Assembly: GCA_044224495.1 (NCBI GenBank)
Contig: JBGAKG010000005.1
Coordinates: forward strand, 236,711 to 300,710
Direction: 5' to 3'
Source of the DNA: Polyangiaceae bacterium
GTDB lineage: Bacteria > Myxococcota_A > Polyangia > Polyangiales > Polyangiaceae
DNA: 64,000 nt
Shown: piece by piece, positions 1 through 64,000 of the stretch
Numbering within the stretch: the stretch's first letter is position 1
Layout of the letters: each line of letters starts with the position of its first letter
Notes under the pieces: generated by a model
What the model was told of the DNA's origin: nothing
Databases searched by the model: none
The model's input: the letters and a program-made list of their open reading frames with translations, nothing else
Made by a program: the position numbers and the translations under genes

Positions 1-570
1 ATCACCGTTCGACGCCGTCCCTGGATCGACCGCGCCGCCATCGGAGCGACGCTCGCCCTCGCCGTCGCGACGCTCGCGTTCGACCGTGCCCCGATCGTGG
101 GCGCCACCGCCATCGCCGCAGGCGCCCTCCACGCCGCGCGCCTGGTCGGGTGGCGCGGCTGGGTCGCTCGCCAGCGCCCGATCCTCTGGATCCTGCACGT
201 CGGGTACGCCTGGCTCGCGCTCGGGCTCCTGCTCCGCGGGGCGGCGACGTTCCTCCCCTCGTGGATGCCGTCCGCGGCGACGCACGCGCTCTCCGTCGGC
301 GCAGTCGCGGTTCTCGTCCTCGGGATGATGTCGCGCGTGAGCCTCGGCCACACCGGGCGCATGATCGTGGTGTCCCCGCCCACCGTCGCCGCCTACGCGC
401 TCCTGGGCGCCGCCGCGCTCGTTCGAGCGCTCGGTCCCATCGCCATCCCAAGTTGGTACGCGCGCGAGCTTTGGGCGGCGGCCACGCTCTGGTCGCTCGC
501 CTTCGTCGTCTTCACGTTCGTCTACGCGCCGATCCTCTGGTCGCCCCGCGTCGACGGAAAGCCCGGGTGA
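1..570 (+). CDS. nnrS: NnrS family heme-copper membrane protein, C-terminal part (5' end upstream of window)
   Basis: Frame-1 ORF open from base 1 (no stop before 570); polytopic hydrophobic product with 'RVSLGHTGR' segment typical of NnrS; GC3-rich codons; sits in a denitrification context. Confidence 0.55.
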   Translation: MTVRRRPWIDRAAIGATLALAVATLAFDRAPIVGATAIAAGALHAARLVGWRGWVARQRPILWILHVGYAWLALGLLLRGAATFLPSWMPSAATHALSVGAVAVLVLGMMSRVSLGHTGRMIVVSPPTVAAYALLGAAALVRALGPIAIPSWYARELWAAATLWSLAFVVFTFVYAPILWSPRVDGKPG

Positions 571-573
571 CCC

Positions 574-1668
574 ATGCTCCGCGCCGATCGCCACGCGACC
601 CCCATCGACCATCACCCGCTACTCGCGATCTGGGAGCTCACCCAGGCCTGCGACCTCGCCTGCGTCCACTGCCGCGCGTGTGCGGTCCCGGGGCGCGATC
701 CCCTCGAGCTCACCACCGCCGAAGGCAAGCGCCTCCTCGACTCGGTCCGCGCGATGGGGACGCCGTTGATGATCCTGACCGGCGGCGATCCGGCGAAACG
801 CCCGGATCTCGTCGAGCTCGTGCGCTACGGCGCCTCGATCGGGCTCATCATGGCCGTCACGCCGTCGGGGACCGGGCTCATGACGCGCGAGCTGCTCGTC
901 GAGCTCCGCGACGCCGGGATGGCCCGGCTCGCCGTCTCGATCGACGGCCCCGACCCTGCCATCCACGATGCGTTCCGCGGCGTCGCCGGCAGCTTCGAGC
1001 ACTGCCAGCGCATCCTGAACGACGCGCGCGAGCTCGGGATCGAGCGCCAGGTCAACACGACGATCGGGCCGCACAACCTCCACGCGCTCCGCGCGATGGC
1101 GGACGTCGTCGCGGCGAGCGGCGCCGTCCTCTGGAGTGTCTTCGTCGTCGTCCCGACGGGGCGCGCCGACACCGCGCTCCTGCCCTCCGCCACCGAGCTC
1201 GAGCGCGCGCTCGAGGAGCTCGTCGGGATCAGCGAGAGCGCCCCCTTCGACGTCAAGACCACCGCCGCCCCGCACTTCCGGCGCCTGCTCCTCGAGCACA
1301 AGGCGAAGGGCCATCCGCTCGGCGTCCTGCGCGACCTCGACGAAGACGGTTCGGTCAAGGGAACGCGCGGCGTGAACGACGGCGTCGGCATGCTCTTCGT
1401 CTCCCACCGCGGCGAGGTGTACCCGAGTGGGTTCCTGCCCCTCTCGGTCGGCAACATTCGCCGCGGAAGCCTCTCGCTGATGTATCGCGAGAGCGATCTC
1501 TTCCGTACCTTGCGCGAAGTGGGAGCTGCGAGCGGCAAGTGTTCCGTCTGCCCCTTCGTCCGCGTGTGCGGCGGCTCGCGCGCGCGCGCCTGGGCGATGG
1601 ACGGACGCGTGGACGGCTCGGACCCGGCCTGCTCGTACGTGCCGAAGGCGTGGACGGGACCGACGTGA
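574..1668 (+). CDS. radical SAM protein with C-terminal SPASM-like Cys cluster
   Basis: 364 aa ORF; CX3CX2C motif (CDLACVHC) near N-terminus, TIM-barrel-like radical SAM core, C-terminal CSVCPF...VCGGSRA...CSY auxiliary cluster motif. Confidence 0.75.
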   Translation: MLRADRHATPIDHHPLLAIWELTQACDLACVHCRACAVPGRDPLELTTAEGKRLLDSVRAMGTPLMILTGGDPAKRPDLVELVRYGASIGLIMAVTPSGTGLMTRELLVELRDAGMARLAVSIDGPDPAIHDAFRGVAGSFEHCQRILNDARELGIERQVNTTIGPHNLHALRAMADVVAASGAVLWSVFVVVPTGRADTALLPSATELERALEELVGISESAPFDVKTTAAPHFRRLLLEHKAKGHPLGVLRDLDEDGSVKGTRGVNDGVGMLFVSHRGEVYPSGFLPLSVGNIRRGSLSLMYRESDLFRTLREVGAASGKCSVCPFVRVCGGSRARAWAMDGRVDGSDPACSYVPKAWTGPT

Positions 1669-2753
1669 GCGGGCGCGGCGCACGAGCGCTTCCGTTCGTC
1701 GCCGCCTCGATCGGGGCCAACCTCGTGCTCGGCATCGTCGGGGGCCTCGGCCGGCTCGGTCTCCTCGATGGCGCGTTCGTGGCACGCGTCGCGTCCACCC
1801 ACGGCCAGCTCATGACGCTCGGGTTCTTCGGCGGTCTCGTCGGGCTCGAGGCCGCGCTCGGCCAGCGCGAGCGCGGCGCGTGGGTGCTCGTGGTCCCCGG
1901 CGCCGCCGTCCTCTCCGGGCTCGGCGCGACCTTCACGCTCGAAGGGTCCGCGATCCTGGCGACGCTCGCCGCCGTCGGCTGGGGTGCGCTCCGCGTGCTC
2001 GCCACGAATCGCCGCTCGGCGCTCGGCGTGGCCTCCGCGGTCGCGCCGGCGCTCCTCTGGGCGACCGGAGCAATCGAGCTCGCGCGGGGCGGGCGGATGA
2101 GCACCACCGTCCCCGCGCTCGCCACCTTTCTCGTCGTCACCATCTTCGGATCGCGCCTCGACACGCGCGAAGCCGAAGAGGCACCCGCAGCGCGCTCCCC
2201 GATCCCGCGCCTCGCTCTCGCGGCGCTCGTCAGCGCCGCGCTCGCGAGGTTCGTCCGGAGCGACGTCGCCGAGCGCGTGCGCGGCGCTTCGCTGCTCCTG
2301 ATCGGCGCGTGGTTCCTCGCTCGCGACGTCGACCCCGCGGCCCTGCGCGCAGGAGGGATCGCGCGCTTCCGCGCTGCGGCTCGGGGAGCGGCGTACCTCT
2401 GGGTGCTCGTCGGCGGTGCGCTCCTCGTGGCAGAAGGTGCGCTCGAAGCCGGCCCCCGCTTCGACGCGGCAGCGCACGCGCTCTTCTTGGGGGTCGCGGT
2501 GGCGATGGTGTTCGCCCAAGCGCCGGTGATGCTGCCGCGGCTCGCGGGGCGCGCGCCCGCGTACGGCCCGGAGCTCGTCGCTCCACTTCTTGCGCTTCAC
2601 GCAGGAATTGCACTCCGCGTTGCGTCCGACTTGGGCTGGCTGCCGACCGCTGGACAGACGCGCAACGTCGGGGCGAGCTTGTCTGCGGCTGCGATCGTGC
2701 TGTTCGGCGCGGCGGTTGCGCGCCGCGCGCGCGCGGTGCACCCGCCGGCATAG
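1665..2753 (+). CDS. polytopic integral membrane protein (hypothetical)
   Basis: GTG at 1665 overlaps radical-SAM stop (GTGA); 362 aa, many predicted TM helices, GC3-rich; the upstream 150-1664 part of the long ORF is an Arg-rich antisense artefact. Confidence 0.5.
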   Translation: MSGRGARALPFVAASIGANLVLGIVGGLGRLGLLDGAFVARVASTHGQLMTLGFFGGLVGLEAALGQRERGAWVLVVPGAAVLSGLGATFTLEGSAILATLAAVGWGALRVLATNRRSALGVASAVAPALLWATGAIELARGGRMSTTVPALATFLVVTIFGSRLDTREAEEAPAARSPIPRLALAALVSAALARFVRSDVAERVRGASLLLIGAWFLARDVDPAALRAGGIARFRAAARGAAYLWVLVGGALLVAEGALEAGPRFDAAAHALFLGVAVAMVFAQAPVMLPRLAGRAPAYGPELVAPLLALHAGIALRVASDLGWLPTAGQTRNVGASLSAAAIVLFGAAVARRARAVHPPA

Positions 2754-2773
2754 TTGCTGCTTAGGGGGGAGGC

Positions 2774-3496
2774 ATGAACGTCCTTCCCGCCCCCGTCCTT
2801 CCCGCGCTTCGTGCATCACGGTTGTTCGGTGGCCTCGACGAGGACTTGCTCGGCGGATTTGCGCGCGCCGCGCACCGCGCGCGCTACAAGCGCGGCGACT
2901 ACCTCTGGCGGGCGGGTGATCCCGCCGTCGGGATCACGCTCATCGTGTCCGGCCTCGTGAAGGTGTGTCAGCCGATCCGGCCCGGCCAGACGACGATCGT
3001 CGGCATCTTCGGTCCGCGCGAGAGCCTCGGCGACATGGCGTTGGTCTCCGGGCGCGGCTACCCCGCCGACGCGGTCGTGGCGACGGAGTCGCTCGACATC
3101 GTGCGCGTGGAGCGGACCGCAGTCCTCGACGCGATGGGACGCCACGCATCGGTCGGCATGGCGATGAGCCGTTCGCTCGTCGAGCACAGCCAGAAGCTCC
3201 GCGGGAAGATCCAGATCCTCGCCGCGGGCGCGGTCGAGCAACGACTCGCCACGCTCCTCGTGCACCTCGCCGATCGCTTCGGCGACGAGCAGGAGGACGG
3301 CACCACCATCATCCCGGTCGTGCTGTCCCGCACCGAGCTCGCGTGCCTCGTCGGCACCACCGTGGAGACGACGATCCGCGTCATGAGCCGCTGGCAGAAG
3401 GCGGGCTGGATCGAGACGACGGAGGATGGCTTCGTCGTCCGCGACCTCGAGGCGCTCGAGGACGTGGAGCCGGCCTCGAAGGATTCCGCGGCCTGA
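2774..3496 (+). CDS. Crp/Fnr family transcriptional regulator (cNMP-binding domain + C-terminal HTH); candidate NnrR/Dnr-type NO-responsive regulator
   Basis: 240 aa; beta-roll effector domain, C-terminal 'LSRTELACLVGTTVETTIRVMSRWQKAGWI' HTH; GGGGGGAGG RBS 6 nt upstream. Confidence 0.8.
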   Translation: MNVLPAPVLPALRASRLFGGLDEDLLGGFARAAHRARYKRGDYLWRAGDPAVGITLIVSGLVKVCQPIRPGQTTIVGIFGPRESLGDMALVSGRGYPADAVVATESLDIVRVERTAVLDAMGRHASVGMAMSRSLVEHSQKLRGKIQILAAGAVEQRLATLLVHLADRFGDEQEDGTTIIPVVLSRTELACLVGTTVETTIRVMSRWQKAGWIETTEDGFVVRDLEALEDVEPASKDSAA

Positions 3497-3505
3497 CCGC
3501 TGGCG

Positions 3506-3958
3506 TCAGCGAAGCGCATCACCGACGCGCGCCTCCCAGCGCAGCACGCGTGGAAAGAGGTGCACGTCCTCGATCTGGACGTGCCGGTAGAGCGACGCGA
3601 CGAACGGGTGGAGGTCGGCGGCCGCCGTCGACAGCGACGCGGCGTCGTGAAGCTCGCGGAGCATGCCGAGCAGCGCCTCGTGTTCCGCTCGCATCCGGGC
3701 GATCGCCCGGACGAGCGAGCCGCTCGGCTCCCATGCCCCGCTCCGCGCGAGCTCGCGCACGCGCGTGAGCACGAGAGCCTCCTCGTTCCGCAGGTGGGCC
3801 GCCGCGTCGTGCGCGACGGCGCGGGCGAGCGGCACGAGGCGGCGGTGACGCGCGCCATCGAGCCACTCGACCGTGGAGGCGAAGGACACGAGGTCCGCGC
3901 GGGCGCTGGCGTGGCGCGCCTCGACCTCGTCGAGGAGGACGGCGAGCCCGCTCTGCAT
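3506..3958 (-). CDS. hemerythrin-like (HHE cation-binding) domain protein, RIC/DnrN-like
   Basis: ATG at 3958 overlaps stop of upstream cytochrome c gene (ATGA); repeated H-x3-E / HxxxE..H spacing (HDAAAHLRNEE, EHEALLGMLRELHD, HVQIEDVH); upstream part of ORF 3506-4198 is Arg-rich artefact. Confidence 0.55.
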   Translation of the reverse strand: MQSGLAVLLDEVEARHASARADLVSFASTVEWLDGARHRRLVPLARAVAHDAAAHLRNEEALVLTRVRELARSGAWEPSGSLVRAIARMRAEHEALLGMLRELHDAASLSTAAADLHPFVASLYRHVQIEDVHLFPRVLRWEARVGDALR

Positions 3959-4386
3959 CACTTCGCCTTGAACGACCGGATGTAGGTGACGAGCGCGTCG
4001 AGCTCGGGCTTCCCGTCGAGATCCTGGTTCGCCGGCATGGCGGGGGACTTCCCGACCGCGGCGCCGCCGTAGAGGATCGTCTTCTTGATGTCCTCGTCCT
4101 TGACGCTGTCCTGCCAAGCGGCGTTCGTGTAGTCGCGCGGCTTCGGGGTGAGCGCCGCGGCGCCGGGGCCGTCGCCCTTCCCGCTCTCGCCGTGGCACGG
4201 CGCGCAGCGGTTCTTGAAGACCTCCTTCACGTCGGCGGCCGCTGCCTGCGTCGCCGTCGGTGTGCTCGTCGTCTTCGCCGTGGTCGTTCCGCCACCGCCG
4301 CCGCCCGAGCCAGAGGTTCCGTTGTTGCAGGCGACGACGGCGAGCGCCGCGCCGAGACCGATACCGAGGAGAGATGCGAGCTTCAT
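3958..4386 (-). CDS. class I c-type cytochrome lipoprotein (single CXXCH)
   Basis: 142 aa; signal peptide with lipobox (LAVVAC), Gly/Thr-rich linker, 'CAPCHGESGKGDG' heme-binding motif; downstream of nos accessory genes. Confidence 0.75.
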   Translation of the reverse strand: MKLASLLGIGLGAALAVVACNNGTSGSGGGGGGTTTAKTTSTPTATQAAAADVKEVFKNRCAPCHGESGKGDGPGAAALTPKPRDYTNAAWQDSVKDEDIKKTILYGGAAVGKSPAMPANQDLDGKPELDALVTYIRSFKAK

Positions 4387-4420
4387 GAGGAGTACTTTGG
4401 GGGCATGCGTCAGGTCGAGC

Positions 4421-4436
4421 GATGACGGATGTCAGG
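4421..4436. promoter_or_regulatory. third TGAC-N4-GTCA box (GATGAC-GGAT-GTCAGG) upstream of cytochrome c/hemerythrin genes
   Basis: Same half-sites as the nosZ boxes; lies 35-50 nt upstream of cytochrome c ATG (4386) in the nosY-cytc spacer. Confidence 0.4.
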
Positions 4437-4447
4437 TCGGCGCAGAA

Positions 4448-5290
4448 TCAGCCGACGAGATCGTCCTTCTCGAGCCGCCGCGTCGCGCCGAGCATCGCGA
4501 GCGCGCCGACGGCGAGCGGCCAGCCCACGCCGATCGCGAGCGTGAGGCGGGCGCCGAGCGAGTTCGCGAGCCAGAAGCCGACCGGACCGAGCACCGAGAG
4601 CTCGGGATCGACGCCGGAGAGGATCGCGAGCCGCGCCGACTCGACCGGGTTCAGCGCCGCGAGAGCGAAGACCACCTGCGGCGTGAGCCGCAGCTTCAGC
4701 AGAACGCCGATGAGCGCGAAGTCGTGGAGCGCGCTCGCGAACAGCCATGCGACGAGCACGTAGACCGTCGCGCGCTCGGGCGTGCGCGCGAGCGACGAGA
4801 GCCAGAAGCCGAGCCCGACGTAGGCGAAGCTCAGCGCGAACGACACGAGCATCGTGCGCCCGACGAGCGGGAGCATGGTCGTCTCCCCCGTCACCGCACC
4901 CGCGATCCAGATCCCGAGGAGCAGGACGAACAGCGGACCGACGATCACGACGAGGCGCGCGACGACGGCCGCCGACATCCAGTCCGCGCGGCGACAAGGC
5001 TGCGAGAGGACGAGCTCGAAGAAGCCCGTCGTGCGCGAACGAACGACGGACTGCCCGGTGGAGACGAGCGCCACGAGCGGGAGCACGAGCACGACCGCGT
5101 TCGCCATGTTGAGGACGACGCGGGACAACCCCGTGAAGCCGAGCACCGAGGACTCGCGCAAGCCGAGCCAGAGGAACGCGCCGAAGACGAGGACGTAGGC
5201 GGTGGCGGTGAAGACCATCCAGCGCGAGCGGAGAGCGTCGGCGAGCTCCAGCCGAAGAAGGACGCGAAACGGTTTGGCCACGGTGCTCAT
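4448..5290 (-). CDS. nosY: ABC-2 type permease NosY
   Basis: 280 aa, six-TM ABC-2 permease; ATG overlaps nosL stop (ATGA); position in nosDF(L)Y block. Confidence 0.75.
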   Translation of the reverse strand: MSTVAKPFRVLLRLELADALRSRWMVFTATAYVLVFGAFLWLGLRESSVLGFTGLSRVVLNMANAVVLVLPLVALVSTGQSVVRSRTTGFFELVLSQPCRRADWMSAAVVARLVVIVGPLFVLLLGIWIAGAVTGETTMLPLVGRTMLVSFALSFAYVGLGFWLSSLARTPERATVYVLVAWLFASALHDFALIGVLLKLRLTPQVVFALAALNPVESARLAILSGVDPELSVLGPVGFWLANSLGARLTLAIGVGWPLAVGALAMLGATRRLEKDDLVG

Positions 5291-5688
5291 CGGGATCCCC
5301 TCGCTTTCGCGGACGACTCCACGTCCGCCCAGCTCGCGCTGCCAGCCGTCGTGGCCGCCCAGCCGAAGTCCATCGGTGTCGTCGCGCCCGGGCTGAAACG
5401 CGCCGAACGCGCGTCGACCCAGTGGCCGACGTCGTCACGCACCCACATCGCACGCACGCTCGGGTGGCGGTCGGCGACGTAGGTCGCCATGCACCCGGGG
5501 TCGTCGAAGTAGGCGCGCGTTCCGTCGGTCGTGGTGAGCTGCGCGGCGTAGCGCGGATCGCTGACCAGCATCGCGCAGCTCCCGCACGCTTGCTTGCCCC
5601 ACACCGGATCCTTGGGCGAAGCGCCGTCCTCGCACGACGTGACCGCGAGCGCGAGGCCGAGCGCGGCCCAGGCCAGGCGCGCGCTCAC
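5287..5688 (-). CDS. nosL: copper-binding lipoprotein NosL
   Basis: GTG at 5688 overlaps nosF stop (GTGA); lipoprotein signal VSARLAWAALGLALAVTSC; 'YFDDPGCM', 'CGSCAM' motifs; GC3-rich; 133 aa. Confidence 0.55.
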   Translation of the reverse strand: MSARLAWAALGLALAVTSCEDGASPKDPVWGKQACGSCAMLVSDPRYAAQLTTTDGTRAYFDDPGCMATYVADRHPSVRAMWVRDDVGHWVDARSARFSPGATTPMDFGWAATTAGSASWADVESSAKARGSR

Positions 5689-6383
5689 GACAACAGCCGG
5701 AGCCGGGGCTCCGCCTCGCGGGGCTTGCGCGCGGGCGCTTTCGAAGCGGTCTGGCGCTCGTCGCGCACGACCTTCCCATCGCGAAACTCGATGACGCGGT
5801 CGACGAGCTCCGCGACGTCCTCGCCGCGGTGCGAGCACAGGATCGTCAGGTGCTCCGACGGGCGCTGCCCGAGCCGCTCGATGAACGCGGCGCGGGCGTC
5901 GGGGTCCAGGTTCGCCGTGGGCTCGTCGCACACGAGGATCTCGGCGGGCGCCGCGAGCGCGAGCGCGGCGAGGAGCTTCTGCTTCATGCCTCCGGACAAA
6001 TCCCGGAAGCGCGTCGACGCGCAGCGCTCGACGTCGAGCCCGAGCGTCTTCGCCATCGCGCGCGCCGGCTCGTCGGCGATCCCACGCAAGGCGCAGACGG
6101 CGCGGATGACCTCCGACACGGGCGCCTCGATCGGCGGCGCGATCTGGGGGACGTACGCGATGCTCCGCAGCGCGACCTCCGGTCGCTGCGCGACGTCGAC
6201 CCCGCGTACCGTCACGACGCCGTCGACCCGGATGAGTCCGAGGATCGCGCGGAGGAGCGTCGTCTTCCCCGAGCCGTTCGCGCCGATGAAGGCGACGCGC
6301 TCGCCGCCGGCGAGCCGGAGCGAGACGTCGGCGAGCGCGACGACGGGTCCGAACTTCTTGCTCACGTGCTGGACCTCGATCAC
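5685..6383 (-). CDS. nosF: ABC transporter ATP-binding protein NosF
   Basis: 232 aa; Walker A GANGSGKT, signature LSGGMKQK, Walker B ILVCDEP; ATG overlaps nosD stop. Confidence 0.85.
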   Translation of the reverse strand: MIEVQHVSKKFGPVVALADVSLRLAGGERVAFIGANGSGKTTLLRAILGLIRVDGVVTVRGVDVAQRPEVALRSIAYVPQIAPPIEAPVSEVIRAVCALRGIADEPARAMAKTLGLDVERCASTRFRDLSGGMKQKLLAALALAAPAEILVCDEPTANLDPDARAAFIERLGQRPSEHLTILCSHRGEDVAELVDRVIEFRDGKVVRDERQTASKAPARKPREAEPRLRLLS

Positions 6384-7714
6384 TTGCTCCTCCTCTCGAA
6401 ACCATCCATCGCCGGGGACTTGTCGACGAGCATCCGATGCGTCGCCAGGACCGGTGCCGCCTGCGCGACCGCGTCCACGAGCGACATCGCCGCCGTCCCC
6501 CGGAAGTACATGAGCGACGGGTGCGCGTCGGTCAGCTCGCCCGAGAGCTGCTTCACCTCGAACGGGACGTCCCCCCGCCCGTCGCCGTCCAGGTCGTACC
6601 CCGCGTAGTCGGACCAGTGGTTCCCCTCGAACTCGACGTTCATGGCGTCGCCCCCGCCCTCGACCTCGGCCACCGTGACGTTCTCGCGGAGGTCGTTCCC
6701 GGTGAAGCGGACGCCGTCCTCGGAGCTGTGGAACCGGAGCCCAACGTCGTTCAGGGCGATCACGTTCGCGTCGAACCGCACCGGCATCGTCGGCGCGCGC
6801 GGGCTGCGATCGAGGTAGACCCCGACCGTGTTTCCCACGAGCCAGTTCCGCGCGAGCGTGACGGAATCACTCTCTTTGAAGCCAATCCCGACACCGGCCG
6901 GTCCCCGCGCACCCGCGAGCACGTTGTCTTCGACCCGGACGTGATCGCTGTACATGACGAAGATGCCGACGACGTTCTCGCGAACGTCCTCGCCGTGGAT
7001 GTAGGCGTCGTGCGCGTACATGAGGTGCGCGCCGTAGCGGCTGTGACGGACGACGTTCGCGTCGAGCTCGACGCGCCGCGAGTACCAGACGACCAAGTCC
7101 CGCGAGTGATCCAGCACGCAGCTCCGCACGACCGAGTCGGAGGACTCCCAGAGCTTGATGCCGTCGCCGCGGAGCTCCTCGTCGTCGCCGGGCCCGATCA
7201 CGCGGACGCGCTCGAGCGTGCAGTGCGGACACGGACCGAGCGAGACCCCGAACAGGGTGTCCTCGACCCGGGCGTCGGCGATCCGGACGCGCGCGCCTTT
7301 GACCTTGATCCCCGCGTCTTCGGCGGTGTGTCGATGCCCCGAGTGCCGGACGACCACGTTCTCGACGGTGACGTCGTCCGCTTCGATCATGAGCACGGTG
7401 CCGCGCCCGGTGCCCTCGAGCTCTGCGCCGAGCTCGCCGCGGAGCGTGAGCGAGCGCTTGATCGTGAAGTCCCCCCGGTACGTGTGGCCGCGGAGCCAGA
7501 TGACGTCGGGCCCGCTGGCGAGCGCCGCGGCCAGGCTCGCCTCGTCCTCCGCCACGAAGACCCCGCCGGGCGCGGTCCGCGCGACGGGGTTCGCGTCGGC
7601 CGGGAGCGGTGCCGGCCCGACGAGCGTCGGGCTCGCGGCGTGGGCTCGGTAGAGCACCATCGTCGCGAGCGCCACGCCACCGAGCATCCAGAGAGCACGC
7701 TTCCGGCCGAGCAC
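6380..7714 (-). CDS. nosD: periplasmic copper-binding protein NosD (right-handed beta-helix)
   Basis: 444 aa; signal peptide; repeated beta-helix segments (NVV..HS, GIKV, NVVR.) typical of NosD/CASH domain. Confidence 0.85.
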   Translation of the reverse strand: MLGRKRALWMLGGVALATMVLYRAHAASPTLVGPAPLPADANPVARTAPGGVFVAEDEASLAAALASGPDVIWLRGHTYRGDFTIKRSLTLRGELGAELEGTGRGTVLMIEADDVTVENVVVRHSGHRHTAEDAGIKVKGARVRIADARVEDTLFGVSLGPCPHCTLERVRVIGPGDDEELRGDGIKLWESSDSVVRSCVLDHSRDLVVWYSRRVELDANVVRHSRYGAHLMYAHDAYIHGEDVRENVVGIFVMYSDHVRVEDNVLAGARGPAGVGIGFKESDSVTLARNWLVGNTVGVYLDRSPRAPTMPVRFDANVIALNDVGLRFHSSEDGVRFTGNDLRENVTVAEVEGGGDAMNVEFEGNHWSDYAGYDLDGDGRGDVPFEVKQLSGELTDAHPSLMYFRGTAAMSLVDAVAQAAPVLATHRMLVDKSPAMDGFERRSK

Positions 7715-7715
7715 G

Positions 7716-8447
7716 TCAGGCCTCCTTCGGGCGGTGCGGACCGACCAGCGAGCGCGGACACACCGTGCCGCAGGCCGCCTTGTCGGCGCAGTCGTTGCAG
7801 ACCTTCCGCCGCACCAACGTCGCTGCCAAGAGGAGCGCGACGCCCCCCATCGCGACCCAGAAGCCTGCCGAGGGGGTCGCGAACGTCATGAACTGCCCGA
7901 TCTGCCCGTTGCCGAACAGCTGGGGCGTGAACGGCGGGATGCGGAGCGGTGCATGCGGATCCAGGGAGTGCCCAAAATGGTACAGCCAGTAGAAGGCATC
8001 ACCCAGGAACCCGAGCGGGAACGCGAGCCCGACCGCCGTCAGGAGCTTTCCCGCGCGACGCCCGGCGAGCAGCGCGACGCCGAGCACCAGCACGCCGACG
8101 AGGCCGATGCCCCACCCGGCGAGCTCGCGCTCGTGCTTCGCTGCGTCGTCGAGGCTCGCCATGCCGATGTAGTGGTTCAGCATGTTGATCTCGTGTACGT
8201 CGCCCCCCATCCCCGTGAGCGAGATCGTCAGATGAAGGCCGTGGGGGTACTGCGGCGCGTAGAGCGTGAAGTCCCACCACGGCAGGAAGAACGAGCCCGC
8301 ATAGAGCGCGATCGCGCTCACCGCGAGCAGCACCACGGCCCAACGCAGGCCGGTGTGCCGCTTGGGCGTCCCAGCCTGCGCCGGCACCACCGCCAGGTGG
8401 CGGTGGCCGTCGCTCTTCTCTTCGACCGCGGTCGTCATGGCGTTCAC
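7716..8447 (-). CDS. nosB: NosB-like integral membrane protein (clade II nos accessory) with C-terminal Cys cluster
   Basis: 243 aa, multiple TM helices, C-terminal CNDCADKAACGTVCP; ATG overlaps nosZ stop (ATGA); immediately downstream of Sec-type nosZ as in clade II clusters. Confidence 0.55.
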   Translation of the reverse strand: MNAMTTAVEEKSDGHRHLAVVPAQAGTPKRHTGLRWAVVLLAVSAIALYAGSFFLPWWDFTLYAPQYPHGLHLTISLTGMGGDVHEINMLNHYIGMASLDDAAKHERELAGWGIGLVGVLVLGVALLAGRRAGKLLTAVGLAFPLGFLGDAFYWLYHFGHSLDPHAPLRIPPFTPQLFGNGQIGQFMTFATPSAGFWVAMGGVALLLAATLVRRKVCNDCADKAACGTVCPRSLVGPHRPKEA

Positions 8448-10435
8448 TTCTTCGGCTTGACGAGCAGGTAGCCGACCATCTCGAGGTGGAGCGCCGAGCA
8501 GAACTCGGTGCAGTAGAACGGATAGGCACCCGGCATGTCGGCCTTGAACGAGATGTTCTCGTGCTTGCCGGGCTCGAGGCTCACGTTGACGTTGTAGAGG
8601 TTGACCTCGAAGCCGTGGACCTGGTCCTCGGCCTGCTCGAGGCTGGTGACGTGGATGTTGACGGTGTCGCCCTCGTCCACCTCGATTCGGTCCGGCGTGA
8701 AGTGGCTACGGACCGCCGTCATGTAGACGTCGACCACGTTGCCGTTGCGGACGATCCGCTCCTTGCCGCCCTCGGTCGCGTTCGGGTCCTTCTGGTCGGT
8801 GATGACGTTCGTCCCCGGCGCGTACATCTTCAGCGGCTTCAGCTTGTCGGTCTTGATCATCTGCGAGTAGTGGGGCTCGCCGAAGCCGATCGGCATGTCG
8901 TAGAGGAGCCGCATCTTCTCGCCCGTGATGTCGATGAGCTGGAAGTTCTGCGGGTAGAGCGGACCGACGCCGGTGAAGCGGTCGATCGACATCTTGTTCA
9001 TTGCGACGACGTACTTGCCGTCGGGGCTGACGGTGTCGCCCTCGGCCGCGAGGATGTGTCCGATGTTGTAGTGGACCGAGATCTTCTCGATCTGCTTCAT
9101 GTCCTTGACGCTCCACTTCACGACCTTGCTCTCGAGGAAGAGCGAGGTGTAGCCGTTCATCTGGTCGTCGAAGACCGTGTGGAGCGGGCCGAGGCCGAGC
9201 TCGACCTGACCGCGGATCGAATCCTTGAAGGGGAGGATCGGGATGCCGTAGGCGTCCTTGCCCTCGAACTTCTTCTGCGCGATGAGGTCCTTGACCTTGG
9301 AGAACTCGTACAGCGTCGCGTGCGTGTCGAGCTTGCCGCCGACGACGACCGCGGTGCCGTCCGGCGTCACGTCGCAGCCGTGCGGGCTCTTCGGCTCGCC
9401 GATGAGCGTGAGGACGCCCTCTTCGCCGCTCACCGCGAGCGGGAGGACCTTCATCCCCTTGATCGTGACGGCCTTGCCGGCGTTCACGAGCTCCTCGGCT
9501 TTGCGCCAGTTGATGACGTGGAGGTAGTCCATGTCGTTCTGGGAGGCGCCGCTCTCGATCGCCGGCTTGCCCTCGAGCGTGCCGCCGATCGCCATCTCGG
9601 TGTTGAACGAGTTGATGAACACCCAACCGTCCGAGACGAGCTTGCCCGCGTCGGCGAGATCCTGCGTGTACGGCGGGAGCTCGACGCCGAAGCTCTTCTC
9701 CGGATCGATCCGCTTCTTCGCGCGGTCGAACTTCCAGAACATGGCGAGCCCGCGCCACTTCTCCTTGTACTGCTCGATCGGCACGTACTCGCGCCCGAGC
9801 GGCGACGGGTACTGCGTCGTCTCGATCACGTAGTCGGTGTTCGGCGTCACGAACGCGCCGCCGTGGTCGCTCGCGACGAGCGGGTTGGCGACGATCTGCT
9901 TCGTGACGAAGTCCTCGAGATCGACGACCGCGACGCGCGCGTTCGCCTTGTCGTTCACGAAGAGGAACTGGCCGTCGTAGTCACCCTTCGTCTCGGAGAG
10001 GTTCGGGTGGTGAACGTCGGCCCACGTGATTTTGTGGTTTCCCTGCGCACCTCCGGCGATGACCTTGTCCGTCTCGCCGCCGTAGCCGTAGCCCTGCCAC
10101 GGCTCGGGGGTGAACACGCCGATGAGCTTCAAGAGGCGCATCGACGGGACACCGATCGCGGCGACCTGGCCGGAGTGGCCGCCCGACGCGAAGATCATGT
10201 AGTCGTCCTTCTTGCCGGTCGGGACGTAGGTCTTGAGCGCCCCTTCGACGTCGGCCTCGGTGAGACCGCGGGCCGCCATCAAGTCCTTGATGTTGGCCGA
10301 CGCGCCGAGGTTCGAGCTCCCGCCTTGCTGTTCCTTCGCCTGTTGCTCTGCCTTGTTCGTGCACGACGCCCCGGCGACGGTCCCCGCGCCGATCACGATG
10401 AGCGCCAGCGCTCCTCGTTTCCACCAAGAACCCAT
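8444..10435 (-). CDS. nosZ: nitrous-oxide reductase NosZ, Sec-dependent (clade II) type
   Basis: 663 aa from ATG 10435 (GGAGG 7 nt upstream); N-terminal Sec/lipoprotein-like signal MGSWWKRGALALIVIGAGTVAGASC with no twin-Arg motif; seven-bladed propeller region; C-terminal cupredoxin CuA site '...YCTEFCSALHLEM'; no C-terminal cytochrome domain. Confidence 0.9.
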   Translation of the reverse strand: MGSWWKRGALALIVIGAGTVAGASCTNKAEQQAKEQQGGSSNLGASANIKDLMAARGLTEADVEGALKTYVPTGKKDDYMIFASGGHSGQVAAIGVPSMRLLKLIGVFTPEPWQGYGYGGETDKVIAGGAQGNHKITWADVHHPNLSETKGDYDGQFLFVNDKANARVAVVDLEDFVTKQIVANPLVASDHGGAFVTPNTDYVIETTQYPSPLGREYVPIEQYKEKWRGLAMFWKFDRAKKRIDPEKSFGVELPPYTQDLADAGKLVSDGWVFINSFNTEMAIGGTLEGKPAIESGASQNDMDYLHVINWRKAEELVNAGKAVTIKGMKVLPLAVSGEEGVLTLIGEPKSPHGCDVTPDGTAVVVGGKLDTHATLYEFSKVKDLIAQKKFEGKDAYGIPILPFKDSIRGQVELGLGPLHTVFDDQMNGYTSLFLESKVVKWSVKDMKQIEKISVHYNIGHILAAEGDTVSPDGKYVVAMNKMSIDRFTGVGPLYPQNFQLIDITGEKMRLLYDMPIGFGEPHYSQMIKTDKLKPLKMYAPGTNVITDQKDPNATEGGKERIVRNGNVVDVYMTAVRSHFTPDRIEVDEGDTVNIHVTSLEQAEDQVHGFEVNLYNVNVSLEPGKHENISFKADMPGAYPFYCTEFCSALHLEMVGYLLVKPKK

Positions 10436-10516
10436 GATTGCCTCCACCCTGCACAGCGCCACCACGGCACCCTCGTCGCAGGTGAGGAGACAGTGCGGTC
10501 CGCGCAGGGCGATCGC

Positions 10517-10532
10517 CATGACGGGTGTCATC
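10517..10532. promoter_or_regulatory. FNR/Dnr-like palindromic box cATGAC-GGGT-GTCATc in nosZ / nosB2 divergent promoter
   Basis: Perfect inverted repeat TGAC-N4-GTCA, one mismatch per half-site from TTGAT-N4-ATCAA; located 82-97 nt upstream of nosZ ATG. Confidence 0.45.
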
Positions 10533-10582
10533 TCCAAACACGCGTTCGGCGCAAACCTTGCGCCCGAACGAGCACGGGGACC

Positions 10583-10598
10583 GATGACGGGCGTCATC
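10583..10598. promoter_or_regulatory. second FNR/Dnr-like box GATGAC-GGGC-GTCATC in the same divergent promoter
   Basis: Perfect 6-4-6 inverted repeat, 66 bp from the first copy, 34-49 nt upstream of nosB-paralog ATG 10632. Confidence 0.45.
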
Positions 10599-10631
10599 GA
10601 TCCCGGCGCGCGAACGGCTCACCCTCGGTCC

Positions 10632-11282
10632 ATGAAGGACCGCGAGCTCTCGGGGTTTTATCGCTTCCTCGCCCAGCCGTTGTTCTTCCGCGCGCGCTTC
10701 GTCGTCGGTGCGCTGAGCGTGCTGTTGGCGGCGGCCTTCGCGTTCCCCCTGTGGCGGGTCGAAATCGCTGCGCCGCAATATCCGCGGGGGCTCACGCTCG
10801 AGGTCTACGCCCACGCGCTGGAGAGCGGCCACGGCGGAGCCGACCTCCGCGATCTGAACGTGCTCCATCAGTTCTTCGGGATGCGCGCGCTCGACGACGG
10901 CGCGCTCGGCGATCTCGCGTGGCTCCCGTTCGCGCTCGGGTTGCTCGTGATCTTGGGCCTGCGTTGCGCGGCGATCGGCGAGGTCCGCTCGCTGATCGAT
11001 CTGGTGGTGACGAGCCTGTACGTCGCGGCGTTCACGCTCGTGCGCTTCGCGCTCGTGCTGCGGCGCTTCGGGGAGCTCGATCCCGACGCTCCGGTGAAGG
11101 TGGCGCCGTTCACGCCGCCGATGGTCGGGACCGCGACCGCAGGCGAAGTGACCTCGCACGCGTCGTTCGGGCTCGGGACCTGGTTCGCGCTCGCGTTCGG
11201 CCTCGGGATCCTCGCCACGCTCGTCGTCCACTTGGTGCGCGGGCGCCGCGCCCAGGCGGCCGAGCCGGAGCAGAAGGCGTGA
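10632..11282 (+). CDS. NosB-like membrane protein, paralog of 7716-8447
   Basis: 216 aa from ATG 10632 (alt. ATG 10584 lies inside the FNR-like box); clear paralogy to nosB product (APQYP.GL, LN.LH.F.GM, LDD, DPxAP..PFTP blocks conserved); divergent from nosZ. Confidence 0.6.
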   Translation: MKDRELSGFYRFLAQPLFFRARFVVGALSVLLAAAFAFPLWRVEIAAPQYPRGLTLEVYAHALESGHGGADLRDLNVLHQFFGMRALDDGALGDLAWLPFALGLLVILGLRCAAIGEVRSLIDLVVTSLYVAAFTLVRFALVLRRFGELDPDAPVKVAPFTPPMVGTATAGEVTSHASFGLGTWFALAFGLGILATLVVHLVRGRRAQAAEPEQKA

Positions 11283-12187
11283 AGCGCCTCGCACTCGCGC
11301 TCGCGTTCGGCTTCGTCGCGGCCTGCGATCGGACGACGCCCTCCCCGGAGACGAAGGCGCGCGAGAATGACGCTGCCGCGATGGCGACGGCACCAGCCGC
11401 GCCGGCATGCACGCCACGGAGCGCGGAGAAGCTCGGGTTCCCGTTCCTCCGCATCTGTCCGCCCGGCGAGGCAGGTTTCTGGATCAACGCGGCGCCGATG
11501 GGGTGCTCCGCCGGCGACCACGACTCCATCCGTTGTCCGCTCGTGACGGCGGTCGCGCACCCGGCCCGTCAGCCCGGCGCAGCGATCCCTTCGAGCGCCG
11601 CCGCGGTGATCGACGCGGAGACGGCGGCGCGCCTCTGCTACTTCCGGATGGGCGGTCACCTCGCGTCGCGCGCCGAGCGCGCGAAGGCGCGGGCGGCAGC
11701 GGGGTTGGTCACCGTCCTCGTGACCGAGTCCGAGTCGGCCGCCGGGCGCTTCGGCTTCGACGAGCTCCCGGAGTGGGTCTTCGAGGAGAGCGGCGCGTCC
11801 TGCGAGAACGCTCTCCCGAGCGAGTCGTGCCACACCGGGCTCTACCCTTCGACGGCGCGGAGCGCGGCGGTACCGTGGACCGCCGTGCGCGCGTGCGAGG
11901 CCACGTTCGGAGCGCGCCGGCCCGACGGGCTCTCGCTCGTCGCGCTGGGCGAGCGGTGCCCTTCCCCGCCGCTCGCGCTCGACGGCGGTGCGCTCGCGAC
12001 GGTTCCGTGCGCGCTACGAAGCGCCGCCACCGATCCGAACGGCATCCCGTCGCCGGCCGCGTTCACGTTCGCCTGCCGGCGCCCGGCGCCGAGCGCGCAC
12101 CCCGAGGGCGTCGCGCCCGACGTCGCCGCCTACCGCTGCGTGATCCCCGAGAACGCCCTCGGCACGTTCGACGTGCCGGGGCGCTGA
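11279..12187 (+). CDS. Cys-rich secreted lipoprotein, hypothetical; possible FGE/SUMF1-like fold (weak)
   Basis: GTG 11279 overlaps nosB-paralog stop (GTGA); lipoprotein signal VKRLALALAFGFVAAC; GC3-rich throughout; 'CYFRMGG' and 'PEWVFEE' segments loosely resemble FGE-domain motifs; 12 Cys. Confidence 0.5.
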   Translation: MKRLALALAFGFVAACDRTTPSPETKARENDAAAMATAPAAPACTPRSAEKLGFPFLRICPPGEAGFWINAAPMGCSAGDHDSIRCPLVTAVAHPARQPGAAIPSSAAAVIDAETAARLCYFRMGGHLASRAERAKARAAAGLVTVLVTESESAAGRFGFDELPEWVFEESGASCENALPSESCHTGLYPSTARSAAVPWTAVRACEATFGARRPDGLSLVALGERCPSPPLALDGGALATVPCALRSAATDPNGIPSPAAFTFACRRPAPSAHPEGVAPDVAAYRCVIPENALGTFDVPGR

Positions 12188-12209
12188 GTCTGCACTCCGA
12201 ACCGAGCGC

Positions 12210-12794
12210 TCACTTCTTCGGCGGGAGGATCACCGTGTCGACGACGTGCACGATGCCGTTCATCACCCGAATGGAGGCGACGATCGTGGCGTCGTCGACC
12301 ATGGTCTTTCCGTCCTTCACGTGGAACGTGACCTTGGTCCCGTCCGCCATCGCGAGCGTCTGCCCGTCCTTCATGTCCTTCGTCTCGAGGATCGGGACCG
12401 CGGCGTGGTGCTGGAGGATGAGCTTCAGGTCGGTCCGGTGCTCGGGCTTCATGAGGTCGTCGAGCGTGCCCTTCGGCAGCTTGTCGAACGCCGCGTTCGT
12501 GGGCGCGAACACCGTGTAGACGCCGCCCGGGCTCGCGAGGGACTCGACCAGATCGGCGGTCTGGAGCGCCGTCACGAGGGTCGTGTGATCCTTCGAGCCG
12601 ACCGCGACGTCGACGACGGTCTTCTCGTTGTCGGGCTTCGGGGCGGCGGGGGCGGTCGCCGTGGGCGCCGCGGTCGTTGCGACGGCAGCGGATTTCGCCG
12701 AGGCCGACCCCGCGGCCGCGGACGTCTCGGATTTGTCTTCACAGGCGACGGCAGCGGTGAGGAGCAGGACAGCGACGAACGAAAACGTCTTCAT
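12210..12794 (-). CDS. fasciclin (FAS1) domain lipoprotein
   Basis: 194 aa from ATG 12794 (GGGAGG RBS); lipobox LTAAVAC; 'TVFAPTNAAF', 'ILQHH' FAS1 motifs. Confidence 0.75.
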   Translation of the reverse strand: MKTFSFVAVLLLTAAVACEDKSETSAAAGSASAKSAAVATTAAPTATAPAAPKPDNEKTVVDVAVGSKDHTTLVTALQTADLVESLASPGGVYTVFAPTNAAFDKLPKGTLDDLMKPEHRTDLKLILQHHAAVPILETKDMKDGQTLAMADGTKVTFHVKDGKTMVDDATIVASIRVMNGIVHVVDTVILPPKK

Positions 12795-12859
12795 GGAGGG
12801 ACCTCCCGGTGCGGAAGCCTCGCCATGTGGCGCCCCAGGCGCCATGACGGACGTCAGGG

Positions 12860-14467
12860 TCACCCCCGCGCGCGCTTCAGCCGCCGCATGAGCCCACCGC
12901 CGACCTCCTCGAGCTCCGGGCTCCGAAGGGCCCAGGCCGCCACCCCGAACCCTGCCGCGAACGCGACGCCAGCCACCAGACCCGGCAGGAGCGTGCCGTG
13001 GCCCGAGAGAAGCCGTGCGCTCCCCCACCCCATCGCGCCGCCAATGCCAGACGCCGCCAGCGTGCGGGCCACCGAGCCTCCAATCTCCGCCCCTTCGAGC
13101 CCGCGGAGCTTCCGCCGCGCCGCGATCCAGAGGAGCAGCATCTGCACGAAGCTCGAGCCCGCGACCGCCGCGCTGATCCCGGCGTGGCCCATCGGCCCCC
13201 GCAGCCCGACCGCGAGCGCGATGAACACGAGCAAGTCGATCACGCTCACCACGACCGGGGTCTTCGTGTCGCCCATCGCGTGGAACACCGGCACGAGCTG
13301 GCGCACCGCCGACACGGTCCAGATCGCGCCGCCCTGCCAGAGGAGCGAGCGCGCAGTCTCGGTCGTGGCGCGCGCGTCGAAGTGCCCGCGCTGGAACAAG
13401 AGCGCCACGAGCGGCTCACCCAGCGCGACCAGCGCCACGCTGCACGGGATCGCGACGAAGAGCGCGAGCCGCATCCCGTGCGCCCACGTCTTTCGGACCT
13501 CGTCGATCGCGCCCTTCGCCGCGAGCGCGCTGAGCGAGGGGAGCGCCGCCGTCGAGATCGCCATCACGAAGATGCCCTGCGGGAAGTCGCAGAGGCGCAT
13601 CGCCCACGAGAACCAGCTCTGCGGTCCCTCGCCGAGCTCGGAGAGAAACCGGCGCGAGATCACGAGGTCGACGTAGTAGACGCCGATGCCGAACGTCATC
13701 GGTAGGAGGCGCCGAAGCGCCTCGCGCACGCCCGGATCGGCGAAGTCGAGCTTCGGCCGCCCGAAGAACCCAATCGCGCGGAGCGCGGGCCACTGCGCGA
13801 CGACCTGGAGCGCGCCACCCACGAGCGCGCCGACCGCGAGCGCGAGCGAACGGTCGATGCCGGCCGCTGCCAGCGGTCCGGGGAGCGCGAACGCCGCGAT
13901 CAGGAACGCGACGTTCAGGAGCGCCGGGGCGAACGCCGCGACGCCGAAGCGCCGCTTCGCGTTGAGCGCCGCCATGCCGAGCGCGGCGGTCCCCATGAAG
14001 AAGATGTACGGGAACACCCAGCGCGTGAGCTCCACCGTGCGCTCGAACTGGGCGCCCTCGTAGCCGCCCGCGAAGAGCGCGGTGAGCGGACGCGCGAAGA
14101 CGACGCCCAAGATCGTGACGACGGTGAGCGCGAGGAGCGACGCGCCGCGGATGCGCGCGAAGAACGCCTTTCCCGCCTCGTCGCCCTCGGTCGCGAGCTT
14201 GCCGGAGAGCACCGGAACGACCGCGCTCGAGATCGCGCCCTCGCCCAGGATCTGGCGGAGCGCGTTCGGGATCGTGAAGGCGACGAAGAACGCGTCGGTC
14301 TCGGCGCGCCCGAAGATCGCGGCGAGCGCCATGTCGCGCCCGAGCCCGAGCACGCGCGACGCCAGCGTGCCGGCGCCGATGATGCCCGCGCGCCCGGCGA
14401 GCTTCTTCCGCTCCGCCGCTCCCTCGGCGCTGGCGTCCTTCGGCTCGCCACGAGCGGGCTCGGTCAT
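12860..14467 (-). CDS. murJ: lipid II flippase MurJ (MviN)
   Basis: 535 aa from ATG 14467; 14-TM MOP-superfamily product with conserved N-terminal 'GTLASRVLGLGRDMALAAIFG' block; 12860-14806 ORF upstream part is Arg-rich artefact. Confidence 0.85.
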   Translation of the reverse strand: MTEPARGEPKDASAEGAAERKKLAGRAGIIGAGTLASRVLGLGRDMALAAIFGRAETDAFFVAFTIPNALRQILGEGAISSAVVPVLSGKLATEGDEAGKAFFARIRGASLLALTVVTILGVVFARPLTALFAGGYEGAQFERTVELTRWVFPYIFFMGTAALGMAALNAKRRFGVAAFAPALLNVAFLIAAFALPGPLAAAGIDRSLALAVGALVGGALQVVAQWPALRAIGFFGRPKLDFADPGVREALRRLLPMTFGIGVYYVDLVISRRFLSELGEGPQSWFSWAMRLCDFPQGIFVMAISTAALPSLSALAAKGAIDEVRKTWAHGMRLALFVAIPCSVALVALGEPLVALLFQRGHFDARATTETARSLLWQGGAIWTVSAVRQLVPVFHAMGDTKTPVVVSVIDLLVFIALAVGLRGPMGHAGISAAVAGSSFVQMLLLWIAARRKLRGLEGAEIGGSVARTLAASGIGGAMGWGSARLLSGHGTLLPGLVAGVAFAAGFGVAAWALRSPELEEVGGGLMRRLKRARG

Positions 14468-14469
14468 CG

Positions 14470-14829
14470 TCACTCCCGCGGCACCGGCTCGTGCGCCGCC
14501 ATCGGCGAGCCCGGCGCGCAGGCCGCGCACTGACAGAGCGAGCGCAGGTACCGGTACGAGTAGAGCCCGGTGTCGTGCCCGTCGAACCACTTGATCGCGA
14601 GCGCGTAGTTGCCGACGAGCGAGATGTCGTCGATCTCGAGCGCGATGCCGTCGCGCTCCTGGAACGCGATCGTTCCGGAGTGCCCCTGGCACCCCGCGCA
14701 CGGGCAGTAGCCGCGCAGGATCACGTGCGGGAGCACGGAGCGGTGCCCGTCGCCCCACTCGATCTCGGTGGAGGTCGCGCCGCGCGGCGAGCGGACGGCT
14801 TTGCAACGGAAGCGGGGATCGGTGGTCAC
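14470..14829 (-). CDS. DUF971 / gamma-butyrobetaine hydroxylase N-terminal-like domain protein
   Basis: 119 aa; CPCAGC..C motif, 'LAIKWFDGHDTGLYSYRYLR' typical of DUF971; ATG overlaps upstream kinase stop. Confidence 0.6.
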   Translation of the reverse strand: MTTDPRFRCKAVRSPRGATSTEIEWGDGHRSVLPHVILRGYCPCAGCQGHSGTIAFQERDGIALEIDDISLVGNYALAIKWFDGHDTGLYSYRYLRSLCQCAACAPGSPMAAHEPVPRE

Positions 14830-15797
14830 GGGGAGCTCTTCGCGCGGAGGGTTCTCAGCGACCCGCGGATGCCGGCGAGACCGACGACGCCGGCGACTGC
14901 GCCCGGCCGCGAGACCGCTTTGGCTCCCAGCTTATGCCCCACCCCGAGCGCGGCGGCAAACACCCGGGGATCCGCGAAGCGAGCGTTCTCCGGCGCGGCG
15001 CTTTGCGCGAGAAGCGCCGCGAGCACGCCGGCGATGAACGCGTCCCCCGCCCCGGTCGCGTCCACGCAGCGCACGGGTCGCCCGGCGACGCTCACCTCGC
15101 CGAAGGAGCCCCGAGCCCGCGCCGGCCGCTCGCCGTCGGTCAGGATCCAGACGGCCGACGGCGCGTGCCGGCGGAGAAAGCGCTCGCCCCCGACCGCCTC
15201 GAGATCGGGCTTGGAGGCCTTCACCAGGGCCGCGTGCTCCAGGAGCTCGGCGATCCGCGCACGCATGACGGTCCGGTCCTTCCAGAGGTGCGCGCGCACG
15301 TTCAGATCGACGACGATCGCAGCTCCGCCGCGACGCGCGTGGCGGAGAAACGCTCGGGTCGCGCTCGCCAATCCCGGGTGGAGCATCGTGCTCGTCCCCA
15401 CGAGCGCCCAACGCGCGCGGAACGGCGTCAGCTGCGCGGCGCGGACGCTCATGTCCGCGGTCTCGTGGCGGTAGAAGAGAAAGCTCGGCTCGCCACGGGC
15501 GTCGCGGCGCACGAACGCGAGCCCGGTGCGGTTCGGGAGCCGGATCAGCCCGTCGGTGACGACGCCCTCGCGCGCGAGCGCCCGCGCCAGCGCTTCGCCG
15601 AACGCGTCCGCGCCGATGCCGCCGACGACGGCCGCGCGGACGCCGAGCCGCGCGAGATCGACGGCGAAGTTCGCGGGCGCCCCACCGAGCTCGCGCCGGA
15701 AGCGGCGCGCGATCGGATCGCCGTCCGGGCGCGGGCCGTCCTCGAACACGTCCCAGAGGATCTCGCCGAAGGCGACGACGTCCGCCGCGAGCGTCAT
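14826..15797 (-). CDS. PfkB-family carbohydrate kinase (ribokinase/fructokinase-like)
   Basis: 323 aa from ATG 15797; N-terminal 'VVAFGEILWDVF' and C-terminal 'DATGAGDAFIAGVLAAL' PfkB signatures. Confidence 0.75.
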   Translation of the reverse strand: MTLAADVVAFGEILWDVFEDGPRPDGDPIARRFRRELGGAPANFAVDLARLGVRAAVVGGIGADAFGEALARALAREGVVTDGLIRLPNRTGLAFVRRDARGEPSFLFYRHETADMSVRAAQLTPFRARWALVGTSTMLHPGLASATRAFLRHARRGGAAIVVDLNVRAHLWKDRTVMRARIAELLEHAALVKASKPDLEAVGGERFLRRHAPSAVWILTDGERPARARGSFGEVSVAGRPVRCVDATGAGDAFIAGVLAALLAQSAAPENARFADPRVFAAALGVGHKLGAKAVSRPGAVAGVVGLAGIRGSLRTLRAKSSP

Positions 15798-16510
15798 GCT
15801 TCGTAGCCCGTGTGCGCGGCCATCGAGGCGTCCACCAAGTCGGTCAAGGTCGCGACGAGCTCGGCCGACGGCGGCTCGGCGAGCGGGCGCCCGGCTGCGA
15901 GCGCGCGGGCGGCCGCCCGTGCGGCGGCCGAGAGGACGAAACCGCCGCCGCCGCAGGCACGGCACAGGAGCCCGCCGCGCGTGGTGTCGAACGCGGCCGG
16001 GCGCTCGGCGGGGCACGCCTTGCCGCAACGGATGCAGCGCTCGAGCTCCAGCCCATAGCCCGCCTCGCCGAGCAGGCGCAGCCCGAACGCCGCGAGCGCG
16101 AGTCCCGCTTGGCCGGGCTCGGCGTCGATCCGATCGAGGAGCTCGGTGGCCTCGTGGAAGACGCCCGGCTCGGGCGTACGCGGCGGGCACACGTGGCGGA
16201 CCCAACGGAGGGCGCGCCCCGCAGCGTCGAGCGCGCCGAGGTTGGACGCGAGCCCGAGCCGCACGCGTTGGATGGCGGCTTCCTTCAGGGTCGCGACATC
16301 GGTGCCGCGGTCGTCGTAGCCCAAGCGCACGGTGTGGAACGGCTCCAACGCGCCACCGAGCCGCGCCGTGCCCTTGCGGGCGCCGCGCGCGATGAGCGCC
16401 ACGCGGCCTTCGGCCTCGCCGAGGAACGTCGCGATGACGTCGGCCTCGCCGTAGGCGACGGCTCGGAGCAGGAGCGCGTCGGTGGTCACCCGCCGTACGG
16501 CGCGGCGCAC
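15794..16510 (-). CDS. recO: DNA repair protein RecO
   Basis: 238 aa; OB-fold N-term, C-terminal zinc finger CIRCGK..C..CRAC; stop overlaps kinase start. Confidence 0.8.
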   Translation of the reverse strand: MRRAVRRVTTDALLLRAVAYGEADVIATFLGEAEGRVALIARGARKGTARLGGALEPFHTVRLGYDDRGTDVATLKEAAIQRVRLGLASNLGALDAAGRALRWVRHVCPPRTPEPGVFHEATELLDRIDAEPGQAGLALAAFGLRLLGEAGYGLELERCIRCGKACPAERPAAFDTTRGGLLCRACGGGGFVLSAAARAAARALAAGRPLAEPPSAELVATLTDLVDASMAAHTGYEA

Positions 16511-16511
16511 G

Positions 16512-16949
16512 TCAACCCAGGAGCGTGGTCGGTGCCGGGGCGTTGCCCTGGCTGAGCTCGGGCGGGATGTCGTGGCCGCGGGGCTTCAACACGATCGAGA
16601 GCGCGAGGGTGAACAGAATCAGGAGGACCACGAACGCGATGGCGACGCCGAGGCGCTTGCCACCGTCACGGACGGCCTTCACGGGAGACGTGACCGGCAG
16701 CGGCGTCACGATCGCGACGCGGCGGCTCGAGGTGTAGCGCGCGAGGATCTCGTCCGGCGCAGCGCCGACGGCGACCGCGAACGACTTGAGGAAGCCGCGA
16801 ACGAAGACCTCGCCCGGGAGCTCGTCGAAGCGATCGGACTCGATCGACGCGAGCGTGCCGACGGGGATGCGAGTCACGCGCGAGACCTCGGGCAGGCTCA
16901 TCTGCCGAAGATCGCGGTGATGCTTGAGGAGGCTTCCGACCGATTCCAT
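16512..16949 (-). CDS. helix-turn-helix domain membrane protein (RodZ-like N-terminal module)
   Basis: 145 aa; N-terminal XRE-type HTH (LRQMSLPEVSRVTRIPVGTLASIE) followed by single TM segment. Confidence 0.55.
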   Translation of the reverse strand: MESVGSLLKHHRDLRQMSLPEVSRVTRIPVGTLASIESDRFDELPGEVFVRGFLKSFAVAVGAAPDEILARYTSSRRVAIVTPLPVTSPVKAVRDGGKRLGVAIAFVVLLILFTLALSIVLKPRGHDIPPELSQGNAPAPTTLLG

Positions 16950-16970
16950 TCGTACCTTTCGTCGTTTCGC

Positions 16971-17810
16971 TCAGCTACAGCTCGCCTTGGTGCGCCGCTC
17001 GGCGCACTCTTTTCCCGCCTCGGAGTCGGCCGAGATCTCGTGGCAGCGCGCGAGATCCGCGCACGCTTCCTGAGACTTCCCGAGCCGGACGCGGACGGTT
17101 CCGCGGTGAAGCCAAGCATCCTGGAGCTCCTGGCATTCCGGAGCGTCGACCTGAACCGCCTGCGTGAAGCTGCTCTCCGCCTGCGCCAGGTCGCCCTTCT
17201 TTTCGTAAGCCCAACCCAATCGATAGAAGCCGACGCAGAACTTGGGCTGCGTCACGGAGTTCTTGAGCGAAGCGATGCCCTCGTCGAGCGCACCCGCGTG
17301 GACCTGGGCCCAACCGTAGTTGCCCCACGCGAGGTGGACCGCGGCGTACGCAGGATCGTTCACGAGCGGCTTCAGGACCTCGATCGCTTCGGGGTAGCGC
17401 CCCTCGTTCACGAGGATCTGGCCGAGCGCGTTGCGCGCGTCGCGGAATTGCGAATCCTTTTCGAGCGCTTTGCGCGCAAACTTCTCCGACTCGGTGAGCT
17501 GGCAGTCGGAGGACTTGAAGCCCTCGACGCCGCTGCAGAAGGTGAGCGTGATCACCGCGGCGAAGTAGAGAGCTTTCGCGTTGTCGGAGTCGAGATCGAT
17601 GGCCTTGTGGATGTGATCGAGCGCGGTGCGGAGCTGGCCCTTGCCGTAGTACTCGCGCGCCAAGTCGTACTCCGCCTCGGACTGGCGCTCGGGGCTCTGC
17701 GCTCCCGGCGCCGACGGGGTCCCGCACGCGGCGATGGATGCCACGAGGCCCGCCGCCACGGCGAACCGGGATAGCGCGGAAACCAGGGGAAACGAGGGGG
17801 ACGAACGCAA
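16971..17810 (-). CDS. tetratricopeptide-repeat lipoprotein
   Basis: 279 aa; lipoprotein signal (LVASIAAC), several TPR units (ALDHIHKAIDLD..NAKALYF.., RDARNALGQILVNEGRYPEAIEVL). Confidence 0.7.
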   Translation of the reverse strand: MRSSPSFPLVSALSRFAVAAGLVASIAACGTPSAPGAQSPERQSEAEYDLAREYYGKGQLRTALDHIHKAIDLDSDNAKALYFAAVITLTFCSGVEGFKSSDCQLTESEKFARKALEKDSQFRDARNALGQILVNEGRYPEAIEVLKPLVNDPAYAAVHLAWGNYGWAQVHAGALDEGIASLKNSVTQPKFCVGFYRLGWAYEKKGDLAQAESSFTQAVQVDAPECQELQDAWLHRGTVRVRLGKSQEACADLARCHEISADSEAGKECAERRTKASCS

Positions 17811-17930
17811 AGCCGGGTAGCTTTGCTATCGCGTGACGGCCCGTCGCGTCAACGGGGAAGGGCCCCATGTGTTCAGGTGTGGGCTTACGGCGTATCCCCA
17901 ACTGCCCCGGATCCCCAGGGTTTTCGGGGC

Positions 17931-18662
17931 TCAGCGGGGCTCGCCGCGCAGCTCGTCCTTGGTGCCGAGCAGGATGTAGAGGCGGCGGAGGGCATCCAGA
18001 TCGGGGATCTCGACCTTCTCGCCCGAGATGCGCAGGTAGCCCTGCTCGCGGAGGCGCTGGACGCTCCGCTTCACGGTGTCCACGTCGAGCCCGACGCGGC
18101 TGGAGAGCTCGACCGGCGAGACCTGAATCTCGGCCAGGTTCTCGGTGGTGCCAGCGCGGTGCGCGATCTTGAGGAGCGCGCTGACGACCTTGAACTGGTT
18201 GTCGCGGAGGAGGAGGACCTCGATCTGGTCCTCGGCGTCGCGGACGCGACGGATGAGCTGCTCCATCACGCGGATGGCGACGGGCGGGTAGTTGACGAGC
18301 ATCGACCGGAACGTGCGGCGGTCCAGCGCGAGGGCGACCCCGTCGGTCAGGGCCACCGCGGTCGAGTTGCGGGCCGCTGCGTCGAGCAGGGCCGACTCGC
18401 CGAACAGATCGCCGGGCTTCAGCACGATGAGGCTGCGCTCGATCATGCGCACGCGCTTGAGGAGACGGACACGCCCCTCCTGGAGCAAGAACGCGTCGCC
18501 GGCGGCTTCGCCCTCCTTGAAGAGGGTCTCGCCCGCCGCGAACGACCGCCCGTACTTCTGGACGAGCCGGTTCTTCTCGCTCTCTTCGAGCGCGGTGTCC
18601 TCGTCCTCGCCACGCCGGGAATCCGCCATCGGTCCGCGAATGTACCCGGCTTTGGGCGCCAC
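17931..18662 (-). CDS. Crp/Fnr family transcriptional regulator
   Basis: 243 aa; cNMP-binding beta-roll (GETLFKEGEAAGDAFLLQEGRV), C-terminal HTH. Confidence 0.8.
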   Translation of the reverse strand: MAPKAGYIRGPMADSRRGEDEDTALEESEKNRLVQKYGRSFAAGETLFKEGEAAGDAFLLQEGRVRLLKRVRMIERSLIVLKPGDLFGESALLDAAARNSTAVALTDGVALALDRRTFRSMLVNYPPVAIRVMEQLIRRVRDAEDQIEVLLLRDNQFKVVSALLKIAHRAGTTENLAEIQVSPVELSSRVGLDVDTVKRSVQRLREQGYLRISGEKVEIPDLDALRRLYILLGTKDELRGEPR

Positions 18663-18663
18663 G

Positions 18664-19302
18664 TCACCGTGGCGTTCGGCGGTCGCGCACGCGCGCGGGT
18701 CCCGGCGCGCGCGCCGTCAGCGTGCCCTTGGTCGACGGCACGCCCCGGACGCGCGGCTCGATCCGAACGGCCTGCGCGAGCGACTTCGCCAGCGCCTTGA
18801 ACGAGATCTCGATCACGTGGTGCAAGTTTCGCCCGGCCCGCTGCTCGAAGTGCAGGTTGCACTGCGCCCCGCGCGCGAAGCCCTCGAAGAACACCTCGGC
18901 GAGCTCCGAGTCGAAGGTGCCGAGCTTGGCCTTCGGCAGCTCCATGTCCCAGACGAAGTAGGTGCGACCGCTGAGATCCAACGCGCACGCGACGCGCGCC
19001 TCGTCCATCGGCAAGAGCGACCAGCCGTAGCGCGCGATGCCCGCCTTGTCGCCGAGCGCCTGCCGGACGGCTTCGCCGAGCACGATCCCGAGGTCCTCGG
19101 TCGTGTGGTGCCCGTCGATCTCCGTGTCGCCCTTGGCCTGGACGGTGAGGTCGAGGAGCCCGTGCCGCCCGAGCTGCTCGACCATGTGCGAGAGGAACGG
19201 GAGCGGCGTCGTGATGTCCGTCGCACCGGTGCCGTCCAGGTCGACGGTCACGCGGATGTCGGTCTCCTTCGTCTTGCGGCTGATCGTCGCGCGGCGAGCC
19301 AT
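18664..19302 (-). CDS. hisB: imidazoleglycerol-phosphate dehydratase
   Basis: 212 aa from ATG 19302 (MARRATISRKTKETDI..); conserved 'DGHHTTEDLGIVLGEA' and 'HHVIEISFKALAKSL' motifs. Confidence 0.85.
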   Translation of the reverse strand: MARRATISRKTKETDIRVTVDLDGTGATDITTPLPFLSHMVEQLGRHGLLDLTVQAKGDTEIDGHHTTEDLGIVLGEAVRQALGDKAGIARYGWSLLPMDEARVACALDLSGRTYFVWDMELPKAKLGTFDSELAEVFFEGFARGAQCNLHFEQRAGRNLHHVIEISFKALAKSLAQAVRIEPRVRGVPSTKGTLTARAPGPARVRDRRTPR

Positions 19303-19358
19303 GATGTCCGGGCAGACTACAGGAACTTCCGCGCCTTCGTCGTGTCGGCAGGTGGGCG

Positions 19359-19916
19359 ATGGTCCATCTCGACCGACAAGCGCTCGCCCGGGCGCTCCGC
19401 GGGTCCCTCCTCGCGCGCGTCGCCGCATCGCTCGTGACCGCGTGCGCGGCGGCCACGCCGCCGCCGAGCGAGCCCGTCGTGCTCGACGCGCCCCCCGCGA
19501 GCGTGCCGTCCGAAGGGGCGCCGCTCGCCGAAGAGCGCCCGCTGCCTCCGCCGGCGCCGACGATCGTCGGGCCCCCGCTCCGCGTGTTCCACGGGACGGT
19601 GACGGTGCGCTCGACGTCGACGGTGGCGCTCGAGGAGTCGCGGCTCCTCGCCCAGGCGTTCGACGCCGAAGGAGCCCTCCGCCGCTGCTACGAGGCGGAC
19701 ATGCTCACCGGGGGGATGTACGCCTCGGAGATCGCGTTCCGAGTCGCGTTCGCGTGGGACGGCTCGGTCCTCGGAGCGGAGCGTGATCCGTCGTCGCCCC
19801 TCCCCGCCGGTCCCGTCGTGGACTGCATGGCCTCCGCGCTCGGGAAGCTGGTCGTGCCCCCGCACGGGCGAACGGGGCGCGCGGTGCTCCTGCTCGTGCT
19901 CCAGCCGCGCTCGTGA
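19359..19916 (+). CDS. hypothetical lipoprotein
   Basis: 185 aa; signal with lipobox LVTAC; Pro-rich linker; GC3-rich codons. Confidence 0.45.
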   Translation: MVHLDRQALARALRGSLLARVAASLVTACAAATPPPSEPVVLDAPPASVPSEGAPLAEERPLPPPAPTIVGPPLRVFHGTVTVRSTSTVALEESRLLAQAFDAEGALRRCYEADMLTGGMYASEIAFRVAFAWDGSVLGAERDPSSPLPAGPVVDCMASALGKLVVPPHGRTGRAVLLLVLQPRS

Positions 19917-19919
19917 GCG

Positions 19920-20774
19920 TCAGCGTCCGTCCAGGCGGAGCTCGCCGCGGCGGAGCGGCGGGCAATGGAAGTAGCTCCCCGTCAGCGGGCGACTGAAGCG
20001 AAAGAGCCCGTCGCTCTGACCGTCCTCGAGTCCGACCATCCGGCGGAGCACGCGCTCGTAGCGGTCGAGCGACTCACCGTAGGCGAGGAACAAGAGGCCC
20101 TTCTCCGCCGCCGTCATCCACGGCATCGAGCGGCGGACCATGAAGGCGGCGGGCTCGAAGCTCTCCTGCGCGGCGCGCTTCACGTGGGCGGTGGCCGGGG
20201 CGTCGGCGATCTCGGTGTCGTCCGCGAGGCGGCGGCCCATGATCGCGTCGCGCTCGGCCGGCGACCGCGCGCCGAACCACGCGAGGTCGTGCACCCAGCG
20301 CTGGACGGCGACGAACGTCGAGCCGTCGGGCGCGAGCGCGGCCGCAGCGGCGGCGTCGCCCTTGGGGTTCTCGGTGCCGTCGACGTAGCCGGAGAGGTCC
20401 CTGCCCTCGCGGTAGCGGAAGCACTCCGTGTCGTCGGCGATGGCGAACGCGTCGCCGGCTGCGGCGAAGACCGCGCGCGCCCGATCGTCGAGCTGGCCGC
20501 GGTCGGCGGCGTGGAGGAGCAGGAAGAGCGCGCCCTGCGTGCTCGGCACCGCGATCGCGCCGTGGGCGAGCGCCGGAAACGGGCGCAGCCCGGGGACCTC
20601 GCGACCGAGGACCGCGGCGAGCGGAGCTCCGAGCCCGGCGACGGTCGCCGTCGGATCGAGGAGCGGCGTCAGGGCGGAGAGCGCAGGCCGCGGATCGACG
20701 CCCGGGCGCAGATCGAAGACGAGGGAGCGCGCGAGCGCAGGGACGTCGCGCAGGATGCAGGGCTGAGCGGTCAT
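19920..20774 (-). CDS. Dyp-type peroxidase family protein
   Basis: 284 aa; Dyp-family motifs (GYVDGTENP, ferredoxin-like fold segments). Confidence 0.75.
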   Translation of the reverse strand: MTAQPCILRDVPALARSLVFDLRPGVDPRPALSALTPLLDPTATVAGLGAPLAAVLGREVPGLRPFPALAHGAIAVPSTQGALFLLLHAADRGQLDDRARAVFAAAGDAFAIADDTECFRYREGRDLSGYVDGTENPKGDAAAAAALAPDGSTFVAVQRWVHDLAWFGARSPAERDAIMGRRLADDTEIADAPATAHVKRAAQESFEPAAFMVRRSMPWMTAAEKGLLFLAYGESLDRYERVLRRMVGLEDGQSDGLFRFSRPLTGSYFHCPPLRRGELRLDGR

Positions 20775-20828
20775 CGCGCTCAGGATAATGCCTGTGCCGG
20801 CGGGAGCGGATGACTGCGCAAACAGAAA

Positions 20829-20865
20829 CGGGAACGGAACTTTCGTTCTCGTTCCCGTTTGGTCC
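20829..20865 (-). terminator. near-perfect nested hairpin (AAACGGGAACGGAAC-TTTC-GTTCTCGTTCCCGTTT) immediately 3' of tRNA-Leu, followed by U-rich tract on minus strand
   Basis: ~15-bp stem, 4-nt loop; on the minus-strand transcript followed by CUGUUUG; position fits intrinsic terminator of tRNA gene. Confidence 0.55.
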
Positions 20866-20881
20866 GTGAAGCGAACCTCTG

Positions 20882-20963
20882 TGCGAAGGGCGGGACTTGA
20901 ACCCGCACGGTGTTACCCGCTAGCACCTCAAGCTAGTGCGTCTGCCAATTCCGCCACCTTCGC
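20882..20963 (-). tRNA. tRNA-Leu (anticodon GAG), 82 nt with long variable arm
   Basis: Minus-strand sequence GCGAAGGTGGCGGAATTGGCAGACGCACTAGCTTGAGGTGCTAGCG...GGTTCAAGTCCCGCCCTTCGCA; 7-bp acceptor stem, TPsiC arm GGTTCAAGTCC, anticodon loop CTTGAGG; very similar to E. coli tRNA-Leu. Confidence 0.8.
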
Positions 20964-21005
20964 CGGTGATGAGGGCGCGGACAAAACCCGAATTTGACGT
21001 CGCCG

Positions 21006-22091
21006 TCAAGGGTTTCCGCGCGGCCTCGTACCCGGCCCCGTCGGAGCCGGCGTGAGGAGGAGATCCACGATCTCCTTCACCTCGAACGGCTTTCGCACGC
21101 ACTCGGTCGTGCCCCCGGTCGAGCCGAGCAGGTCGTCGGGGACGCGATCGGTGCTGCCCGTGACGAGGACGAAGCGCGCCGACGGTGCCTCGGCGCGCAC
21201 CCGCGCGTACGCAGCCGCCGGATCCCGCGCGATCGGCGAGAGGTCGGCCAACACCACGTCCGGCGCGCTCCCCGCGAGCGCGGCGAAGAAGTCCGTCTCG
21301 TTTCGGGTGCACGTGACCGTCGCCCCACGCGCCTCGAGCGCGCTCTCCAGGAGCTCCGTCACGTCCCGATCGTCCTCGACGACCAGGACCCGCATGCCCT
21401 CGAGCACCCGCAGGCGCGGGACCGAGCGCGGGGGCGCCTTCATCTCGATCGCCCGCGGCCACGTCAGGCGGAAGCGCGCGCCGTTCCCACCGGCGAGCTC
21501 GCGCACGAGCGCCAGGTCGCCCCCCGCGGCCCGGGCGACGGCCCGCGCGTGCCGGAGACCGACCCCTGCCCCGCCGTCCCGCGTGGACTCACCCTCGAAG
21601 ATGCGCTCCGCGCGCTCCTCGACGACCCCCGGCCCTTCGTCGACCACGTCCAGCACGACCCGCGAAGGCTCGGCGGTGACCTCGATCGCGATCGTTCCCC
21701 CGCGCGGCGCGTGCGCCAGCGCGTTCAGGACCAGGTTCGTGAGGATCGGCACCACGTCCTCGGCCACCGGGAGCACGGCCGTCCCCGTTTGGGACACGCG
21801 GAGCTTCATCCCCGCCCGCTCGATCTCGAGCTCGAGCATCTCCTCCACCGTACGGAGCACGTGCTCGACGGTCGCGTCGCCGGACTCCGGGACCCGCGCG
21901 CCGATCGCCCGCCGCGCCAGGTTGCGCGCGACGCGCGCGCGCTCCTCGACGATGCGGAGCGCGTGCTTCACGTCCTCCGGGGAGGCGCTGGGATCGCGCG
22001 CCTCGGCGATCCAGCCGAGGAGCACGGTCAGCGCGTTGGAGACCTCGTGCAGGGCGCCTTCGACGCTCTCGTGCGGGTCCTTCTCGCCCAC
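21006..22091 (-). CDS. hybrid sensor histidine kinase / response regulator (no sensor domain)
   Basis: 361 aa; H-box LHEVSNAL, HATPase G-boxes (DEGPGV, GAGVGL), C-terminal REC domain (VLVVEDD.., D..LAD). Confidence 0.75.
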   Translation of the reverse strand: MGEKDPHESVEGALHEVSNALTVLLGWIAEARDPSASPEDVKHALRIVEERARVARNLARRAIGARVPESGDATVEHVLRTVEEMLELEIERAGMKLRVSQTGTAVLPVAEDVVPILTNLVLNALAHAPRGGTIAIEVTAEPSRVVLDVVDEGPGVVEERAERIFEGESTRDGGAGVGLRHARAVARAAGGDLALVRELAGGNGARFRLTWPRAIEMKAPPRSVPRLRVLEGMRVLVVEDDRDVTELLESALEARGATVTCTRNETDFFAALAGSAPDVVLADLSPIARDPAAAYARVRAEAPSARFVLVTGSTDRVPDDLLGSTGGTTECVRKPFEVKEIVDLLLTPAPTGPGTRPRGNP

Positions 22092-23344
<1,253 letters not shown>

Positions 23345-23345
<1 letters not shown>

Positions 23346-24724
23346 CACTTCACCCCCTGGCGGAGCGTGTTGGGCGGTGGCAGCTCCGGCGGCGAGCTGC
23401 TGGACGCCCCCGAGACGAGGGCGCGCACGTCGACGCCGAGGAGCTTGCCCGTGTCCTCGAGCACCTTCGCGACGCTGACGGAGAAGGCCGACGCCACCGT
23501 GGCGAGGTTCTGGCCATCGCCGCCGTCCACGACCTCGAGCTCGCCGATTTCCATCTGCTGCACGCGCCGGACGGCGGCCGAGACCACCGACTCGAGCTGG
23601 GTGAGCACGTAGATGTCCTTCGCCTGCGAGCCGGCAGCGCTCCACTCGGCGAGGAGCAGCGAGAGCGCCTCGGCGGTCGCCTTGCCGTTCTCCGTGACGG
23701 GGGCCGCCTCGCCGCGTGCCCGCGCGGCCTGCGCGAGCGCGGAGGCCTCGGCGGGCAGGACCGTATCGACCTGGAGCGTGAGCTTCGCGAGCTCGGCGCG
23801 GAGGCCCTGGAGCTCCTGCTCGGCGAGCGCGCGCGCCGTCTCGGCGGCGACCTGCGCCTCGTTCTCGACCGCGACGGCCTCCGCCTCGAGCTTGGCGATC
23901 TCGGCGCGGAAGGCGTTGCGCCGCTGGAGGACCATCGCCTCGGCCTGCTGCTCCGCGCTCTCGGCGCGCTGGCGCGCCTTCGCCTGCTCCTCGCGGACCG
24001 CCTGCTCGGCGTTCGACTCGGCGTTCTGGCCGTCGCGGAGCATGTTCGCGATCTGCGCGCGCCCGAGGTTCTGGAGGTACTTCTGCTCGTCCGACACGTG
24101 CTGCACCTTCAGCACGTCGAGCTCGAGCCCGAGCTTGTCGAAGTCGTCCTTTGCGTTGCGGACGAGGGTCTCGGCGAACTTGAGCCGATCCTCGTTCACC
24201 TCTTCCGGCGTGAGCTGGGAGAGCACCTCGCGCAGCACGCCTTCGAGCGTCTGCTTCGCGACCATCAGCACCTGGTTCGGCGGCTGGCCGAGGAAGCGCT
24301 CGACGGCCTGGTGCACGTGGCGCGGGTCGGTCGAGATTTTCACGTTCGCGATCGCGTGGACGGCGAGCGGGATGCCGCCCTTCGAGAAGGCGTTCTGCAC
24401 GCCGACCTCGACGCCGTAGAGGCGAACGTCCATCCGCGAGACCTCTTCGAGGAGCGGGATGCGGAACGCGCGCCCGCCGTGGATGACCTTGAAGCCGACC
24501 GTCGTCCCGTTCGGGAGCTTGTGCTTCCGGCCCGAGAACACGAGGATCTGGTCCGGGCCGCAGATGTAGAGGAACCGGGAGACGAGGAAGACGATGGTCA
24601 GGAGGACGAGGATGATCGCGACGCTGATGCCGAAGCTCCCCGCGATGTCCCCCACGTCGACCGGCGTCTCGGCTGGCACTGGCTGAGCCGTCATGGCGAT
24701 CATGAAGCCCACGGTATCAGGCAC
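23345..24724 (-). CDS. flotillin family (SPFH/band-7) protein, paralog
   Basis: 459 aa; same architecture and clear sequence similarity to 22092-23345 product. Confidence 0.8.
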
Positions 24725-24727
24725 CCG

Positions 24728-25285
24728 CTACGACTTCAGCTCCTTCGGCGCCCGGCTCACGACGAGGGTCCCACCCTCGACCTCCTCGACCACCACCGTC
24801 TCGCCCTCGTCGAGGGGCTCGCTGGACTTCACGACGTAGTCCACGTAGGTCGCCTTCACCTTCAGGCGGGCCTTCCCCACCCCGCTCGCGGCCGGCGGCA
24901 CGACGATCCGTCCGACGAGGCCGACGAGATCCCTCTCGTCGGCGTGGCTCGAGGCCCCCTTCGTCTGGAGGCGCTGCACCACCGTCGCAGCGACGAACCC
25001 GCTCACGATCCCGAACGCACCTGCGATCACGGCGGCGAGCCACGGCGCGGCGAAGCCGAACAAAAGGAGCAACCCGCCGACGAGGCCGAACGAGAGCAGC
25101 GCGAACGCCCAGAAGCGAAGGCTGGCGACGACGAGGAGCGGCGACCCGTGGTCGCCCTCCGCGTCGTGCCCATCGCCGCCAGCGTGGAGCTCTGCGTGCG
25201 CGTCGGCGTCGTGTCCGCCGAGCACTTGGATCGCGAGCGCACCGAGGCCGACCAGGAACGCGCCGACGAAGATCGCGAGGAGCAC
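24728..25285 (-). CDS. NfeD-family membrane protein (YqiJ/YuaF-like)
   Basis: 185 aa; N-terminal TM segments, His/Asp-rich loop, C-terminal OB-fold-like beta region; classic position upstream of flotillin. Confidence 0.7.
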   Translation of the reverse strand: MLLAIFVGAFLVGLGALAIQVLGGHDADAHAELHAGGDGHDAEGDHGSPLLVVASLRFWAFALLSFGLVGGLLLLFGFAAPWLAAVIAGAFGIVSGFVAATVVQRLQTKGASSHADERDLVGLVGRIVVPPAASGVGKARLKVKATYVDYVVKSSEPLDEGETVVVEEVEGGTLVVSRAPKELKS

Positions 25286-25299
25286 CCCGCGATCCTACC

Positions 25300-26610
25300 T
25301 CACTCGGAGTCGATCGCGCTCGCTCCGTCGGCTTCGTTCTTCAGCACCTCGAGCGCCCGCTGGGCGGCCTCGAGGGTGATGTTGCGCGCCTCGACGATCA
25401 TCGTCGCCACGCGCTCGACGAGCGCGCCCTCGGCGCCGGCCGCGACCGCGACCGAACGTGCGTGGAGCGCCATGTGACCGCGCTGGATGCCGTCGGTCGC
25501 GAGCGCGCGGACCGCGGCGAGGTTCGAAGCGAGACCGACCGCCGCCGCGATGCCCGCGAGCTCCTGCGCGTTCTGGACGCCCAGGATGCGGAGCGAGAGG
25601 CGCGCCGCCGGGTGCACGCGGAGCGTGCCGCCCACGGTGCCGAGCGCCATCGGCAGCTCGAGGTTGCCGACGAGGAAGTCGCCGTCGCGGCGCCAGGTGG
25701 CGAGGGGTGCGTAGTGGCCCGAGCGAGCGGCGAACGCGTGGGCGCCGGCCTCGACCGCGCGCCAGTCGTTGCCGGTCGCGATCACGACGGCGTCGATGCC
25801 GTTCATGATGCCCTTGTTGTGGGTCGCCGCGCGGTAGGGGTCGAGCTCGGCGAAGCGCGAGGCGTTGACGATGCCGTCGATGACCTCGCCGCCGTCCATG
25901 TCGTCCGTCGCGAGCGACGCAGCCGGGACGCGGCAGCGCACGCGCACGCAGCGCCGATCGGCGAGGTTCGAGAGGATGCGCAAGCCGACGCGGCCGCCGG
26001 AGAGCGCGGCGAGGCGATCGGCGACGGACTCCGCGATGCCGTTGACGAGGTTCGCGCCCATCGCGTCGCGGCAGTCGACGATGATGTGGGCGACGATCAT
26101 CTCGTCTTCTTCGTAGCCGAGGATGCGGACCTCGATGTCGCGGGCGCCGCCGCCGCGATCCACGAGCCCGGGGACCGCGCGGTTCGCCATCGCGAGGATC
26201 TCGTCCTTCGCGCGGAGGATGCGCTGGCGGGCGCCCTCGCGGTCCTTCACGTTCGTGAGCTGGACCTGCGAGATCATGAGCGGCTCGTCGAGCGAGGCCT
26301 GGAAGCCACCACCGCTGCGGATCATCTTCGCCGCGTTCGACGCGGCAGCGACCACGCTCGGCTCCTCGACCACCATCGGGACGACGTGGTCGTGCCCGTT
26401 GACCCGGACGTTGAGCGCGACGCCGTACGGGAGCGAGTACGTGCCGAGCACGTTCTCGACGAACTTGTCGGCCGTCTCCTCGTCCAAGCCGCCGTTCTCG
26501 AGGGAACGCGCGACGTCGGGGACGTCGATGCCCGTCGCCTCGCTCACCAGCTGGCGGCGCTCGTCGATGCTGACCTTGTAGAACCCGGGGAATCGAGACG
26601 TGCGTGCCAT
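25300..26610 (-). CDS. mvaA: hydroxymethylglutaryl-CoA reductase, class II
   Basis: 436 aa; class II HMGR hallmarks (ENV.G, DAMGANLVN, GTVGG). Confidence 0.85.
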   Translation of the reverse strand: MARTSRFPGFYKVSIDERRQLVSEATGIDVPDVARSLENGGLDEETADKFVENVLGTYSLPYGVALNVRVNGHDHVVPMVVEEPSVVAAASNAAKMIRSGGGFQASLDEPLMISQVQLTNVKDREGARQRILRAKDEILAMANRAVPGLVDRGGGARDIEVRILGYEEDEMIVAHIIVDCRDAMGANLVNGIAESVADRLAALSGGRVGLRILSNLADRRCVRVRCRVPAASLATDDMDGGEVIDGIVNASRFAELDPYRAATHNKGIMNGIDAVVIATGNDWRAVEAGAHAFAARSGHYAPLATWRRDGDFLVGNLELPMALGTVGGTLRVHPAARLSLRILGVQNAQELAGIAAAVGLASNLAAVRALATDGIQRGHMALHARSVAVAAGAEGALVERVATMIVEARNITLEAAQRALEVLKNEADGASAIDSE

Positions 26611-26614
26611 GGGA

Positions 26615-27517
26615 TTACTGCTTGGTTACTCCTACGTGATCGACGGACAACGCGAGCTTTTTCCAACCGAGCCGCTCGGCTTCGTCGGTGAACGGTCGCG
26701 ATGAGGCGTCGAGGCCGAGGCGGACGAACACGTCCCCTCCCCCGGCGCCGGATGGAAGAAACACGGAGCCGGCCTGCTCTGCAAGGCCGTCGAGCACCAT
26801 CGCGTCTTCCGGAACGATGGGGGCATCGGCGCCCTTCGCCAAGGCCACGAGCGCGCGGTGTGCGTAGCGGCATTCGCGGACGAAGCCCGATGGATCACGT
26901 GCTTCGACCGCGCTCACCGCGCCGGCCGCCGCTTTCGCGAGATCCGTGAAGATTGCACGTTGCTCCGCGGGCGCGCGCGCTGCGAACGCATCGACGCGGG
27001 CACGCATGTCCGAGGTCCGCGCAGGCCGCCCGGCGGCCCAAGCCTCGACCACCAGGCCGGGCGGGAGCTCGACCCGGCGCGCCGTCCCGTCGACCGTGTA
27101 GACGAGGGTACCGCCGTGGACGCTCGCGGCGAGGTCGACGCCGCTGCCGCCGCCTTGGACCGCGGCGTGGGCCTCCCGCGCCCGACCGAAGAGCGCGCGC
27201 CGCACTCCGGCGTCGGCGAGATCGTCGCCGCGCGCAGCCGCCTCGCACCCGAGCGCGGCGACGAGCGCCGCGGCGCTCGACCCGAGACCGAGCTTCTTAC
27301 CATCTTGGTACAACGAGCTCGTGTCGACGCGAGGTGCCCGTGCGCGCGCGTCCGAGCCGCCTGGGAACGCGGCCGCGATCTCCGCCGACGGCGATGGATC
27401 GACGGCGGCGTCGTCCGCGACCGCGAACCGATCGACCGCCGAGACGATCGCCGGCGCGCCCTCGAGCACGACGTACGAGCCGGTCAACATCAGCTTGCCG
27501 GGGGCGCGGACCTTCAC
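26615..27517 (-). CDS. phosphomevalonate kinase (GHMP kinase family)
   Basis: 300 aa from GTG 27517 (GTGA overlap with upstream MVD stop); N-terminal 'RAPGKLMLTGSYVVLEG', GHMP motif 'LGLGSSAA'; upstream 1.1 kb of ORF 26615-28660 is Arg-rich artefact. Confidence 0.7.
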   Translation of the reverse strand: MKVRAPGKLMLTGSYVVLEGAPAIVSAVDRFAVADDAAVDPSPSAEIAAAFPGGSDARARAPRVDTSSLYQDGKKLGLGSSAAALVAALGCEAAARGDDLADAGVRRALFGRAREAHAAVQGGGSGVDLAASVHGGTLVYTVDGTARRVELPPGLVVEAWAAGRPARTSDMRARVDAFAARAPAEQRAIFTDLAKAAAGAVSAVEARDPSGFVRECRYAHRALVALAKGADAPIVPEDAMVLDGLAEQAGSVFLPSGAGGGDVFVRLGLDASSRPFTDEAERLGWKKLALSVDHVGVTKQ

Positions 27518-28530
27518 GGGCCCTCCCCGACGACGACGGTGGGCGCCCCGCCGGGACGCGCTTCGATCATGCGCAGCACGCCCGGCACGGCCGCCAGGTG
27601 CGCGAGCGCGGCCGGCGCATCGGCGCCCGCCACGAGCACCTTCACGTGCGGGCCCGCATCCATCGTCGCCCACGCGCCGACGCCGCGGGCGCGGAGCGCG
27701 AGGACCTCGTCGAGCACGGCGAGCGTCGGCGGGCGCATGTAGCGAACGCCGGCCGCGAACGCCGAGGCGTGCATCGCGAACGTGCTCCGCTCCATCAGCT
27801 CCCCGACCTTCGCGACGTCCTTCGCGAGCAGCGCGCGCTCGAGCTCGTCGGTCACCTTCGGCGCGTCTTCGACCCAGGCCGCGTAGAACGGGCTCGTTCG
27901 CGCGGTGACGTTCATCCCATCGCGGGACGACACGTCCTTCTCCTTCTCGCTCGTGACGCACACGAGGACCCGCACGTCGACGTGCTCGGGCGGTGCGATC
28001 GGCCGCGCCGCCAAGAGCTCGCTCGCGTCCCCGGTCTCGCGCCCGGCGTCGAGGCGGACGAAGCCGCCGAACAGACTGCGCGCCGCGCTCGCCGAGCTCC
28101 GACGGGCGGCGTCGCTGATCTCGGCCGCTTCCCACGGCGCGCCAATCGCCTTCGCGGCGGCGAGCGCCAGGGCGGCGAAGCCCGACGCGCTCGACGCGAG
28201 ACCGCTCGCGGTCGGGAAGTCGTTGGCAGTCTCGACCCGCGCGCGGAGCGACGAGCCAGCGGCCGCGCGCACGCGATCGAGGAGCTCGCTCGCGCGCGTC
28301 AGGGCATCGCCGGTCTGGACCTTGCCGTTCAGGACGAGCTCGTCGCCCGCGAGCGCCGGGTCGAAGCGCACGGACGTCTTCGTGCTCAGGCCGGCGAGGG
28401 TGACGGAGAGGCTCGGCACCGCCGGGTAGTTCCCCGGGCGGACCCGCTTGCCCCAATACTTGGCGAGCGCGATGTTCGAGTGCGCCGTCGCGACCGCGGC
28501 GCGCGCGGCGCCTGCGGTGGAGCCGGTCAT
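27514..28530 (-). CDS. mvaD: diphosphomevalonate decarboxylase
   Basis: 338 aa from ATG 28530; 'NIALAKYWGKR', 'TASGLASSASGFAALA' motifs; ATG overlaps mevalonate kinase stop (ATGA). Confidence 0.8.
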   Translation of the reverse strand: MTGSTAGAARAAVATAHSNIALAKYWGKRVRPGNYPAVPSLSVTLAGLSTKTSVRFDPALAGDELVLNGKVQTGDALTRASELLDRVRAAAGSSLRARVETANDFPTASGLASSASGFAALALAAAKAIGAPWEAAEISDAARRSSASAARSLFGGFVRLDAGRETGDASELLAARPIAPPEHVDVRVLVCVTSEKEKDVSSRDGMNVTARTSPFYAAWVEDAPKVTDELERALLAKDVAKVGELMERSTFAMHASAFAAGVRYMRPPTLAVLDEVLALRARGVGAWATMDAGPHVKVLVAGADAPAALAHLAAVPGVLRMIEARPGGAPTVVVGEGP

Positions 28531-29504
28531 GGGGTCGACGCGCCCCCGGAGGCGACGAACCGTACGACCCGCGGTCCCGCCTGCTGGCCGCGCGTCTCGG
28601 TGACGAAGCTCTCGAAGCCGGCGCCGCGCCATGCCTCGGCGACGACCTCGGCCGAGGCACGCGAGTCGCAGAGCGCGACCACGCACCCGCCGCCGCCCGC
28701 GCCGGTCAGCTTCGCGCCGAGGGCTCCCGCGTCGCGCGCGAGGCCGCACATCTTCTCGATCTCCTCGGTCGAGAGCATGAGCCCGGCGAGCAGCATCTGG
28801 TTCATGTCCATGAGCTTGCCGAGCGAAGCGCGATCGCCCGCTTCGATCGCGAGGCGCGCGTTCTTCACGAGCGCGGCGATGCCGTCGAACGCCTTCTGAA
28901 CGATCTCGGGCCGGCGCTCCTTCTGGCGCGCGACGGACTCGACCATCGAGCGCGTGCTCGACGCGATCCCGCTGTGGCCGATCGCGAAGTGGAGCGGCGC
29001 GCGGACGACGAGCGTCTCGATCGGTTGGCCCTTCTCGAAGCGGACCGAGCCGCCGAGCGTGGCGCACGCCGCGTCGACGCCGGACGGGTTTCCGTGGAAC
29101 ACGCGCTCCCAGGCCATCGCGCACTCGAGCGTCTGCTCGTCGGTCGCGGCCCCATGGACGGAGTTCAGGACGGCGCGCGCGACGGCCACGCCGAGCGCCG
29201 CCGAGCAGCCGAGGCCGCCACCGGGCGGGAGATCCGCCTCGGCCTCGACGAAGATCGAGCCCTCCGCCCGCGCCGCGACGAGGAGCGCGGCGAACGCGCG
29301 CGCGAGATCGCGCGTCTCGTCCGTCGCGTCGACCTCCGCGCCCCACGTGGTCACGCGGAGACGACGGGTCCCATCGGTGCCGGGGACGGCAGCGGCGGTG
29401 GCGCCGCGCTCGATGCCGACGGCAATCGCGGGGACGCCGTACACGACCGCGTGCTCGCCGAGGAGGATCACTTTGCCCGATGCACGGCCGACCGAGTTCT
29501 TCAT
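28527..29504 (-). CDS. mvk: mevalonate kinase
   Basis: 325 aa; 'GKVILLGEHAVVYG', 'PPGGGLGCSAA', C-terminal 'KLTGAGGGGC' GHMP motifs. Confidence 0.8.
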   Translation of the reverse strand: MKNSVGRASGKVILLGEHAVVYGVPAIAVGIERGATAAAVPGTDGTRRLRVTTWGAEVDATDETRDLARAFAALLVAARAEGSIFVEAEADLPPGGGLGCSAALGVAVARAVLNSVHGAATDEQTLECAMAWERVFHGNPSGVDAACATLGGSVRFEKGQPIETLVVRAPLHFAIGHSGIASSTRSMVESVARQKERRPEIVQKAFDGIAALVKNARLAIEAGDRASLGKLMDMNQMLLAGLMLSTEEIEKMCGLARDAGALGAKLTGAGGGGCVVALCDSRASAEVVAEAWRGAGFESFVTETRGQQAGPRVVRFVASGGASTP

Positions 29505-29505
29505 G

Positions 29506-30582
29506 TCATGTGTCGCGGCTTCCGAGGGCCGTCACGGCCCCCAGGAGCACGGCTTTCCCTTCCGCTTGGAGCGGTAGACGCATGAAGCGCTCCCGCGATT
29601 CGGCGAGGAGCACGTCGATGCGTGCCTCGACCCGAGCCTTCGCCCCACCCTCGATCATCCGACTCACGATCGCCTGCACCTCGGCGTCGGGCGCGTCGGC
29701 CACGCCGAGCACGCGCGGCAGGAGGCGCTGCGCCTCGCGGTCGCCGTCGAGCTCGGAAACGAGCGCGGTGCGCTTGCCCTCCCGCAGATCGCTGGAGGCG
29801 GGCTTGCCGGTCTTCGCCGGATCGCCGAACGTGCCGAGCAGGTCGTCGCGGAGCTGGAAGGCGATCCCGAGCGGATCGGCGGCCTCCGAGAGGCCGCTCA
29901 TCACGTCGTGCGAGGCGCCTGCGAGCGCAGCGCCGACGAGGAGCGGACCGCGCACGGTGTAGCTGCCGGTCTTCAAGCGATGCATCGCCTCCACCGCCTG
30001 CGCCGTGGTCGCCGCGTGGCGCACGTCGAGGATCTGGCCGAGCACGACGTCCGTCTGAGCGCGGACGAACTCGCGGACCGCCTCGATCAAGCGCGGCGCC
30101 GGCACGTTCATCTTCACGAGCAGGTCCAGCGCGAGGCTCGACCCGAAGTCGCCGGCGAGCACCGCCCCGGCGTCCCCCGCCATCGTCGAGCCGAACTTGC
30201 CGCGGAGGAGCGCGTGCGCGCTCGGCCCACCGCGCCGAACCTCGTCGCCATCCATCCAGTCGTCGTGGATGAGCAAGTAGGCCTGGAGCACCTCGAGCGC
30301 GACGCCCGCGTCCACCACCGCGACGCTGCCGCCGGTGCCGCCGCAGGCCTCGTACGCCGCGGCGAGGAGCACCGCGCGGAGGCGCTTGCCACCGCGGACG
30401 GCGAGCGAGCGGAGCGCATCGATCACCTCGGCGACGTCGGGGGCGAGGACCCGCGCTTCGGCGACGCGTTGGTCCAGCACCTCGGCCAGGCGCCGATCCA
30501 CGTCACGCCGAACCACGCGCGCGTAGTCGGCGAAGGCTTCGTTGGCGGTCTTGGGTGCGCTCTCGGTCGTCGTTGCCATCAT
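29506..30582 (-). CDS. polyprenyl diphosphate synthase (FPP/GGPP synthase family)
   Basis: 358 aa from ATG 30582 (GGGAGG RBS); FARM 'LIHDDWMDGDEVRRG' and SARM 'FQLRDDLLG' motifs. Confidence 0.8.
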   Translation of the reverse strand: MMATTTESAPKTANEAFADYARVVRRDVDRRLAEVLDQRVAEARVLAPDVAEVIDALRSLAVRGGKRLRAVLLAAAYEACGGTGGSVAVVDAGVALEVLQAYLLIHDDWMDGDEVRRGGPSAHALLRGKFGSTMAGDAGAVLAGDFGSSLALDLLVKMNVPAPRLIEAVREFVRAQTDVVLGQILDVRHAATTAQAVEAMHRLKTGSYTVRGPLLVGAALAGASHDVMSGLSEAADPLGIAFQLRDDLLGTFGDPAKTGKPASSDLREGKRTALVSELDGDREAQRLLPRVLGVADAPDAEVQAIVSRMIEGGAKARVEARIDVLLAESRERFMRLPLQAEGKAVLLGAVTALGSRDT

Positions 30583-30840
30583 TGGGGGCCTCCCGGCGAT
30601 GGATGCCGGTGGGGCGGCATTCCACCGCAGACCACGAGAGCTTTCGACGACGCTGAACGAATTTGCACGATTTGAGTCTCGGTGGTCGGTCGCCAAAAAG
30701 GCGGGCCCCATATACCAGAATCCGGGCCCCGGTTGAGGACGAACGGCCAAAACGGTGGGCAACCAGGGACGGTTCCTGCTATCAGCGCGAGGTTAGGAAC
30801 CAGCCCGCGGCGTGTCAACCAATGTTCGCCCGGCTTTTTC

Positions 30841-30875
30841 CTGAAAAATTCAGTAGTTTCACTTTTTGTTGAAAC
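30841..30875. promoter_or_regulatory. AT-rich paired palindromes CTGAAAAATTCAG and GTTTCACTTTTTGTTGAAAC directly upstream of the type 2 IDI gene in the divergent mevalonate promoter region
   Basis: Two inverted repeats in an unusually AT-rich 60-bp patch of a ~70% GC genome, 20-50 nt upstream of ATG 30894. Confidence 0.35.
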
Positions 30876-30893
30876 GTCTGAATCGGGAGCCTC

Positions 30894-31976
30894 ATGGCAA
30901 ACATCGGAAAACGAAAGGCGGATCACATCGCCCTGTGCGCGACGGGCGACGTGGGGTTCCGCCACCAGGGCACCCTGCTCGGTGACGTCCGCCTCGTCCA
31001 TGACGCCCTCCCCGACATGCACGCCGACGACGTGGACACCCGTGTTCAGGCCTTCGGCAAGGTCCTCCGCGCTCCCATCATCATCGCATCGATGACGGGC
31101 GGGACGGACGAGGCGACCCAGATCAACCGGGGCCTCGCGAAGATCGCCGAAGAGCGCGGCTACGGCTTCGGGCTCGGGTCCCAGCGCGCGATGCTGGTGC
31201 GCCCCGAGACGCGCCCCACGTTCCTGGTCCGCGACGTGCTCCCGACCGGCGTCCTCCTCGGGAACCTCGGTTTGGTCCAGGCGCGGACGATGAAGACGAG
31301 CGAGGTCCAGGGCCTCGTGGACGAGGTTCAAGCCGACGCGCTCTGCATCCACCTCAACCCGGCGATGGAGCTGGTCCAGCCCGAGGGCGATCGCGATTTC
31401 CGGGACGGCGTGGACACCATCGGGCGCCTGGTGAAGGAGCTCACCGTCCCCGTGATCGTGAAGGAGACCGGCTGCGGCATCTCGCCGTCGGTCGGCGCGC
31501 GGGTCTGCGCGGTAGGTGCAGAATACATCGATGTGTCCGGCGCGGGTGGGACGTCTTGGGTCGGCGTCGAGACGAAGCGCGCGGAAGAGGTCGGGGACGC
31601 GCGCTCGCGCGGCCTCGGAGAGGCGCTTTGGGACTGGGGCGTCCCCACCGCGGTGAGCGTCGCAACCCTGGCGCGCGGGCGTGGGACGCGCGGGGCGAAG
31701 ATCATCGCGACCGGCGGCATGTCGACCGGCTTGGACGCCGCGCGCGCGATCGCGCTCGGGGCGCACATGGTGGGCATTGCCCGGCCGGCGCTCAAGGCAT
31801 TCCACGCGGGCGGGCGCGAGGGCGCGATTGCCTTCTTCGAGGCCTTCGAGGCCGAGCTCCGGGCGGCAATGCTGCTCACGGGCTCGCGGACCGTGGCCGA
31901 CCTGCGCCGCGCGAGGAAAGTCGTGACCGGCGAGCTGAGGCTGTGGATCGACGACCTCGACGACGTCGGGGCGTGA
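30894..31976 (+). CDS. fni: type 2 isopentenyl-diphosphate delta-isomerase (FMN-dependent)
   Basis: 360 aa; IDI-2 hallmarks (IIIASMTGG, NLG, VIVKETGCGIS, GGTSW). Confidence 0.85.
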   Translation: MANIGKRKADHIALCATGDVGFRHQGTLLGDVRLVHDALPDMHADDVDTRVQAFGKVLRAPIIIASMTGGTDEATQINRGLAKIAEERGYGFGLGSQRAMLVRPETRPTFLVRDVLPTGVLLGNLGLVQARTMKTSEVQGLVDEVQADALCIHLNPAMELVQPEGDRDFRDGVDTIGRLVKELTVPVIVKETGCGISPSVGARVCAVGAEYIDVSGAGGTSWVGVETKRAEEVGDARSRGLGEALWDWGVPTAVSVATLARGRGTRGAKIIATGGMSTGLDAARAIALGAHMVGIARPALKAFHAGGREGAIAFFEAFEAELRAAMLLTGSRTVADLRRARKVVTGELRLWIDDLDDVGA

Positions 31977-32001
31977 TAGCTTCGGCGTTCGGCGTTAGTC
32001 G

Positions 32002-32931
32002 GTGAAGCCGGGAGTGGGCATGACGGGCAAGCGAGCGACGAAGAAGAAGACGGTAGCCAAGCCGGTAGCCAAGCCCACTCGGGTCGTACGACCGCCGAGC
32101 AAGCACCCCAGCAAACACCCCGTGGGGCCGGCGAAGATCGAGGCCGTCCAGAGCGTGTTCCGGCGCAGCGCGGCGCTCGTCGAGGAGCTGATCGCGGACG
32201 TCGGGAAGCTCCGCGAGCAGAAGCTCGCGCTCGAGGCCGAAAACGCCTCCCTCCGCACCCACCTCGCCAAGAACGCGGCGATGAAGGAGCTGCTCGACAA
32301 GATTCGCCTCCTCGAGCGCGAGAAGAGCCTGCTCCTCTCGCACGTGCACGAGGCCGAGGCGGCGTCGACGCGCTACTCCGCCCGCTACGGCGAGATGGAG
32401 GAAGAGCTCTCCAAGCTCGCGAACGTCTACATCGCGAGCTACCAGCTGCACTCGACGCTCCGGCTCGGGCGCGTGGTTCGGCACCTCAAGGAGCTGCTCC
32501 AGCAGCTGGTCGGCGCCCGCGCGTATGGCATCTACTGGGCGGACGGCTCGCGCAAGCTGCACCTCATCGCGAGCGAGACCATCGACATGAAGAAGCACGC
32601 GGTGCTCGCGCCCGGAGGGGACGATCCGGCCTCGCCCGTGGTCGAGCGCGCGTACCTGACCGGAGTGCCGACGATCGCGGAGGGGGACCTCCCCCACCAC
32701 GGCGAGGGCAGCCCGGCCGCGGTCGTGCCGATGCACTTCGACGACCGCGTCGTCGGCATCATCGTCGTCTACTCGGTGTTCGAGCAGAAGACGCGTTTTT
32801 TGCCCGTCGACTTCGAACTCTTCAAGATGCTCGGCGCGCATGCCGCGAGCGCCCTGACCGGGGCGCTCCTCTACGCCGCCCCGGGCGCGAAAATCCCAGG
32901 CCCGGAGGCGTTCCGTGATCTCGATCGCTGA
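32002..32931 (+). CDS. coiled-coil + GAF domain protein
   Basis: 309 aa; Lys-rich N-terminus, leucine-zipper-like coiled coil (LREQKLALEAENASLRTHL), C-terminal GAF-like fold; alt. start ATG 32020. Confidence 0.55.
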   Translation: MKPGVGMTGKRATKKKTVAKPVAKPTRVVRPPSKHPSKHPVGPAKIEAVQSVFRRSAALVEELIADVGKLREQKLALEAENASLRTHLAKNAAMKELLDKIRLLEREKSLLLSHVHEAEAASTRYSARYGEMEEELSKLANVYIASYQLHSTLRLGRVVRHLKELLQQLVGARAYGIYWADGSRKLHLIASETIDMKKHAVLAPGGDDPASPVVERAYLTGVPTIAEGDLPHHGEGSPAAVVPMHFDDRVVGIIVVYSVFEQKTRFLPVDFELFKMLGAHAASALTGALLYAAPGAKIPGPEAFRDLDR

Positions 32932-32976
32932 ACGAAATTCCGTTTCCGACCGTATGGACCCGCAGGAAAGCAAGCG

Positions 32977-33360
32977 ATGAGCGCCGAGTACACGTGCCTC
33001 GTAGTCGAAGACTCCCCGATGATGCGGCAGCTTCTCGTCTTTGCCCTCTCTCGGGTGAAGAACCTGAAGGTGACCGAAGCCGACGACGGCGTGGATGGGC
33101 TGCGCAAGCTCGCGGGCGCCAAGTTCGACCTGATCCTGACCGACATCAACATGCCGATCATGGACGGGCTGAAGCTGGTGAAGCGGGTGCGTTCGGATCC
33201 GATGCACAAGGACACCCCGATCATCATCATCACGACCGAGGGTTCGACCGAAGACCGGACCCGCGCGCTGCAGCTCGGGGCGAACGCGTACATCACGAAG
33301 CCGATTCAGGCGCCGCAGGTCATCGCGAAGGTCAAGGAGCTGCTGAAGATCGAGGGTTGA
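32977..33360 (+). CDS. single-domain response regulator (CheY-like)
   Basis: 127 aa; REC motifs (VVEDS, D..LTDINMP, KP). Confidence 0.8.
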   Translation: MSAEYTCLVVEDSPMMRQLLVFALSRVKNLKVTEADDGVDGLRKLAGAKFDLILTDINMPIMDGLKLVKRVRSDPMHKDTPIIIITTEGSTEDRTRALQLGANAYITKPIQAPQVIAKVKELLKIEG

Positions 33361-33375
33361 GGGGCCGGAGCGGGA

Positions 33376-34839
33376 TCAGGGCGCCGTCAGCTCCGCCGCC
33401 TCGATCAGCTTCGCTACCGTCGGGGTCTCGCCGACCCTCTCGAGGAGGACGTCCGCCGGCGTCTTTCGCGCGGCCACCAGCGCTTCGAGGTGCTTCAGGT
33501 AGGCGCGCTCGTCGGCGCCCTGCGCGTTCTTTCGCCCGCGGCGCTCGAGGCCCCCGCTCGCGATGGTGAGGATCTTCTCCGCCGCTTCGGCGGCCGTCGC
33601 TCCGCGGAACGGCGTGCGGATGCCGTGCTCCCACACCTTGCTTCGCAGGGCGTTCACCTCGGCGAAGGTCCACGACTCCGTCAGCGCTTCGAGCTCCGAC
33701 AGGGCCTTCGCGTCGTAGAAGAGACCCGCGTAGAGCGCCGGCAGCGCGCACGTCATCGCGAAGCCTTGCGCGTCGGCGCTGCGGATCTCGATCGTGCGCT
33801 TCAACCGAACGTCCGGGAAGAGCGTGTTCACGTGGAGCTGCCAGTCCGCCGGCGTCGCGCGGTGGCCCTGGAAGCCCGACTCGAGGAAGCTCCGGAACGT
33901 CTGGCCGGTGTTCGCGACGATCTCGCCGTCGCGCTTGAAGAGGAACATCGGCACGTCGAGCGCCCAGTCGATGTAGTCGCCCACCGTCGCCGAGGCGGAG
34001 AACATCCGCTCGAGCAGGCCGGCGCGGTCGTTGTCGACGTCCAGCCAGACGCGGCAGCGCATCGAGAGGAGCGGCGCGCGCTTTCCCTCGACCCAGGGGC
34101 TGTTGGCGAACATCGCCGACGTGACCGGCGCGATGCGCTGCGCGACGCGGACCTTCTGCACCGCGTCCGCTTCGCTCGTGTAGTCGAGGTTCGCCTGCAC
34201 GGTGGACGTGCGGAGCATCATGTCGAGCGCGTGGGCTCCGCGCGTCGGCAGGTACTTCCGCATGATGCCGTAGCGCCCCTTGGGGACCCACTCGAGGTCC
34301 TCGCGCCGCGCGAGCGGGTGGAACCCGAGGCTCAGCCAGCGAACGCCGAGCTCTTTCGACGCCGGTGCGATCTCGCGGACGTGGTCCGCGAGCTCCGCCG
34401 CGATCGCGTGCACGTCGTCGGCGGGGGCTCCGCTCAGCTCGAGCTGGCAGCCGGGCTCGAGGGTGACGCTCGCGTCGTTCTTCTTCAGCGCGATGAGGGG
34501 ACCGCCGGCCTTCTCGAAATCGGGCGTCCAGCCGTGATCGTCCCGGAGCGACGCGAGGACGCGAAGGACGCCCTTCTCGTAGCCGATGGGCGCGCCGGTC
34601 GCCTCGACGATGCCGAATTTCTCCGCCTCGGGGCCGATGCGGGACGGCCCGCCGTGAGGGGTGAAAGGGACCAGGAGCTCGTCGCGTGAGCGGATGGGCG
34701 CTGCGGAATCAGGGGTCACGAGGCCTCGACGCGGAGCATTAGCACGGGTCTTGGATGGTCCAAAGTGAAGGAACGTTGCGCTAACCTGCGCGTTCGGTCT
34801 CGTCCCATGCTCCGCGAAGCGGCCCATTTCCTGCTCCAC
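33376..34839 (-). CDS. gshA: glutamate--cysteine ligase, plant/proteobacterial GSH1 type
   Basis: 487 aa ORF; strong similarity pattern to GCS2 family (EKFG.., HxN, ...); true start may be internal since first ~30 codons overlap divergent methyltransferase ORF. Confidence 0.7.
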   Translation of the reverse strand: MEQEMGRFAEHGTRPNAQVSATFLHFGPSKTRANAPRRGLVTPDSAAPIRSRDELLVPFTPHGGPSRIGPEAEKFGIVEATGAPIGYEKGVLRVLASLRDDHGWTPDFEKAGGPLIALKKNDASVTLEPGCQLELSGAPADDVHAIAAELADHVREIAPASKELGVRWLSLGFHPLARREDLEWVPKGRYGIMRKYLPTRGAHALDMMLRTSTVQANLDYTSEADAVQKVRVAQRIAPVTSAMFANSPWVEGKRAPLLSMRCRVWLDVDNDRAGLLERMFSASATVGDYIDWALDVPMFLFKRDGEIVANTGQTFRSFLESGFQGHRATPADWQLHVNTLFPDVRLKRTIEIRSADAQGFAMTCALPALYAGLFYDAKALSELEALTESWTFAEVNALRSKVWEHGIRTPFRGATAAEAAEKILTIASGGLERRGRKNAQGADERAYLKHLEALVAARKTPADVLLERVGETPTVAKLIEAAELTAP

Positions 34840-35478
34840 GCCCCCGGCACCCTGTGGCTGAAAGCCAAGCTGCCTCAGGACGAGCTCTACGACGTGCTGA
34901 TGGAGCGCGCGGAGTCACGCGGCCTCGGGGCCGCGCGCGCGCGGATGGCGACGGCGGTCGCCGACGGCGCGCGCGTCTTGGAGCTCGGGTGCGGCACCGG
35001 GATGCTCTTCCCCCACTACCGACCGGGGACCGACGTGACGGCGGTCGACCTCGACGAAGCCTTCCTGGAGCGCGCGAAGGCACGCGCAGCGAGCTCGCCC
35101 GCGAGCATCCAGGTCGCGCGCGCGGACGCGATGGCGCTCCCCTTCCCCGATGCGTCGTTCGACGAGGTCCTGATCTTCCTCGTCCTCTGCAGCATCCCGG
35201 ACGTGAAGCGAGCGCTCGCCGAGGTGCGCCGCGTACTTCGTCCGGGCGGAACGCTCCGCGCGTTCGAGCACGTGATCAGCGAGCGGCCGGTCGCAGCGCG
35301 AGCCATGCGAGCACTGGATCCACTCTGGCTCGCCGCGAACGGCCAGGGGTGTCACCTGGACCGAGACACCACGAGGGACGTGGAGCGGGCGGGATTCGCG
35401 TTGCAGAGCGTCGACAAGAGTCAGCTGTGGTCGCCGGGGCTGCCGGCGTTTCCGTTGCGGGAGATCACGGCCCGCTGA
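34807..35478 (+). CDS. class I SAM-dependent methyltransferase
   Basis: ATG 34807 chosen (ORF opens 34765); motif I 'VLELGCGTG', 'FDEVL' post-I, 'LRPGGTL'. Confidence 0.7.
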   Translation: MLREAAHFLLHAPGTLWLKAKLPQDELYDVLMERAESRGLGAARARMATAVADGARVLELGCGTGMLFPHYRPGTDVTAVDLDEAFLERAKARAASSPASIQVARADAMALPFPDASFDEVLIFLVLCSIPDVKRALAEVRRVLRPGGTLRAFEHVISERPVAARAMRALDPLWLAANGQGCHLDRDTTRDVERAGFALQSVDKSQLWSPGLPAFPLREITAR

Positions 35479-35489
35479 AGAGAAAAGCC

Positions 35490-35652
35490 GAACAGGGAAC
35501 ACGGAACGGGAATGGGAATGCGGAATGGTCGGCGCGGGAGCCTCCGCCAGATCCGGGACCGGTTTTGAGAATGGGAACGGAGAAGGAGAACGCGGAATCC
35601 TCGTTCTCACTCCGCGCTCCGCGTTCCCATTCCCCTTCCGTGTTCCCTGTTC
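35490..35652. repeat. long imperfect inverted repeat (~36-nt arms, 34/36 match) enclosing an ~89-nt spacer with a second hairpin and a partial third arm copy; structured element between convergent genes
   Basis: Left arm GAACAGGGAACACGGAACGGGAATGGGAATGCGGA (35490-35525) vs right arm TCCGCGTTCCCATTCCCCTTCCGTGTTCCCTGTTC (35618-35652); inner hairpin GAGAACGCGGAATCCTCGTTCTC; flanked by CTTTTCTCTTC (minus) and TTCGTCTTTTGG (plus). Confidence 0.7.
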
Positions 35653-35663
35653 GTCTTTTGGTC

Positions 35664-38495
35664 TCAGGCGAGCACTTTCTTCACACTCGGCCGCACCGTC
35701 TTCTTCCGATCGAAGATCCGAAGCCGCCGCACGAGCAAGTCGAGCAGGTACACCGCGATGGCCGCCCCGATGAACCACGACCACAGGTCCTGGTGGTAGG
35801 TGATGGTCTGCCCCGCCGGATCGAAGATCTCTTTGGGGAGCGGATCCATCTTGCCGCCCGTCACGAGCGCCGCCTGCGACAGCGTCTCCTTGTCCGGCGT
35901 GAACGCCAGGTACTCGCGCGGGTACGGGTTCGACACGTGACCGAAGCTCTCGGCGACAGTCGCGCTCTTGAAGCCGCCCTTCCCGTCCTCCACCGCTTTT
36001 TCCAGCGACGCGTGGAGGACGAACGAACCGTAGTGGTCCATCGGGAAGTCGACCTCGTAGCGGCCCGGCGCCGTCTGCTTCATCGAGATCTTCCGCGTCT
36101 CCCCCGCCACACCGTTGGTGCTCGCGGCCTTGATCTCGAGCTTCGCGTCGAGCCCGTTCTGGAACTTGTCGTCGCCGCCGATCGCGTCGATCGATGCCTT
36201 GAGGTGACCCGTCGCCGGGTCGATCTCGGCGCGCATGTCGTACTGCTGGCGCTTCTTCTGGCGCATGTGCTCGCGCACGAGCTGGCCCCAGAACTGCCCG
36301 TAGACGGGCCACTTGAGCCAATCCACCGCCCAGAGGTTCTTCACGTCGCTCGTCCACGCCAGCGACCAGCCGAGGCCGACGTGCCAGCGCGCGAGGATCG
36401 GCTCGCCGATCTCCGACTCCAGGATCTCCTGCGCGGGCGGCGGCTTCATCTTCGTCGCCACGTAGCCGTGCAGGTAGGGTGACGAGCCCATGTCGATGCC
36501 ACGGAGGAAGTCCGCGGGAGCGACGACGCGCGGCTGGAAGTACTCCTCGACCGCCGCGCTGCGGCTGACCATCTCGGTCTCGCGCGTGAACACGCGCGGG
36601 AGCTGGGTCGGGTCGAGCACCTTGTAGAAGCGCCCGCCGCCCAGGTCCGAGATCATGCGGAGCAGGTTCTCGTCGACGCCGCTCCCGAGGCCGACGGTGG
36701 AGACCGTGATGCCCTCCGAGACCATCGCCTGCGTGAGGTCGCGGATGGTGCCCTGCGGCGCCTGCCCGTCCGTGAGGAGGATGACGTGCTTCTTGCGCGC
36801 GCGCGTCACGGTGAGCGACTGGTACGCCGCGTCGAGCGCGGGCTGGATGTCCGTGCCGCCGCCGGGCTGAATGCGCGCGATGTCGCCCTGGATGCGCGCG
36901 CGGTACTTCGCGCTCGTCATCTTCACGACCTTCGTCGGGACGGAGTCGAACGCGATGACCTCGAGCAGGTCCTCGCCATCGAGCGTGTCGGCCGTCGCCT
37001 TGGCGGCGGCCTTCGCCATCTCGAGCGGTTGGCCCGACATCGAGCCGGAGCGGTCGATGACGAGATCCATCGCGACGCCGGGCTCGTCCTTGCGCTTCTC
37101 CGAGTCCATGCGGACCGGCAGGATCCGCTCGATGGTGGAGTTGTACCAACCACCGAGGCCGTAGCCGCTCTCGCCGCCGGCGAACAGGAATCCACCGCCG
37201 AGATCGCGAACGTAGGCTTCGACCGCGTCCTGCTGCGTGAGCGAGACAGCCTCGGCCGGGGCGTCGGACAGGATGACGAAGTCGTAGCGCTCGAGCTCGC
37301 GGATGCTCGACGGGAGCTCGCGCGGGCCGCGCACGTCGACCTCGAGCTCCTGCGCCGAGAGCGCGCTCGCGAGGTAGGTCGCGCGCGCCGGGTTGCCCTC
37401 GACGTAGAGGACGGCCGGCTTCCCGGGCACCGCCGCCGTGACCGCGTAGCGGTTGTTCTCGGGGAAGCGGTCCTCCTTGATGTCGGACAGGTCGAGCTCG
37501 TAGGTGACCTCGCCCGCGACGCGAACGACGCTCTTGAAGGTGACGTCGTTGTCGCCCGCGACGAGGTCGAGCGTGCGCACGCCGTCGAGGCCGTTGATGG
37601 CTTCGCCCTGCTTCAGCACGGCCTTCGCCTGCTGGGCGCGGCTCGAGAAGATGTTCGCGTGGATCTCGAACGGCTCGCCCACGCGGACCTTGTCGGGCAC
37701 GCGCAGCTCGCGGAGAGCGACCTCGCCCGGCACCGGCTTCTTGTAGGGCACCGTGTAGAGCTTCACGCCGAAGTCGTGCGCGCGGTTGGCCTCGGCGAGG
37801 AGGTCACCGTCGGTCTGGACGCCGTCGGAGTAGATGACCGCCCGGCGCAGGTAGCCGGCGGGGTACAGGCCGTACGCCAGCTGGAGCGCGGAGCCGATGT
37901 CGGTCGCCGCGTCCATGCCGCGCTTCTTCCCCGGCGGGAGCGGCTTCTGCGCCTCGTCCGCGGCGAGCACGTCGTGGCGCTTGAGCTCCGGCACCGTGCG
38001 CGTCGTGTCGTCCATCGGGACGACCTGCGGCCGCTGCGAGAACGTGATGACGCGGATCATCGCGTCCTGCGGCTTCTCGTCGAGCGCGTGTTGGATGTCG
38101 GCCCGAGCGTCCTCGATCGCGGCGTCGGGGACCGACTCCGAGACGTCGACGACGTAGACCGTACATATCTTCTGCGTCGTCGCCGTTCGCGCCAGGCGCG
38201 AGAGACCGAGCGCGACCAACGCGACGAAGACGACGCGGAGGAACACCGAGATCACGCGCTGCGGCCACGGCAGGTCCGCGAGCGAGCGCCCGATGACCCA
38301 GAGGAAGTAGGGCGCGAGCAGCGCGATGCCGAGCATGCGCGGCGCGAGCAGCTCGTAGTCCTTGTCGCCGTGCTTCCACGCGAGTGTGGGGCCCGCGTAC
38401 CAGACGTACTTGGTGTAGGCCCAGAGCCCAATCGCGCCGACCGTCAGGATCAGCGCGCCCCAAGCGATGCGTTTCCAGAGCTTCGTCTCGGGCAT
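35664..38495 (-). CDS. double vWA-domain membrane protein (Bat-like operon, large subunit)
   Basis: 943 aa; N-terminal TM helices, two vWA/MIDAS regions (DVSESV.., DRSGSMSG..), C-terminal TM. Confidence 0.75.
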   Translation of the reverse strand: MPETKLWKRIAWGALILTVGAIGLWAYTKYVWYAGPTLAWKHGDKDYELLAPRMLGIALLAPYFLWVIGRSLADLPWPQRVISVFLRVVFVALVALGLSRLARTATTQKICTVYVVDVSESVPDAAIEDARADIQHALDEKPQDAMIRVITFSQRPQVVPMDDTTRTVPELKRHDVLAADEAQKPLPPGKKRGMDAATDIGSALQLAYGLYPAGYLRRAVIYSDGVQTDGDLLAEANRAHDFGVKLYTVPYKKPVPGEVALRELRVPDKVRVGEPFEIHANIFSSRAQQAKAVLKQGEAINGLDGVRTLDLVAGDNDVTFKSVVRVAGEVTYELDLSDIKEDRFPENNRYAVTAAVPGKPAVLYVEGNPARATYLASALSAQELEVDVRGPRELPSSIRELERYDFVILSDAPAEAVSLTQQDAVEAYVRDLGGGFLFAGGESGYGLGGWYNSTIERILPVRMDSEKRKDEPGVAMDLVIDRSGSMSGQPLEMAKAAAKATADTLDGEDLLEVIAFDSVPTKVVKMTSAKYRARIQGDIARIQPGGGTDIQPALDAAYQSLTVTRARKKHVILLTDGQAPQGTIRDLTQAMVSEGITVSTVGLGSGVDENLLRMISDLGGGRFYKVLDPTQLPRVFTRETEMVSRSAAVEEYFQPRVVAPADFLRGIDMGSSPYLHGYVATKMKPPPAQEILESEIGEPILARWHVGLGWSLAWTSDVKNLWAVDWLKWPVYGQFWGQLVREHMRQKKRQQYDMRAEIDPATGHLKASIDAIGGDDKFQNGLDAKLEIKAASTNGVAGETRKISMKQTAPGRYEVDFPMDHYGSFVLHASLEKAVEDGKGGFKSATVAESFGHVSNPYPREYLAFTPDKETLSQAALVTGGKMDPLPKEIFDPAGQTITYHQDLWSWFIGAAIAVYLLDLLVRRLRIFDRKKTVRPSVKKVLA

Positions 38496-38498
38496 GGG

Positions 38499-40481
38499 CT
38501 AGACCGTGATCCTTCGGTGGTAGGTGGCCCACTCGACGACGGTGATGAGGATGACGGCGAGCAAGAGGTAGATCCAGACCTCCCGCCGCACGCCGACGTG
38601 GAAGCCTTCGACCGGCGTCGCGTCCTTGCCGTCCACGGTGAGCTTCTCCGCGGGAGCGATCGCGCTCTCGCCGTCGTCGAGGAGGTTCGCCGCGAAGCGG
38701 AGCGAGCTCCCGGCTTGGGTGAGCGCGGCGTCCCCCGTCGGCTCGCCCGGACTCGCACTGGCGACCGGTGCGGGCGGGGCTACCCCCTCGCTCGTCGGTG
38801 CGCCGGTCGGCAACGTCAGATCGTAGAAGCCCGCCCGCTGCCCGAGGAACACGGCGCGCCCTTCGTGCACGGGGATCGGCTGCTTCGCTCCGGCCGGCGT
38901 GGTGAGGGTCGCCGCGGTGGTCTGCGAGCCGACCGGGATGCGCCAAACGTCACCGGTGCGGAAGGACGAGATGTAGCTCGTGTCCTCGTCCGTGAACCAG
39001 TTGACGATGTTGAGGAGGAGCACCGGCCACGCGACGCGAAGCGGGAGGTCGCTGTCGCGGACGTCGAAGCCCATCGCGACGAACTTCTGCCCGTTGCGCA
39101 CGCCGCTCACGAGGAGCGGGCCGTCGAACGACGCGCCGATGACCTTGTCCTGCGGCTCGGGCTTCAGCTTGTGGCCGCTCCCGATGTTGACCTGGTCGAG
39201 CGCGGTGAAGCGCACGATCGGGTGCTTGCGCTCGATTTTGTCGAAGCCGGGCGACTCGATCGCGCCTTCGACCTTCACCGGCGACCCGGGGCCGCGCGGG
39301 TCGAGGTACAGCGCCGCCGCTTTGGGCATCTGCGCCGGCGTGACCTGATCGAAGATGACGACGTCGAACTTCACCTGGCCCGCGGCGTACTTGTTCGCGT
39401 AGTCCGCCGGCGTCGCGTTGACGACATCGAGGTACTCGTCGAGCAGGAGCGCCGCATCGAGGTAGTTGTTCCCGAGCGAGACGACGAGCACCTTCGCGCG
39501 GCGCCGCTCGGGCAGGAGCGCGTAGGCGTGGTCGTCGGCGGGGAGATCGTCTTTCGTGTCGCCGATCGGACCGAGCTTCGCCTCGAGCGTCCGGCTCGCG
39601 CCGGAGAGGTTCGGGTAGAAGCGCGGGAGCTTCTCGCCCGGCTGCAAGCGGAGCTTCGTCAGATCGACGAGCATCCCGTCGCCGAGGAGCGAGAGCTCGA
39701 TGTCGGCGACCTCGGTCCCGGTGTTGGTGACCTCGAGCATCACCTCGTAGCGGCTCTTGTCGAGCGGGTACCTTCGGACCGAGAACTGCGTGATCGCGAC
39801 GTTGTCCTTCGCCTTGCCGATTGGCAGGTACGAGAGCTTCGCGTCGCCGAGGTGCACGGCGCCGGCCGCGTCGGTCGCTTCGCCGAGATCGCCGTCGGAC
39901 ACGACGACGATCTCGCCGTTGTCGACGTTCTTGAGCGTGTCGGTCGCGAAGCGCAGCGCGCGCGGGAAGTCGGCGCGGGCGTCGGTCGGCTGCACGGAGT
40001 CCACCGCGCGCTCGAGCTCCGACGTGTCCCCGCTCATCGGTCCGAGCGGCGTGATCGCGGCGTCCATCTGGGCGACGAGCATGCGGTCCGCACCGCCCAT
40101 GCCGCGGATGAGCGCCTTGACCTCGTCCTTCGCGTGATCGAGGCGGGTCGGCGTGACGTCGGTCGCCTGCATCGAGGCGCTCGCGTCGATGATCACGACG
40201 ACGTTGCGGCCCTTGATCAGGGTGGCGGCAGCGCGCGGATCCCCGAGCGCGAGGCAGAGCAGCGCGAGGAGCGCGAGCTGGAGAAGCAAGGAGAGGAGGC
40301 GCTTGAGCTTCGAGAAGAGGCTCGTCGCCTCTTTGTCGCGGAGGATCTTCTGCCAGAGCGGCGAGAACGGCACCGCGACGACGCGACGCCGGAGCTTCAG
40401 GATGTAGAGCCCGATCATCGCGGCGCCGATGACGCCGAAGATGCCCGCGAGCTGCGCGAACGAGAGGCCGGCGAGGATCAA
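38499..40481 (-). CDS. BatA-like vWA domain membrane protein
   Basis: 660 aa; N-terminal TM pair, vWA MIDAS 'DASASM', C-terminal TM anchor. Confidence 0.75.
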   Translation of the reverse strand: MILAGLSFAQLAGIFGVIGAAMIGLYILKLRRRVVAVPFSPLWQKILRDKEATSLFSKLKRLLSLLLQLALLALLCLALGDPRAAATLIKGRNVVVIIDASASMQATDVTPTRLDHAKDEVKALIRGMGGADRMLVAQMDAAITPLGPMSGDTSELERAVDSVQPTDARADFPRALRFATDTLKNVDNGEIVVVSDGDLGEATDAAGAVHLGDAKLSYLPIGKAKDNVAITQFSVRRYPLDKSRYEVMLEVTNTGTEVADIELSLLGDGMLVDLTKLRLQPGEKLPRFYPNLSGASRTLEAKLGPIGDTKDDLPADDHAYALLPERRRAKVLVVSLGNNYLDAALLLDEYLDVVNATPADYANKYAAGQVKFDVVIFDQVTPAQMPKAAALYLDPRGPGSPVKVEGAIESPGFDKIERKHPIVRFTALDQVNIGSGHKLKPEPQDKVIGASFDGPLLVSGVRNGQKFVAMGFDVRDSDLPLRVAWPVLLLNIVNWFTDEDTSYISSFRTGDVWRIPVGSQTTAATLTTPAGAKQPIPVHEGRAVFLGQRAGFYDLTLPTGAPTSEGVAPPAPVASASPGEPTGDAALTQAGSSLRFAANLLDDGESAIAPAEKLTVDGKDATPVEGFHVGVRREVWIYLLLAVILITVVEWATYHRRITV

Positions 40482-41399
40482 CGGAGGAACCCTCCGCGGC
40501 GGAAGACGCGCAGGATGAGCTCGTCGAAGGGCACCGTCACGTCGGCCTGGATGTACGGCACCATGCGCGACGTGCAGAACTTCTCCACGTCCTTCAAGTA
40601 GGTCCCGTAGACCTCTTCGAAGCGCTCGAGCACCTTCGCCGTGATCGTGACCTCGCGCTCGTCACCCGTCTCGCAGTCGTAGAGCAGGATGTCGCCGGCG
40701 AGCTTGGGCTTCGCCTCGCGCTTGTCGGTGACGTGGATCACGAAGGGGTCGAACTTGTTGTAGCGGAGGACGTTGATGCCCTTCTCGAAGCCCTTCGGAT
40801 CGTAGAGATCGCTGATGAGCACGACCATGCCGCGGCGCTTGTGGCGCGCGACGAAGGACTTGAGCGCGTCCTCGAGATCGGTGATGCCCTGCGGCTCCAC
40901 CGTGCGGAGGAACCGGAACACCTTGAAGATGCGCGCCTTGCCGCGCGTCTCCGGCATGCGCCCCATCATCTGATCGCTGGTGGAGACGATGCAGACGCGA
41001 TCGAGGTTCGCGAGGCCCACGTAGCCGAGCGCAGCCGCGAGGCGCTTCGCGTGACGGAGCTTCTCCCCGTCGCCGAAGGCCATCGAGCCCGACGCGTCGA
41101 CGACGAAGTAGATGGCGAGGTCCTCTTCTTCCTCGAACAGGCGAAGCAGGAGGCGACCGAACTTCTGGTAGACGTTCCAGTCGAGGTAACGGAAGTCGTC
41201 GCCCGGCTGGTAGTCGCGGTGGTCGGCGAACTCGATGCCGCTACCGGTCTTCTTCGTGCGGCGCTCCGCGCGCATGCGCCCGGCGAAGACCTTGCGACTG
41301 ACCATCGCGAGGTAGTCGAGCTTGCGCTGGAAGTCGTCGTCGAAGAGGTCGTCGCTTTCCTTCGCTACGGCGCTCTTCTTCGCGCCTCCGGTTAGGAAA

Positions 41400-41422
<23 letters not shown>
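40478..41422 (-). CDS. DUF58 domain protein (MoxR partner)
   Basis: 314 aa; DUF58 signature region 'IEFADHRDYQPGDDFRYLDW', vWA-like 'VVDASGSM'; ORF start overlaps MoxR stop by 23 nt so real start may be internal. Confidence 0.8.
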
Positions 41423-42464
<1,042 letters not shown>

Positions 42465-42501
42465 CGTCTCCTCGCTTCGTTGTTCTCTGGACTCGTCTCG
42501 G

Positions 42502-44763
42502 TCACTGCTGGTCGCGCGGGCGAATCAGCTGGAAGTACCGCTTCACGTAGAAACGATACCCGCCGGGGATCTCGTCCTTGTTGAGCGCTTCTTCCGCGAC
42601 CGTGTGGTACTCGCGATAAACGTTCTGGTAGCCGCGCGACGCGAAGCCGCGCTCGGCCGCACCCTGGATCACCTGGCTACGACTGCCGCCTTGGCCCGTG
42701 TCCTGGCCGGCGATCTGCGTGTCCTGCGTGCCGTACTTGATGCCGGACTGCTGGCCCTTCGGATCGCCGCCGGAGCCGGTGCCCCAGCCCGGACCTTGCT
42801 GGCCGCCTTGGCCGCCCTGTCCGCCTTGGCCGCCCTGTCCGCCTTGGCCCTGTCCGCCTTGGCCCTGGCCCTTCGTGATGACGAGGATCTTCTCGCCGTT
42901 GGGGCCCATGACCCAAACCTCGCCGGGCCCGGGCCCAGGCTGCTGCCCACCAGCGCCGCCCATGCCCCCTTGCCCTTGCCCTTGCCCTTGCCCTTGCCCT
43001 TGCCCTTGTCCTTGCCCTTGCCCCTGCCCGTTCTGCCCCTGCTGGCCCTGACCCTGGCCCTGGCCCTGCTGGCCCTGCCCGTTCTGGCCCTGACCCTGGC
43101 CCTGCTGCCCTTGGCCCTGCTGCCCCTGACCCTGCTGACCCTGACCCTGCTGACCCTGGCCCTGGCCCTGCTGACCTTGACCCTGCTGCCCTTGGCCCTG
43201 CTGGCCCTGACCCTGCTGCCCTTGGCCCTGCTGACCCTGGCCCTGCTGCCCTTGGCCCTGCTGCCCGCCTTGGCCGTGCGCCTGCTGCTGGAACCGCTGG
43301 AGCCGGGCCATCTGCTGCTGGCCGCCCTGACCTTGCTGGCGGAGCATCTCGCGCAGCTCGTCGAGCTTCTGCTTCAGCTCTTCTTTCTCCTGCTGCGTCA
43401 TCTCCTGCTGCTGCATCTGGTGCAGGTCCTGAGCACCGTTCTCCAGATCCTGCGCGGAGAGCCCGAGATCCTTCATCAGGTCCTCGGCCGCTTTCTGGAG
43501 ATCCTGATCGAGCTTGTCGAGCTGGCGCTGCGTCGCGTCCGCTTGCTGGAGCTCGTGCTCGAGCCGATCGAGCTCGCGCTCCTTCTTCTCGAGCAGGCTG
43601 CGCTCTTCGTCGGTCTGGGGACCGGCGTCGCCCTGCTTCTGCTTCAACAGCGAGAGGTCCTGCTTCGCCTGATCGCGCGCCTTCTCGACCGCTTCCTTGT
43701 GGGCGGCCGCGTCCTGCGAAGCCTGCTTCAGCGCTTCGCGGAGCTTCTCGAGCTGCGCCTTGTCGATCTGGCCGCCGTTCTGACGGAGCTTCTGCGCGAG
43801 GTCGCGGAGGTTCTTCTCGGCGTCGGTCAGGTTGTGCTGACTCATCGAGTCGCCGGCCGGCCGTGACATGTCGCTCTTCTTGAGCGCGTCACCCATCTTC
43901 TCGAGCTGCTCGTCGAGCTGCTTGTGATCGACGTCGCGACCCTGCTGGAGCTTCTCCTCGAGCGCTTGCATGCGCCGGAACGCTTCGGTGCGATCCAAGC
44001 GCTTCGCGGCGAGGTCCTCGATGAGCTGGTTGAACTCGCGCGTCGCTTCCTTCGCGTCGTCGCTCTGGTTCTTCTGCTCTTGCTGCTTGAGGAAGTCGCG
44101 CATCGCATCGAGGTCGTCCGCGGTGACGTCGACCGGATCGATCGTCTTCTGCGAGATGGCGGGCTTGTGCTCGCGGACCTCGAACAGCGCGACCGCGGTC
44201 ACGGCGAGACCGAGCACGGCCGCCATCGCGAGATCGCGCGGCGCCTTGACGGGGACGGCCTTGCGCGGCTCGACGGTGTGCACGACGGCGAGCGCGTCGT
44301 CGATCGCAGCGTCCATGAAGGCGCTGCGCTCTTTCTCCTCCGAGAACGTGAGCGCGCTCGACAGGCGATCGTGGAGACCGTGGTGGCGGTCGAGGGTGAT
44401 CGCGCCCGCGCGCTGCGGGAGGCGACGCATCCAGCCGGCCGACGCGATCGCGAGGACCGCGGCGCCCTCGGCCACGAGCAGCGCCTTGGTCGCCTTGTCG
44501 CCGAGGTGATCGGTCTTGCGGAGCGCGAGCGTGATGCCCGCCGCGCCGAGGCCCACGCACAGCGCGGTGGTCCCCCATGCGAGCGCGCGAACGAAGCGCA
44601 TGCGGCGCTCGGTCCGCCCGGCCGCGTTCGCGATCGCCTCGATCGTCCCGCGCTTGCGCGGCGGGGGCTCGGCAGGAGCCGCCTGGGCCGGAGGCGGCTC
44701 CGGCGCTTGCGTCGTCTCGTTTTGGGCGGTGTCGGACTTCGGGTCGTCGTGCGCGTCGCTCAT
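42502..44763 (-). CDS. membrane-anchored coiled-coil protein with ~200-aa Gly/Gln low-complexity (GQ)n domain, hypothetical
   Basis: 753 aa; 3 N-terminal TM segments, ~250-aa E/K/Q/L-rich coiled coil, then (GQ/GQQ)n tract, short folded C-terminus (..GYRFYVKRYFQLIRP); GC3-rich, first gene of the MoxR/vWA operon. Confidence 0.65.
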   Translation of the reverse strand: MSDAHDDPKSDTAQNETTQAPEPPPAQAAPAEPPPRKRGTIEAIANAAGRTERRMRFVRALAWGTTALCVGLGAAGITLALRKTDHLGDKATKALLVAEGAAVLAIASAGWMRRLPQRAGAITLDRHHGLHDRLSSALTFSEEKERSAFMDAAIDDALAVVHTVEPRKAVPVKAPRDLAMAAVLGLAVTAVALFEVREHKPAISQKTIDPVDVTADDLDAMRDFLKQQEQKNQSDDAKEATREFNQLIEDLAAKRLDRTEAFRRMQALEEKLQQGRDVDHKQLDEQLEKMGDALKKSDMSRPAGDSMSQHNLTDAEKNLRDLAQKLRQNGGQIDKAQLEKLREALKQASQDAAAHKEAVEKARDQAKQDLSLLKQKQGDAGPQTDEERSLLEKKERELDRLEHELQQADATQRQLDKLDQDLQKAAEDLMKDLGLSAQDLENGAQDLHQMQQQEMTQQEKEELKQKLDELREMLRQQGQGGQQQMARLQRFQQQAHGQGGQQGQGQQGQGQQGQGQQGQGQQGQGQQGQGQQGQGQGQQGQGQQGQGQQGQGQQGQGQGQNGQGQQGQGQGQGQQGQNGQGQGQGQGQGQGQGQGQGQGGMGGAGGQQPGPGPGEVWVMGPNGEKILVITKGQGQGGQGQGGQGGQGGQGGQGGQQGPGWGTGSGGDPKGQQSGIKYGTQDTQIAGQDTGQGGSRSQVIQGAAERGFASRGYQNVYREYHTVAEEALNKDEIPGGYRFYVKRYFQLIRPRDQQ
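42790..43290. repeat. in-frame tandem repeat tract: (CCCTTG)n hexanucleotide run (~42967-43025) plus degenerate 15-nt CTGCTGCCCTTGGCC-type repeats, encoding (GQ)n
   Basis: Directly visible microsatellite-like periodicity on the plus strand; all units multiples of 3. Confidence 0.8.
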
Positions 44764-44843
44764 GTGGCTTCCAATGACTTGTGACGTGTGGCCGAGCCCA
44801 AAGTTCCTAGCTTCTCCGAAAGCATAGACGCGAGGAGAGCGCG

Positions 44844-45569
44844 GTGAAAGCGGTGGTGCAACGCAGGCCGGCCGAAGGAGATTCCGGAGATTCCACGCGT
44901 GGTACGCTGCCGCGCGTGAGCGTCACCTCGAAGCTGCCGGACCCGCCCCCCATCGTGCTGCAGCAGACGCGGGAGGACTCGGCTCCCGCCCCGCGCGGCG
45001 GCTTCTTGGAGCTCCGCCGCGTCGAGTTGGTGGCTCATTATCCGGATGGAACGCAGAGCGCACCGTTCCCTTACGACATGATTCAGCGGCGCGCCTTGGA
45101 TGCCGCGATCGTGGTTGCGCACTTCGTGGGTGAAGGTGGGCGCAACGTCATCCTGCGCTCGTGCGTCCGCCCCGCGGTGGCAGCCCGTCCCACCGATCCC
45201 AAGCACGACGCCCTGCTCTGGGAGCTCCCCGCCGGGCTCATCGAGCCGGGCGAGGCGCCCCGCGCGGCCGCGGCGCGCGAGCTCTACGAGGAGATCGGCG
45301 CGAAGGTGACCCCCGAGGCGCTCCACGATCTCGGGCCGTGGATGTTCCCGGTTCCGGCGATGATCGCCGAGGTCCACGCCTATTTTCATGTGGAGATCGA
45401 TCCGCGGGAGCTGCACGTGCCTCCGGGAGATGCCTCCCCACTGGAGTACGGCGCCGCGCTCGTCACCCTTCCCCTGCGCGATGCGCTCGCCTACTGCCAG
45501 GCGGGTCGAATCCGAGACCTCAAGACGGAGCTCGGTCTTCGTCGCCTGCGCGACGCCGTGGGCGAGTGA
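44844..45569 (+). CDS. NUDIX hydrolase
   Basis: 241 aa; Nudix box 'GLIEPGEAPRAAAARELYEEIG'. Confidence 0.75.
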   Translation: MKAVVQRRPAEGDSGDSTRGTLPRVSVTSKLPDPPPIVLQQTREDSAPAPRGGFLELRRVELVAHYPDGTQSAPFPYDMIQRRALDAAIVVAHFVGEGGRNVILRSCVRPAVAARPTDPKHDALLWELPAGLIEPGEAPRAAAARELYEEIGAKVTPEALHDLGPWMFPVPAMIAEVHAYFHVEIDPRELHVPPGDASPLEYGAALVTLPLRDALAYCQAGRIRDLKTELGLRRLRDAVGE

Positions 45570-45571
45570 GC

Positions 45572-46450
45572 ATGCGCGTCGTCGTCGTCCTCAAGCGGAC
45601 CGCGTTCCGCGCATACGGCGCGAACGACGCTCGTGTCCGCGCGCTTCTCCGCCGCGGCGACCGCAGCGTCGCGCGCCTGCGCGAGGCACACGAGGCGCAC
45701 GAGTCCACCGTGCGCGAGATCGAGCGCGCGCTCCGCACGCTCCGGATCGACGCCGAGTTCCTCGAGGACGTGACGCCGCTCGGGCGCGCCGTCGGCTCCG
45801 CGGACGCGGCGATCACGGTCGGTGGTGACGGCACCCTTCTCCTCGCGTCGCACCGGATCGGGCCGTCCACGCCCGTCCTCGGGATCAACAGCGCCCCGCA
45901 CGACTCGGTCGGGTTCTTCTGCGGTGCGAAGAAGGGGCACGTGATGGCGTCGCTCCGCGCGCTCGCGAGCGGCCGCCTCTCGCGCATCACGCTCACGCGC
46001 ATGGCGGTGAGCATCGGCGAGCACGTCGTCCATCAGCGCGTCTTGAACGATGCGCTCTTCTGTCATGCGTCGCCGGCGGCGACCTCGCGCTACGTCCTCG
46101 ACGTCCGGGACGCAGGCCGGCGCCGCTCCGAAGAGCAGCGCTCGAGCGGCATCTGGATCGGGCCCGCCGCCGGGTCGACGGCGGCGCAGCGGAGCGCGGG
46201 GGGCAAGGTGCTCCCGCTCGCGTCGAAGAAGCTCCAGTTCGTCGTGCGCGAGCCCTACTCGGCGCGCGGGCGCGCGATCGCCATCGCCCGCGGGACGGTG
46301 TCGCCGCGGGGCGAGGTGCGCGTGCTCTCGAAGATGCAGACGGCGAAGCTGTTCCTCGATGGCGAGCACGCCGCGTTCGACTGCGGGCTCGGGGACGTGG
46401 TGTGCTTCACGGCGTCCCCCGAACCGTTGACCGTCCTCGGCTTGCGCTGA
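45572..46450 (+). CDS. nadK: NAD(+) kinase
   Basis: 292 aa from ATG 45572 (3 nt after NUDIX stop); 'GGDGT' motif, 'NDALF' region; upstream part of ORF 45161-46450 is Arg-rich artefact. Confidence 0.8.
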   Translation: MRVVVVLKRTAFRAYGANDARVRALLRRGDRSVARLREAHEAHESTVREIERALRTLRIDAEFLEDVTPLGRAVGSADAAITVGGDGTLLLASHRIGPSTPVLGINSAPHDSVGFFCGAKKGHVMASLRALASGRLSRITLTRMAVSIGEHVVHQRVLNDALFCHASPAATSRYVLDVRDAGRRRSEEQRSSGIWIGPAAGSTAAQRSAGGKVLPLASKKLQFVVREPYSARGRAIAIARGTVSPRGEVRVLSKMQTAKLFLDGEHAAFDCGLGDVVCFTASPEPLTVLGLR

Positions 46451-46515
46451 CCACCCCTTCGGATTGTTTGCGCGCCGGCGCCGCCGTCGATACGTTGGAG
46501 TGAGGGCGCGAATCG

Positions 46516-47211
46516 GTGGAGGCTTCCATGCGGCACGGGTGGATGCTCTTGGCAGGTGTGCTGGCGTTCGCAGCGACGGGCTGCGCGACCGGTCAAGCGA
46601 CGGACGAAGACGACGGCGGCACCACCGGCGACGCCGCGCCTCCGAAGGACGGCGGCAAGACCGACGGGAGCAACGGCTGCCCCACCGGCAAGGCGGGCAC
46701 GAACTGCGCGTCGTGCGCGAGCGGCTACCACGCGTGCGGCACCGACTGCCGGCCGGACCTCGGCAACGATCCCAAGAACGGTTGCTCGCACGGCTGCGGC
46801 GAAGCCTGCAAACCGCCCGCCCACTCCACGGCCAAGTGCACGAGCCAGGGCACCTGCGACTTCACGTGCGACCAGGGCTACACGCCGAGCGGCGGCGGCG
46901 ATGCGGGCGCGGGCTCGTGCGGCTGTCCGATCGGTCAGGTCGACTGCAACGGGACGTGTCAGCAGTGCTGCACCGCGTCGGACTGCCCGGCGAACGTCCA
47001 GTGCAACGGCGGCTCCTGCAGCGGGTGCGTCCCCGATTGGGGCGACTGCAACTCGAACCCGAGCGACGGCTGCGAGACGAAGCTCGACTCGAAATCGAAC
47101 TGCGGAGCATGCGGGAACAAGTGCTGCGGGAGCGTCTGCGGGTGCGGCTTCCTCGGCCTCGGCGGCGAGAGCTGCAACGTCAGTGGCAACACGCACAAGT
47201 GCGGTTGCTGA
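46516..47211 (+). CDS. Cys-rich secreted lipoprotein (32 Cys in 231 aa; repeated CxxC/CGxC units), hypothetical
   Basis: Signal + lipobox LAFAATGC; Gly/Asp/Thr linker then repeated 'C.SG..AC', 'CGxxC', 'NCGACGNKCCGSVCGC' modules; GC3-rich. Confidence 0.55.
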   Translation: MEASMRHGWMLLAGVLAFAATGCATGQATDEDDGGTTGDAAPPKDGGKTDGSNGCPTGKAGTNCASCASGYHACGTDCRPDLGNDPKNGCSHGCGEACKPPAHSTAKCTSQGTCDFTCDQGYTPSGGGDAGAGSCGCPIGQVDCNGTCQQCCTASDCPANVQCNGGSCSGCVPDWGDCNSNPSDGCETKLDSKSNCGACGNKCCGSVCGCGFLGLGGESCNVSGNTHKCGC

Positions 47212-47264
47212 CAAGCTCGTGACGTGACACCCGGCCCCGCCCACGGTAAGAACCCACCGAATCC

Positions 47265-48317
47265 ATGGGTTTCGAGCTGATCGGAACAGGCCACTACGTG
47301 CCGGGTCCGCCCGTCACGAACGACATGCTCGCGAAGGTGATGCACACCTCCGACGAGTGGATTGCAAAGCGCTCGGGCATTCGCCAGCGCCACTTCGCGC
47401 CTGACGGCGTCGGCGCGAGCGACCTCGCCGTCGAGGCGGCGAAGAAGGCGATCGCAGCCGCGGGCATCTCGAAGGAAGAGATCGACTACGTCGTCTTCGC
47501 GACGATGACGCCCGATTACATCTTCCCAGGGCCCGGCGCGCTCCTCGCCGCGAAGCTCGGGTTGAAGGACGTCCCCGCGCTCGACATCCGCCAGCAGTGT
47601 GCGGCGATGATCTTCGGGCTGCAGATCATCGACGGGCTGATCATGTCGGGCGCGGCCAAGACGATTCTCTTCGTCGGCGCCGAGGCGCACGCGGGCTTCA
47701 TGCCGTGGGAGGACTGGAGCCCCCTCGAGCCGGGCACCACGAAGGAAGCCACGGAAGAAGAGAAGGCGCGCACCGACGAGCATCGCGCGCTCGCCATTCT
47801 CTTCGGGGACGGCGCGGGCGCGATGATCTTCCGCAAGACCGATCGCGACGCGGGCCTCAAGGGCTCGATCGTGCACACCGACGGCGAAGGCGGGCACCTG
47901 CTCTACGTGAAGGGCGGCGGCTTCCGGACGCGCCCGTACTGGAAGCAGAAGATGCTCGACGAGCGCGAGTACATCCCGCGCATGGATGGGAAAGAGATCT
48001 TCAAGTACGCGGTGACGAAGCTCCCGAAGACCGCGCGCGAGCTCTGCGAGAAGGCGGGGGTCTCGATCGAGCAGATCTCCTGGTTCCTCGCCCACCAAGC
48101 GAACCAGCGCATCAACGATCACATCCGCGAGACGCTGCGGGTGCCAGCCGAGAAGATGCCGATGAACATCGAACGGTTCGGCAACACGAGCGCGGGGACG
48201 ATCCCGATCCTGGTCGACGAGCTCACCAAGAAGGGCGTCCTCAAGCGCGGCGAGCTCAACATGATGCTCGCGCTCGGCGCCGGGATTCACTGGGGTTGCG
48301 CGCTCGTGAAGTGGTGA
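47265..48317 (+). CDS. fabH: beta-ketoacyl-ACP synthase III
   Basis: 350 aa; active-site Cys context 'QQCAAMIFGL', His/Asn 'LAHQANQRI', 'GNTSAGTIP'. Confidence 0.85.
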   Translation: MGFELIGTGHYVPGPPVTNDMLAKVMHTSDEWIAKRSGIRQRHFAPDGVGASDLAVEAAKKAIAAAGISKEEIDYVVFATMTPDYIFPGPGALLAAKLGLKDVPALDIRQQCAAMIFGLQIIDGLIMSGAAKTILFVGAEAHAGFMPWEDWSPLEPGTTKEATEEEKARTDEHRALAILFGDGAGAMIFRKTDRDAGLKGSIVHTDGEGGHLLYVKGGGFRTRPYWKQKMLDEREYIPRMDGKEIFKYAVTKLPKTARELCEKAGVSIEQISWFLAHQANQRINDHIRETLRVPAEKMPMNIERFGNTSAGTIPILVDELTKKGVLKRGELNMMLALGAGIHWGCALVKW

Positions 48318-48364
48318 CGTGAACTAACGCGGGGGCTCCGACAGCGGGCTGCTACACTGGCCCC

Positions 48365-48994
48365 ATGAGCTTCCCTCGTGCCCTCCTGGTCGCGCTCGCC
48401 GCGGCCGGGGGTCTCGCCATCGCTTCGGACGCCGGCGCCTCCGTCTCGCTCGCGGTGCTCTTCGACGACCTCGTCGCCGAGAGCAACACCGTCGACGTCG
48501 TCACGCCAACCGAGTCGCACTCCGTCTGGGAGAACGGCCGGATCGTCACGTACACGAAGGTGCACGTCGACGACGCCGTCGCGGGCAGCGCTGCCTCCGG
48601 GAGCGACGTCTGGGTGCAGACGCTCGGGGGCGAAGTCGGCGACGTCGGGCAGATGGTCGAGGGCGAGCCCAACCTCGTCGTCGGCAAGCCGTTCTTGGTC
48701 TTCCTGCGGCCCGGCCCGACGAGCGGCACCTATTGGGTCACCGCCCGCGCGCAGGGACAGTTCGTCGTGAAGCGCGAGGTCGGAGGGAGCGGGACCGCGG
48801 TGCTTCGCCTCCAGCGCAACGCGGCCGTGGGCGCCATCCTCGCGCCGCGGACCGAATCCGTCTCGCTCGCGCAGAAGCGCGCCCCCGCGTTTCCGATCGC
48901 CGCCACGCCGGCGCAGGGGGCGCTCGATGCGCGCGTGCTCGACGACGCCACGAAGGACATCCGCGCCGCTTGGACGAGGACGCATGCGCGCTGA
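48365..48994 (+). CDS. hypothetical secreted protein
   Basis: 209 aa; cleavable signal peptide; GC3-rich codon usage; no recognisable motif. Confidence 0.5.
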   Translation: MSFPRALLVALAAAGGLAIASDAGASVSLAVLFDDLVAESNTVDVVTPTESHSVWENGRIVTYTKVHVDDAVAGSAASGSDVWVQTLGGEVGDVGQMVEGEPNLVVGKPFLVFLRPGPTSGTYWVTARAQGQFVVKREVGGSGTAVLRLQRNAAVGAILAPRTESVSLAQKRAPAFPIAATPAQGALDARVLDDATKDIRAAWTRTHAR

Positions 48995-49964
48995 GGCCGA
49001 GCCGCCGCTCGGGCGGCTCCGACGCGCGACCGTCGGCGCGCTCGCGGGTGCCGCCATGCTCGTGGTCGGCGCCGCCGACGCGCACGCGTTCTGCCGCACC
49101 ATGTCGAGCAAGATGTCGCCCGACTTCACGCCGTCGGCGGAGCGCCCGTGCTGGGACCAAGGCGTTCCGCTCTACTGGGCGAACCGCTGCGTCGGCTACA
49201 GCCTCCAGCGCGATGCGAGCCGCCAGATCTCGTACGACGACGTGACCAACTCCCTGACCGCCGCGTTCACGCGCTGGGCCTCCGTGAGCTGTCCCACCGA
49301 GGAGGGCTCCGCCCAGGTCAGCATCGACATCCGCTTCCTCGGGCCGGTCGAGTGTTCGCGTGTACAATACAACTCCGATCCGGCGGTCGGAAACGCGAAC
49401 GTCGTCATGTTCCGCGACGACGTGTGGCCGCACAACGACGCGAACAACACGCTCGGCCTCACGACCGTCAGCTACAACCCCAAGACCGGTGAGCTGTACG
49501 ACGCGGACATGGAGATCAACTCCGCGAACGTGAAGCTCGTCGCGCGCGATCCGGTCCCGCCCGACGGCTACGACTTCGCGAGCATCGTGACCCACGAGGC
49601 AGGCCACTTCCTCGGGATGGCCCACTCGCCCGACACCCACGCGACGATGTACGCGAGCTACCGCCAAGGCTCGACGACGCTGCGCTATCTCGCGGCGGAC
49701 GACGTCGACGGGATCTGCACCGCCTACCCGCCCGACGGCACGCGCGGCACCGCCGCCGGCCGCGTGCCCGCCCCCGCGTGCGATCCGACGCCGCGCCACG
49801 GCTACGCGTCGGAGTGCATCCCCTCGCCCACGTCGACCAAGAGCTGCAGCGCGTCCGGCGCCGGTGAAGAGGGCCCGAGCGACCGCGCCGCGCTGTTCGT
49901 CTTCGCGCCGCTCGCGATCGCGCTCGGCCGCCGCATCGCGCGGAGGGGCGCGCCGCGCGCATGA
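48984..49964 (+). CDS. matrixin-like zinc metalloprotease, secreted (HEAGHFLGMAHS)
   Basis: ATG 48984 (ORF opens 48927) giving signal peptide RRATVGALAGAAMLVVGAADAHA; HExxHxxGxxH zinc site; C-terminal Cys then Gly/Ala-rich hydrophobic tail and basic end. Confidence 0.7.
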   Translation: MRAEAEPPLGRLRRATVGALAGAAMLVVGAADAHAFCRTMSSKMSPDFTPSAERPCWDQGVPLYWANRCVGYSLQRDASRQISYDDVTNSLTAAFTRWASVSCPTEEGSAQVSIDIRFLGPVECSRVQYNSDPAVGNANVVMFRDDVWPHNDANNTLGLTTVSYNPKTGELYDADMEINSANVKLVARDPVPPDGYDFASIVTHEAGHFLGMAHSPDTHATMYASYRQGSTTLRYLAADDVDGICTAYPPDGTRGTAAGRVPAPACDPTPRHGYASECIPSPTSTKSCSASGAGEEGPSDRAALFVFAPLAIALGRRIARRGAPRA

Positions 49965-50890
49965 AGCACGCCTCTCTCTGGCTCCGGGGCACCGCTGCGC
50001 TCGCGGTGCTCGCGGCGGCGAGCGCCCCGCGGACCGCCGAAGCGTTCTGCCGCACGACCACGATCCAGAAGCCGGCGTCGTTCAGCGAGGTCGTCCAGCA
50101 GCAGTGCTTCACCGACGGCAAGCCCCTCTGGTGGGCCGGTCGCTGCGTGGGCTACAGCCTCAACGCGAGCGGCTCGAAGAAGCTCGGCTTCGCGGACATC
50201 GAGAACACGCTCAAGAGCTCGGTCGCGACGTGGTCGTCCGTCTCGTGCCCGACCGCCGGGGGCTCGGGGCAGGTCAGCATCGATCTCCGCTACCTCGGTC
50301 CCGCGTCGTGCGACAAGGTCGCCTTCAGCGGCGACGGCGGCAACGTGAACGTCGTCGTGTTCCGCGACGACTCGTGGCCCGCGGACCAGGACCCCGAGCA
50401 CGTCATCGCGCTCACGACGGTCCAGTACAACACGACCACCGGCGAGCTCCGCGGTTGGGACATGGAGCTCAACACCGCCAACCAGAACATCACCCTGGAC
50501 GGCGCGGGGAACAGCATCGCGCTCTCCGGCGTGCTCACGCACGAGACCGGTCACGTCCTTGGCTTCGCGCACAGCACCGACAAGACGGCGACGATGTACG
50601 AGAAGTACAACTCGACGATCGGCACGCTGAAGCAGGACGACATCGACGCGATCTGCACCGTCTATCCACCGGACGGAACGCGGCCCACCGCCGACGGAAC
50701 GCGCACCGCGCTCGCGTGCGATCCCACGCCCCCGCGCGGGTACGAGCCCGACTGCGCGGCGAGCTCGGGCGGCTGCTCGTGCGACGCCGCCGGCGGCGGC
50801 GGTGCCCCGGGCGCGCTCGGTCTCGCGGCGTTCGGTGCGGTCGGCCTCGCGGTGGTGCGCCGGACGCGGCGCCGAAGGACTGGGGGATGA
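49961..50890 (+). CDS. matrixin-like zinc metalloprotease paralog with MYXO-CTERM-like sorting tail (HETGHVLGFAHS)
   Basis: ATG overlaps upstream paralog stop (ATGA); signal peptide; C-terminus 'GCSCDAAGGGGAPGALGLAAFGAVGLAVVRRTRRRR' = Cys + Gly-rich + TM + Arg cluster. Confidence 0.7.
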   Translation: MKHASLWLRGTAALAVLAAASAPRTAEAFCRTTTIQKPASFSEVVQQQCFTDGKPLWWAGRCVGYSLNASGSKKLGFADIENTLKSSVATWSSVSCPTAGGSGQVSIDLRYLGPASCDKVAFSGDGGNVNVVVFRDDSWPADQDPEHVIALTTVQYNTTTGELRGWDMELNTANQNITLDGAGNSIALSGVLTHETGHVLGFAHSTDKTATMYEKYNSTIGTLKQDDIDAICTVYPPDGTRPTADGTRTALACDPTPPRGYEPDCAASSGGCSCDAAGGGGAPGALGLAAFGAVGLAVVRRTRRRRTGG

Positions 50891-52092
50891 GCTCCGCGAG
50901 CCTCGTCGTGGTCGCGGGCGAAGCGTCCGGCGACCGCGCCGCCGCTGCCGTCGTGGCGGAGCTCCACCGCGAGAGCCCCGAGCTCGCCTGCTTCGGGATC
51001 GGCGGACCGGCGTGCGCCGCGGCGGGCGTGCGCTTCGTCGCCGACGCACCCTTCGGGGCGGCCGGCTTCTTCCCCGTGCTGCGGCGCGCCGCTTCCGTGG
51101 TTCGAAGCTTCCGCGCGATCGTGGCCGCGGCGCGCGCGGAGCGCCCGGCCGCCGCGTTGCTGGTGGATTGGACGGAGTTCAACCAGCGCCTCGCCCCCGA
51201 GCTCCGCGCGCTCGGGACGAAGGTCCTCTGGTACGGCGCCCCGCAAGTGTGGGCGTGGCGCGCCTCGCGCCTCCGGACCCTCGCGCCCCGCGTCGACGCG
51301 ATGGCGGTCGTCCTTCCGTTCGAGGAAGCGCTCTGGCGGAGCGCCGGCGCCGACGCGACGTACGTCGGGCATCCGTCCCTGCGCCCGCTCCCCGAGCCGC
51401 CCGCGCGCGTCGAGCTCCGGCGCGCCCTCGGGCTCGCTCCGGGGCGCGCGCTCGCGCTCCTGCCCGGCAGTCGTCCCGCCGAGGTACGAGCCCTCCTCGA
51501 GCCGATGCTCGACGCTGCGGTGCGGCTCCGGCGCGAGCTCCTGGCGGTCGAGCCGCGCCTGGTCCTCGCGCCCGGCCTCCCGGTCGAGCTCGCGGCGTGG
51601 GCGCGGGGTGCCGGATCGGCGGCAGGCGTCCCCGTGCTCGCCGCGTCCCCCGACGGCGCGAGCGAGCTCCTCCCGGCGTTCGACGGCGCGCTCGTCGCAT
51701 CGGGGACCGCGTCGCTCGAGGCAGCGCTCGCCGGCGCGCATCCGGTCGTCGCGTACCGGACCGACCGCGCCACCGCGGCGTTGCTCGGGCTCCTCGTCCG
51801 AACGCCCTGGATTGCGCTCCCGAACGTGATCCTGGGGCGCGGCGAGTGGCCCGAGCTCCTGCAGAACGACGCCTCCGGTCCCCGGATGGCGGCCGAGATG
51901 CGGAAAGTTCTCGAACGCCGCGCGCGCTTGGACGATGCTGCGCGCGAGCTTCGCGAATGTCTCGGAGAGGAAAGAAACCCAAGAAGTCTGGTCGCAGCGC
52001 GCCTGCGCGCGTGGCTTCCGAGCGGAAGCCGACCGGAGCCGCAACGCCCACGGCGACCCGCCCCAAGTTCGACAACCTCTTCCTCGCCCTGA
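50887..52092 (+). CDS. lpxB: lipid-A-disaccharide synthase
   Basis: 401 aa from ATG 50887 (ATGA overlap with protease stop); 'VVAGEASGD' N-terminal motif and GT-B fold pattern; last ~45 codons overlap next gene and look atypical. Confidence 0.7.
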   Translation: MSSASLVVVAGEASGDRAAAAVVAELHRESPELACFGIGGPACAAAGVRFVADAPFGAAGFFPVLRRAASVVRSFRAIVAAARAERPAAALLVDWTEFNQRLAPELRALGTKVLWYGAPQVWAWRASRLRTLAPRVDAMAVVLPFEEALWRSAGADATYVGHPSLRPLPEPPARVELRRALGLAPGRALALLPGSRPAEVRALLEPMLDAAVRLRRELLAVEPRLVLAPGLPVELAAWARGAGSAAGVPVLAASPDGASELLPAFDGALVASGTASLEAALAGAHPVVAYRTDRATAALLGLLVRTPWIALPNVILGRGEWPELLQNDASGPRMAAEMRKVLERRARLDDAARELRECLGEERNPRSLVAARLRAWLPSGSRPEPQRPRRPAPSSTTSSSP

Positions 52093-53621
52093 CCGCGCTC
52101 TCCGCGGTGATGCTCGCGGTGCGCTTCTACGCGGCGAGCACGGTGGGGTTCGGGGACAGCGAGGCGCTCTACGTCGCGTACGGCCTGCACCCGCAACCCG
52201 CCTACCTCGATCACCCCGGTCTCGTCGGCGCGTTCGCGAGCGCGCTGAAGGGCGAAGGCGCACCCGCTCCCGAAGACGTCCACCGCATCACGGCGGTGCT
52301 CGCGACGATGGCACCGTGGATCGTGTCGGTCGTGGCGAAGGCGCTCGGAGCGACGGCGCGCGCCTCGTACGTGGCGGCGATGGTGTGCTTGGCCGCGCCG
52401 GTGCTCGGGATCGGATTGTTCGCACTGACGCCCGACCTGCTCCTCTTCTTCACGTGGCTCGGTGCGCTCGGGATGGCTGCCGGCGCGCTCGAGACACCGG
52501 CTCCGGCGACGGTGAAGGGCAAGGCGGCTCCGCCACCGGCGCGCTTCGCCGCGCTCGCGCTCGGCGCAGGCCTCTTCGCGGGAGTCGCCGCGTCCGCCAA
52601 GATCACCGGCATTCTCCTGTTCCCCGCCTTCGCGTGGGCGTGGGCGACGAGCCCGCACCGGCGCTCGCCGTGGCCGTGGCTGGGCCTGGCGCTCGGGATC
52701 CTCCCGCTCTGGCCGATCGTCGGGTGGGAGGCGAGCCACGGCTTTGCGATGCTCCACCACCGCTTCGTCGACACGCAGGGCGGCGCGGGCTTCTCCTTCC
52801 GCAACGTCGGAGCGCTCTTCGGTGGGCAGCTCCTCTACGTTTCCCCGATCCTCGCCGTGGTCGCCGGCTTCGTCGCGCGCGACCTGATCCGGCGCCGCGC
52901 CGAAGACGCGGTGACGGGGCTGCTCTTCCGCGTGTTCGTCGTCGCCGGCATCCCGCTCGTGCTGCTCATGCTCTGGAGCCGGGTCGCCGAGCCGCACTGG
53001 CTGGCGCCCGCGCTGCTCGTCCTCCCGATCCACGGCGCACGCAAGCTCGTCCCCTTCGGGCAGGAGGCGGCGGATGCGGCGGGGGACGCCACGAACCCGC
53101 ACGCGAGCCGGTGGCGCAAGGTCACGATCGCGGGCGGCGTGCTCGGCCTCGTGATGACGGCGGCCGTGCACGCGTGGGTGCTCGTCCCCTCGGCGCTGAG
53201 CCTCGCGCCCAAGAGCTACGACGCCAAGGTCGACATCACGAACGAGCTCTTCGGCTGGCGCGACGCGATCGAACAGGTGCGCGAGCTCGAGGCGGAGCTC
53301 TCCGTCGACGGCTCGACCGTCACCATCGTGAGCACGACGTGGATGCAGTGTGCGCAGCTCGCCGCCCAGCTCCCCAAACACCAGATCGGGTGCGCCACCG
53401 ACCATCCCACCGACTTCGACGGTTGGTACCCGCGGAGCGAGTGGGAGAAGTCGGATCGCATCATCCTCGTCACGGACAACCGCTTCGACGTCGACACCGC
53501 GAACGTGGTCTCGACCCATGCGCCGACGCGCGTCGAGCGCGTCACGGTGTTCCGCGGCGGGCAGCTCGCGCGAACGTTCCGCCTCACCGTCCTCGAGAAG
53601 CGGGCGATCGGCCTCAACTGA
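51957..53621 (+). CDS. GT39/ArnT-like glycosyltransferase (polytopic membrane)
   Basis: 554 aa from ATG 51957; Lys/Arg-rich cytoplasmic N-terminus, ~11 TM helices, periplasmic C-terminal domain; alternative start GTG 52107/ATG 52110 just after lpxB stop. Confidence 0.65.
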
Positions 53622-53667
53622 CCAACCTGGCGGCGGGCTGGTTTTTCCGCTAAGTTCCGCGCCCACG

Positions 53668-54618
53668 ATGACCGCCGAGCTCACCCGCGAGTACGTCCGC
53701 GCACTCTACGATCGACCGCTGTTCCAACTCATCGACGAGGCCCGCTCGGTCCACCGCGCGAACCACAAGGACGACGAGGTCCAGCTCTGCACGCTCCTGT
53801 CCGTGAAGACCGGGGGCTGCTCCGAGGACTGCGCCTACTGCCCGCAGTCGAGCCACTACGAGACCACGGTCGAGCCCGAGAAGATGGTCGACGTGAAGGC
53901 CGTCATCGCGAGCGCGCGCAAGGCGAAGGAGCTCGGCTCCACGCGCTTCTGCATGGGTGCCGCCTGGCGCGAGGTGAAGGACGGACCGGCGTTCGATCGC
54001 GTCATCGAGATGGTCCGCGGCGTGAAGGCCGAGGGGCTCGAGGCGTGCGTGACGCTCGGCATGCTGACCGAGACGCAGGCGGCGCGGCTGAAGGAAGCCG
54101 GGCTGGACGCGTACAACCACAACCTCGACACGAGCCGCGAGAACTACCGCTCGATCATCAAGACGCGCACGTTCGACGATCGCCTGAACACGCTGAAGAA
54201 CGTCCGCAAGGCGGGCATCACCGTGTGCTCCGGCGGCATCATCGGCATGGGCGAGTCGATCGACGATCGCTGCGAGATGCTCCGCACGCTCGCGAACCTC
54301 TCCCCGCAGCCCGAGAGCGTCCCGATCAACGCGCTCGTCGCCGTGCCCGGCACCCCGCTCGCGGAGATGCCGCCCGTCGATCCGCTCGACCTCGTTCGCA
54401 TGATCGCGGTCGCCCGCATCCTGATGCCGAAGACGCGGGTTCGTCTCTCGGCCGGCCGCACCTCGCTCGGGCGCGAGGCGCAGCTCCTCTGCATGTTCGC
54501 GGGCGCGAACTCGATCTTCTACGGCGACACGCTCCTCACCACGCCGAACCCCGGCGAGGACGAAGACCGCTCGCTCCTCCGCGCCGCCGGGCTCACCGCG
54601 CAGGCGCCCGCGGTCTGA
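53668..54618 (+). CDS. bioB: biotin synthase
   Basis: 316 aa from ATG 53668; radical SAM '[10 protein letters not shown]', [2Fe-2S] ligands, 'YNHNLDTS' motif. Confidence 0.9.
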
Positions 54619-54685
54619 CGCGTCAACGGCTCGTTGCCGGGCTTCGGGACGAGGTCACGGCGTTGGCGGCGTCGGTATCGGTGTG

Positions 54686-54820
54686 AAGACGAGGACGTGC
54701 AGGAGGGACGTGGACGAGGACGTCGGATCGAGCACGGGCTACGACGACGACTACGGCCACGAGTAGGAGGCACGTGGACGATCGGTCGAGGACGTTTCTT
54801 CGAGGAGGAGGACGTGAGAG
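54686..54820. repeat. array of five GAGGACGT(G) copies plus one CACGTG in 135 bp between convergent bioB and lipoprotein genes
   Basis: Copies at 54693, 54706(GGGACGT), 54717, 54789, 54809; CACGTG at 54771; no convincing ORF. Confidence 0.6.
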
Positions 54821-54916
54821 CCAGACGAACCTGGGCGACGCCGGCGACGAGCGCCACCGCCCCGGCACCGGCAACGCCGGCGCCGAAGCGGAGGCCGAGG
54901 CGCGAGCGCCGAGCCT

Positions 54917-56170
54917 TCACGGGCACGAGATCTTCTCGATGAACGCGGCGGTGCCGTTCGCGTGGCCGCGGTAGTAGATCGCCCCGTTCGAGTACGCGAT
55001 GTGGTTGATCGAGCCGGTGCCGTAGTCGTCGGAGGGACCGATGACGGCGGGGAGCGCGAGCTCGAGCGCCGGGTGCGACGCCTTCGCGTCGTAGCCGCTC
55101 GGGAAGTTGTCGATGTTGCGGCCCGTGCCCGCGGCGAGCGTGAGCTTGCCGTCCAGGCTCAGGTACCAGACGTACCCGGCGCCCGCGACGATGAGGCTCT
55201 TCCCGTCGTTGGTGATCCCGCTGACCCCGGGGTCGCTGCCCTGCTGCACGGGCGGGAACGTGTCGGAGCCGCCACCGAGGATCGTGGTGAGCGCGCCCGT
55301 AGTCGTGTCGATCTGGATCACGTACGAGTGGTTCGCCGCGTCGCCACCGGCCGCGTAGAGCTTGCCACCGAGCACGGTGAAGTTCCGGATCTCGTTGATC
55401 GAGCCCGAGGCGACGGCGAGCGTCGCGAGCGTGCTCACCTTCCCCGCCGGATCGATCTTGCGCACGAGCCCGGCGCCGTTCGTCGTCTTGTGGTCGAACA
55501 CGTAGACGTTGCCGGCGTCGTCGGCCACGAGCCCGCGCAGGTTCTCGAACGTGGCGGCGCTACCGATGCCGTCGTCGTTGCCGCCCTTGGGCAGCGTGCT
55601 CTCCGTCGAAGGGTCGAGGCCCGTGAGCGGGCCCGCGGTGCCCGCGAGCGAGCTCACGGTGCACGTCGCCGGGTTCGACGGGTTCGTGACTTTGACGACC
55701 GCGTTCGCCCACATGTCCGTCGCCACGAGGCTCCCGTCCGGCAGCGCCGCGAGCCCGCGGATCTGCGTCAGCGACGCTTGCGCGCACGGCCCCATCTTGA
55801 AGTCGTACGTGCTGCCCGACGGGGTCTTGCCGGCGATCCGCGTCTCGACCGGGTTCGGCGCGGAGAGATCGACGTCCCAGAGCTCGCTCTCCTGGCGCGT
55901 GAAGAGGTGCCCCTTCGAGAAGACGAGGTTCTGCCACCCGAGCGGCGGATCCGCCTTGATCCCGGTTCCGCTCGTCGGTCGATCGAGCGGCTGTCCGTCG
56001 TAGACGGGGTTGCCGGCGAACCAGGTGCCGTTCGAGCACACGGAGCCTTGCGGGTTGGGCCCGCCGTCACCGCCGCCGCCGCCGCCGTCCGAGTCGCCGT
56101 TGGTCGTCGACTCGAGCACGCACGCGGACAGCAAGAGAAACGCTCCGATCACACCAATCTGAATCTTCAT
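54917..56170 (-). CDS. secreted lipoprotein with NHL/beta-propeller-like repeats, hypothetical
   Basis: ATG 56170 (GGAGG 6 nt upstream; ORF track start 56173 is TTG); lipobox LLLSAC; poly-Gly linker; repeated 'G.VYV.D', 'LYAAGGD' blade-like units. Confidence 0.55.
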   Translation of the reverse strand: MKIQIGVIGAFLLLSACVLESTTNGDSDGGGGGGDGGPNPQGSVCSNGTWFAGNPVYDGQPLDRPTSGTGIKADPPLGWQNLVFSKGHLFTRQESELWDVDLSAPNPVETRIAGKTPSGSTYDFKMGPCAQASLTQIRGLAALPDGSLVATDMWANAVVKVTNPSNPATCTVSSLAGTAGPLTGLDPSTESTLPKGGNDDGIGSAATFENLRGLVADDAGNVYVFDHKTTNGAGLVRKIDPAGKVSTLATLAVASGSINEIRNFTVLGGKLYAAGGDAANHSYVIQIDTTTGALTTILGGGSDTFPPVQQGSDPGVSGITNDGKSLIVAGAGYVWYLSLDGKLTLAAGTGRNIDNFPSGYDAKASHPALELALPAVIGPSDDYGTGSINHIAYSNGAIYYRGHANGTAAFIEKISCP

Positions 56171-56217
56171 CAATGGCCTCCAAGGGACGCGAAGTTGCGT
56201 CGGTCGAGCAGAGCCAT

Positions 56218-56233
56218 TGCACTCGGCGTACCG
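56218..56233 (-). promoter_or_regulatory. candidate sigma-54 (-24/-12) promoter CGGTACG-N4-GTGCA for the lipoprotein gene
   Basis: Minus-strand CGGTACGCCGAGTGCA matches TGGCACG-N4-TTGCA at GG and GC with correct spacing, ~50 nt upstream of ATG; sigma-54 activator encoded immediately upstream. Confidence 0.35.
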
Positions 56234-56293
56234 GAGCCCCGATCGCCGAACTCCCGCGATTTTCCCCCGCGATCGACCCCGGATCAGCGCGGG

Positions 56294-56327
56294 TGCAACG
56301 TTGCGTGCAACGCCCGCCGGCGTTGCA
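56294..56327. promoter_or_regulatory. composite palindromes sharing TGCAAC half-sites (GCAACGTTGC; TGCAACGCC-CGCC-GGCGTTGCA) abutting the EBP stop codon; candidate enhancer-binding site and/or terminator
   Basis: 10-bp perfect palindrome 56295-56304 and 9-4-9 perfect inverted repeat 56306-56327; 60-110 nt upstream of the candidate -24/-12 element. Confidence 0.4.
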
Positions 56328-57632
56328 TCACAGCCCGAAGCGCTTGATCCAGCGTTGGACCTGCTGGCGCGCCTTGCCCATGTCCCGCGCGACCTGGCTC
56401 ACGTTCCGATCGCACGCGGCGAGCCGACGCGCGAGCTCTTCGCGGAGGGCGGCGTCTTCGTCGCCGAGCGACGGTGGAGCGTCGCGGGCGACGATCGTCT
56501 CGGGGAGGTTCGCCACGCTCACCCTCTTCGTCGCGGCGCCCCCGTCGGCGAGGACCGTCGCGACGTCGACCGCCTGCTTCAGCTCGCGCACGTTCAACGG
56601 ATAGTCGTGGCGCAAGAGCGCGAGCGCGGCGTCCGTCTCGAACGTGAGCTCCGGCGCGACCATCCGCGCGAGGAGCTCGCCCACGTCCAGACGGCGCTCC
56701 CGGAGCGGCGGCACGGTGAACGTGAAGCCCCGCAGGCGCGCGTAGAGATCGGCGCGGAACGAGCCCGCCGTCACCTTCTCCGCGAGCGGCAGGTGCGTCG
56801 CCGACACCACGCGAACGTCGACCGGGACGCCCTGGAACGCGCCGACCGGCGTGACCTCGCGCTCCTGCAGCACGCGGAGCAGCGTCGACTGCGCGTTCGG
56901 AGGGAGGTCTCCGATCTCGTCGAGAAGCAGCGTGCCCCCGTCGGCGGAGCGCACGAAGCCGAGCTCGTCGGTCGTCGCGCCCGAGAACGCGCCGCGCCGA
57001 TGCCCGAACAAGAGCGACTCGACGAGATCCTTCGGCAGCGCTCCGCAGTTCACGGGCACGAACGCACCGCGGCGCTTCGAGCGCTCGTGGAGCGCGCGGG
57101 CGAGGACCTCCTTGCCGGTGCCGGTCTCGCCGAGGAGCAGCACCGGGAGCGGCGACTGCGCGATGCGCTCGAGCTTTGCGAGGTCGCGCGCGAGGGACGC
57201 GCTCGTCGTGAGGAACGGCCACGGCGCGCGCCGCTCGACGACCGGGCCCACGTCGGCGACGACCGCGAAGAACGTGTGCCCGGCGCGGACGAGCGTGCCC
57301 GCGTCGACGACGACGTCGGTCGCGGCTTCGTCGCCGACGAACGTCTGGTTCCGGGAGCCGCGGTCGACGATCCGGAAGCGCGTACCTTCGCGCGTGACGT
57401 CGAAGTACTCGCGCGACAGGTGCGTATCGGGGAGCTCGAGCCGGCCCGAGCCGCCGACACGACGCTCGGACCCGCGCCCGACCGTGAGGCCCTTGCCGAG
57501 CGGAGCCACGAACGCGCCGGCGGTCGGTCGATCGCACTCGAGCACGACGACGAGCCCCGGCACCTCGACGACGCGCCGGTCGGCGGCGCTGCGGTCGGTG
57601 GGCGACGTATCGCTCTTCGTGCCGCCGCTCAT
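56328..57632 (-). CDS. sigma-54-dependent transcriptional activator with N-terminal FHA domain
   Basis: 434 aa from ATG 57632; FHA ([13 protein letters not shown]), AAA+ sigma54 domain ([14 protein letters not shown] 'GAFTGA'-type motif, ESLLFGH), C-terminal Fis-type HTH. Confidence 0.8.
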
Positions 57633-57661
57633 CGCGGACACGATAGCAAAACAGGGAGGCT

Positions 57662-59275
57662 TCAGCGGGCGCGGAAGTACCCGACGAACATCGAGGCGTA
57701 GGCCGGCTTCCCGCCGAGGTCGTCTTGCCCCACCGCCGGTGGGATGCTCGCTGCGTCGAGCTTCTGCCGCGCGCAGGACGCAATCGCGTCGGCTTGGGGC
57801 GACGGCGCGAGCGCGTCGTTGCGGCGAACTTCGACGACGACCTCGCGCGGGCCGCCCTTCGGCCAGCGGCACGCGACGGACACCGACCAACGCTCGTCGT
57901 CGGTCGCGGGCGGCAGGCACGGCTTCATCGTCTCGGCCGCGGTCTGGAACGCGGGGATCGTGCCCACCTCGCCGATGCCGCCGTGGACGCCAGGGACGAC
58001 GTCGAGCACCCACGCCGGGTGCGCTCCGGCCGCGGCCGACGGCGCCGTGGCCGATGCGTGCGAGCCCGGCGACGCACCATGGCCGACGGTCGCGACGGGC
58101 GCCACGCTCGACGCGCTCGACGCAACGGCAGAAGCGGGACCGACCGCCGCGCTCGGAGCGCTCGACGGGGCGAGCGCCACCGGCTCCGTCCACGACGCGC
58201 TCGTGCTCGGAGCCGCCGCCGCCGGCGCCGCGTTCGCGTGCAGGGCGCTCCACGCGAACCACCCGCCGACGACCGCCACGCCGAGCGCCCCGAGCGCCAC
58301 CCAGCGCCCGCCACGCGCGCGCGCGCGGCGCGCCGGAGCCGGAGGCGCACCGCTCGCCAACGTGCGCGAGGTCGGTGCGTCGGTCGCACCGCGCCCCTCG
58401 AGCCGATCGAGCAACGCCGCGACCTCGTCGATCGAGGGGCGGTCGGCCGGCTTCCGCGCCAGCATCCGCATCACGAAACGGCTCACGTCCTCGAGGCCTT
58501 GCCCGGGGACGCGCTCCGCGAGCGGCACGACGTCCCCGCTCGTGATCGCCTTGAGGATCGGCCCCATGCCGCCGTCCACCGGGCGCGTCCCCGACAGGCA
58601 CTCGTAGAGCATCACCCCGAGCGCCCACACGTCCGTCTTCGCGTCCAGCTCGCGCTCGCCGAAGATCTGCTCGGGCGCCATGTACGCGGGCGTCCCGACC
58701 AGCGCGCCCGTCGACGTGAACGTGTCCGCGTCGCCGTCGAAGCGCTTCGCGATCCCGAAGTCGAGGACGCGAACGCCGTCGGTCGCGAGGAACACGTTCT
58801 CCGGCTTGAGATCGCGGTGCACGAGCCCCTGCTCGTGCGCGGCCTTCACCGCGGCGACGACCGGACGCAGGACACGGGCACACTCCTCGGGCGAGAGACG
58901 CCCGCCCGCACCGCGCAGCCGCTCGCGGAGCGATTCGCCCTCGAGCAGGTCCATGACGAGGTAGGGCGTGCCACCGTCCGTGTACTCGATCGCGTGGACG
59001 CGCGCGACGTTGGGGTGGCGCACCTTCATCGCCGCTTCGGCCTCGCGGAGGAACCGCGCATGGCTGACGGGATCGTCGCGCCGAACGTCGCGGAGCAGCT
59101 TCAACGCGACGTCGCGTTGGTTCTCCTCGTCGCGCGCCGCCCAGACGATCCCCATCCCGCCTTCGCCGATCACGCGCGCGAGGCGATGCCGCCCGACGGT
59201 CGTCCCCTCGGCGAACGCGTCGTCACGGGAGGGGGCCATCGCGCGCATCCTCGCAGAAACTGGGACGGATGCCAC
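57662..59275 (-). CDS. Ser/Thr protein kinase with TM segment and extracytoplasmic C-terminal domain
   Basis: 537 aa; Hanks motifs ([35 protein letters not shown]), Ala/Pro/Ser-rich linker, TM '[18 protein letters not shown]'. Confidence 0.8.
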
Positions 59276-60763
59276 TCAGCGACGCGGCTTGGGCGTGGCC
59301 AGCGCGCGCGCGAGCGTGTTTCGCCCGATCCCGAGCCGACGCGCGGCCTCCGTCTTGTTCCCGTCGCACGCGTCCACCGTGGCCTCGACGTAGCGACGCT
59401 CGGCCTCGGCCAGCGTGAGCCCGATCGGGATCGCACCGGCGGTCTCTTCGCCCGCATCGGTCGGGGCCTCGCGCGGGAAGTTCTCCTCGCGGACGACCCC
59501 ATCGGGCGCGAGCACGACGGCGCTCTCGATCCAGTGCTCGAGCTCGCGGACGTTGCCCGGCCACGTGTGACGACGGAGCCGCTCGAGCGCGCGCGGATCG
59601 AAGGTCGGATCGGGCCGGTGGTAGCGCCGCGCGTACATCGTGGCGAAGTGCCGCGCGAGCTCCTCGACGTCTCCGGTGCCGCGCGCGCGCAAGCTCGGCA
59701 CGGTGATCTCGACGACGCGGATTCGATAGAAGAGGTCCTCGCGGAACTTCCCTTCGCGGACGAGCTTCACCAAGTCGCGGTGCGTGGCCGCCACGACCCG
59801 CACGTCGGCCTCCTCCGTCGTGCGCCCGCCCACGCGCTCGAAGACGCGGTCCTGGAGGAAGCGCAGGAGCTTCCCTTGCGCCTCCAGCGGGAGCTCGGCG
59901 ATCTCGTCGAGGAACAGCGTGCCTCCCCGCGCGACCTCCACCCGCCCCACGATCCGCCGGTCGGCGCCGGTGAACGCGCCGCGCTCGTGGCCGAACAGCT
60001 CGCTCTCGACGAGCTCGCGCGGGAGCGTCGTGCAGTCCACGGTGACGAAGGGCCCCACGCCGCGGAGCGAGTTCACGTGGATCGCGCGCGCGAAGCGACC
60101 CTTGCCGGTGCCGGTCTCCCCGCGGAGGAGCACCGTCGCGTCGGTCTGCGCCGCGAGCAGGATCCGCTCGTGGACCTCGCGGAGCGCGTCGCTCCGGCCG
60201 ACGAGGCCGTTGAAGCGCCCGCGCAGCGTCACGCCGGGCTCGCGAACGTCCGCCGCGCGGAGCGTCGTCAGCGCGAGCGCGCGCGCGAGCTGGGTCGCGA
60301 GCGCGAGCAGGTACCGCTCGTCCTCTTCGTCGAAGACGTCCCCCTCGGCCTTGTTCAGAACCTGCACCACGCCGCGGATCGGCGACGCCGTGGTCTCGCG
60401 CATCGGGACGACCAAGGTCGAGCGCGTGACGAACCCCGTCGTCTTGTCCGCCCGCGGATCGAAGCGCGGGTCCTTCGCCGCGTCCGCCACGCGCACCGGC
60501 TCTCCGGTGCGCGCGACGTGCCCGACGATCCCGCGATCGAGCGCCTGCCGCAGCTCGGGCACCTCGGGCAGGAGCGCGACGCGGGTGAAGAGATCGCCGC
60601 GCTCCGCGTCGAAGAGCCAGAGGCTCGCGCGCTCCGCCCGGAGCGCCTCCGCGATGCGCTCGCACGCGGCGCGGAGGAGCGCGTCCAGGTCGATCTCGCG
60701 GGCGAGCAGCGAAGCGAGATCCACCAGGAGCGAGAGCCGACTCTGCATCGAAGGCCGCAGCAT
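59276..60763 (-). CDS. sigma-54-dependent transcriptional activator with N-terminal GAF domain
   Basis: 495 aa from ATG 60763; GAF region, AAA+ ([22 protein letters not shown]), C-terminal HTH. Confidence 0.8.
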
Positions 60764-60798
60764 AGCCCGGCTGCCTTCGGGAAGCTGCGCCGCGAAGG

Positions 60799-61674
60799 TC
60801 AAGCGGCGGAGCGCTCCCCGTCGCTGGTGGCGCCGGGCTCGCCCGTCTCCCCCACCTCCAGCGTCGTGCCTTCGCGCGCGGCGACGGAGTCCGCGAAGAG
60901 CTCCCTCGCGCGCGCCTCGATCGTGCGAACCCCTTCGTCGGTGCGCTGCGGGTCGTGGTGGAAGAGGACGAGCTTCTTCACCCCCGCCGCGCGGGCGACC
61001 TCCGCGCCCGCGACGTACGTCGAGTGGCCCCACCCGACCTTCGAGCGGCCGCCGTCGCCGCGGTACTCCTCCGGGGTGTACTGCGCGTCGTAGACGAGCA
61101 GGTCGGCGCCCTGGGCGAGCTCCTTGAGGACCGGGTCGATGCACGCGTAGTGCTCGGTGTCGGTCGCGTACACGACGGCGTGACCGGCGTGCTCGATCCG
61201 ATAGGCGTACACGCCACCGGGGTGATTCAGACGCGCGACGCGGACGCGCACGTCACCGAGCTCGAGCCACTGGTTCGGGCGCGCTTCGCGGTAGCCGAGC
61301 TCGGCCGAGAGATCGTCGAGCTGGACCGGGAAGTGCGGCTCCGTCATCTGGCGCGAGAGCTTGTCGCGGAGGCCGTGGCGCCCGTCGCTCGAGCCCACGA
61401 TCGTGAGCTTGGTCGACGGGAGGTAGGCGGGGACGAAGAACGGGAGCCCTTGGATGTGGTCCCAGTGGAAATGGGAGAGGAGCAGCGTGGCTTCCACCGG
61501 CTGCTTCGCCGCGAGGAGCGAGTCACCGAGCCCACGCAGGCCGGTGCCCGCGTCGAGGATCAGCCGCTGCGCGCCGCAGCGCACCTCGACGCAACTGGTG
61601 TTGCCGCCGACCTCGGCGGTGGAAGGCCCTGGAGAAGCGATGCTGCCGCGGACGCCCCAGAATCGAACGAGCAT
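60799..61674 (-). CDS. MBL-fold metallo-hydrolase
   Basis: 291 aa from ATG 61674 ([11 protein letters not shown]..); 'HFHWDHIQG' metal-binding motif. Confidence 0.7.
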
Positions 61675-61821
61675 GGGAACCTGCCTTTCGACGAGGCCCC
61701 ATTGCGAGCGCCGTGCCGGTCGCTCTCCGCCCGAATTTCCCGCGAAATTCGCGGTAACCGTGCGCTCGTGAACGCCGGCAGCGCTCCACTTCGGAGCGGA
61801 GCGCTCCATCCGTGATCGCCG

Positions 61822-62886
61822 TCAGAACGTGGCCGCCGCGCGGGCGACCTCCTTGTCGAGCTGGCCCGCCTGCACGAGCGCACGGAGGTGCATCTCGAAG
61901 GTCTGCATCCCGTACGGGTGCACGCCCTTCTCCATCAGCTCCTTCAGCGGTGGGTTCGCGTCGGGGCGCTTGATGGCCTCGCGCACGGTGCCGGTCGCGA
62001 CGAGCACCTCGGCCGCGAGGACGAGGCCCCCTTGCGTCCCCGGGAGCAACCGCTGCGCGATGATGCCCTGGAGCGAGTCACCGATCCGCTCGCGGAGCTC
62101 GTCGGCGCTCCCGGGTTGGCCCTTGGGCGCGAGCGCGAGCATGCGGCCGACCGTGCGCGGCACGTCGGGGGTGTGGAGCGTGGACAGAACCAAGTGCCCC
62201 GTCTCGGCGGCCTTGAGCGCGATGTCCATCGTGACCTCGTCGCGGATCTCGCCGACGAGGATCACGTCCGGATCCTGGCGCAACGCGGCCCGGAGCGCGT
62301 CGGCGAACGAGCCGGTGTCGATCCCGATCTCGCGCTGGCTGATGGAGCACTTGTCGTCGGTGTGGAGGAACTCGACCGGATCTTCGATCGTCACGATGTG
62401 GAGCGGCTGCGTGTGGTTCAAGTGAGCGATCATGGCCGCGAGCGTGGAGCTCTTGCCGTTGCCCGCCGCCCCGACCAGGAGCACGAGCCCGCGGTCGCGC
62501 TCGGCGAGGTACTGCGCGGGGCTCGGAACCCCGAGCTGCTCGAACGTCGGGATGACGAGCGGGATTGCGCGCATCACGATCGCGAGCGTCCCCTTCTGGC
62601 GATACACGTTCACGCGGAAGCGCCCGACCCCCGGCGCCTCGTACGCGGTGTCGTGCTCGAGCAGCGCGTCGAGGTTGTCCCGGAGATCGCCGCGCCGCAC
62701 GAGGTGCCGGGCGAGGTGCTCCGTGTCGGACGGCTTCAGCGGCTCCGAGCGGAAATAGACGATGTCCCCGCGCACGCGCGCGCCCGGCGGCTGCCCGACC
62801 TTGAGGTGGACGTCGCTCGCCTTCGCGGCCACGGCCTTGGTGAGGAGCTGAACGAGAAACGCTTCGCTCGCGTAGGGGCTATCCAT
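61822..62886 (-). CDS. pilT: type IV pilus retraction ATPase PilT family
   Basis: 354 aa; Walker A 'GAAGNGKSST', Asp box, His box 'GHLVLSTLHT'. Confidence 0.85.
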   Translation of the reverse strand: MDSPYASEAFLVQLLTKAVAAKASDVHLKVGQPPGARVRGDIVYFRSEPLKPSDTEHLARHLVRRGDLRDNLDALLEHDTAYEAPGVGRFRVNVYRQKGTLAIVMRAIPLVIPTFEQLGVPSPAQYLAERDRGLVLLVGAAGNGKSSTLAAMIAHLNHTQPLHIVTIEDPVEFLHTDDKCSISQREIGIDTGSFADALRAALRQDPDVILVGEIRDEVTMDIALKAAETGHLVLSTLHTPDVPRTVGRMLALAPKGQPGSADELRERIGDSLQGIIAQRLLPGTQGGLVLAAEVLVATGTVREAIKRPDANPPLKELMEKGVHPYGMQTFEMHLRALVQAGQLDKEVARAAATF

Positions 62887-62917
62887 CCTCGGTCACGATA
62901 ACCGATTCGGAATGGCG

Positions 62918-63991
62918 TCAGTGCTGGAACGTCCCCGAGCTCCAGAGGGCGGCTTGGTTCGCGCCGTACACCACGAGATTTCCATCGTCCTGAACCGCGA
63001 ACCACGCGCCCGGCGCTCCGTCCGTGCCGCTCGCCCAGAGCGGAACCGACGTGGGACCGTAGAGCACGAAGTTCCCATCGCCCTGCATGACCGCGGCCCA
63101 CCCGTTCTTGCCGTTGGTCTGGGTCGACCAGCGCGCGACGGCGCCATCGTAGAGCACGAGGTTCCCGTCGCCCTGCATCACGAGGAGATAGCGCCCGTTG
63201 CAGGAGCCGACCGAGTCGCCGGGGCCGAGCCCCTGGCCGGGATCGATGCGCCCGCACGCGGTCGGGAGCGCGGGGAGCGGCAGCTTCGGCTGCGGCGGCG
63301 GGAGCGCGAAGCCGTCGGCGGGCTTCCCGGGCGCCACCGCCGGGAAGATCGCGTCCTGGACGAGGCCCCGCAGGCACCCCGCGTACATGTCGCGCGCCTT
63401 CGCGAAGTCGGCGCCGCCGAGATCGTTCGCGACGGCAGACTCGCTGTAGGTCCCGATCCCCGGCTGTCCGAGCGCCCGGACCTTCTTCAGCTCGGCGCGG
63501 AGCGCGCCCCCGCGGGTCCCCCAGCAGTACGAGCTCTCCCAGCTCGTCCCAGGGAGGTACGCCGCGCTCACGCCGACCACGGTGATCGTGCGCCCGCGGA
63601 TGCCGGGCGCGAGCTGTTCCGTCTTGTTGGCGAAGTAGCCGATGCAGTCGATGCCGTTCGCGCAGTCGCGGCGGCCCGTCTTCGCGTTGGTTCCGACGGC
63701 GCCGGCCACGAACGCCTCGCTCGCGCCGAGGTACACCTCCGACGCGAAGATGCGGCAGTAGTCGCGGCACGCGCGCAGCACGGTCGTGAACGACGCGAGG
63801 TCGTCGACCATGTTGTACGAGTTCGCGTAGAAGATGACGCGCTGGCGAAGCGCCGGATCCTCGTTCATCGCGTGCATCTCGTCGCGGACGCGGTCCGCCG
63901 CGGGATCGCCATCGCGCAAGCGCGAGGCCTTCGTGGGCTCGAGCTCGTCGACGGCGACGTAGGCGAAGCCGTCCGCGATCGCCTTCTTCAC
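62918..63991 (-). CDS. secreted protein with three C-terminal bulb-type (B-type, mannose-binding) lectin repeats; N-terminal domain unknown; may extend beyond window
   Basis: Three 'QGDGNLVLY'-type beta-prism II repeats (MQGDGNLVLYDG, MQGDGNFVLYGP, VQDDGNLVVYGA); ORF start at 63991 is 9 nt from window edge. Confidence 0.5.
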   Translation of the reverse strand: MKKAIADGFAYVAVDELEPTKASRLRDGDPAADRVRDEMHAMNEDPALRQRVIFYANSYNMVDDLASFTTVLRACRDYCRIFASEVYLGASEAFVAGAVGTNAKTGRRDCANGIDCIGYFANKTEQLAPGIRGRTITVVGVSAAYLPGTSWESSYCWGTRGGALRAELKKVRALGQPGIGTYSESAVANDLGGADFAKARDMYAGCLRGLVQDAIFPAVAPGKPADGFALPPPQPKLPLPALPTACGRIDPGQGLGPGDSVGSCNGRYLLVMQGDGNLVLYDGAVARWSTQTNGKNGWAAVMQGDGNFVLYGPTSVPLWASGTDGAPGAWFAVQDDGNLVVYGANQAALWSSGTFQH

Positions 63992-64000
63992 GAACGCGGC

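Follow-up and report, generated by a model that had tools for sequence, protein, structure and literature searches.

The 196-bp region between the divergent genes nosZ and nosB2 carries two perfect palindromes that are likely to be the sites of a homodimeric Crp/Fnr activator, most probably the protein encoded at 2774-3496, driving the expression of both genes. The two promoters would lie back to back, each with one box across its -35 region. Box 1, at -41.5, would drive nosZ-nosBDFLY, and box 2, also at -41.5, would drive nosB2 and the lipoprotein gene behind it from a leaderless mRNA. The same protein would act at boxes in front of the cytochrome c/hemerythrin and fasciclin genes and, through a fifth box, would control its own nnrS-rSAM-membrane-crp operon together with the divergent ytkA gene, a case of positive autoregulation. 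Together these genes would make up a small co-regulated set for nitrogen-oxide respiration and stress, and the recognised word would be (A>C)TGAC-N4-GTCA(T>G), with A in place of the T of FNR, DNR and HcpR1 sites. From the sequence we infer binding, activation rather than repression, the transcription starts and the signal.

Palindromic boxes and their gene neighbourhood

The gene map of the window (the whole 64-kb stretch of DNA analysed here; G+C 70.5%) was drawn from frame-specific GC3, from Pfam and NCBIfam matches and from the genes called in L115, an assembly of the same genome that overlaps the window. The genes referred to below are as follows.

1-570, plus strand: C-terminal part of nnrS
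574-1668, plus strand: radical-SAM gene (TIGR04053)
1665-2753, plus strand: membrane protein gene
2774-3496, plus strand: Crp/Fnr regulator, last gene of the nnrS-rSAM-membrane-crp operon
3506-3958, minus strand: hemerythrin-domain protein, directly after the cytochrome c gene
3958-4386, minus strand: cytochrome c
4448-5290, minus strand: nosY
5287-5688, minus strand: nosL
5685-6383, minus strand: nosF
6380-7714, minus strand: nosD
7716-8447, minus strand: nosB (NosB-like)
8444-10435, minus strand: nosZ (Pfam nos_propeller and cupredoxin), first gene of nosZ-nosB-nosD-nosF-nosL-nosY
10632-11282, plus strand: nosB2, a NosB/YwiC-like membrane protein paralogue, 31.6% identical to the 7716-8447 product
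about 11279-12187, plus strand: lipoprotein gene downstream of nosB2
12210-12794, minus strand: fasciclin-domain lipoprotein
12860-14806, minus strand: murJ
17931-18662: second Crp/Fnr gene, helix DVDTVKR
56331-57203 and 59300-60217: two sigma54 activator genes

The encoded NosZ starts with a signal peptide of the Sec/lipoprotein type, as clade II enzymes do, and is 70-81% identical to the NosZ of uncultured Myxococcales/Archangiaceae-like MAGs, among which these relatives place the window; its gene has a GGAGG ribosome-binding site. A longer nosZ reading frame from an ATG inside box 2 (10597) was rejected: 10436-10597 has no GC3 coding signal, the ribosome-binding site and the lipoprotein signal peptide are found at the 10435 start instead, and alignments with relatives begin at residue 4-12 of the shorter protein. 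The open reading frame 11407-12519 (plus strand) was likewise rejected as a spurious antisense shadow of the fasciclin gene.

The nosZ/nosB2 intergenic region extends over 10436-10631, from the nosZ ATG at 10435 (minus strand) to the nosB2 ATG at 10632 (plus strand). The earlier note had placed two perfect palindromes in it, and both their sequence and their coordinates are as claimed. The first, CATGACGGGTGTCATC at 10517-10532, has perfect 5+5 arms (ATGAC/GTCAT, 10518-10531); the second, GATGACGGGCGTCATC at 10583-10598, has perfect 6+6 arms that can be extended to 7+7 (CGATGAC/GTCATCG, 10582-10599). Start to start, the boxes are 66 bp apart. The note knew of three copies of the motif; the window in fact holds four, and a fifth lies just upstream of position 1.

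10518-10531: box 1, ATGACGGGTGTCAT, centre 10524.5, 89.5 bp to the nosZ ATG; candidate class II activator site of the nosZ promoter
10584-10597, arms to 10582-10599: box 2, ATGACGGGCGTCAT, centre 10590.5, exactly 41.5 bp to the nosB2 ATG; candidate class II site of the nosB2 promoter
4422-4435: box 3, ATGACGGATGTCAG, centre 4428.5, between the nosY stop and the cytochrome c gene, 42.5 bp to the ATG at 4386
12844-12857: box 4, ATGACGGACGTCAG, centre 12850.5, between the murJ stop and the fasciclin start, 56.5 bp to the fasciclin lipoprotein ATG
L115 6523-6536: fifth box, ATGACGTCCGTCAG, 692-705 bp upstream of window position 1

On the plus strand, all four window boxes read ATGACGGRYGTCA. The regulator operon carries a box of its own, because the fifth box is centred 41.5 bp from the nnrS ATG; it is also 42.5 bp from the ATG of the divergent ytkA.

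The boxes have the format of a Crp/Fnr site, an inverted repeat of two 5-bp half-sites with a 4-bp spacer and a TGA-N6-TCA core. Over these five bases, ATGAC departs from the FNR half-site TTGAT at two positions, not at one as first described. The window contains four exact copies of TGAC-N4-GTCA where 0.68 would be expected, and none of 100 shuffles reaches four, which rules out chance for the palindromes; the 196 bp alone have two, against an expectation of about 0.002. All four window boxes are intergenic and lie inside 8.5 kb around the nos cluster. When one mismatch is allowed, the count in the window is near chance (27 sites against 18.6 expected, with 4 of 100 shuffles reaching 27), and none of these sites has a promoter-like context, that is, a -10 in register and a gene start. 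The canonical FNR box TTGAY-N4-RTCAA is not above chance in the window.

The candidate regulator and the motif in other genomes

The product of 2774-3496 has cNMP_binding and HTH_Crp_2 domains and the recognition helix TVETTIR; its assignment to the Crp/Fnr family holds, as does its position beside nnrS, in the nnrS-rSAM-membrane-crp operon. It has 161 homologues at E <= 1e-10, and their named relatives are Myxococcota. Among the best 120 of the 161, which were examined, 115 have ET(T/V/A)IR in the helix and 71 have ETTIR itself, and E198, T199, I201 and R202 are invariant in 28 orthologues. Crp/Fnr dimers read the TGA-N6-TCA core via Glu181 and Arg185 (CRP numbering), and the counterparts of both residues, E198 and R202, are kept in this family. 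The invariant I201 of the helix V-E-T-T-I-R stands at the position of CRP Gly184, which we take to be that of Ser212 in FNR, the residue that contacts the outer T; we suggest that the isoleucine may pair with A:T at the outer box position. Val occupies the CRP Arg180 position and fits the absence of a CRP-type G in the box, according to the rule that ties this helix position to that base (Rodionov et al., 2005, PMC1274295).

A profile search against solved structures gave actinobacterial CRP/GlxR as the closest (E about 1e-25), with DNR at 5e-14 and FNR at 1.5e-14. We therefore regard the regulator family as a separate branch of the superfamily, similar to DNR at superfamily level only. The protein has no cysteine in its N-terminal 60 residues, two in its whole length, and no FNR cysteine cluster; lacking the N-terminal cysteines that would hold a [4Fe-4S] centre, it does not belong to the oxygen sensors of FNR type. 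Nor is it a CRP proper. The Arg-Thr/Ser that binds the phosphate of cyclic nucleotides is absent, and in a profile alignment an invariant Y96 and a near-invariant P97 stand where GlxR has the Arg-Thr of its phosphate-binding cassette, so that cAMP is an unlikely effector. Judged from the target genes, the signal is probably NO or low oxygen; the resemblance of the targets nnrS, hemerythrin, nor-like and nos to NO-responsive DNR/NnrR regulons is only a hint in this direction.

DNA around homologues of the regulator was collected from assemblies and a metagenome scan. In these 804 kb, made up of loci selected by the regulator gene, there are 50 copies of TGAC-N4-GTCA, whereas first-order Markov simulations gave a mean of 10.25 (range 5-18), which makes the motif about five-fold enriched. 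Around NosZ relatives without the regulator gene there is no such enrichment (4 sites in 328 kb, 5.45 expected). The contrast links the motif to the regulator, and in silico the earlier note's reading is borne out in each part that could be tested. The loci being regulator-selected, another co-inherited factor might conceivably lie behind the enrichment.

The GAC/GTC core that the note called distinctive is genuine and extends to the flanking A/T. The 47 unique sites give 94 half-sites, and the position just outside TGAC is filled by A 66 times, by C 19 times, by G 8 times and by T once; the inner C is fixed in these counts by the search definition. TGAC/GTCA is invariant over genomes in which the regulator is 30-65% identical, and an ATCC/GGAT spacer is present in 13 of the 47 unique sites. 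Being asymmetric, the spacer has an orientation, which in most cases agrees with the direction of transcription; that of box 2 does not, as it faces nosZ and not nosB2.

The genes downstream of boxes near homologues recall those in the window. Boxes precede nosZ (L025, L032), cytochrome c (L025-27, L035), fasciclin (L028, L045), radical-SAM (L028, L089, L096) and hemerythrin genes (L030, L037, L044, L110), a COX3-like and NorC-like pair (L048), an HlyIII gene and, in L072, the gene of a 1159-residue protein that by eye looks like a molybdopterin oxidoreductase. At no fewer than seven loci (at least L043, L050, L073, L089, L092, L097 and L102) a box lies directly upstream of the crp homologue itself. 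The regulator gene is found beside nos in three loci (the window, L025 and L032), and nosZ is preceded by a box in all three. L025, whose regulator is 65% identical, has the gene order of the window's nos cluster; it has a cytochrome c box, a nosZ box whose -10 lies at offset 24 and, before nosB2, a degenerate box with its -10 in register and the ATG 42.5 bp from its centre. One subgroup of the homologues (L071-L087) shares the ETTIR helix but has no boxes nearby, so the helix alone does not predict local boxes.

The regulator is linked to the motif by co-localisation only, and a paralogue encoded elsewhere in the genome might bind these Crp/Fnr-type sites in its place. Myxobacterial genomes carry many such genes: the window has a second one at 17931-18662, and two adjacent Crp-type genes are found in L028 and in the P0041/P0048 contexts. 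We consider a paralogue unlikely, since the enrichment tracks homologues of the 2774-3496 protein and not nosZ, and since the box stands directly upstream of the homologue at many loci. The 17931-18662 product itself is an improbable regulator of these promoters because its helix, DVDTVKR, lacks the Glu and Arg.

Promoter geometry and alternative readings

In all four window boxes a hexamer of the form nAnnnT lies exactly 23-28 nt past the box, toward the adjacent gene. Taken as a -10 element (-12 to -7), it implies a box centred at -41.5, where Crp/Fnr activators sit at class II promoters, overlapping the -35 region. The predicted elements are listed here.

10490-10495, minus strand: CACTGT; predicted nosZ start about 10483, 48-nt leader with GGAGG
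10620-10625, plus strand: CACCCT; predicted nosB2 start 10632, the A of the ATG, without a ribosome-binding site
4394-4399, minus strand: CAAAGT; predicted cytochrome c start 4387, ATG 4386, without a ribosome-binding site
12816-12821, minus strand: GAGGCT; predicted fasciclin start about 12809, 15-nt leader with GGAGG

The nosB2 and cytochrome c mRNAs are predicted to be leaderless, because their predicted starts fall on the start codon or 1 nt before it. The -10-like hexamers are weak (CACTGT, CACCCT). The nnrS ATG, 41.5 bp from the fifth box, also has a GGAGG close upstream, at odds with a leaderless start.

Class II placement for both divergent genes, a claim of the earlier note, is consistent with this predicted register at four of four window boxes and with a sharp peak over the 47 sites elsewhere, where nAnnnT is found at offset 23 in 29 of 94 site-directions, against 0-9 at other offsets (background about 2.5). 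An ATG or GTG lies 40.5-42.5 bp from the box centre in 10 of these 29 in-register promoters, and most of these codons coincide with the start of a long open reading frame of high GC3.

A site that overlaps the -35 region can also repress, and a negative relation between a Crp/Fnr protein and nosZ expression has been suggested in a clade II organism (PMC11539149). The 2774-3496 protein could accordingly bind the boxes as a repressor or roadblock that occludes the promoter until a signal arrives. We find this improbable. A consensus scan found no sigma70 -35/-10 promoter in the nosZ/nosB2 region, as is expected of activator-dependent promoters, and no -35 is recognisable; moreover, the rigid -41.5 register over 29 promoters is a hallmark of class II activation, whereas repressors need no fixed phase.

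The promoters of close NosZ relatives are organised differently. The exact motif is absent upstream of nosZ in 22 NosZ relatives, which does not speak against the boxes of the window; no ATGAC-type box occurs in any NosZ-relative locus with a readable nosZ upstream region, and no homologue of the 2774-3496 gene was found within 10 kb of these loci. Most of the 18 relatives examined have a clear sigma54 -24/-12 promoter before nosZ, for example TGGCACGGCGGTCGCA, and in many cases the gene in front of it encodes a C-terminal Fis-type HTH of the sort found in NtrC-like activators. An adjacent nosB2 has a sigma54 promoter of its own (TGGCG-N6-TTGCA) a few nt before the ATG. In L001, the closest NosZ relative (81%), and in L002, nosZ is preceded by a pair of canonical FNR-type boxes with a distance of 22 bp between them (TTGAC-N4-GTCAA, TTGAT-N4-ATCAA and variants). 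Since the relatives use sigma54 or canonical FNR boxes, the nosZ promoter has been rewired at least twice in this clade.

Two further elements were found between the nosZ and nosB2 genes.

10465-10480, plus strand: sigma54-like -24/-12 element, CGGCACCCTCGTCGCA, with GG-N10-GC spacing, inside the predicted nosZ leader and pointing away from nosZ
10548-10564: second palindrome, GGCGCAAaccTTGCGCC, between boxes 1 and 2, 31.5 bp from the centre of box 1

The habits of the relatives, the correct spacing of the 10465-10480 element, which is the fourth best match in the window, and the two sigma54 activators encoded in the window could be taken to mean that transcription is sigma54-dependent and that the palindromes are enhancer-binding-protein sites or parts of a long leader starting from that element. 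This reading is highly improbable in our judgement. The element points the wrong way for nosZ, scores under all 19 training promoters from relatives (12.2 bits against 12.4-22.7) and would leave both boxes downstream of the start; the GTTTCA/TGAAAC-type repeats found upstream in relatives are absent here. No correctly oriented sigma54 nosZ promoter was found in the window, whose sigma54 activator genes both lie over 45 kb off, and boxes in other genomes stand at promoters without any -24/-12 element. The element is probably a relic or a chance match.

The second palindrome recurs in L032, again 31.5 bp from the nosZ box, and a second factor may bind it, at about -73. With the sigma54-like element and this conserved palindrome, the region holds more than the two boxes.

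Palindromes are frequent in high-GC intergenic DNA and boxes 1 and 2 can pair as RNA, yet the reading of the boxes as chance matches or as DNA/RNA hairpins (terminators, REP-like repeats) bound by no regulatory protein has a negligible probability. Against it stand the lack of a T-tract terminator or an Rfam match, stems of only 5-7 bp with a non-significant fold z-score (-1.28), and the conservation of sequence, not pairing, across genomes; the shuffle statistics, the enrichment near homologues, the flanking-base counts and the -10 register in effect already refute it.

Relation to known systems and significance

The activator reading, with the 2774-3496 protein at class II sites, has well-known counterparts. 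FNR/DNR/NnrR/FixK-type boxes (TTGAT-N4-ATCAA) stand at class II denitrification promoters, including those of nosZ/nosR in Pseudomonas, Paracoccus and Bradyrhizobium, and DNR, NnrR and FixK2 control nos genes in clade I organisms. The present system shares with them the 5-N4-5 inverted repeat with a TGA-N6-TCA core, the predicted centre at -41.5, a Crp/Fnr protein with Glu and Arg in the helix, and targets that include nosZ, nnrS and nor-type genes; the gene content downstream of the boxes (nosZ, nnrS, NorC-like, COX3-like and hemerythrin genes) is of the DNR/NnrR type. The outer position of the box is T in FNR, DNR and HcpR1 sites and G in CRP sites. Here, unlike in FNR and DNR sites, it is A (70%) or C, with T in 1%, and the inner base is C, not T; the canonical half-site TTGAT is thus not what these boxes carry (outer T in 1 of 94 half-sites). 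Further differences are the helix V-E-T-T-I-R, with Ile at the CRP Gly184 position, and the many target mRNAs predicted to be leaderless. DNR and NnrR lack the Fe-S cysteines of FNR (PMC1274295), as does the 2774-3496 protein.

A related box is that of HcpR1, wyTTGACnnnnGTCAArw, described for Geobacter, Desulfuromonas, Desulfotalea and cyanobacteria (Rodionov et al., 2005, PMC1274295). The TGAC-N4-GTCA core is identical, and both cases are comparative-genomics predictions that involve a Crp/Fnr regulator without the cysteine cluster and genes of nitrogen-oxide stress. The flank, however, is (c)A/T(g) here and TT/AA in HcpR1, and HcpR1 targets hcp and frdX, whereas the targets here are nos, cytochrome c, hemerythrin, fasciclin, nnrS, radical-SAM and crp; hcp is not among the annotated genes downstream of boxes. 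A literature search did not find ATGAC-N4-GTCAT, its only matches being HcpR1 TTGAC-N4-GTCAA and a study of the Pseudomonas aeruginosa katA promoter.

Crp/Fnr control of clade II nos clusters has precedents. The Crp/Fnr regulators NssA, NssB and NssC of Wolinella succinogenes and NssR of Campylobacter, as cited in PMC11539149, regulate clade II nos, nap and nrf, with nitrate, NO or N2O as effectors, and the consensus TTGA-N6-TCAA was searched for upstream of nosZ and nosB. The Nss systems are like ours in the predicted Crp/Fnr-family control of a clade II nos cluster (Sec-type NosZ, nosB present) and unlike it in phylum and half-site, with no demonstrated orthology. A role for a Crp/Fnr protein has also been suggested recently for a thermophilic clade II organism (PMC11539149). 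The closest NosZ relatives, Archangiaceae/Myxococcales MAGs with sigma54/NtrC-type promoters (L004-L023), have the same genes, the same divergent nosB2/nosZ order and a near-leaderless nosB2. They have TGGCAC-N5-TCGCA before nosZ, TGGCG-N6-TTGCA before nosB2 and no Crp box; in the window the boxes are of Crp type, and the sigma54-like remnant is weak and inverted.

We suggest that the boxes and the regulator family represent a new specificity variant and a new subfamily within the familiar Crp/Fnr mechanism. Class II activation of denitrification genes by Crp/Fnr proteins is textbook knowledge, so the surprise for a specialist is moderate; the features that deserve attention are the association with leaderless starts and the turnover of promoters among close relatives. 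For the recognition code of the Crp/Fnr family the locus would add one data point, an A at the discriminator position apparently paired with an Ile in the helix.

Organisms with clade II NosZ, among them Myxococcota of soils and sediments, are regarded as important sinks of N2O, a greenhouse gas. To our knowledge, almost nothing has been established about the regulation of their nos genes, because the NosR/DNR circuits of model denitrifiers are absent there. The locus offers a testable cis-element, ATGAC-N4-GTCAT at a predicted -41.5, together with a candidate regulator family (helix ETTIR) and a proposed core regulon of nosZ, nosB2, cytochrome c/hemerythrin, fasciclin and nnrS-rSAM-crp. Relatives whose NosZ proteins are 70-81% identical use three promoter logics, sigma54 with an enhancer-binding protein, the canonical FNR box and the ATGAC box, a case of regulatory turnover. 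More speculatively, and with a small chance of being right, the ETTIR/ATGAC-box subfamily could serve specifically to sense N2O itself, or else a different nitrogen oxide via a new cofactor; it would then switch on the N2O reductase of clade II from class II promoters with leaderless transcripts and would have displaced an ancestral sigma54 circuit in some lineages. If that were true, the three promoter types (sigma54, canonical FNR box and ATGAC box) would provide a natural three-way comparison of how soil N2O sinks are wired.

Promoters of nosZ and nosB2

Among the nearest NosZ relatives (loci L004–L023), sigma54 -24/-12 promoters precede both nosZ and nosB2, lying 40–60 nt upstream of the former and just upstream of the latter. 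GTTTCA/TGAAAC-like repeats are found upstream of these promoters, and an NtrC-type activator gene often adjoins. Two other relatives, L001 and L002, carry a pair of canonical FNR boxes (spacing 22 bp) in place of the sigma54 promoters, whereas the window has its two TGAC-N4-GTCA boxes (10518–10531 and 10584–10597). Three promoter logics therefore serve one orthologous gene pair. The following sigma54-related features were located in the window:

10465–10480, plus strand: CGGCACCCTCGTCGCA, a sigma54-like element in which the GG-N10-GC spacing is correct
61703–61718, minus strand: top sigma54-type promoter match of the window, CGGCACGGCGCTCGCA, 17.7 bits
56331–57203 and 59300–60217, minus strand: two sigma54-activator genes at the far window end

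The first element sits within the predicted nosZ leader and is oriented toward nosB2; it ranks fourth among the window matches and scores below all of the promoters from the relatives. The top match lies near both activator genes.

A palindrome lies between the two boxes and recurs at L032, a locus around a homologue of the window Crp/Fnr protein:

window 10548–10564: 7-3-7 palindrome GGCGCAA-N3-TTGCGCC, between box 1 and box 2
L032 17322–17338: the same palindrome, upstream of the sole nosZ box there

Its distance to the nosZ box is identical in both (31.5 bp centre to centre), and GCGCAA-N3..5-TTGCGC-like elements also occur in L004, L005, L028/29, L030 and L056/57. The palindrome may be the site of a second regulator at approximately -73 of the nosZ promoter.

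The regulator operon and candidate regulon members

A further box and a second Crp/Fnr-family gene were identified in the same genome:

L115 (overlapping assembly) 6523–6536: fifth box ATGACGTCCGTCAG, 692–705 bp upstream of window position 1
17931–18662, minus strand: second Crp/Fnr-family gene, adjoining TPR and HTH_25 genes

The fifth box lies between the divergent ytkA and nnrS genes, whose start codons are 42.5 bp and 41.5 bp away, respectively. Its position before nnrS implies that the nnrS-rSAM-membrane-crp operon, which ends in the candidate regulator gene (2774–3496), would be autoregulated. The protein encoded at 17931–18662 has an atypical recognition helix (DVDTVKR) that does not contain the Glu/Arg pair; recognition of the boxes by this protein is improbable.

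One conserved protein of ∼ 1035–1060 residues repeatedly adjoins boxes, fasciclin and hemerythrin genes, and crp homologues:

L028 3770–6889; L039 from ∼ 881; L098 from ∼ 10750

The L028 copy has no Pfam matches in the precomputed record, and the L039 copy contains several CxxCH haem c motifs. This protein probably belongs to the box regulon. Boxes are also found upstream of fasciclin genes in other genomes (L028, L045). In the window, the plus-strand ORF 11407–12519 was rejected as an antisense shadow; the genuine gene encodes a fasciclin-domain lipoprotein (12210–12794, minus strand).

Spacer orientation and predicted leaderless starts

Within the box, the 4-bp spacer is asymmetric: in most in-register promoters (-10-like nAnnnT 23–28 nt past the box, which would centre the box at -41.5), it reads ATCC in the same direction as the gene is transcribed. 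The box 2 spacer is oriented toward nosZ, not nosB2. At window positions 10632 (nosB2) and 4386 (cytochrome c), and at many other loci, the start codon lies 40.5–42.5 bp from the box centre and has no ribosome-binding site. On this basis, a whole set of Myxococcota class II promoters is predicted to yield leaderless mRNAs.

Follow-up and report, generated by a model that had tools for sequence, protein, structure and literature searches.

Two overlapping genes beside a clade II nitrous oxide reductase gene, found in a 64-kb stretch of myxobacterial DNA (the window, to whose positions all coordinates refer), code for NosB2, an inner-membrane protein of NosB type, and for Lipo, a cysteine-rich lipoprotein. 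We propose, at about even confidence, that the two proteins are subunits of a conserved inner-membrane/periplasmic module, an accessory with which Polyangia-type myxobacteria support their clade II N2O-reductase system.

NosB counts as the hallmark accessory gene of the clade II N2O reducers, which make up the dominant N2O sink in the environment. Wolinella succinogenes, the one organism tested, needs it for N2O respiration (Hein et al. 2017, cited in PMC9697520 and PMC13274427), and the alignment of van Spanning, as quoted in PMC9697520, marks LNHYIGM and YGH(N) as its conserved stretches. NosB-NosL fusion proteins occur in Bacteroidota, namely in Dyadobacter and Flavobacterium (PMC9697520). 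The initial annotation suggested that the module could be one not yet described for nos clusters, and our literature search agrees with this, as it returned no account of a second NosB type, of Lipo, or of a fasciclin gene belonging to a nos cluster.

The genes and sequence elements concerned are collected in Table 1. Transcribed divergently from NosB2, nosZ probably starts at the GGAGG-preceded ATG at 10435, for which the maximal ORF start at 10597 was set aside; nosZ and NosB2 thus have a 196-bp intergenic region in common. Both ORFs of the pair lie where the initial annotation had placed them. The sole Rfam match is a tRNA at 20882-20963.

Table 1. Genes and palindromic elements of the nos region (window positions)
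Feature	Position	Strand	Remarks
CRP/FNR-family regulator, FixK/Dnr-like	2774..3496	+	Pfam cNMP_binding, HTH_Crp_2, Crp; weak NCBIfam FixK/FnrL/Fnr matches
Hemerythrin-domain protein	3506..3958	-	Flanks nos cluster; Pfam PF01814, 4.4e-07
Monohaem cytochrome c (cytC)	3958..4386	-	Last gene of nos cluster; Pfam Cytochrom_C
Palindrome TGACGGATGTCA	4423..4434		Centre ~42 nt upstream of cytC start at 4386
nosY	4448-5290	-	ORF list; tblastn synteny with other nos clusters
nosL	5287 to about 5721	-	Weak Pfam NosL match; ORF list; tblastn synteny
nosF	5685-6383	-	ORF list; tblastn synteny with other nos clusters
nosD	6380-7714	-	Pfam NosD; ORF list; tblastn synteny with other nos clusters
Canonical NosB	7716..8447	-	LNHYIGM and FGHS motifs; C-terminal VCNDCADKAACGTVCP tail
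nosZ, clade II Sec-type N2O reductase	8444..10435	-	TIGR04246 844 bits; Pfam nos_propeller and cupredoxin
Palindrome TGACGGGTGTCA, operator copy 1	10519..10530		Extended ATGAC-N4-GTCAT; nosZ/NosB2 intergenic, centre ~89 nt upstream of nosZ ATG
Palindrome TGACGGGCGTCA, operator copy 2	10585..10596		Centre 41.5 nt upstream of NosB2 ATG
NosB2	10632..11282	+	216 aa, NosB-subfamily inner-membrane protein
Lipo	11279..12187	+	302-aa lipoprotein; lipobox VAAC, Cys16, 12 further conserved Cys
Fasciclin (FAS1) domain protein	12210..12794	-	Convergent with Lipo; Pfam Fasciclin, 3.6e-29
Palindrome TGACGGACGTCA	12845..12856		Centre ~56 nt upstream of fasciclin start at 12794

NosB2 and its relation to canonical NosB

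Homology of the two membrane proteins had been claimed on the basis of shared sequence blocks, and both pairwise and profile alignment bear it out. NosB2 is 32% identical to the NosB of the window over 174 aa (BLASTP, E=2e-17), and the two families align over 178 columns with an hhalign probability of ~100% (E=3.8e-38). All the blocks originally named (APQYP.GL, LN..GM..LDD, LDP.AP...PFTP) are present in the alignment. The likeness to NosB of clade II clusters thus comprises homology over ~175 residues, a layout of four transmembrane segments, the periplasmic-loop blocks APQYP.GL, LN..GM and LDP.AP..PFTP, and a gene position by clade II nosZ. In a Kyte-Doolittle scan, the four hydrophobic segments of NosB2 (approximately residues 23-45, 98-120, 124-142 and 184-202) match those of NosB; both termini are predicted to be cytoplasmic, with the conserved motifs in two periplasmic loops. 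Searches of Pfam, NCBIfam and PDB sequences with NosB, NosB2 and Lipo returned only noise, and PF05573 (NosL) matches neither NosB2 nor Lipo. That JGI labels NosB/NosB2 homologues as "copper chaperone NosL" is probably explained as well by the NosB-NosL fusion.

To call the two NosB-like genes duplicated, as the initial annotation did, is misleading, since they belong to different subfamilies. Judged from the sequence comparisons, NosB2 did not arise by recent duplication but represents a separate, long-diverged NosB subfamily. This subfamily, counting 67 clusters from Myxococcota with a Pfam domain in none of the 67 relatives, forms a monophyletic group apart from canonical NosB. It possesses its own conserved TM2-TM3 motif (WLPF..G..LR.AAIG.VRSL.D, fully kept in the window copy) and lacks the cytoplasmic C-terminal tail VCxxCx5-6Cx3C(P), which is invariant in canonical myxobacterial NosB (21 aligned, 40 sampled) and occurs in 0/67 NosB2-family proteins. 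Gene position is another difference: instead of lying between nosZ and nosD, the NosB2 gene is divergent from nosZ, and its coupling partner is a lipoprotein gene.

Membership of the subfamily in the nos system is indicated by its genes that have no Lipo next to them. On long contigs, six out of six such genes close a cytC-nosZ-nosDFLY operon, in which no nosB follows nosZ; this arrangement identifies the NosB2 subfamily, the sole NosB there, as a true part of the nos system.

The window copy itself deviates from NosB in both of its signature motifs, LNHYIGM being changed to LHQFFGM and YGH to FG-E, so that the signature histidines are gone. Most other NosB2-family members retain both LNHYIGM and YGH(N), and the closest relatives of the window copy also lose one or both histidines (YGTE in locus L003, LNQSMGV in L015). 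Together with the long branches on which the window copy and these relatives are found, such losses could be taken for signs of decay: NosB2 would be a redundant paralogue kept by linkage alone, canonical NosB would do the work, and the pair would have no role in N2O reduction here. We consider this very improbable. The reading frame is intact and its overlap with Lipo preserved; GC3 is 0.92 in NosB2 and 0.90 in Lipo, as compared with 0.63-0.80 in alternative overlapping ORFs; the NosB2-specific motif is complete; relatives at 55-65% identity have the same architecture; and a conserved operator precedes the gene. The lost histidines, combined with the presence of canonical NosB, rather suggest that NosB2 has been subfunctionalised to a Lipo-specific scaffold, although loss of NosB function could be an alternative outcome.

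A coupled lipoprotein with a lectin-like fold

The TGA stop codon of NosB2 (11280-11282) overlaps the GTG start codon of Lipo at 11279 in the form of GTGA, as had been noticed originally. NosB2 directly precedes Lipo in the same direction at ~19 distinct loci, and an ATGA/GTGA overlap is present in 11/17 pair loci examined, the remaining gaps being 0-10 nt. Loci containing just the pair have neither conserved flanks nor conserved neighbour genes, which makes the NosB2-Lipo pair the unit of selection. By this gene arrangement, the two genes are translationally coupled, and they are inherited together.

The description of Lipo as a Cys-rich lipoprotein of 302 aa holds: its N-terminus, MKRLALALAFGFVAAC-D, is a lipobox with Cys16, one of 13 Cys in total, and most family members have a Cys at the lipobox position. 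HMMER searches over 1.84 billion proteins yielded only 63 relatives of the same size and no FGE proteins; a metagenome scan for relatives used a 13-sequence subset of the alignment. An AF2 model built on an 11-sequence alignment was unusable (pLDDT 47), and a usable one was obtained once remote relatives had been added. In this predicted model, the core of Lipo has a C-type-lectin-like fold by structural similarity. Its best structural matches are adhesin/lectin tips (the C-terminal domains of Bd2740 and Lcl, and C-type lectins). Foldseek against PDB and BFVD gave no significant match. Proteins with bacterial C-type-lectin-like/FGE-like folds to which Lipo can be likened are the Bd2740 C-terminal domain (8oks), the Lcl C-terminal domain/DUF1566 (8q4e), TvpA (2y3c), PvdO (5hha) and SUMF2 (1y4j), and a motif of the "RLPT..E" type in the Lipo family consensus is another likeness. 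There is no sequence-profile relationship with them, the similarity covers only about one third of Lipo, and Lipo carries additional N- and C-terminal beta-rich, disulfide-bonded parts; it also appears to lack FGE catalytic features.

The initial annotation saw weak FGE/SUMF1-like segments in Lipo and took it for a putative Cu-binding lipoprotein. Spelled out, Lipo would be an FGE/SUMF1-type copper protein, either a Cu-dependent oxidase or a Cu chaperone, whose task would be to process copper for NosZ or to deliver it. The resemblance on which this reading was based exists at the level of the family consensus, RFGGRLPTR.ER...ELPEWV, which is similar to the FGE-domain signature, and the invariant C76-x4-H81-x4-C86 loop could bind metal in principle. 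There is also a precedent in the FGE-family protein NirV of Rhodobacter sphaeroides, whose gene belongs to the nirK operon (PMC1262709; 10.1101/2021.05.21.445229). Like NirV, Lipo, with its predicted lectin-like fold, is encoded beside a periplasmic copper enzyme of denitrification, with which it is predicted to be co-regulated. The FGE assignment is supported only in part. PF03781, of which NirV is a bona fide member, does not match Lipo at E<=0.1 and matches 0/54 family members at E<=10; a sequence search of the PDB gave nothing; and the RLPT motif is degenerate (HLAS) in the window Lipo. A classical FGE-domain protein with the RLPT..EWE motif is not encoded in the window. NirV further differs in that its enzyme is NirK, not NosZ, and in having no membrane-protein partner, and nirV disruption had no effect on reduction ("nitrate reduction" in the wording of PMC1262709). 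Copper binding is not supported. Conserved Cys are lost pairwise across the family (44/60, 175/184, 227/244, 266/287), which is the behaviour expected from disulfide partners and counts against copper binding, and the matches included neither a cupredoxin nor any other fold with a metal site. C76/C86 and C120/C206 are invariant or nearly so, with one loss of C120 in P0251. An FGE-type copper protein is thus quite improbable. The predicted structure and the Cys pattern make Lipo a lipoprotein that faces the periplasm, is stabilised by disulfides and has a binding fold like that of C-type lectins.

Genomic context and the shared palindrome

The proximity of the pair to nosZ in relatives, raised in the initial annotation, proved to be partial. 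The pair is conserved and repeatedly accompanies clade II nos clusters, but it lies in or beside such a cluster at only about half of those loci that are informative, the others having no nos gene within 7-10 kb. At L015/L016 the pair is situated 2.7 kb from nosZ, and canonical nosB is also present. An orthologue of the window cytC directly precedes the pair in L008 and L061 (order cytC-NosB2-Lipo), and L051 has the order Fas-NosB2-Lipo. Further arrangements are Lipo-Fas...cytC-nosZDFLY-NosB2 (L031, L026, L034) and nosZ-B-DFLY-cytC-Lipo (L056/L057). The fasciclin gene is found again next to Lipo, to NosB2 or to nos clusters (L011, L013, L015, L026, L031, L034, L051), and hemerythrin or ScdA genes also adjoin nos in L011, L013 and L066. 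Many nos clusters with a NosB2-type gene have no Lipo.

Such distribution would also fit a general cell-envelope module, in which a NosB-fold membrane protein and a lectin-fold lipoprotein serve, for example, envelope/glycan binding or another cuproenzyme, the position by nosZ being one of many placements. At least seven loci (L006, L020, L022, L023, L025, L029, L033) have no nos gene near the pair in flanks of 7-10 kb on each side, and the flanks are not conserved. Distant Lipo relatives (28-35% identity) have no NosB2 or nos genes nearby and no conserved neighbours, being solitary beside unrelated genes such as TetR regulators, and the adhesin/lectin tips among the structural matches point in the same direction. 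We still find a module not specific for N2O rather unlikely, if the most serious of the objections to be weighed here: NosB2-family genes unpaired with Lipo always sit inside nos operons, Lipo occurs inside nos clusters even where no NosB2 adjoins it (L031, L026, L056), and the operator common to nosZ, cytC and the fasciclin gene is confined to the nos region of the window.

This operator, the palindrome TGAC-N4-GTCA, has four exact matches in 64 kb, compared with 0.68 expected. All are intergenic and located in the nos region, upstream of cytC, nosZ/NosB2 and fasciclin only; with two copies in the nosZ/NosB2 intergenic region, the control region that the initial annotation had assigned jointly to nosZ and the pair is confirmed. 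The palindrome also precedes NosB2 in L003, L004, L006, L008 and L009, at a distance of ~40.5 nt in the first three. A candidate binder is the CRP/FNR protein whose gene flanks the nos cluster in the window; on sequence inspection, this protein has no N-terminal Cys cluster. Scans of 10300-12950 for sigma-70 promoters and intrinsic terminators found nothing. A sigma-54-like element upstream of NosB2 (GGCAC-N5-TCGCA, ~10462) was rejected as weak and not conserved in relatives.

A nos accessory module made of NosB2 and Lipo is thus plausible, and its working may be pictured as follows. The transcription units of nosZ, cytC, NosB2-Lipo and the fasciclin gene would all be co-induced by a CRP/FNR regulator of FixK/Dnr type, probably that encoded at 2774-3496. 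NosB2 would anchor or serve the periplasmic Lipo, in the manner proposed for NosB and the lipoprotein NosL, and the complex, itself non-catalytic, would support maturation or maintenance of NosZ by docking or by supply of copper or electrons.

Implications for NosB function

There is a distinct NosB subfamily able to replace canonical NosB in nos operons, and its regular coupling partner is a periplasmic lipoprotein of lectin fold. As in the Bacteroidota fusions, a membrane module of NosB type is tied to a periplasmic partner of lipoprotein type in nos context. The differences are that Lipo is not NosL (it has no Pfam NosL match, and the window has a separate nosL) and that the connection consists in a 4-nt gene overlap. 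This parallel speaks for NosB proteins acting through periplasmic partners.

A more far-reaching version, which we hold to be improbable, would make NosB-type proteins generic membrane docking/transfer subunits, each of which serves a periplasmic lipoprotein of its own: in Bacteroidota NosL, to which it is fused, and in Polyangia Lipo, to which it is translationally coupled. Lipo would then be a new kind of NosZ maturation factor whose C76-x4-H81-x4-C86 loop takes part in CuA/CuZ assembly by handling copper or sulfide, and the fasciclin protein would be a third component. If true, this would provide the first mechanistic handle on NosB action.

The two small proteins, together with the operator and the candidate regulator, present concrete objects for testing. 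Surveys in which nosB is sought beside nosZ would score many clusters of myxobacteria wrongly.

Gene pair beside nosZ and its relation to NosB

The window (71% G+C; nearest relatives, Polyangiaceae/Polyangiales MAGs) carries a complete clade II nos cluster on its minus strand (Table). On the opposite side of nosZ from nosBDFLY, the plus strand encodes NosB2, a 216-aa NosB-like protein, followed directly by Lipo, a 302-aa lipoprotein, and then by a convergent fasciclin gene and murJ. The most probable nosZ start is at 10435 (GGAGG-N5-ATG), which puts the divergent nosZ/NosB2 intergenic region at 196 bp.

Codon-position composition shows both ORFs to be real: GC3 is 0.92 in NosB2 and 0.90 in Lipo versus 0.63-0.80 in overlapping alternative ORFs. 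Conserved homologues exist for both. The initial annotation had the NosB2 stop overlapping the lipoprotein's GTG start, which is correct (GTGA at 11279-11282). It was also right about the homology of the two membrane proteins: BLASTP matches NosB2 to the canonical NosB encoded after nosZ over 174 residues with 32% identity (E=2e-17), and the profiles of the two families align (probability about 100%, E=3.8e-38), the shared blocks it had named being part of that alignment. A hydropathy scan finds four transmembrane segments in each protein; the positive-inside rule would place both conserved blocks in periplasmic loops.

NosB2 is not a recent duplicate of NosB: several traits make it a subfamily of its own, and the label 'duplicated' in the initial annotation is misleading. 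The NosB2 query returned 67 clusters, mostly from Myxococcota and all devoid of a Pfam domain, the canonical NosB query 497. A cytoplasmic VCxxCx5-6Cx3C(P) tail, its four cysteines invariant, terminates all canonical myxobacterial NosB proteins sampled and is present in no NosB2-family member; it looks like a ferredoxin-type or metal-binding element, and the searchable literature yielded no account of it. NosB2 proteins share a TM2-TM3 motif, W[LI]PF..G...(L)R.A..G.[VI]R.L.DL, absent from NosB, and are monophyletic relative to canonical NosB in a neighbour-joining tree.

On long contigs, Lipo is missing next to six genes of the NosB2 family (homologous loci L011, L013, L031, L065 and L066, and the contig of P0049). 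Because all six close a cytC-nosZ-nosD-F-L-Y operon with no nosB after nosZ, NosB2 is an alternative NosB of myxobacterial nos clusters. These operon-terminal genes strictly keep the published NosB signatures LNHYIGM and YGH(N) (PMC9697520). In the window NosB2 the signatures are degenerate (LHQFFGM, FG-E), as would suit a decaying paralogue; they are also degenerate in several of the Lipo-linked proteins closest to it, and we regard decay as highly improbable. The operon-closing NosB2 is overlapped or abutted by an ORF for a 162-aa secreted protein that matches nothing in Pfam (L013), a membrane protein of YwiC type (L065), or ScdA and a multihaem cytochrome (L066); given this variety, NosB2 may take different partners.

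JGI names many homologues of NosB and NosB2 'copper chaperone NosL' and NCBI names them 'cytochrome C', probably because annotations were carried over from fusions of NosB with NosL and with NosC; such labels mislead surveys.

Fold and cysteines of the lipoprotein

Lipo starts with a VAAC lipobox and contains 13 cysteines. It has no sequence match in Pfam, NCBIfam or PDB, even when 54 family members are searched at E<=10. The AF2 model from a 54-sequence alignment (pLDDT 88, pTM 0.83) gave no significant Foldseek match in PDB or BFVD. Structural matches spanning about 85-125 residues were the C-terminal domains of Bdellovibrio Bd2740 (8oks, score 7.4) and Legionella Lcl (8q4e, 6.0), TvpA (2y3c, 5.9), CLEC12A (5.8), PvdO (5hha, 5.8), OvoA, ToxD, SenA and EgtB (about 4.4-5.8) and SUMF2 (1y4j, 4.8). 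The family consensus TAHR.C..RFGGRLPTR.ER....ELPEWV resembles the RLPT..E/WEW signature known from domains of the FGE and DUF1566 type; in the window Lipo the RLPT-type motif is degenerate (HLASRAE). Structural matches and consensus together suggest that the FGE-like segments noticed earlier probably reflect a real fold relationship; Lipo is not a member of the FGE family, as Pfam matches are lacking at E<=10.

The Lipo family has 12 near-invariant cysteines, whose rare losses are pairwise (44/60, 175/184, 227/244, 266/287). This pattern fits six structural disulfides, C120-C206 presumably being the typical alpha1-beta5 disulfide of C-type lectins, and speaks against copper being bound in a cysteine-thiolate centre. 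The proposed copper/FGE role is not upheld: despite the probable fold relationship, a true copper/FGE-type protein is very unlikely. Only the invariant loop C76-S-A-G-E-H81-x4-C86 stands out as a family-specific candidate site for a metal or ligand.

Conservation, probable regulation and proposed role of the pair

Among 5.8 billion proteins, just 11 clusters are close to Lipo; a profile search of 1.84 billion yielded 63 representatives, all about 270-310 aa. When window nos proteins were mapped by tblastn onto 66 fetched loci, about 19 distinct loci had NosB2 immediately upstream of Lipo on the same strand; the two are convergent in one (L009). Genes overlap by ATGA/GTGA in 11 of 17 pair loci examined, the remainder having gaps of 0-10 nt, and the flanks of pair-only loci have no other feature in common. 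The two-gene cassette is the conserved unit.

Its association with nos is recurrent, yet non-obligatory. The pair is divergent from nosZ in the window, lies 2.7 kb upstream of nosZ-nosB-DFLY-cytC-Fas (Fas, fasciclin gene) in L015/L016, and occurs as cytC-NosB2-Lipo (L008, L061) and Fas-NosB2-Lipo (L051). Lipo and NosB2 occupy opposite cluster ends in Lipo-Fas-...-cytC-nosZDFLY-NosB2 (L031, L026, L034), and L056/L057 have nosZ-nosB-DFLY-cytC-Lipo. Seven pairs (L006, L020, L022, L023, L025, L029, L033) have no nos gene within 7-10 kb either side, and distant Lipo relatives (28-35% identity) have neither NosB2 nor nos nearby. Such loci would suit a general envelope module, an explanation we consider rather unlikely.

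Fasciclin (FAS1) genes recur at myxobacterial nos clusters, often directly adjoining Lipo or NosB2; we found no papers that connect fasciclin with nos clusters. Genes for hemerythrin or ScdA-type proteins (iron-centre repair) are repeated neighbours of these clusters.

The window contains exactly four copies of the palindrome TGAC-N4-GTCA (0.68 expected; 0/100 shuffles reached four), most of them extended to ATGAC-N4-GTCAT. All four are intergenic within the nos region and precede nos-associated transcription units, and the two between nosZ and NosB2 bear out the control region postulated for nosZ and the pair. The second is centred 41.5 nt before the NosB2 ATG; spacing to the cytC start codon is about 41-42 nt. 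The motif stands 40.5 nt before NosB2 in L003, L004 and L006, the last without nearby nos genes, and also precedes NosB2 in L008 and L009. The regulator at 2774-3496, FixK/Dnr-like since it lacks the FNR N-terminal Cys cluster, is a candidate binder. The common palindrome and this adjacent gene point to a single regulon comprising nosZ(BDFLY), cytC, the NosB2-Lipo pair and the fasciclin gene. From the operator spacing and the absence of Shine-Dalgarno sequences ahead of NosB2 and cytC, we suggest that leaderless transcripts undergo class II activation.

In distant relatives (L015, L011, L013, L065, L066), sigma-54 activators adjoin nos instead of a CRP/FNR-type operator, some with GAF, response-regulator or protoglobin-kinase partners, which suggests regulatory rewiring within Myxococcota.

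Coordinates of features in the window and in homologous loci
Feature	Position	Strand	Remark
CRP/FNR-family regulator	2774-3496	plus	adjoins nos cluster
Hemerythrin	3506-3958	minus	
cytC (monohaem cytochrome c)	3958-4386	minus	
Palindrome	4423-4434		before cytC
nosY	4448-5290	minus	
nosL	5287 to about 5721	minus	
nosF	5685-6383	minus	
nosD	6380-7714	minus	
nosB (canonical)	7716-8447	minus	Cys4 tail in about 30 C-terminal residues, also in P0079-P0198 (proteins)
nosZ	8444-10435	minus	Sec-type; TIGR04246, 844 bits
Palindromes	10519-10530, 10585-10596		between nosZ and NosB2
NosB2	10632-11282	plus	
Lipo	11279-12187	plus	
Fasciclin (FAS1)	12210-12794	minus	convergent with Lipo
Palindrome	12845-12856		before fasciclin gene
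Second CRP/FNR-family regulator	17931-18662	minus	
tRNA	20882-20963	minus	sole Rfam match in window
Sigma-54 enhancer-binding regulators	L015 11594-14034; L011 2259-3836; L013 2457-4076; L065 11165-13727; L066 1595-3163		
Fasciclin genes	L011 1082-1639; L013 11243-11737; L015 20571-; L026 4049-4450; L031 1665-2060; L034 3324-3725; L051 1-339		
Hemerythrin/ScdA-type genes	L011 1728-2180; L013 1649-2311; L066 9716-10381		
ORFs after operon-closing NosB2	L013 10675-11163; L065 9657-10409; L066 9716-11711		

The best-supported reading is a membrane/periplasm complex within the N2O-reductase system of these myxobacteria, in which NosB2 would be the NosB-type membrane subunit and Lipo the disulfide-rich binding subunit. 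Of the accessory module originally envisaged, the idea of a module and its shared control region stand, the copper/FGE part does not. The NosB-NosL fusion of Bacteroidota, a NosB module joined to a periplasmic lipoprotein, comes closest as a precedent (PMC9697520); a looser analogy is offered by NirV, which belongs to the FGE family, is encoded together with the copper enzyme NirK and still lacks an assigned role (PMC1262709; 10.1101/2021.05.21.445229). NosB2 represents a distinct NosB subfamily, with a lipoprotein partner that had not been described before. The module may serve copper handling, electron transfer or simple docking. NosB itself is placed between electron transport and copper management (PMC9697520), and the NosB2-Lipo pair, narrow in taxonomic range, would be a tractable entry point to NosB function.

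Follow-up and report, generated by a model that had tools for sequence, protein, structure and literature searches.

Between two convergent genes in the 64-kb stretch of Polyangiaceae DNA analyzed here (the window), we observed a long inverted repeat that is probably a recent, lineage-specific insertion of a small, dispersed, palindromic, non-coding repeat family of the MITE/REPIN/BIME-like kind in soil myxobacteria, most likely serving as a portable terminator for both directions of transcription and as a 3'-end hairpin. The structure of the element, the kinship of its arms to arms at other loci, the empty orthologous sites in relatives and the position next to gene ends can all be seen directly. 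A unit of this family would spread by copy-and-paste to the 3' ends of genes.

Of the 185 nt that separate the stops of the two genes (35479-35663), almost all belong to the element. The 163-bp inverted repeat described by the first-pass annotation is present, and its features are as follows.

34807..35478, + strand: gene for a class I SAM-dependent methyltransferase (Pfam Methyltransf_11/25; 223 aa plus stop), with its TGA 4 nt before the element
35483..35524, + strand: left arm (inverted repeat I1), consisting of an A-tract (AAAAG), CC and the purine-rich hexamer array GAACAGGGAACACGGAACGGGAATGGGAATGCGGA
35525..35566, no strand assigned: GC-rich spacer segment, with no likeness to the spacers of other family members
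35567..35598, + strand: degenerate third (inner) copy of the arm, GAGAATGGGAACGGAGAAGGAGAACGCGGAAT (direct repeats D2 and D3, 72-77%; inverted repeats I2-I5)
35586..35608, + strand: inner 7-bp hairpin, GAGAACG / CGGAATCCT / CGTTCTC, present in the MFE and centroid folds of both strands
35618..35659, + strand: right arm (inverted repeat I1), a pyrimidine-rich array with the end GTCTTTT
35664..38495, − strand: gene for a 943-aa VWA-domain membrane protein (Pfam VWA, orthologues, synteny), with its TGA 4 nt after the element

When the A/T tracts are included, the arms are 42 nt each (35483-35524 and 35618-35659) and complementary at 39 of the 42 positions (93%), enclosing a branched interior of 93 nt in a unit of ~177 nt; without the tracts, they are 35 nt (35490-35524 and 35618-35652), of which 33 are complementary. 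These values replace the ~36-nt arms with 34/36 complementarity and the 89-nt spacer reported earlier, although the inverted repeat itself stands. The inner hairpin, the degenerate third arm copy and the T-rich tracts flanking the arms on both strands, all pointed out in the first-pass annotation, were recovered as well, the tracts being read from the sequence as an A-tract on one side and a T-tract on the other (left flank, AGAGAAAAG; right flank, TCTTTTGG). The inner arm copy could alternatively pair with 35598-35638, and its nhmmer match to the family is weak. The GC-rich spacer segment gave no informative match with blastn-short. The arms are ~80% purine and have no self-complementarity.

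The window has a GC content of 70.5%, and the best matches of the flanking proteins are from Polyangiaceae, Labilithrix and Pendulispora-type Myxococcota. The methyltransferase is 100% identical to a 223-aa protein (P0121), and its synteny is kept in relatives; the VWA gene is the last of a MoxR/DUF58/BatA-like operon. The sole open reading frame that crosses the element is an 82-aa frame overlapping the 3' end of the VWA gene.

The predicted fold of the element is very stable on both strands (MFE, −117.3 kcal/mol for + and −114.5 kcal/mol for −; z-scores, −8.4 and −8.7, respectively), and none of 200 shuffled sequences folded as well. Nothing comparable was found elsewhere in the 64-kb window, where the next best inverted repeats were GC-rich matches of at most 24 nt in coding regions. 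Likewise, the 24-mer core of the arm has just two matches in the window, which are the two arms themselves (0.00 expected).

Does this arm occur elsewhere? The same type of arm (AAAAGACGAA…GGGAAYGGGAAYG) was found at three other, unrelated 3'-end loci (L017, L015 and L022), and at all four loci the distance from the copy to a stop codon is below ~20 nt (0-19 nt). The arms are arranged as doublets in the window, L017 and L022, and as singlets in L015 and at a second site in L022. In L017, a full hairpin is located 10 nt downstream of the stop of a thioredoxin-rhodanese gene and has the same lead-in and terminus as the window element (AAAAAGACGAAC); on its transcribed strand, the stem is not followed by a U-tract. 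The L015 copy is a solo arm, 6 nt past the stop of a Ser/Thr kinase gene in a 40-nt gap before a lipoprotein-like ORF, and it folds no better than its shuffles (z = −0.6). The L022 copy (1216-1328), located by blastn-short across the compared loci, is a compact 113-nt hairpin (z = −6.7) accompanied by a second copy of its right arm at 1552-1599. It does not occupy the gap of the window element; it lies in the convergent gap between a response-regulator gene and GCS2, a different gap of the same neighborhood, which measures 402 nt in L022 and is empty in the window (15 nt), L018 (16 nt) and L031 (7 nt).

Between the hairpin and the duplicated right arm, L022 also carries a second, unrelated inverted repeat (1336-1538; 36-nt arms, 97% complementary, with a 131-nt spacer). 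The outer ends of this repeat copy the 3' end of the response-regulator gene (GATCGAGGGG) and its spacer has a copy of the GCS2 3' end, which suggests a fold-back rearrangement of local sequence.

The arms at the four loci share a common build, in which an A-tract and the terminus (A)AAAAGACGAA are followed by an array of 6-7-nt GGGAAY/GGAAC units. In an alignment of eight arms, the GGGAAYGGGAAYG core is fully conserved except for two Y positions that alternate between C and T, the AAAAGACGAA terminus is kept in most arms, and the arms vary in length by whole 6-7-nt units. The left arm of the window element is alignable with the seven other arms and is identical over 31 nt to the arms of L015 and L017, and the reverse complement of its right arm starts with AAAAGACGAAC, the conserved family terminus; the terminus AAAAGACGAA is identical in the L017 and L022 arms. 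On the other hand, the interiors are unrelated between copies and are often mosaic, with extra or solo copies of the arm. Furthermore, the left arms across loci are more alike than each is to its own right arm; copying of whole units fits this pattern better than independent local fold-backs do, and the comparison suggests that whole units were copied.

The family appears only sparsely in sequence collections. We used the 20-mer ACACGGAASGGGAATGGGAA as the query for database scans. Among 185,579 representative genomes, a set in which the genome of the window is not included, it retrieved no family member, giving three single chance matches in low-GC MAGs. Among 241 million metagenome records, it gave five matches, and in two of these, on high-GC contigs, identity to the arm of the window runs on to 31 nt. 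A search with an arm profile revealed no further copy in the 270 kb compared and one copy in the 64-kb window, and ~200 kb of other Polyangiaceae-like sequence held no family copy apart from that in L022. Plasmids gave no blastn match to the element, the scans of viral contigs returned nothing or chance matches in low-GC contigs, and a search of six-frame translations of the arms against a protein database yielded one candidate with short shared words and nothing that scored. The family is either rare or very variable. A non-exhaustive look for an autonomous element or transposase found neither, and a Pfam scan of 10 uncalled ORFs detected PfkB and NAD kinase domains only and no transposase domain.

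The orthologous site was also compared in relatives. The closest relative is represented by L018, a JGI metagenome contig whose VWA gene is 96.9% identical to that of the window at the amino acid level (91.7% at the nucleotide level) and whose methyltransferase is 87% identical, with the same gene order, GCS2(−)/MTase(+)/VWA(−). In L018, the stops of the methyltransferase and VWA genes are 6 nt apart (CCTTCT), and three independent assemblies (L018, L019 and L020, two of them from Logan) agree on this, so that a junction of 185 nt in the window faces one of 6 nt in all three. A blastn alignment of the window with L018 extends collinearly over 20.6 kb and consists of two HSPs, one ending at window position 35474 and the other starting at 35664. 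Since the HSPs break solely at the element, the element is the only large indel in 20.6 kb and, judged from this alignment, is a lineage-specific gain or loss of ~179 nt. The recurrence of the arms at three other loci with differing gene contexts, together with this orthologous site that lacks the element, supports the earlier suggestion of a REP/MITE-like repeat. No target-site direct repeat was recognizable at the window, L017 or L022 junctions, for which the empty-site references are 8-30% diverged.

More distant relatives show other states of the same junction. Eight contigs from differing samples (L022-L029; methyltransferase 70% identical) have a 22-nt gap, identical in all of them (L022:3670-3691 and its equivalents in L023-L029), which forms a compact bidirectional terminator, gAGAAAAtgaACCGCCagggCGGCGGTTTCTCtca, with the stem and loop ACCGCC-AGGG-CGGCGGT and the flanks GAGAAAA/TTTCTC. 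In another group, the order is methyltransferase, LprI-like gene and VWA, with a gap of 3 nt, and the older relatives have no methyltransferase at all. L001 (GCA_044222475.1, JBGANF010000141.1; VWA 93% identical) has an unlike inverted repeat of ~250 nt after the VWA stop (8848-9110), in which 5.2 tandem copies of the 18-nt unit ACGTGTACGTTCACGTGT (3 × 6) face 5.7 copies of the inverted 18-mer; a gene for an IS481-family transposase follows downstream (9184-10317). We considered the L001 repeat as a diverged member of the family and rejected this, as the two share only short words (CGAATACGG and GAACG) and nhmmer gave E > 1. The sister of L001, L034 (95% identity), is without that repeat and has a small hairpin only, with other genes downstream. 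Large hairpins at the VWA 3' end are young and lineage-specific and have been repeatedly gained or lost.

The slot between VWA and GCS2 (window 33376-38495) is itself hypervariable among the relatives compared (L001-L009 and L018-L034). It may be empty or hold a methyltransferase, a methyltransferase plus an LprI-like gene, an LprI-like gene alone, an IS481 element or a region of 60% GC; the last, at L034:3722-4694, encodes an S1-protease-like GDSGGP motif.

Could the hairpin be an artefact, such as a chimeric fold-back created during assembly? Short-read Logan contigs do stop inside the arms, both in the organism of the window (L021:2345-2379) and in the L022 lineage (L025:1-39), as would be seen with such an artefact; de Bruijn assemblies are, however, also expected to stop at inverted repeats. 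An artefact is extremely improbable, given the imperfect arms and asymmetric interior and given that other datasets contain related copies. In addition, the left junction and the first 35 nt of the element are seen again in L021 (Logan SRR28480385), a contig assembled independently from the same organism that stops at this point. Hairpins of this type interrupt de Bruijn assembly, and metagenome contigs will under-represent them.

Could such a hairpin terminate transcription from both sides? Transcription entering from either gene would produce a hairpin of 42 bp with a short U-tract behind it (CUUUUGG, + strand; CUUUUCUCUU, − strand). The element would then end transcripts of the methyltransferase gene and of the VWA operon alike, as a bidirectional terminator of the intrinsic type, and the hairpin would also protect the 3' ends of both mRNAs. 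At the DNA level, the tracts after the stem are TCTTTTGG (+) and CTTTTCTCTT (−), and the element stands 4 nt from both stops. Termination is its most likely activity, to judge from this position, the A/T tracts and the small bidirectional terminator with which other relatives fill this junction. A published precedent is offered by REPs, which, when located between convergent genes, are able to terminate transcription and stabilize mRNA (bioRxiv 10.64898/2026.03.23.713779). The symmetry of A-tract, stem and U-tract, the terminator of the L022 group, a tRNA-Leu terminator that shares words with the element and this REP precedent together support the inference of a terminator and stabilizer.

The terminator reading has weaknesses on several counts. 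Like intrinsic terminators, the element has a U-tract directly behind its stem where a transcription unit ends, but it does not have a short, GC-rich stem closed by a loop of 3-8 nt: with a stem of 42 bp at 55% GC and an interior of 93 nt, it is far outside the canonical terminator geometry, and the earlier description of the element as more elaborate than a simple bidirectional terminator was correct. The U-tracts are only 4-5 nt long, and their first four U residues can pair with the A-tract; L017 has no U-tract at all. A near-perfect RNA duplex of 42 bp could be a target of RNase III, whose cleavage would destabilize the mRNAs rather than protect them. Finally, the gap in L018 is 6 nt, and because this closest relative has nothing at the site, the element is dispensable. 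A terminator scan did not call the element as terminator-like.

In the same scan, the region 30000-41000 held four hairpins followed by a T-run where chance would give 4.8, and under strict settings the whole window yielded only two perfect stems of at least 7 bp with A- or T-rich flanks, so canonical terminators are scarce here. One canonical intrinsic terminator is that of tRNA-Leu(GAG) (20826-20866, − strand; GACCAAACGGGAACGAGAAC-gaaa-GTTCCGTTCCCGTTTCTGTTTG), which can also be written as GACCAAACGGGAACGAGAAC-gaaa-GTTCCGTTCCCG followed by UUUCUGUUUG, and which has a GACCAAA lead-in and GGGAAC words in common with the right arm of the element. The first-pass annotation had proposed that the two share a core. 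The shared GGGAAC words and the GACCAAA lead-in agree with this, whereas the exact GGGAACGGAAC occurs in the terminator only (20831-20841), the element carrying GGGAACACGGAAC and GGGAACGGAGAA in its place.

How else could the hairpin have arisen? It could be a plain terminator for both directions that arose at the site itself, as a single-copy hairpin grown from a short ancestral terminator at the convergent junction. The position between convergent stops, the A/T tracts, the small bidirectional terminator at this junction in the L022 group and the single copy in the window would all fit such a history. Single-copy occurrence without conservation in relatives had been named at the outset as the mark of a plain terminator, and the element is indeed single-copy in the window and not conserved in relatives; yet its sequence recurs elsewhere, with 31-nt stretches of arm and the AAAAGACGAA terminus at three unrelated loci, and the 6-nt gap of the closest relative contains no remnant of a hairpin. 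Growth in place is therefore unlikely. We also doubt that the hairpin was made de novo by replication errors without any transposition, through a fold-back or template-switch inverted duplication plus hexamer slippage at a fragile 3'-end hot spot. Slippage would readily give arms that are arrays of 6-7-nt units whose number varies between arms, and it would be in keeping with the different hexamer/18-mer-array repeat after the same VWA gene in L001, absent from its sister L034, and with the second inverted repeat of L022, at whose ends the 3' ends of local genes are copied. It leaves unexplained, however, why the same 31-nt arm stretch and terminus are present at unrelated loci and why the left arms match best across loci.

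A functional origin was weighed as well, namely that the element is a gene for a structured small RNA, or a protein-binding array of GGGAAY hexamers, kept for that function. The very stable fold and the retention of the GGGAAYGGGAAYG core in 8/8 arms, bar the C/T alternation at the two Y positions, would favor it. At the gathering thresholds of Rfam, however, tRNA-Leu(GAG) alone passes in the window and the element matches no family; with permissive E-values, it scores 13-39 bits against miRNA precursors of plants and animals, for which 60-168 bits are required, matches that arise because the element is a long hairpin and that amount to generic noise. The promoter scan found no promoter-like site adjoining the element, neither the closest relative nor any other orthologous site has the element, and the interiors are unrelated between copies. 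Covariation analysis of four arm pairs revealed only one compensatory pair, in a MAFFT alignment that the unit indels put out of register, and is not informative. We consider retention for such a function quite unlikely, and the discrete structured small RNA suggested in the first-pass annotation is not upheld. Elsewhere in the window, an 89-nt divergent intergenic region of 46% GC (30793-30881) is probably a shared promoter region.

A dispersed repeat insertion is, by comparison, a probable origin, and it admits a more speculative extension that we think has a small chance of being right: the GGGAAY-array arms and the AAAAGACGAA terminus may be the sites of a dedicated candidate protein, a transposase or a nucleic-acid-binding factor, that propagates bidirectional terminator cassettes beside stop codons in Polyangia, or the VWA 3' end may be a hairpin-generating hot spot. 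If so, the independent emergence, in the sister lineages of the window and L001, of two unlike hexamer-array hairpins behind one and the same VWA gene would mark a new hairpin-generating or hairpin-targeting mechanism and not ordinary MITE behavior.

The insertion reading places the element among known classes of palindromic repeats. Bacterial MITEs such as Correia/NEMIS and ERIC are non-coding and intergenic and can serve as terminators when transcribed. Like them, the elements of the present family are intergenic, non-coding units of 110-180 bp with terminal inverted repeats of ~40-48 nt and with filled and empty orthologous sites; the window element itself has terminal inverted repeats bounding a non-coding unit of less than 500 bp and has both filled and empty sites. 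They differ from MITEs in that the interiors are not conserved between copies, the arms gain and lose 6-7-nt units and no target-site duplication was found at the junctions inspected. We know of no parent IS with matching ends.

With the bidirectional intrinsic terminators of convergent gene pairs, the element shares the symmetric order of A-tract, stem and T-tract between two convergent stops, a compact example being present at the same junction in the L022 group. It differs from them by its 42-bp stem and 93-nt branched interior, against 5-14 bp and a 3-8-nt loop, by having sequence in common with other loci, and by U-tracts of only 4-5 nt. Another parallel is TRIT, a repeated, conserved, terminator-like hairpin of Mycobacterium tuberculosis that Czyz and colleagues reportedly described in 2014 as lying preferentially between convergent genes, with termination proposed as its role. 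The likeness lies in a repeated hairpin family, placement between convergent genes and a high-GC bacterium; the sequences are unrelated, and the hairpin of the present element is much longer and mosaic.

The REPIN consists of two inverted repeat copies and a spacer that form a long hairpin (Bertels & Rainey 2011, PMC3116915). Our element resembles REPINs and REP-BIMEs, including the BIMEs of E. coli, in being an inverted doublet with a spacer that folds into a long hairpin, in having singlets (L015 and the second right arm, R2, of L022) and mosaic clusters with extra arms, in its extragenic 3'-end site, and in being present or absent between close relatives. On the other hand, its arm is a hexamer array of ~80% purine and is not itself a short palindrome as a REP unit is, it has no GTAG-type head, and no RAYT transposase was seen in the sequence covered. 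The family also seems low-copy or rare, compared with hundreds of REPINs per genome, and the rarity of the 20-mer argues against a high copy number. Consequently, we class the element as belonging to a known kind of repeat but to a new family within it: more than a one-off terminator, it is an ordinary palindromic repeat of intergenic regions, apparently present at low copy number.

Three other identities were considered and rejected. Published intrastrand triplex motifs (PIT/BoxC) are different sequences, and the arms here are only ~80% purine. An integron attC site does not fit, as the ends do not match RYYYAAC/GTTRRRY and the methyltransferase is syntenic in relatives that are without the element. 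A retron msr-msd, of which myxobacterial msDNAs are ~162 nt, would have an adjacent reverse-transcriptase ORF; there is none, and there is no Rfam match.

Our literature search retrieved no work on MITEs of myxobacteria and none on the mapping of Myxococcus terminators, and a broader search found nothing specific to myxobacteria. For Polyangia, the soil myxobacteria with large genomes, descriptions of repeat families and terminators are essentially lacking. The practical value of the family is modest: its profile could be used for annotation, and the element is a candidate terminator part for myxobacterial engineering. Inserted hairpins would also account for breaks between contigs in short-read assemblies at such sites. 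The finding would amount to a new mechanism only if a dedicated mobilizing or binding protein exists; as a portable hairpin that inserts at gene ends, the element would represent one way for such genomes to gain or lose 3'-end signals.

Follow-up and report, generated by a model that had tools for sequence, protein, structure and literature searches.

Why does a membrane protein that heads a set of MoxR, DUF58 and VWA genes carry long runs of Gly and Gln, and what might it do there? MoxR-DUF58-VWA ('Bat') gene sets are widespread, and mutations in them alter envelope integrity, stress tolerance and virulence; the literature searched gives no mechanism for these systems and leaves their function unsettled. 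A particular puzzle is that their ATPase is cytoplasmic, whereas the BatA-type VWA domains face the periplasm. In the window, by which we mean the whole 64-kb stretch of DNA analysed, a preliminary description had proposed a real gene for a membrane-anchored, helical protein at the head of a MoxR-DUF58-VWA-VWA operon, and both proposals held. The gene and its operon partners are as follows.

42502..44763, minus strand: whole gene of the 753-aa family member (ORF list and translation), stop codon at 42502-42504
42465..42501, minus strand: 37-nt spacer preceding the start codon of MoxR, with GGAG (intergenic reading)
41400..42464, minus strand: MoxR-type AAA+ ATPase (Pfam AAA_3, E 1e-63, and AAA_lid_2)
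40478..41422, minus strand: DUF58 protein, VWA-like (Pfam DUF58, E 3e-39)
38499..40481, minus strand: 660-aa protein with a BatA N-terminal double-TM domain and VWA (Pfam BatA and VWA_2)
35664..38495, minus strand: 943-aa VWA and GATase1-like membrane protein (Pfam VWA, E 7e-30, and GATase1_like)

The 753-aa ORF starts with ATG, and its GC content at codon position 3 (0.87) is near that of the four downstream genes (0.90-0.95); this value, the conservation of the family and the operon position all agree with a real gene. An antisense ORF of 565 aa (42169..43866, plus strand) was discarded as the mirror image of the repeat. The MoxR gene follows closely, after 37 nt, and we detected no terminator-like site on the minus strand. 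The DUF58 gene comes directly after MoxR and overlaps its end. Upstream, the neighbour is a divergent NUDIX gene, and a promoter scan gave no match. The operon thus contains the core of a Bat-like set, that is, a MoxR protein with AAA_3, DUF58, BatA-N with VWA, and a second VWA protein.

Homology searches at E <= 1e-3 retrieved 567 proteins, all labelled hypothetical, with E < 1e-181 for the top 120. At least 438 species genomes encode relatives. The 80 best of these are all from Polyangia, a group of soil bacteria, and the number of clusters at 50% identity rose from 438 (E <= 1e-30) to 1505 (E <= 1e-10) and 3439 (E <= 1e-3). In every Polyangia locus on a long enough contig, the family gene is followed by MoxR, DUF58, BatA-VWA and VWA2. 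The 753-aa protein is a member of a real, conserved family whose gene is tied to the MoxR-DUF58-VWA set. Annotations such as 'CheA' or 'endoglucanase' have been given to some family members, and the family merits a model of its own that would end these labels.

The protein combines three hydrophobic helices, a region of long helices covering about 280 aa, and two Gly/Gln tracts encoded by tandem repeats. Outside the tracts, its parts are the following.

44659..44763, minus strand: residues 1-35, variable Pro/Ala-rich N-terminal tail, predicted cytoplasmic (alignments; pLDDT <50)
44170..44658, minus strand: residues 36-198, conserved membrane domain (hydropathy, AlphaFold2, hhalign to the Planctomycetota family)
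44521-44586, minus strand: TM1, residues 60-81 (hydropathy, AlphaFold2 helix)
44428-44493, minus strand: TM2, residues 91-112 (hydropathy, AlphaFold2 helix)
44239-44427, minus strand: loop domain, residues 113-175, with conserved 'AGAxxLDRxHGLxDRLSSALxF' (alignment)
44170-44238, minus strand: TM3, residues 176-198 (hydropathy, AlphaFold2 helix)
43279..44121, minus strand: residues 215-495, helical stalk of 37-45-residue helices, E/K/Q/D/L (AlphaFold2 pLDDT 70-90)
42868..42924, minus strand: residues 614-632, conserved island 'GExWVxGPNGEKILxxxxG', a small beta hairpin between spacers (alignment)
42505..42792, minus strand: residues 658-753, conserved C-terminal region (alignments; pLDDT 75-80)

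The three TM helices announced earlier were recovered by both hydropathy and AlphaFold2: all are helical in the full model (pLDDT >94), and the membrane domain modelled alone reached a pLDDT of 92 and a pTM of 0.80. The tail that precedes them is unconserved in alignments A1 and A2. The loop carries the motif 'LDRxxxLxDRLSSAL', with invariant columns at L124, D125, A137 and F140. As for the long E/K/Q coiled coil of the preliminary description, the helical region 215-495 stands, but the likeness to SMC and apolipophorin is coiled-coil noise. SMC_prok_B scored 14 bits, the cut-off being 567, and ApoLp-III appeared only at E 0.024, in one distant family member. The stalk includes many invariant alignment columns and, being conserved in sequence, is no generic coiled coil. 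Against PDB structures it gave generic helical matches only, and a Foldseek search of the full model against the PDB yielded a best E of 0.07, all matches being long-helix proteins. In the island, strands were modelled at residues 618-627 with low confidence. The C-terminal region is the most conserved block of the family; its three-helix core (residues 695-747, 42523-42681) is rich in Tyr, Phe and Arg and terminates in 'IPGGYRFYVKRYFQLIRPR'. The 753-aa protein has the ending 'IPxxYxxxVxxYFxxL/I', as do nearly all full-length members among the 150 representatives listed.

The charge distribution and the models suggest that the N-terminus is cytoplasmic, that TM1 and TM2 form a hairpin, that the conserved loop probably faces the cytoplasm, and that TM3 would lead the remaining ~555 aa into the periplasm. 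The sum of K and R is 7.2 in the N-terminal tail (~25 aa) and 9.0 in loop 2, whereas the segment after TM3 is net acidic (D+E 10.4 vs K+R 4.7); the protein has no signal peptide. On this charge distribution, the Gly/Gln tract would be periplasmic. The opposite arrangement, a reversed or largely cytoplasmic protein acting as a membrane-anchored coiled-coil scaffold and direct target of MoxR and DUF58, draws on the fact that these two proteins have no predicted TM segments, so that a cytoplasmic substrate would be the simplest, and on the conserved pair R82-K83 in loop 1, which the topology model places in the periplasm. However, in a protein with three TM segments the C-terminus can be cytoplasmic only if the N-terminus is exported, and the charge of the tail and the lack of a signal peptide make this export unfavourable; the acidic segment after TM3 also argues against it. 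We consider this arrangement unlikely.

The family extends beyond Polyangia. An unannotated family of ~554 aa from Planctomycetota (Phycisphaerales/Sedimentisphaerales; P0341-P0460) is homologous at both ends: the N-terminal domain with three TM segments and loop aligned at 99.7% in hhalign (E 3.5e-26; alignment A2 vs A5), and the C-terminal 'IPxxYxxxVxxYF' domain at 91% (E 9e-7). The parts follow the same order as in the 753-aa protein, but the G-rich spacer of the Planctomycetota family is short and without Gln repeats. In three of the four Planctomycetota contigs examined, the homologue lies beside VWA/GATase1-like, MoxR, DUF58 and BatA-VWA genes; SBP-like, BPD_transp/NHL and VWA genes stand between it and MoxR, whereas the 753-aa gene directly precedes MoxR. 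The exception is the Phycisphaerales locus L084, near which, as near the remote relative P0340 (L081), no MoxR gene was found.

Searches against Pfam and NCBIfam returned no match beyond coiled-coil noise for the window protein, for 24 members (E <= 10), or for 10 distant and 3 remote members (E <= 1). This result bears on a possible very distant membership in DUF4175/TIGR02302. These alphaproteobacterial proteins have two or three N-terminal TM helices and extracytoplasmic low complexity rich in Gln and Gly. This description fits the architecture of the 753-aa protein, the likeness being architectural only. Against this, neither the window protein nor 36 other members matched the PF13779/TIGR02302 HMMs at E up to 1-10, assuming that both models are among those searched. 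In addition, a tblastn search with the tract-free protein found no match in 72,556 plasmid and chromid records, including Sinorhizobium, Paracoccus and Azospirillum replicons, and neither a DUF4175 gene nor a homologue of the 753-aa protein adjoins the two alphaproteobacterial MoxR operons inspected, located on chromids, so that a supposed linkage of DUF4175 to such operons was not confirmed. The phylum is also different, and such a membership seems improbable.

The Gly/Gln region itself comprises these features.

42964..43275, minus strand: Gly/Gln tract 1, residues 497-600, (GQGQQ)n then (GQ)n (codon table, TRF arrays, pLDDT ~33)
42967..43029, minus strand: near-perfect hexamer run, CAAGGG on the coding strand, 7 perfect copies (TRF, codon table)
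42793..42870, minus strand: Gly/Gln tract 2, residues 632-657, (GQG/GGQ)n (codon table; TRF period 9/18 at 42799-42867)

The TRF arrays confirmed that hexanucleotide and 15-mer tandem repeats encode this region: besides (CCCTTG) x10.5 at 42967-43029 (period 6, 94% matches), there is a 15-mer array at 43033-43266 and one of period 9/18 at 42799-42867. No other tandem repeat in the whole window reaches a score of 80, so these arrays are not due to chance. The domain of ~200 residues of (GQ)n described earlier holds only for the whole G/Q-rich zone (~476-692), which is interrupted by the conserved, non-repetitive island GEVWVMGPNGEKILVITKG; the pure tracts measure 104 aa, including two Asn, and 26 aa. 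Together they have 2 non-G/Q residues in 130 despite many synonymous codon variants, no aromatic or aliphatic residue, and a predicted disordered state (AlphaFold2 pLDDT ~33). CAA accounts for 20 of the 66 Gln codons within the tract and for 7 of 66 outside. The CAAGGG run is the most slippage-prone stretch. The hexamer runs of other lineages use different codon pairs (CAAGGC, GGCCAG, CAGGGT), and the codon comparison indicates that perfect runs arose separately in different lineages.

Among 158 homologues, the spacer between two conserved anchors had a median length of 68.5 aa and ranged from 31 aa to the 124 aa of this window, the longest; part of this spread may be technical, since metagenome assemblies can collapse repeats. 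Across the family its composition is 41% G and 36% Q, and distant members, lacking G/Q runs, keep a G-rich spacer (G/E/D/K/S-rich). The Gly/Gln run is the longest version seen of a floppy, variable-length spacer found throughout the family, so that calling it unusual was an overstatement; G-rich spacers of variable length are usual in this family, which is known from at least 438 species genomes. A rapid, in-frame change in repeat number had also been anticipated, and it was borne out: spacer lengths are 11-33 aa apart in homologues that share 94-98% identity outside the tract, the difference reaching 33 aa between proteins that are 97.6% identical elsewhere, and the tract of the closest orthologue (85.6% identity) differs solely through in-frame indels.

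The tract had also been likened to a prion or hydrogel, that is, a self-association domain building a gel or condensate needed by the system. Its high Q content and long low-complexity stretch fit this idea, and the recurrence of G/Q richness across many Polyangiaceae suggests some selection on composition. However, Tyr, Phe and Asn-rich 'sticker' residues are absent from the 130 residues apart from two Asn, and alternating Gly interrupts the polyQ. Moreover, neither length nor sequence is conserved, even between near-identical proteins, the G/E/D/K/S spacers of distant members replace the tract, and its predicted disorder and probable periplasmic location also speak against self-association. 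This comparison lends the idea no support, and we give it a low probability.

The same repeats could instead form a contingency locus, in which rapid changes serve as adaptive switches (phase or antigenic variation) rather than as drift in a loosely constrained spacer. The seven perfect CAAGGG copies and the length differences between very close relatives would be expected from such a locus. Nevertheless, the units of 6, 9 or 15 nt lie entirely inside the ORF and are all multiples of 3 nt, so slippage alters length but cannot shift the frame or turn the gene on or off. Most tracts are codon-heterogeneous, a perfect run of >=30 nt occurring in only 5 of 81 loci, and surface exposure of the protein is not predicted. 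We regard an adaptive switch as very improbable. Finally, an assembly expansion or collapse, conceivable because repeats resist assembly and short-read MAGs supply many of the homologues, is scarcely credible given the unbroken reading frame across the tract, the 110-aa spacer of the independent close relative L001, and spacers of 70-110 aa in several other genomes, among them the complete genome of a cultured strain. High-quality assemblies do retain long spacers: that of Labilithrix luteola DSM 27648 measures 70 aa, and another of 89 aa lies on a 9.9-Mb chromosome.

Taken together, we favor, with a probability of roughly 0.6, the view that the 753-aa protein is an inner-membrane protein and the first subunit in a Bat-like MoxR-DUF58-VWA envelope system of five genes, with the Gly/Gln spacer as a flexible tether. 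Its conserved helical loop of ~65 aa would face the cytoplasm, where MoxR and DUF58 lie. On the periplasmic side, the helical stalk would be followed by the disordered, uncharged Gly/Gln spacer with its one small conserved hairpin, and then by the three-helix C-terminal domain. The tether may bring this domain to a partner away from the inner membrane, the candidates being the periplasmic VWA domains, peptidoglycan and the outer membrane. The length of the spacer would be loosely constrained: in-frame replication slippage on the 6-, 9- and 15-nt units may lengthen and shorten it, while selection would keep it flexible and hydrophilic. In this respect, the tract offers a clear natural example of spacer length drifting through in-frame slippage.

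A more ambitious proposal, which we put forward tentatively and consider doubtful, is that the family is the missing transmembrane coupler of Bat-like systems. The loop would serve as docking site for the MoxR hexamer and/or DUF58, remodelling powered by ATP would be relayed by the three-TM domain to the periplasmic stalk, and the C-terminal domain, on its evolvable Gly/Gln tether, would contact the VWA (MIDAS) domains of the periplasm, the wall or the outer membrane. If true, it would explain how a cytoplasmic MoxR ATPase acts on periplasmic VWA proteins. With a probably cytoplasmic conserved loop and a long predicted periplasmic reach, and being found beside MoxR/VWA genes in two phyla, the family represents a concrete candidate link between the compartments.

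Bat-like MoxR-DUF58-VWA operons include BatI of Bacteroides fragilis, the bat genes of Leptospira and bb0170-0176 of Borrelia; RL3499-RL3502 of Rhizobium leguminosarum is reportedly another. Their core is the same as the four genes downstream of the 753-aa gene. The MoxR operons of S. meliloti and Paracoccus likewise have four genes in this order, the third encoding DUF4159. None of the five operon genes of the window encodes the TPR, BatD or SH3 domains of the BatC/BatD/BatE type that mark the Bacteroides/spirochaete form. As had been supposed, a partner like the 753-aa protein was absent from the described Bat-like operons inspected, including these two alphaproteobacterial ones. The 753-aa protein appears from its gene context to be an extra subunit of the Bat-like set, found in this analysis in Polyangia and Planctomycetota. 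The BatA-type VWA domain of Borrelia BB0173 faces the periplasm (PMC5700661).

The arrangement of the parts recalls tethers of the FtsN/TonB type, which likewise run from an inner-membrane anchor through a short helical part in the periplasm and a long, unstructured low-complexity linker to a small binding domain at the C-terminus. The linker of FtsN is Gln-rich and that of TonB is Pro-rich. The C-terminal domain of the 753-aa protein is a three-helix unit and not a SPOR or TonB-C domain, and its anchor has three TM segments with a conserved, probably cytoplasmic loop, whereas these tethers have one TM segment. The likeness concerns how such a protein would work, and not sequence or fold; in FtsN, the domains follow one another as anchor, helical part, linker and C-terminal domain (PMC9525312).

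The gene at 42502..44763 (-) is an open reading frame of 753 codons with an ATG start, and its GC3 (0.87) is near that of the four co-directional downstream genes (0.90-0.95), which were assigned by Pfam. The MoxR gene starts 37 nt past its stop, preceded by GGAG, and no terminator-like site was found on the minus strand. Together with the large conserved family to which its product belongs, these data confirm the preliminary description in that the gene is real and heads a MoxR-DUF58-VWA-VWA operon.

The operon and nearby features
42502..44763 (-): 753-aa protein
First downstream gene (-): MoxR (Pfam AAA_3, E 1e-63)
Second downstream gene (-): DUF58 protein (Pfam, E 3e-39)
Third downstream gene (-): BatA-N + VWA protein (BatA-VWA; Pfam)
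Fourth downstream gene (-): VWA + GATase1-like protein (VWA2; Pfam)
44844-45569 (+): NUDIX hydrolase gene, divergent, 80 nt upstream of the 753-aa ORF
49864-52092 (+): LpxB-domain gene, ~5 kb from the operon
20881-20963 (-): tRNA-Leu(GAG), the sole tRNA gene in the window
42169-43866 (+): Leu/Pro/Ala-rich 565-aa ORF, antisense to the stretch that encodes the G/Q repeats and helices, rejected as a gene

A NUDIX homologue was detected upstream by tblastn in about half of 80 Polyangia loci, often immediately adjacent. The Paracoccus MoxR operon abuts fabZ-lpxA-lpxI-lpxB directly (L089, 18808-22215); lpx genes near the operon in both the window and Paracoccus may reflect an envelope-biogenesis neighbourhood, or coincidence.

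No Pfam or NCBIfam model matched the 753-aa protein except for noise-level hits to SMC and Rad50, caused by coiled-coil composition. A search carried out with the G/Q tracts masked retrieved 567 proteins from Polyangiaceae, Labilithrix and other Myxococcales, all labelled 'hypothetical'; the best 120 had E < 1e-181 and were 460-718 aa long. When one genome per species was scanned, relatives were found in 438 species, of which the best 80 were Polyangia only, including the cultured Labilithrix luteola DSM 27648 and MAGs of Sorangium and Nannocystis. The closest relative is a Polyangiaceae MAG (locus L001), whose orthologue is 85.6% identical to the window protein. Using the five window proteins in tblastn, we observed the order family gene, MoxR, DUF58, BatA-VWA, VWA2 in every sufficiently long locus among these best 80. 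An exhaustive profile search of 1.84 billion representatives yielded 438 clusters with an E-value cut-off of 1e-30, a number that rose to 1505 with a cut-off of 1e-10 and to 3439 with 1e-3; the named matches among the representatives listed were Kofleriaceae, Haliangiales or 'Myxococcales', and almost all full-length proteins among the 150 listed end in '...IPxGYRFYVRRYFQLIRPRE'. These results show that the family gene is real, conserved and in fixed linkage with the MoxR/DUF58/VWA genes. Four homologous proteins (P0204, P0256, P0282, P0032) are mislabelled at source as 'chemotaxis protein histidine kinase CheA' (JGI) or 'Endoglucanase' (NCBI), probably due to low-complexity or coiled-coil regions. 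In four loci from long-contig MAGs (L032, L037, L048, L064), several operon genes out of the five gave broken-up tblastn matches, and two of these loci have no intact ORF; assembly indel errors are a more likely cause than real pseudogenes.

A profile built from the most divergent Polyangia sequences gave three weak matches (E 1e-17 to 1e-19), whose relatives form a ~554-aa family in Planctomycetota (Phycisphaerales, Sedimentisphaerales), all hypothetical and with no Pfam domains. In profile-profile comparisons, the N-terminal domain and part of the stalk matched this family with 99.7% probability (E 3.5e-26, 373 columns), and the C-terminal 50 residues with 91% (E 9e-7). In three of four Planctomycetota contigs inspected, the homologue is followed by SBP-like, BPD_transp/NHL, VWA/GATase1-like, MoxR, DUF58 and BatA-VWA genes; the MoxR/DUF58/VWA cluster was not seen on the fourth (L084, Phycisphaerales), and no MoxR was found near one further remote relative. 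Overall, in two phyla this protein architecture is linked with the MoxR/DUF58/VWA genes. The intervening SBP-like gene and 805-847-aa BPD_transp_1/NHL protein (L085 11662-15326, L086 11668-15206, L087 11741-15282) hint at a transporter-like module in the Planctomycetota version.

The anatomy of the protein was drawn from alignments of 24 and 119 members and from an AlphaFold2 model, which agree on its parts.

Parts of the 753-aa protein
N-tail: variable
Residues ~36-198: membrane domain, three TM helices (pLDDT >94 in the full model)
Loop TM2-TM3 (loop 2): 65 aa, helical, near-invariant 'AGAxxLDRxHGLxDRLSSALxF'
Residues 215-495: stalk, helices of 37-45 residues, conserved in sequence
First spacer: disordered (pLDDT ~33)
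Hairpin: small, conserved 'GExWVxGPNGEKIL', between the spacers
Second spacer: short, after the hairpin
C-terminal domain: three-helix, conserved

Hydropathy places the three helices, as proposed previously, at residues 60-81, 91-112 and 176-198, and the membrane domain modelled by itself reached pLDDT 92 and pTM 0.80. The SMC-like coiled coil of the preliminary description survives as a conserved helical stalk; the likeness to SMC proteins does not. Over 119 sequences, K+R averaged 7.2 in the N-tail (~25 residues) and 9.0 in loop 2, and the 42 residues after TM3 contained 10.4 D+E versus 4.7 K+R. According to the positive-inside rule, this distribution suggests a cytoplasmic N-terminus and loop 2 and a periplasmic location for residues ~199-753 (N-in/C-out), a predicted topology whose weak point is the conserved pair R82-K83 in the short turn between TM1 and TM2. 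Such a periplasmic placement would agree with experiments on Borrelia BB0173, whose BatA-type VWA domain was shown to face the periplasm (PMC5700661). Residues 664-665 (42769-42774) are Ser-Gly in the window and His-Asp in at least 90% of 119 homologues (motif 'GWGTGHDxxVQG'); the L001 orthologue keeps His-Asp, and the flanking residues differ as well.

The hexanucleotide and 15-mer repeats reported previously were recovered by Tandem Repeats Finder, and no others scoring >=80 were found elsewhere in the 64-kb window.

Repeats within the gene
42967-43029: period-6 array, CCCTTG x10.5, 94% matches
43033-43266: period-15/30/66 arrays
42799-42867: period-9/18 array
Residues 497-600: G/Q tract 1, (GQGQQ)n then (GQ)n, 104 residues
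Residues 632-657: G/Q tract 2, (GQG/GGQ)n, 26 residues

The '~200-residue (GQ)n domain' thus corresponds to a wider G/Q-rich zone, which encloses both tracts and a conserved non-repetitive island. GC3 falls to 0.75 inside the tract because CAA, GGT and GGA codons are used (CAA encodes 20/66 Gln in the tract versus 7/66 elsewhere). Since four Gly and two Gln codons occur and all but 2 of the 130 tract residues are G or Q, what is maintained is the composition and not the DNA sequence; the terminal perfect (CAAGGG)7 run looks recent. Perfect runs in other lineages use different codon pairs (CAAGGC, GGCCAG, CAGGGT), and runs of at least 30 nt occur in only 5/81 loci.

Measured between two conserved anchors in 158 homologues, spacer length ranged from 31 to 124 aa (median 68.5), the window having the longest; pooled composition was G 41%, Q 36%, then E, A, S, R, K, D, N. 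Length varies in frame, as anticipated: two proteins that share 97.6% identity apart from the tract have spacers of 60 and 93 aa, the difference is 11-17 aa in further pairs with 94-96% identity, and the tracts of the window and L001 differ by in-frame indels only. More distant members (Kofleriaceae, Haliangiales, others) retain a G-rich spacer, but their G/Q runs are often just 2-6 residues. The data show a disordered, length-variable spacer between conserved end domains. The repeats are unlikely to be a contingency locus, as in-frame units cannot switch expression. A prion- or hydrogel-like domain, as previously suggested, is also improbable, given the absence of sticker residues and of conservation in the tract. 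An assembly artefact is ruled out by spacers of 70 aa in a cultured strain's complete genome and 89 aa in a 9.9-Mb single-chromosome assembly, although some of the length variation seen in short-read MAGs may be artefactual.

The G/Q repeat is an expanded linker, and the most striking feature of the gene is ordinary. Of greater interest is that Polyangia and Planctomycetota have in common a family of unannotated subunits of Bat-like MoxR-VWA systems. Of the three membrane subunits, only this one would have a conserved cytoplasmic segment of appreciable size, loop 2, which would make that loop the natural contact for MoxR/DUF58; the spacer could serve as a flexible tether that carries no charge, and a periplasmic or envelope partner might be bound by the C-terminal domain.

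The four downstream genes are counterparts of the core of Bat-like operons. The operon of Sinorhizobium meliloti and Paracoccus comprises MoxR, DUF58, BatA-N/DUF4159 and VWA/GATase1-like genes, and nothing homologous to the 753-aa protein lies next to it. In the S. meliloti record (L088, 16681-18749), the fourth gene is split into ORFs of 197 and 492 aa and is missing from the feature table; this strain probably has a frameshift or a pseudogene here. TIGR02302/DUF4175 covers proteins of Alphaproteobacteria that have 2-3 TM helices near the N-terminus and low-complexity sequence rich in Gln/Gly; membership was not backed by any HMM match, and tblastn against plasmid and chromid records, alphaproteobacterial replicons included, gave no match to the 753-aa protein. 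In working layout, the protein is similar to periplasmic tethers such as FtsN (domain order in PMC9525312) and TonB, in which a membrane anchor is combined with short helices, a long linker of low complexity and a small domain for binding.
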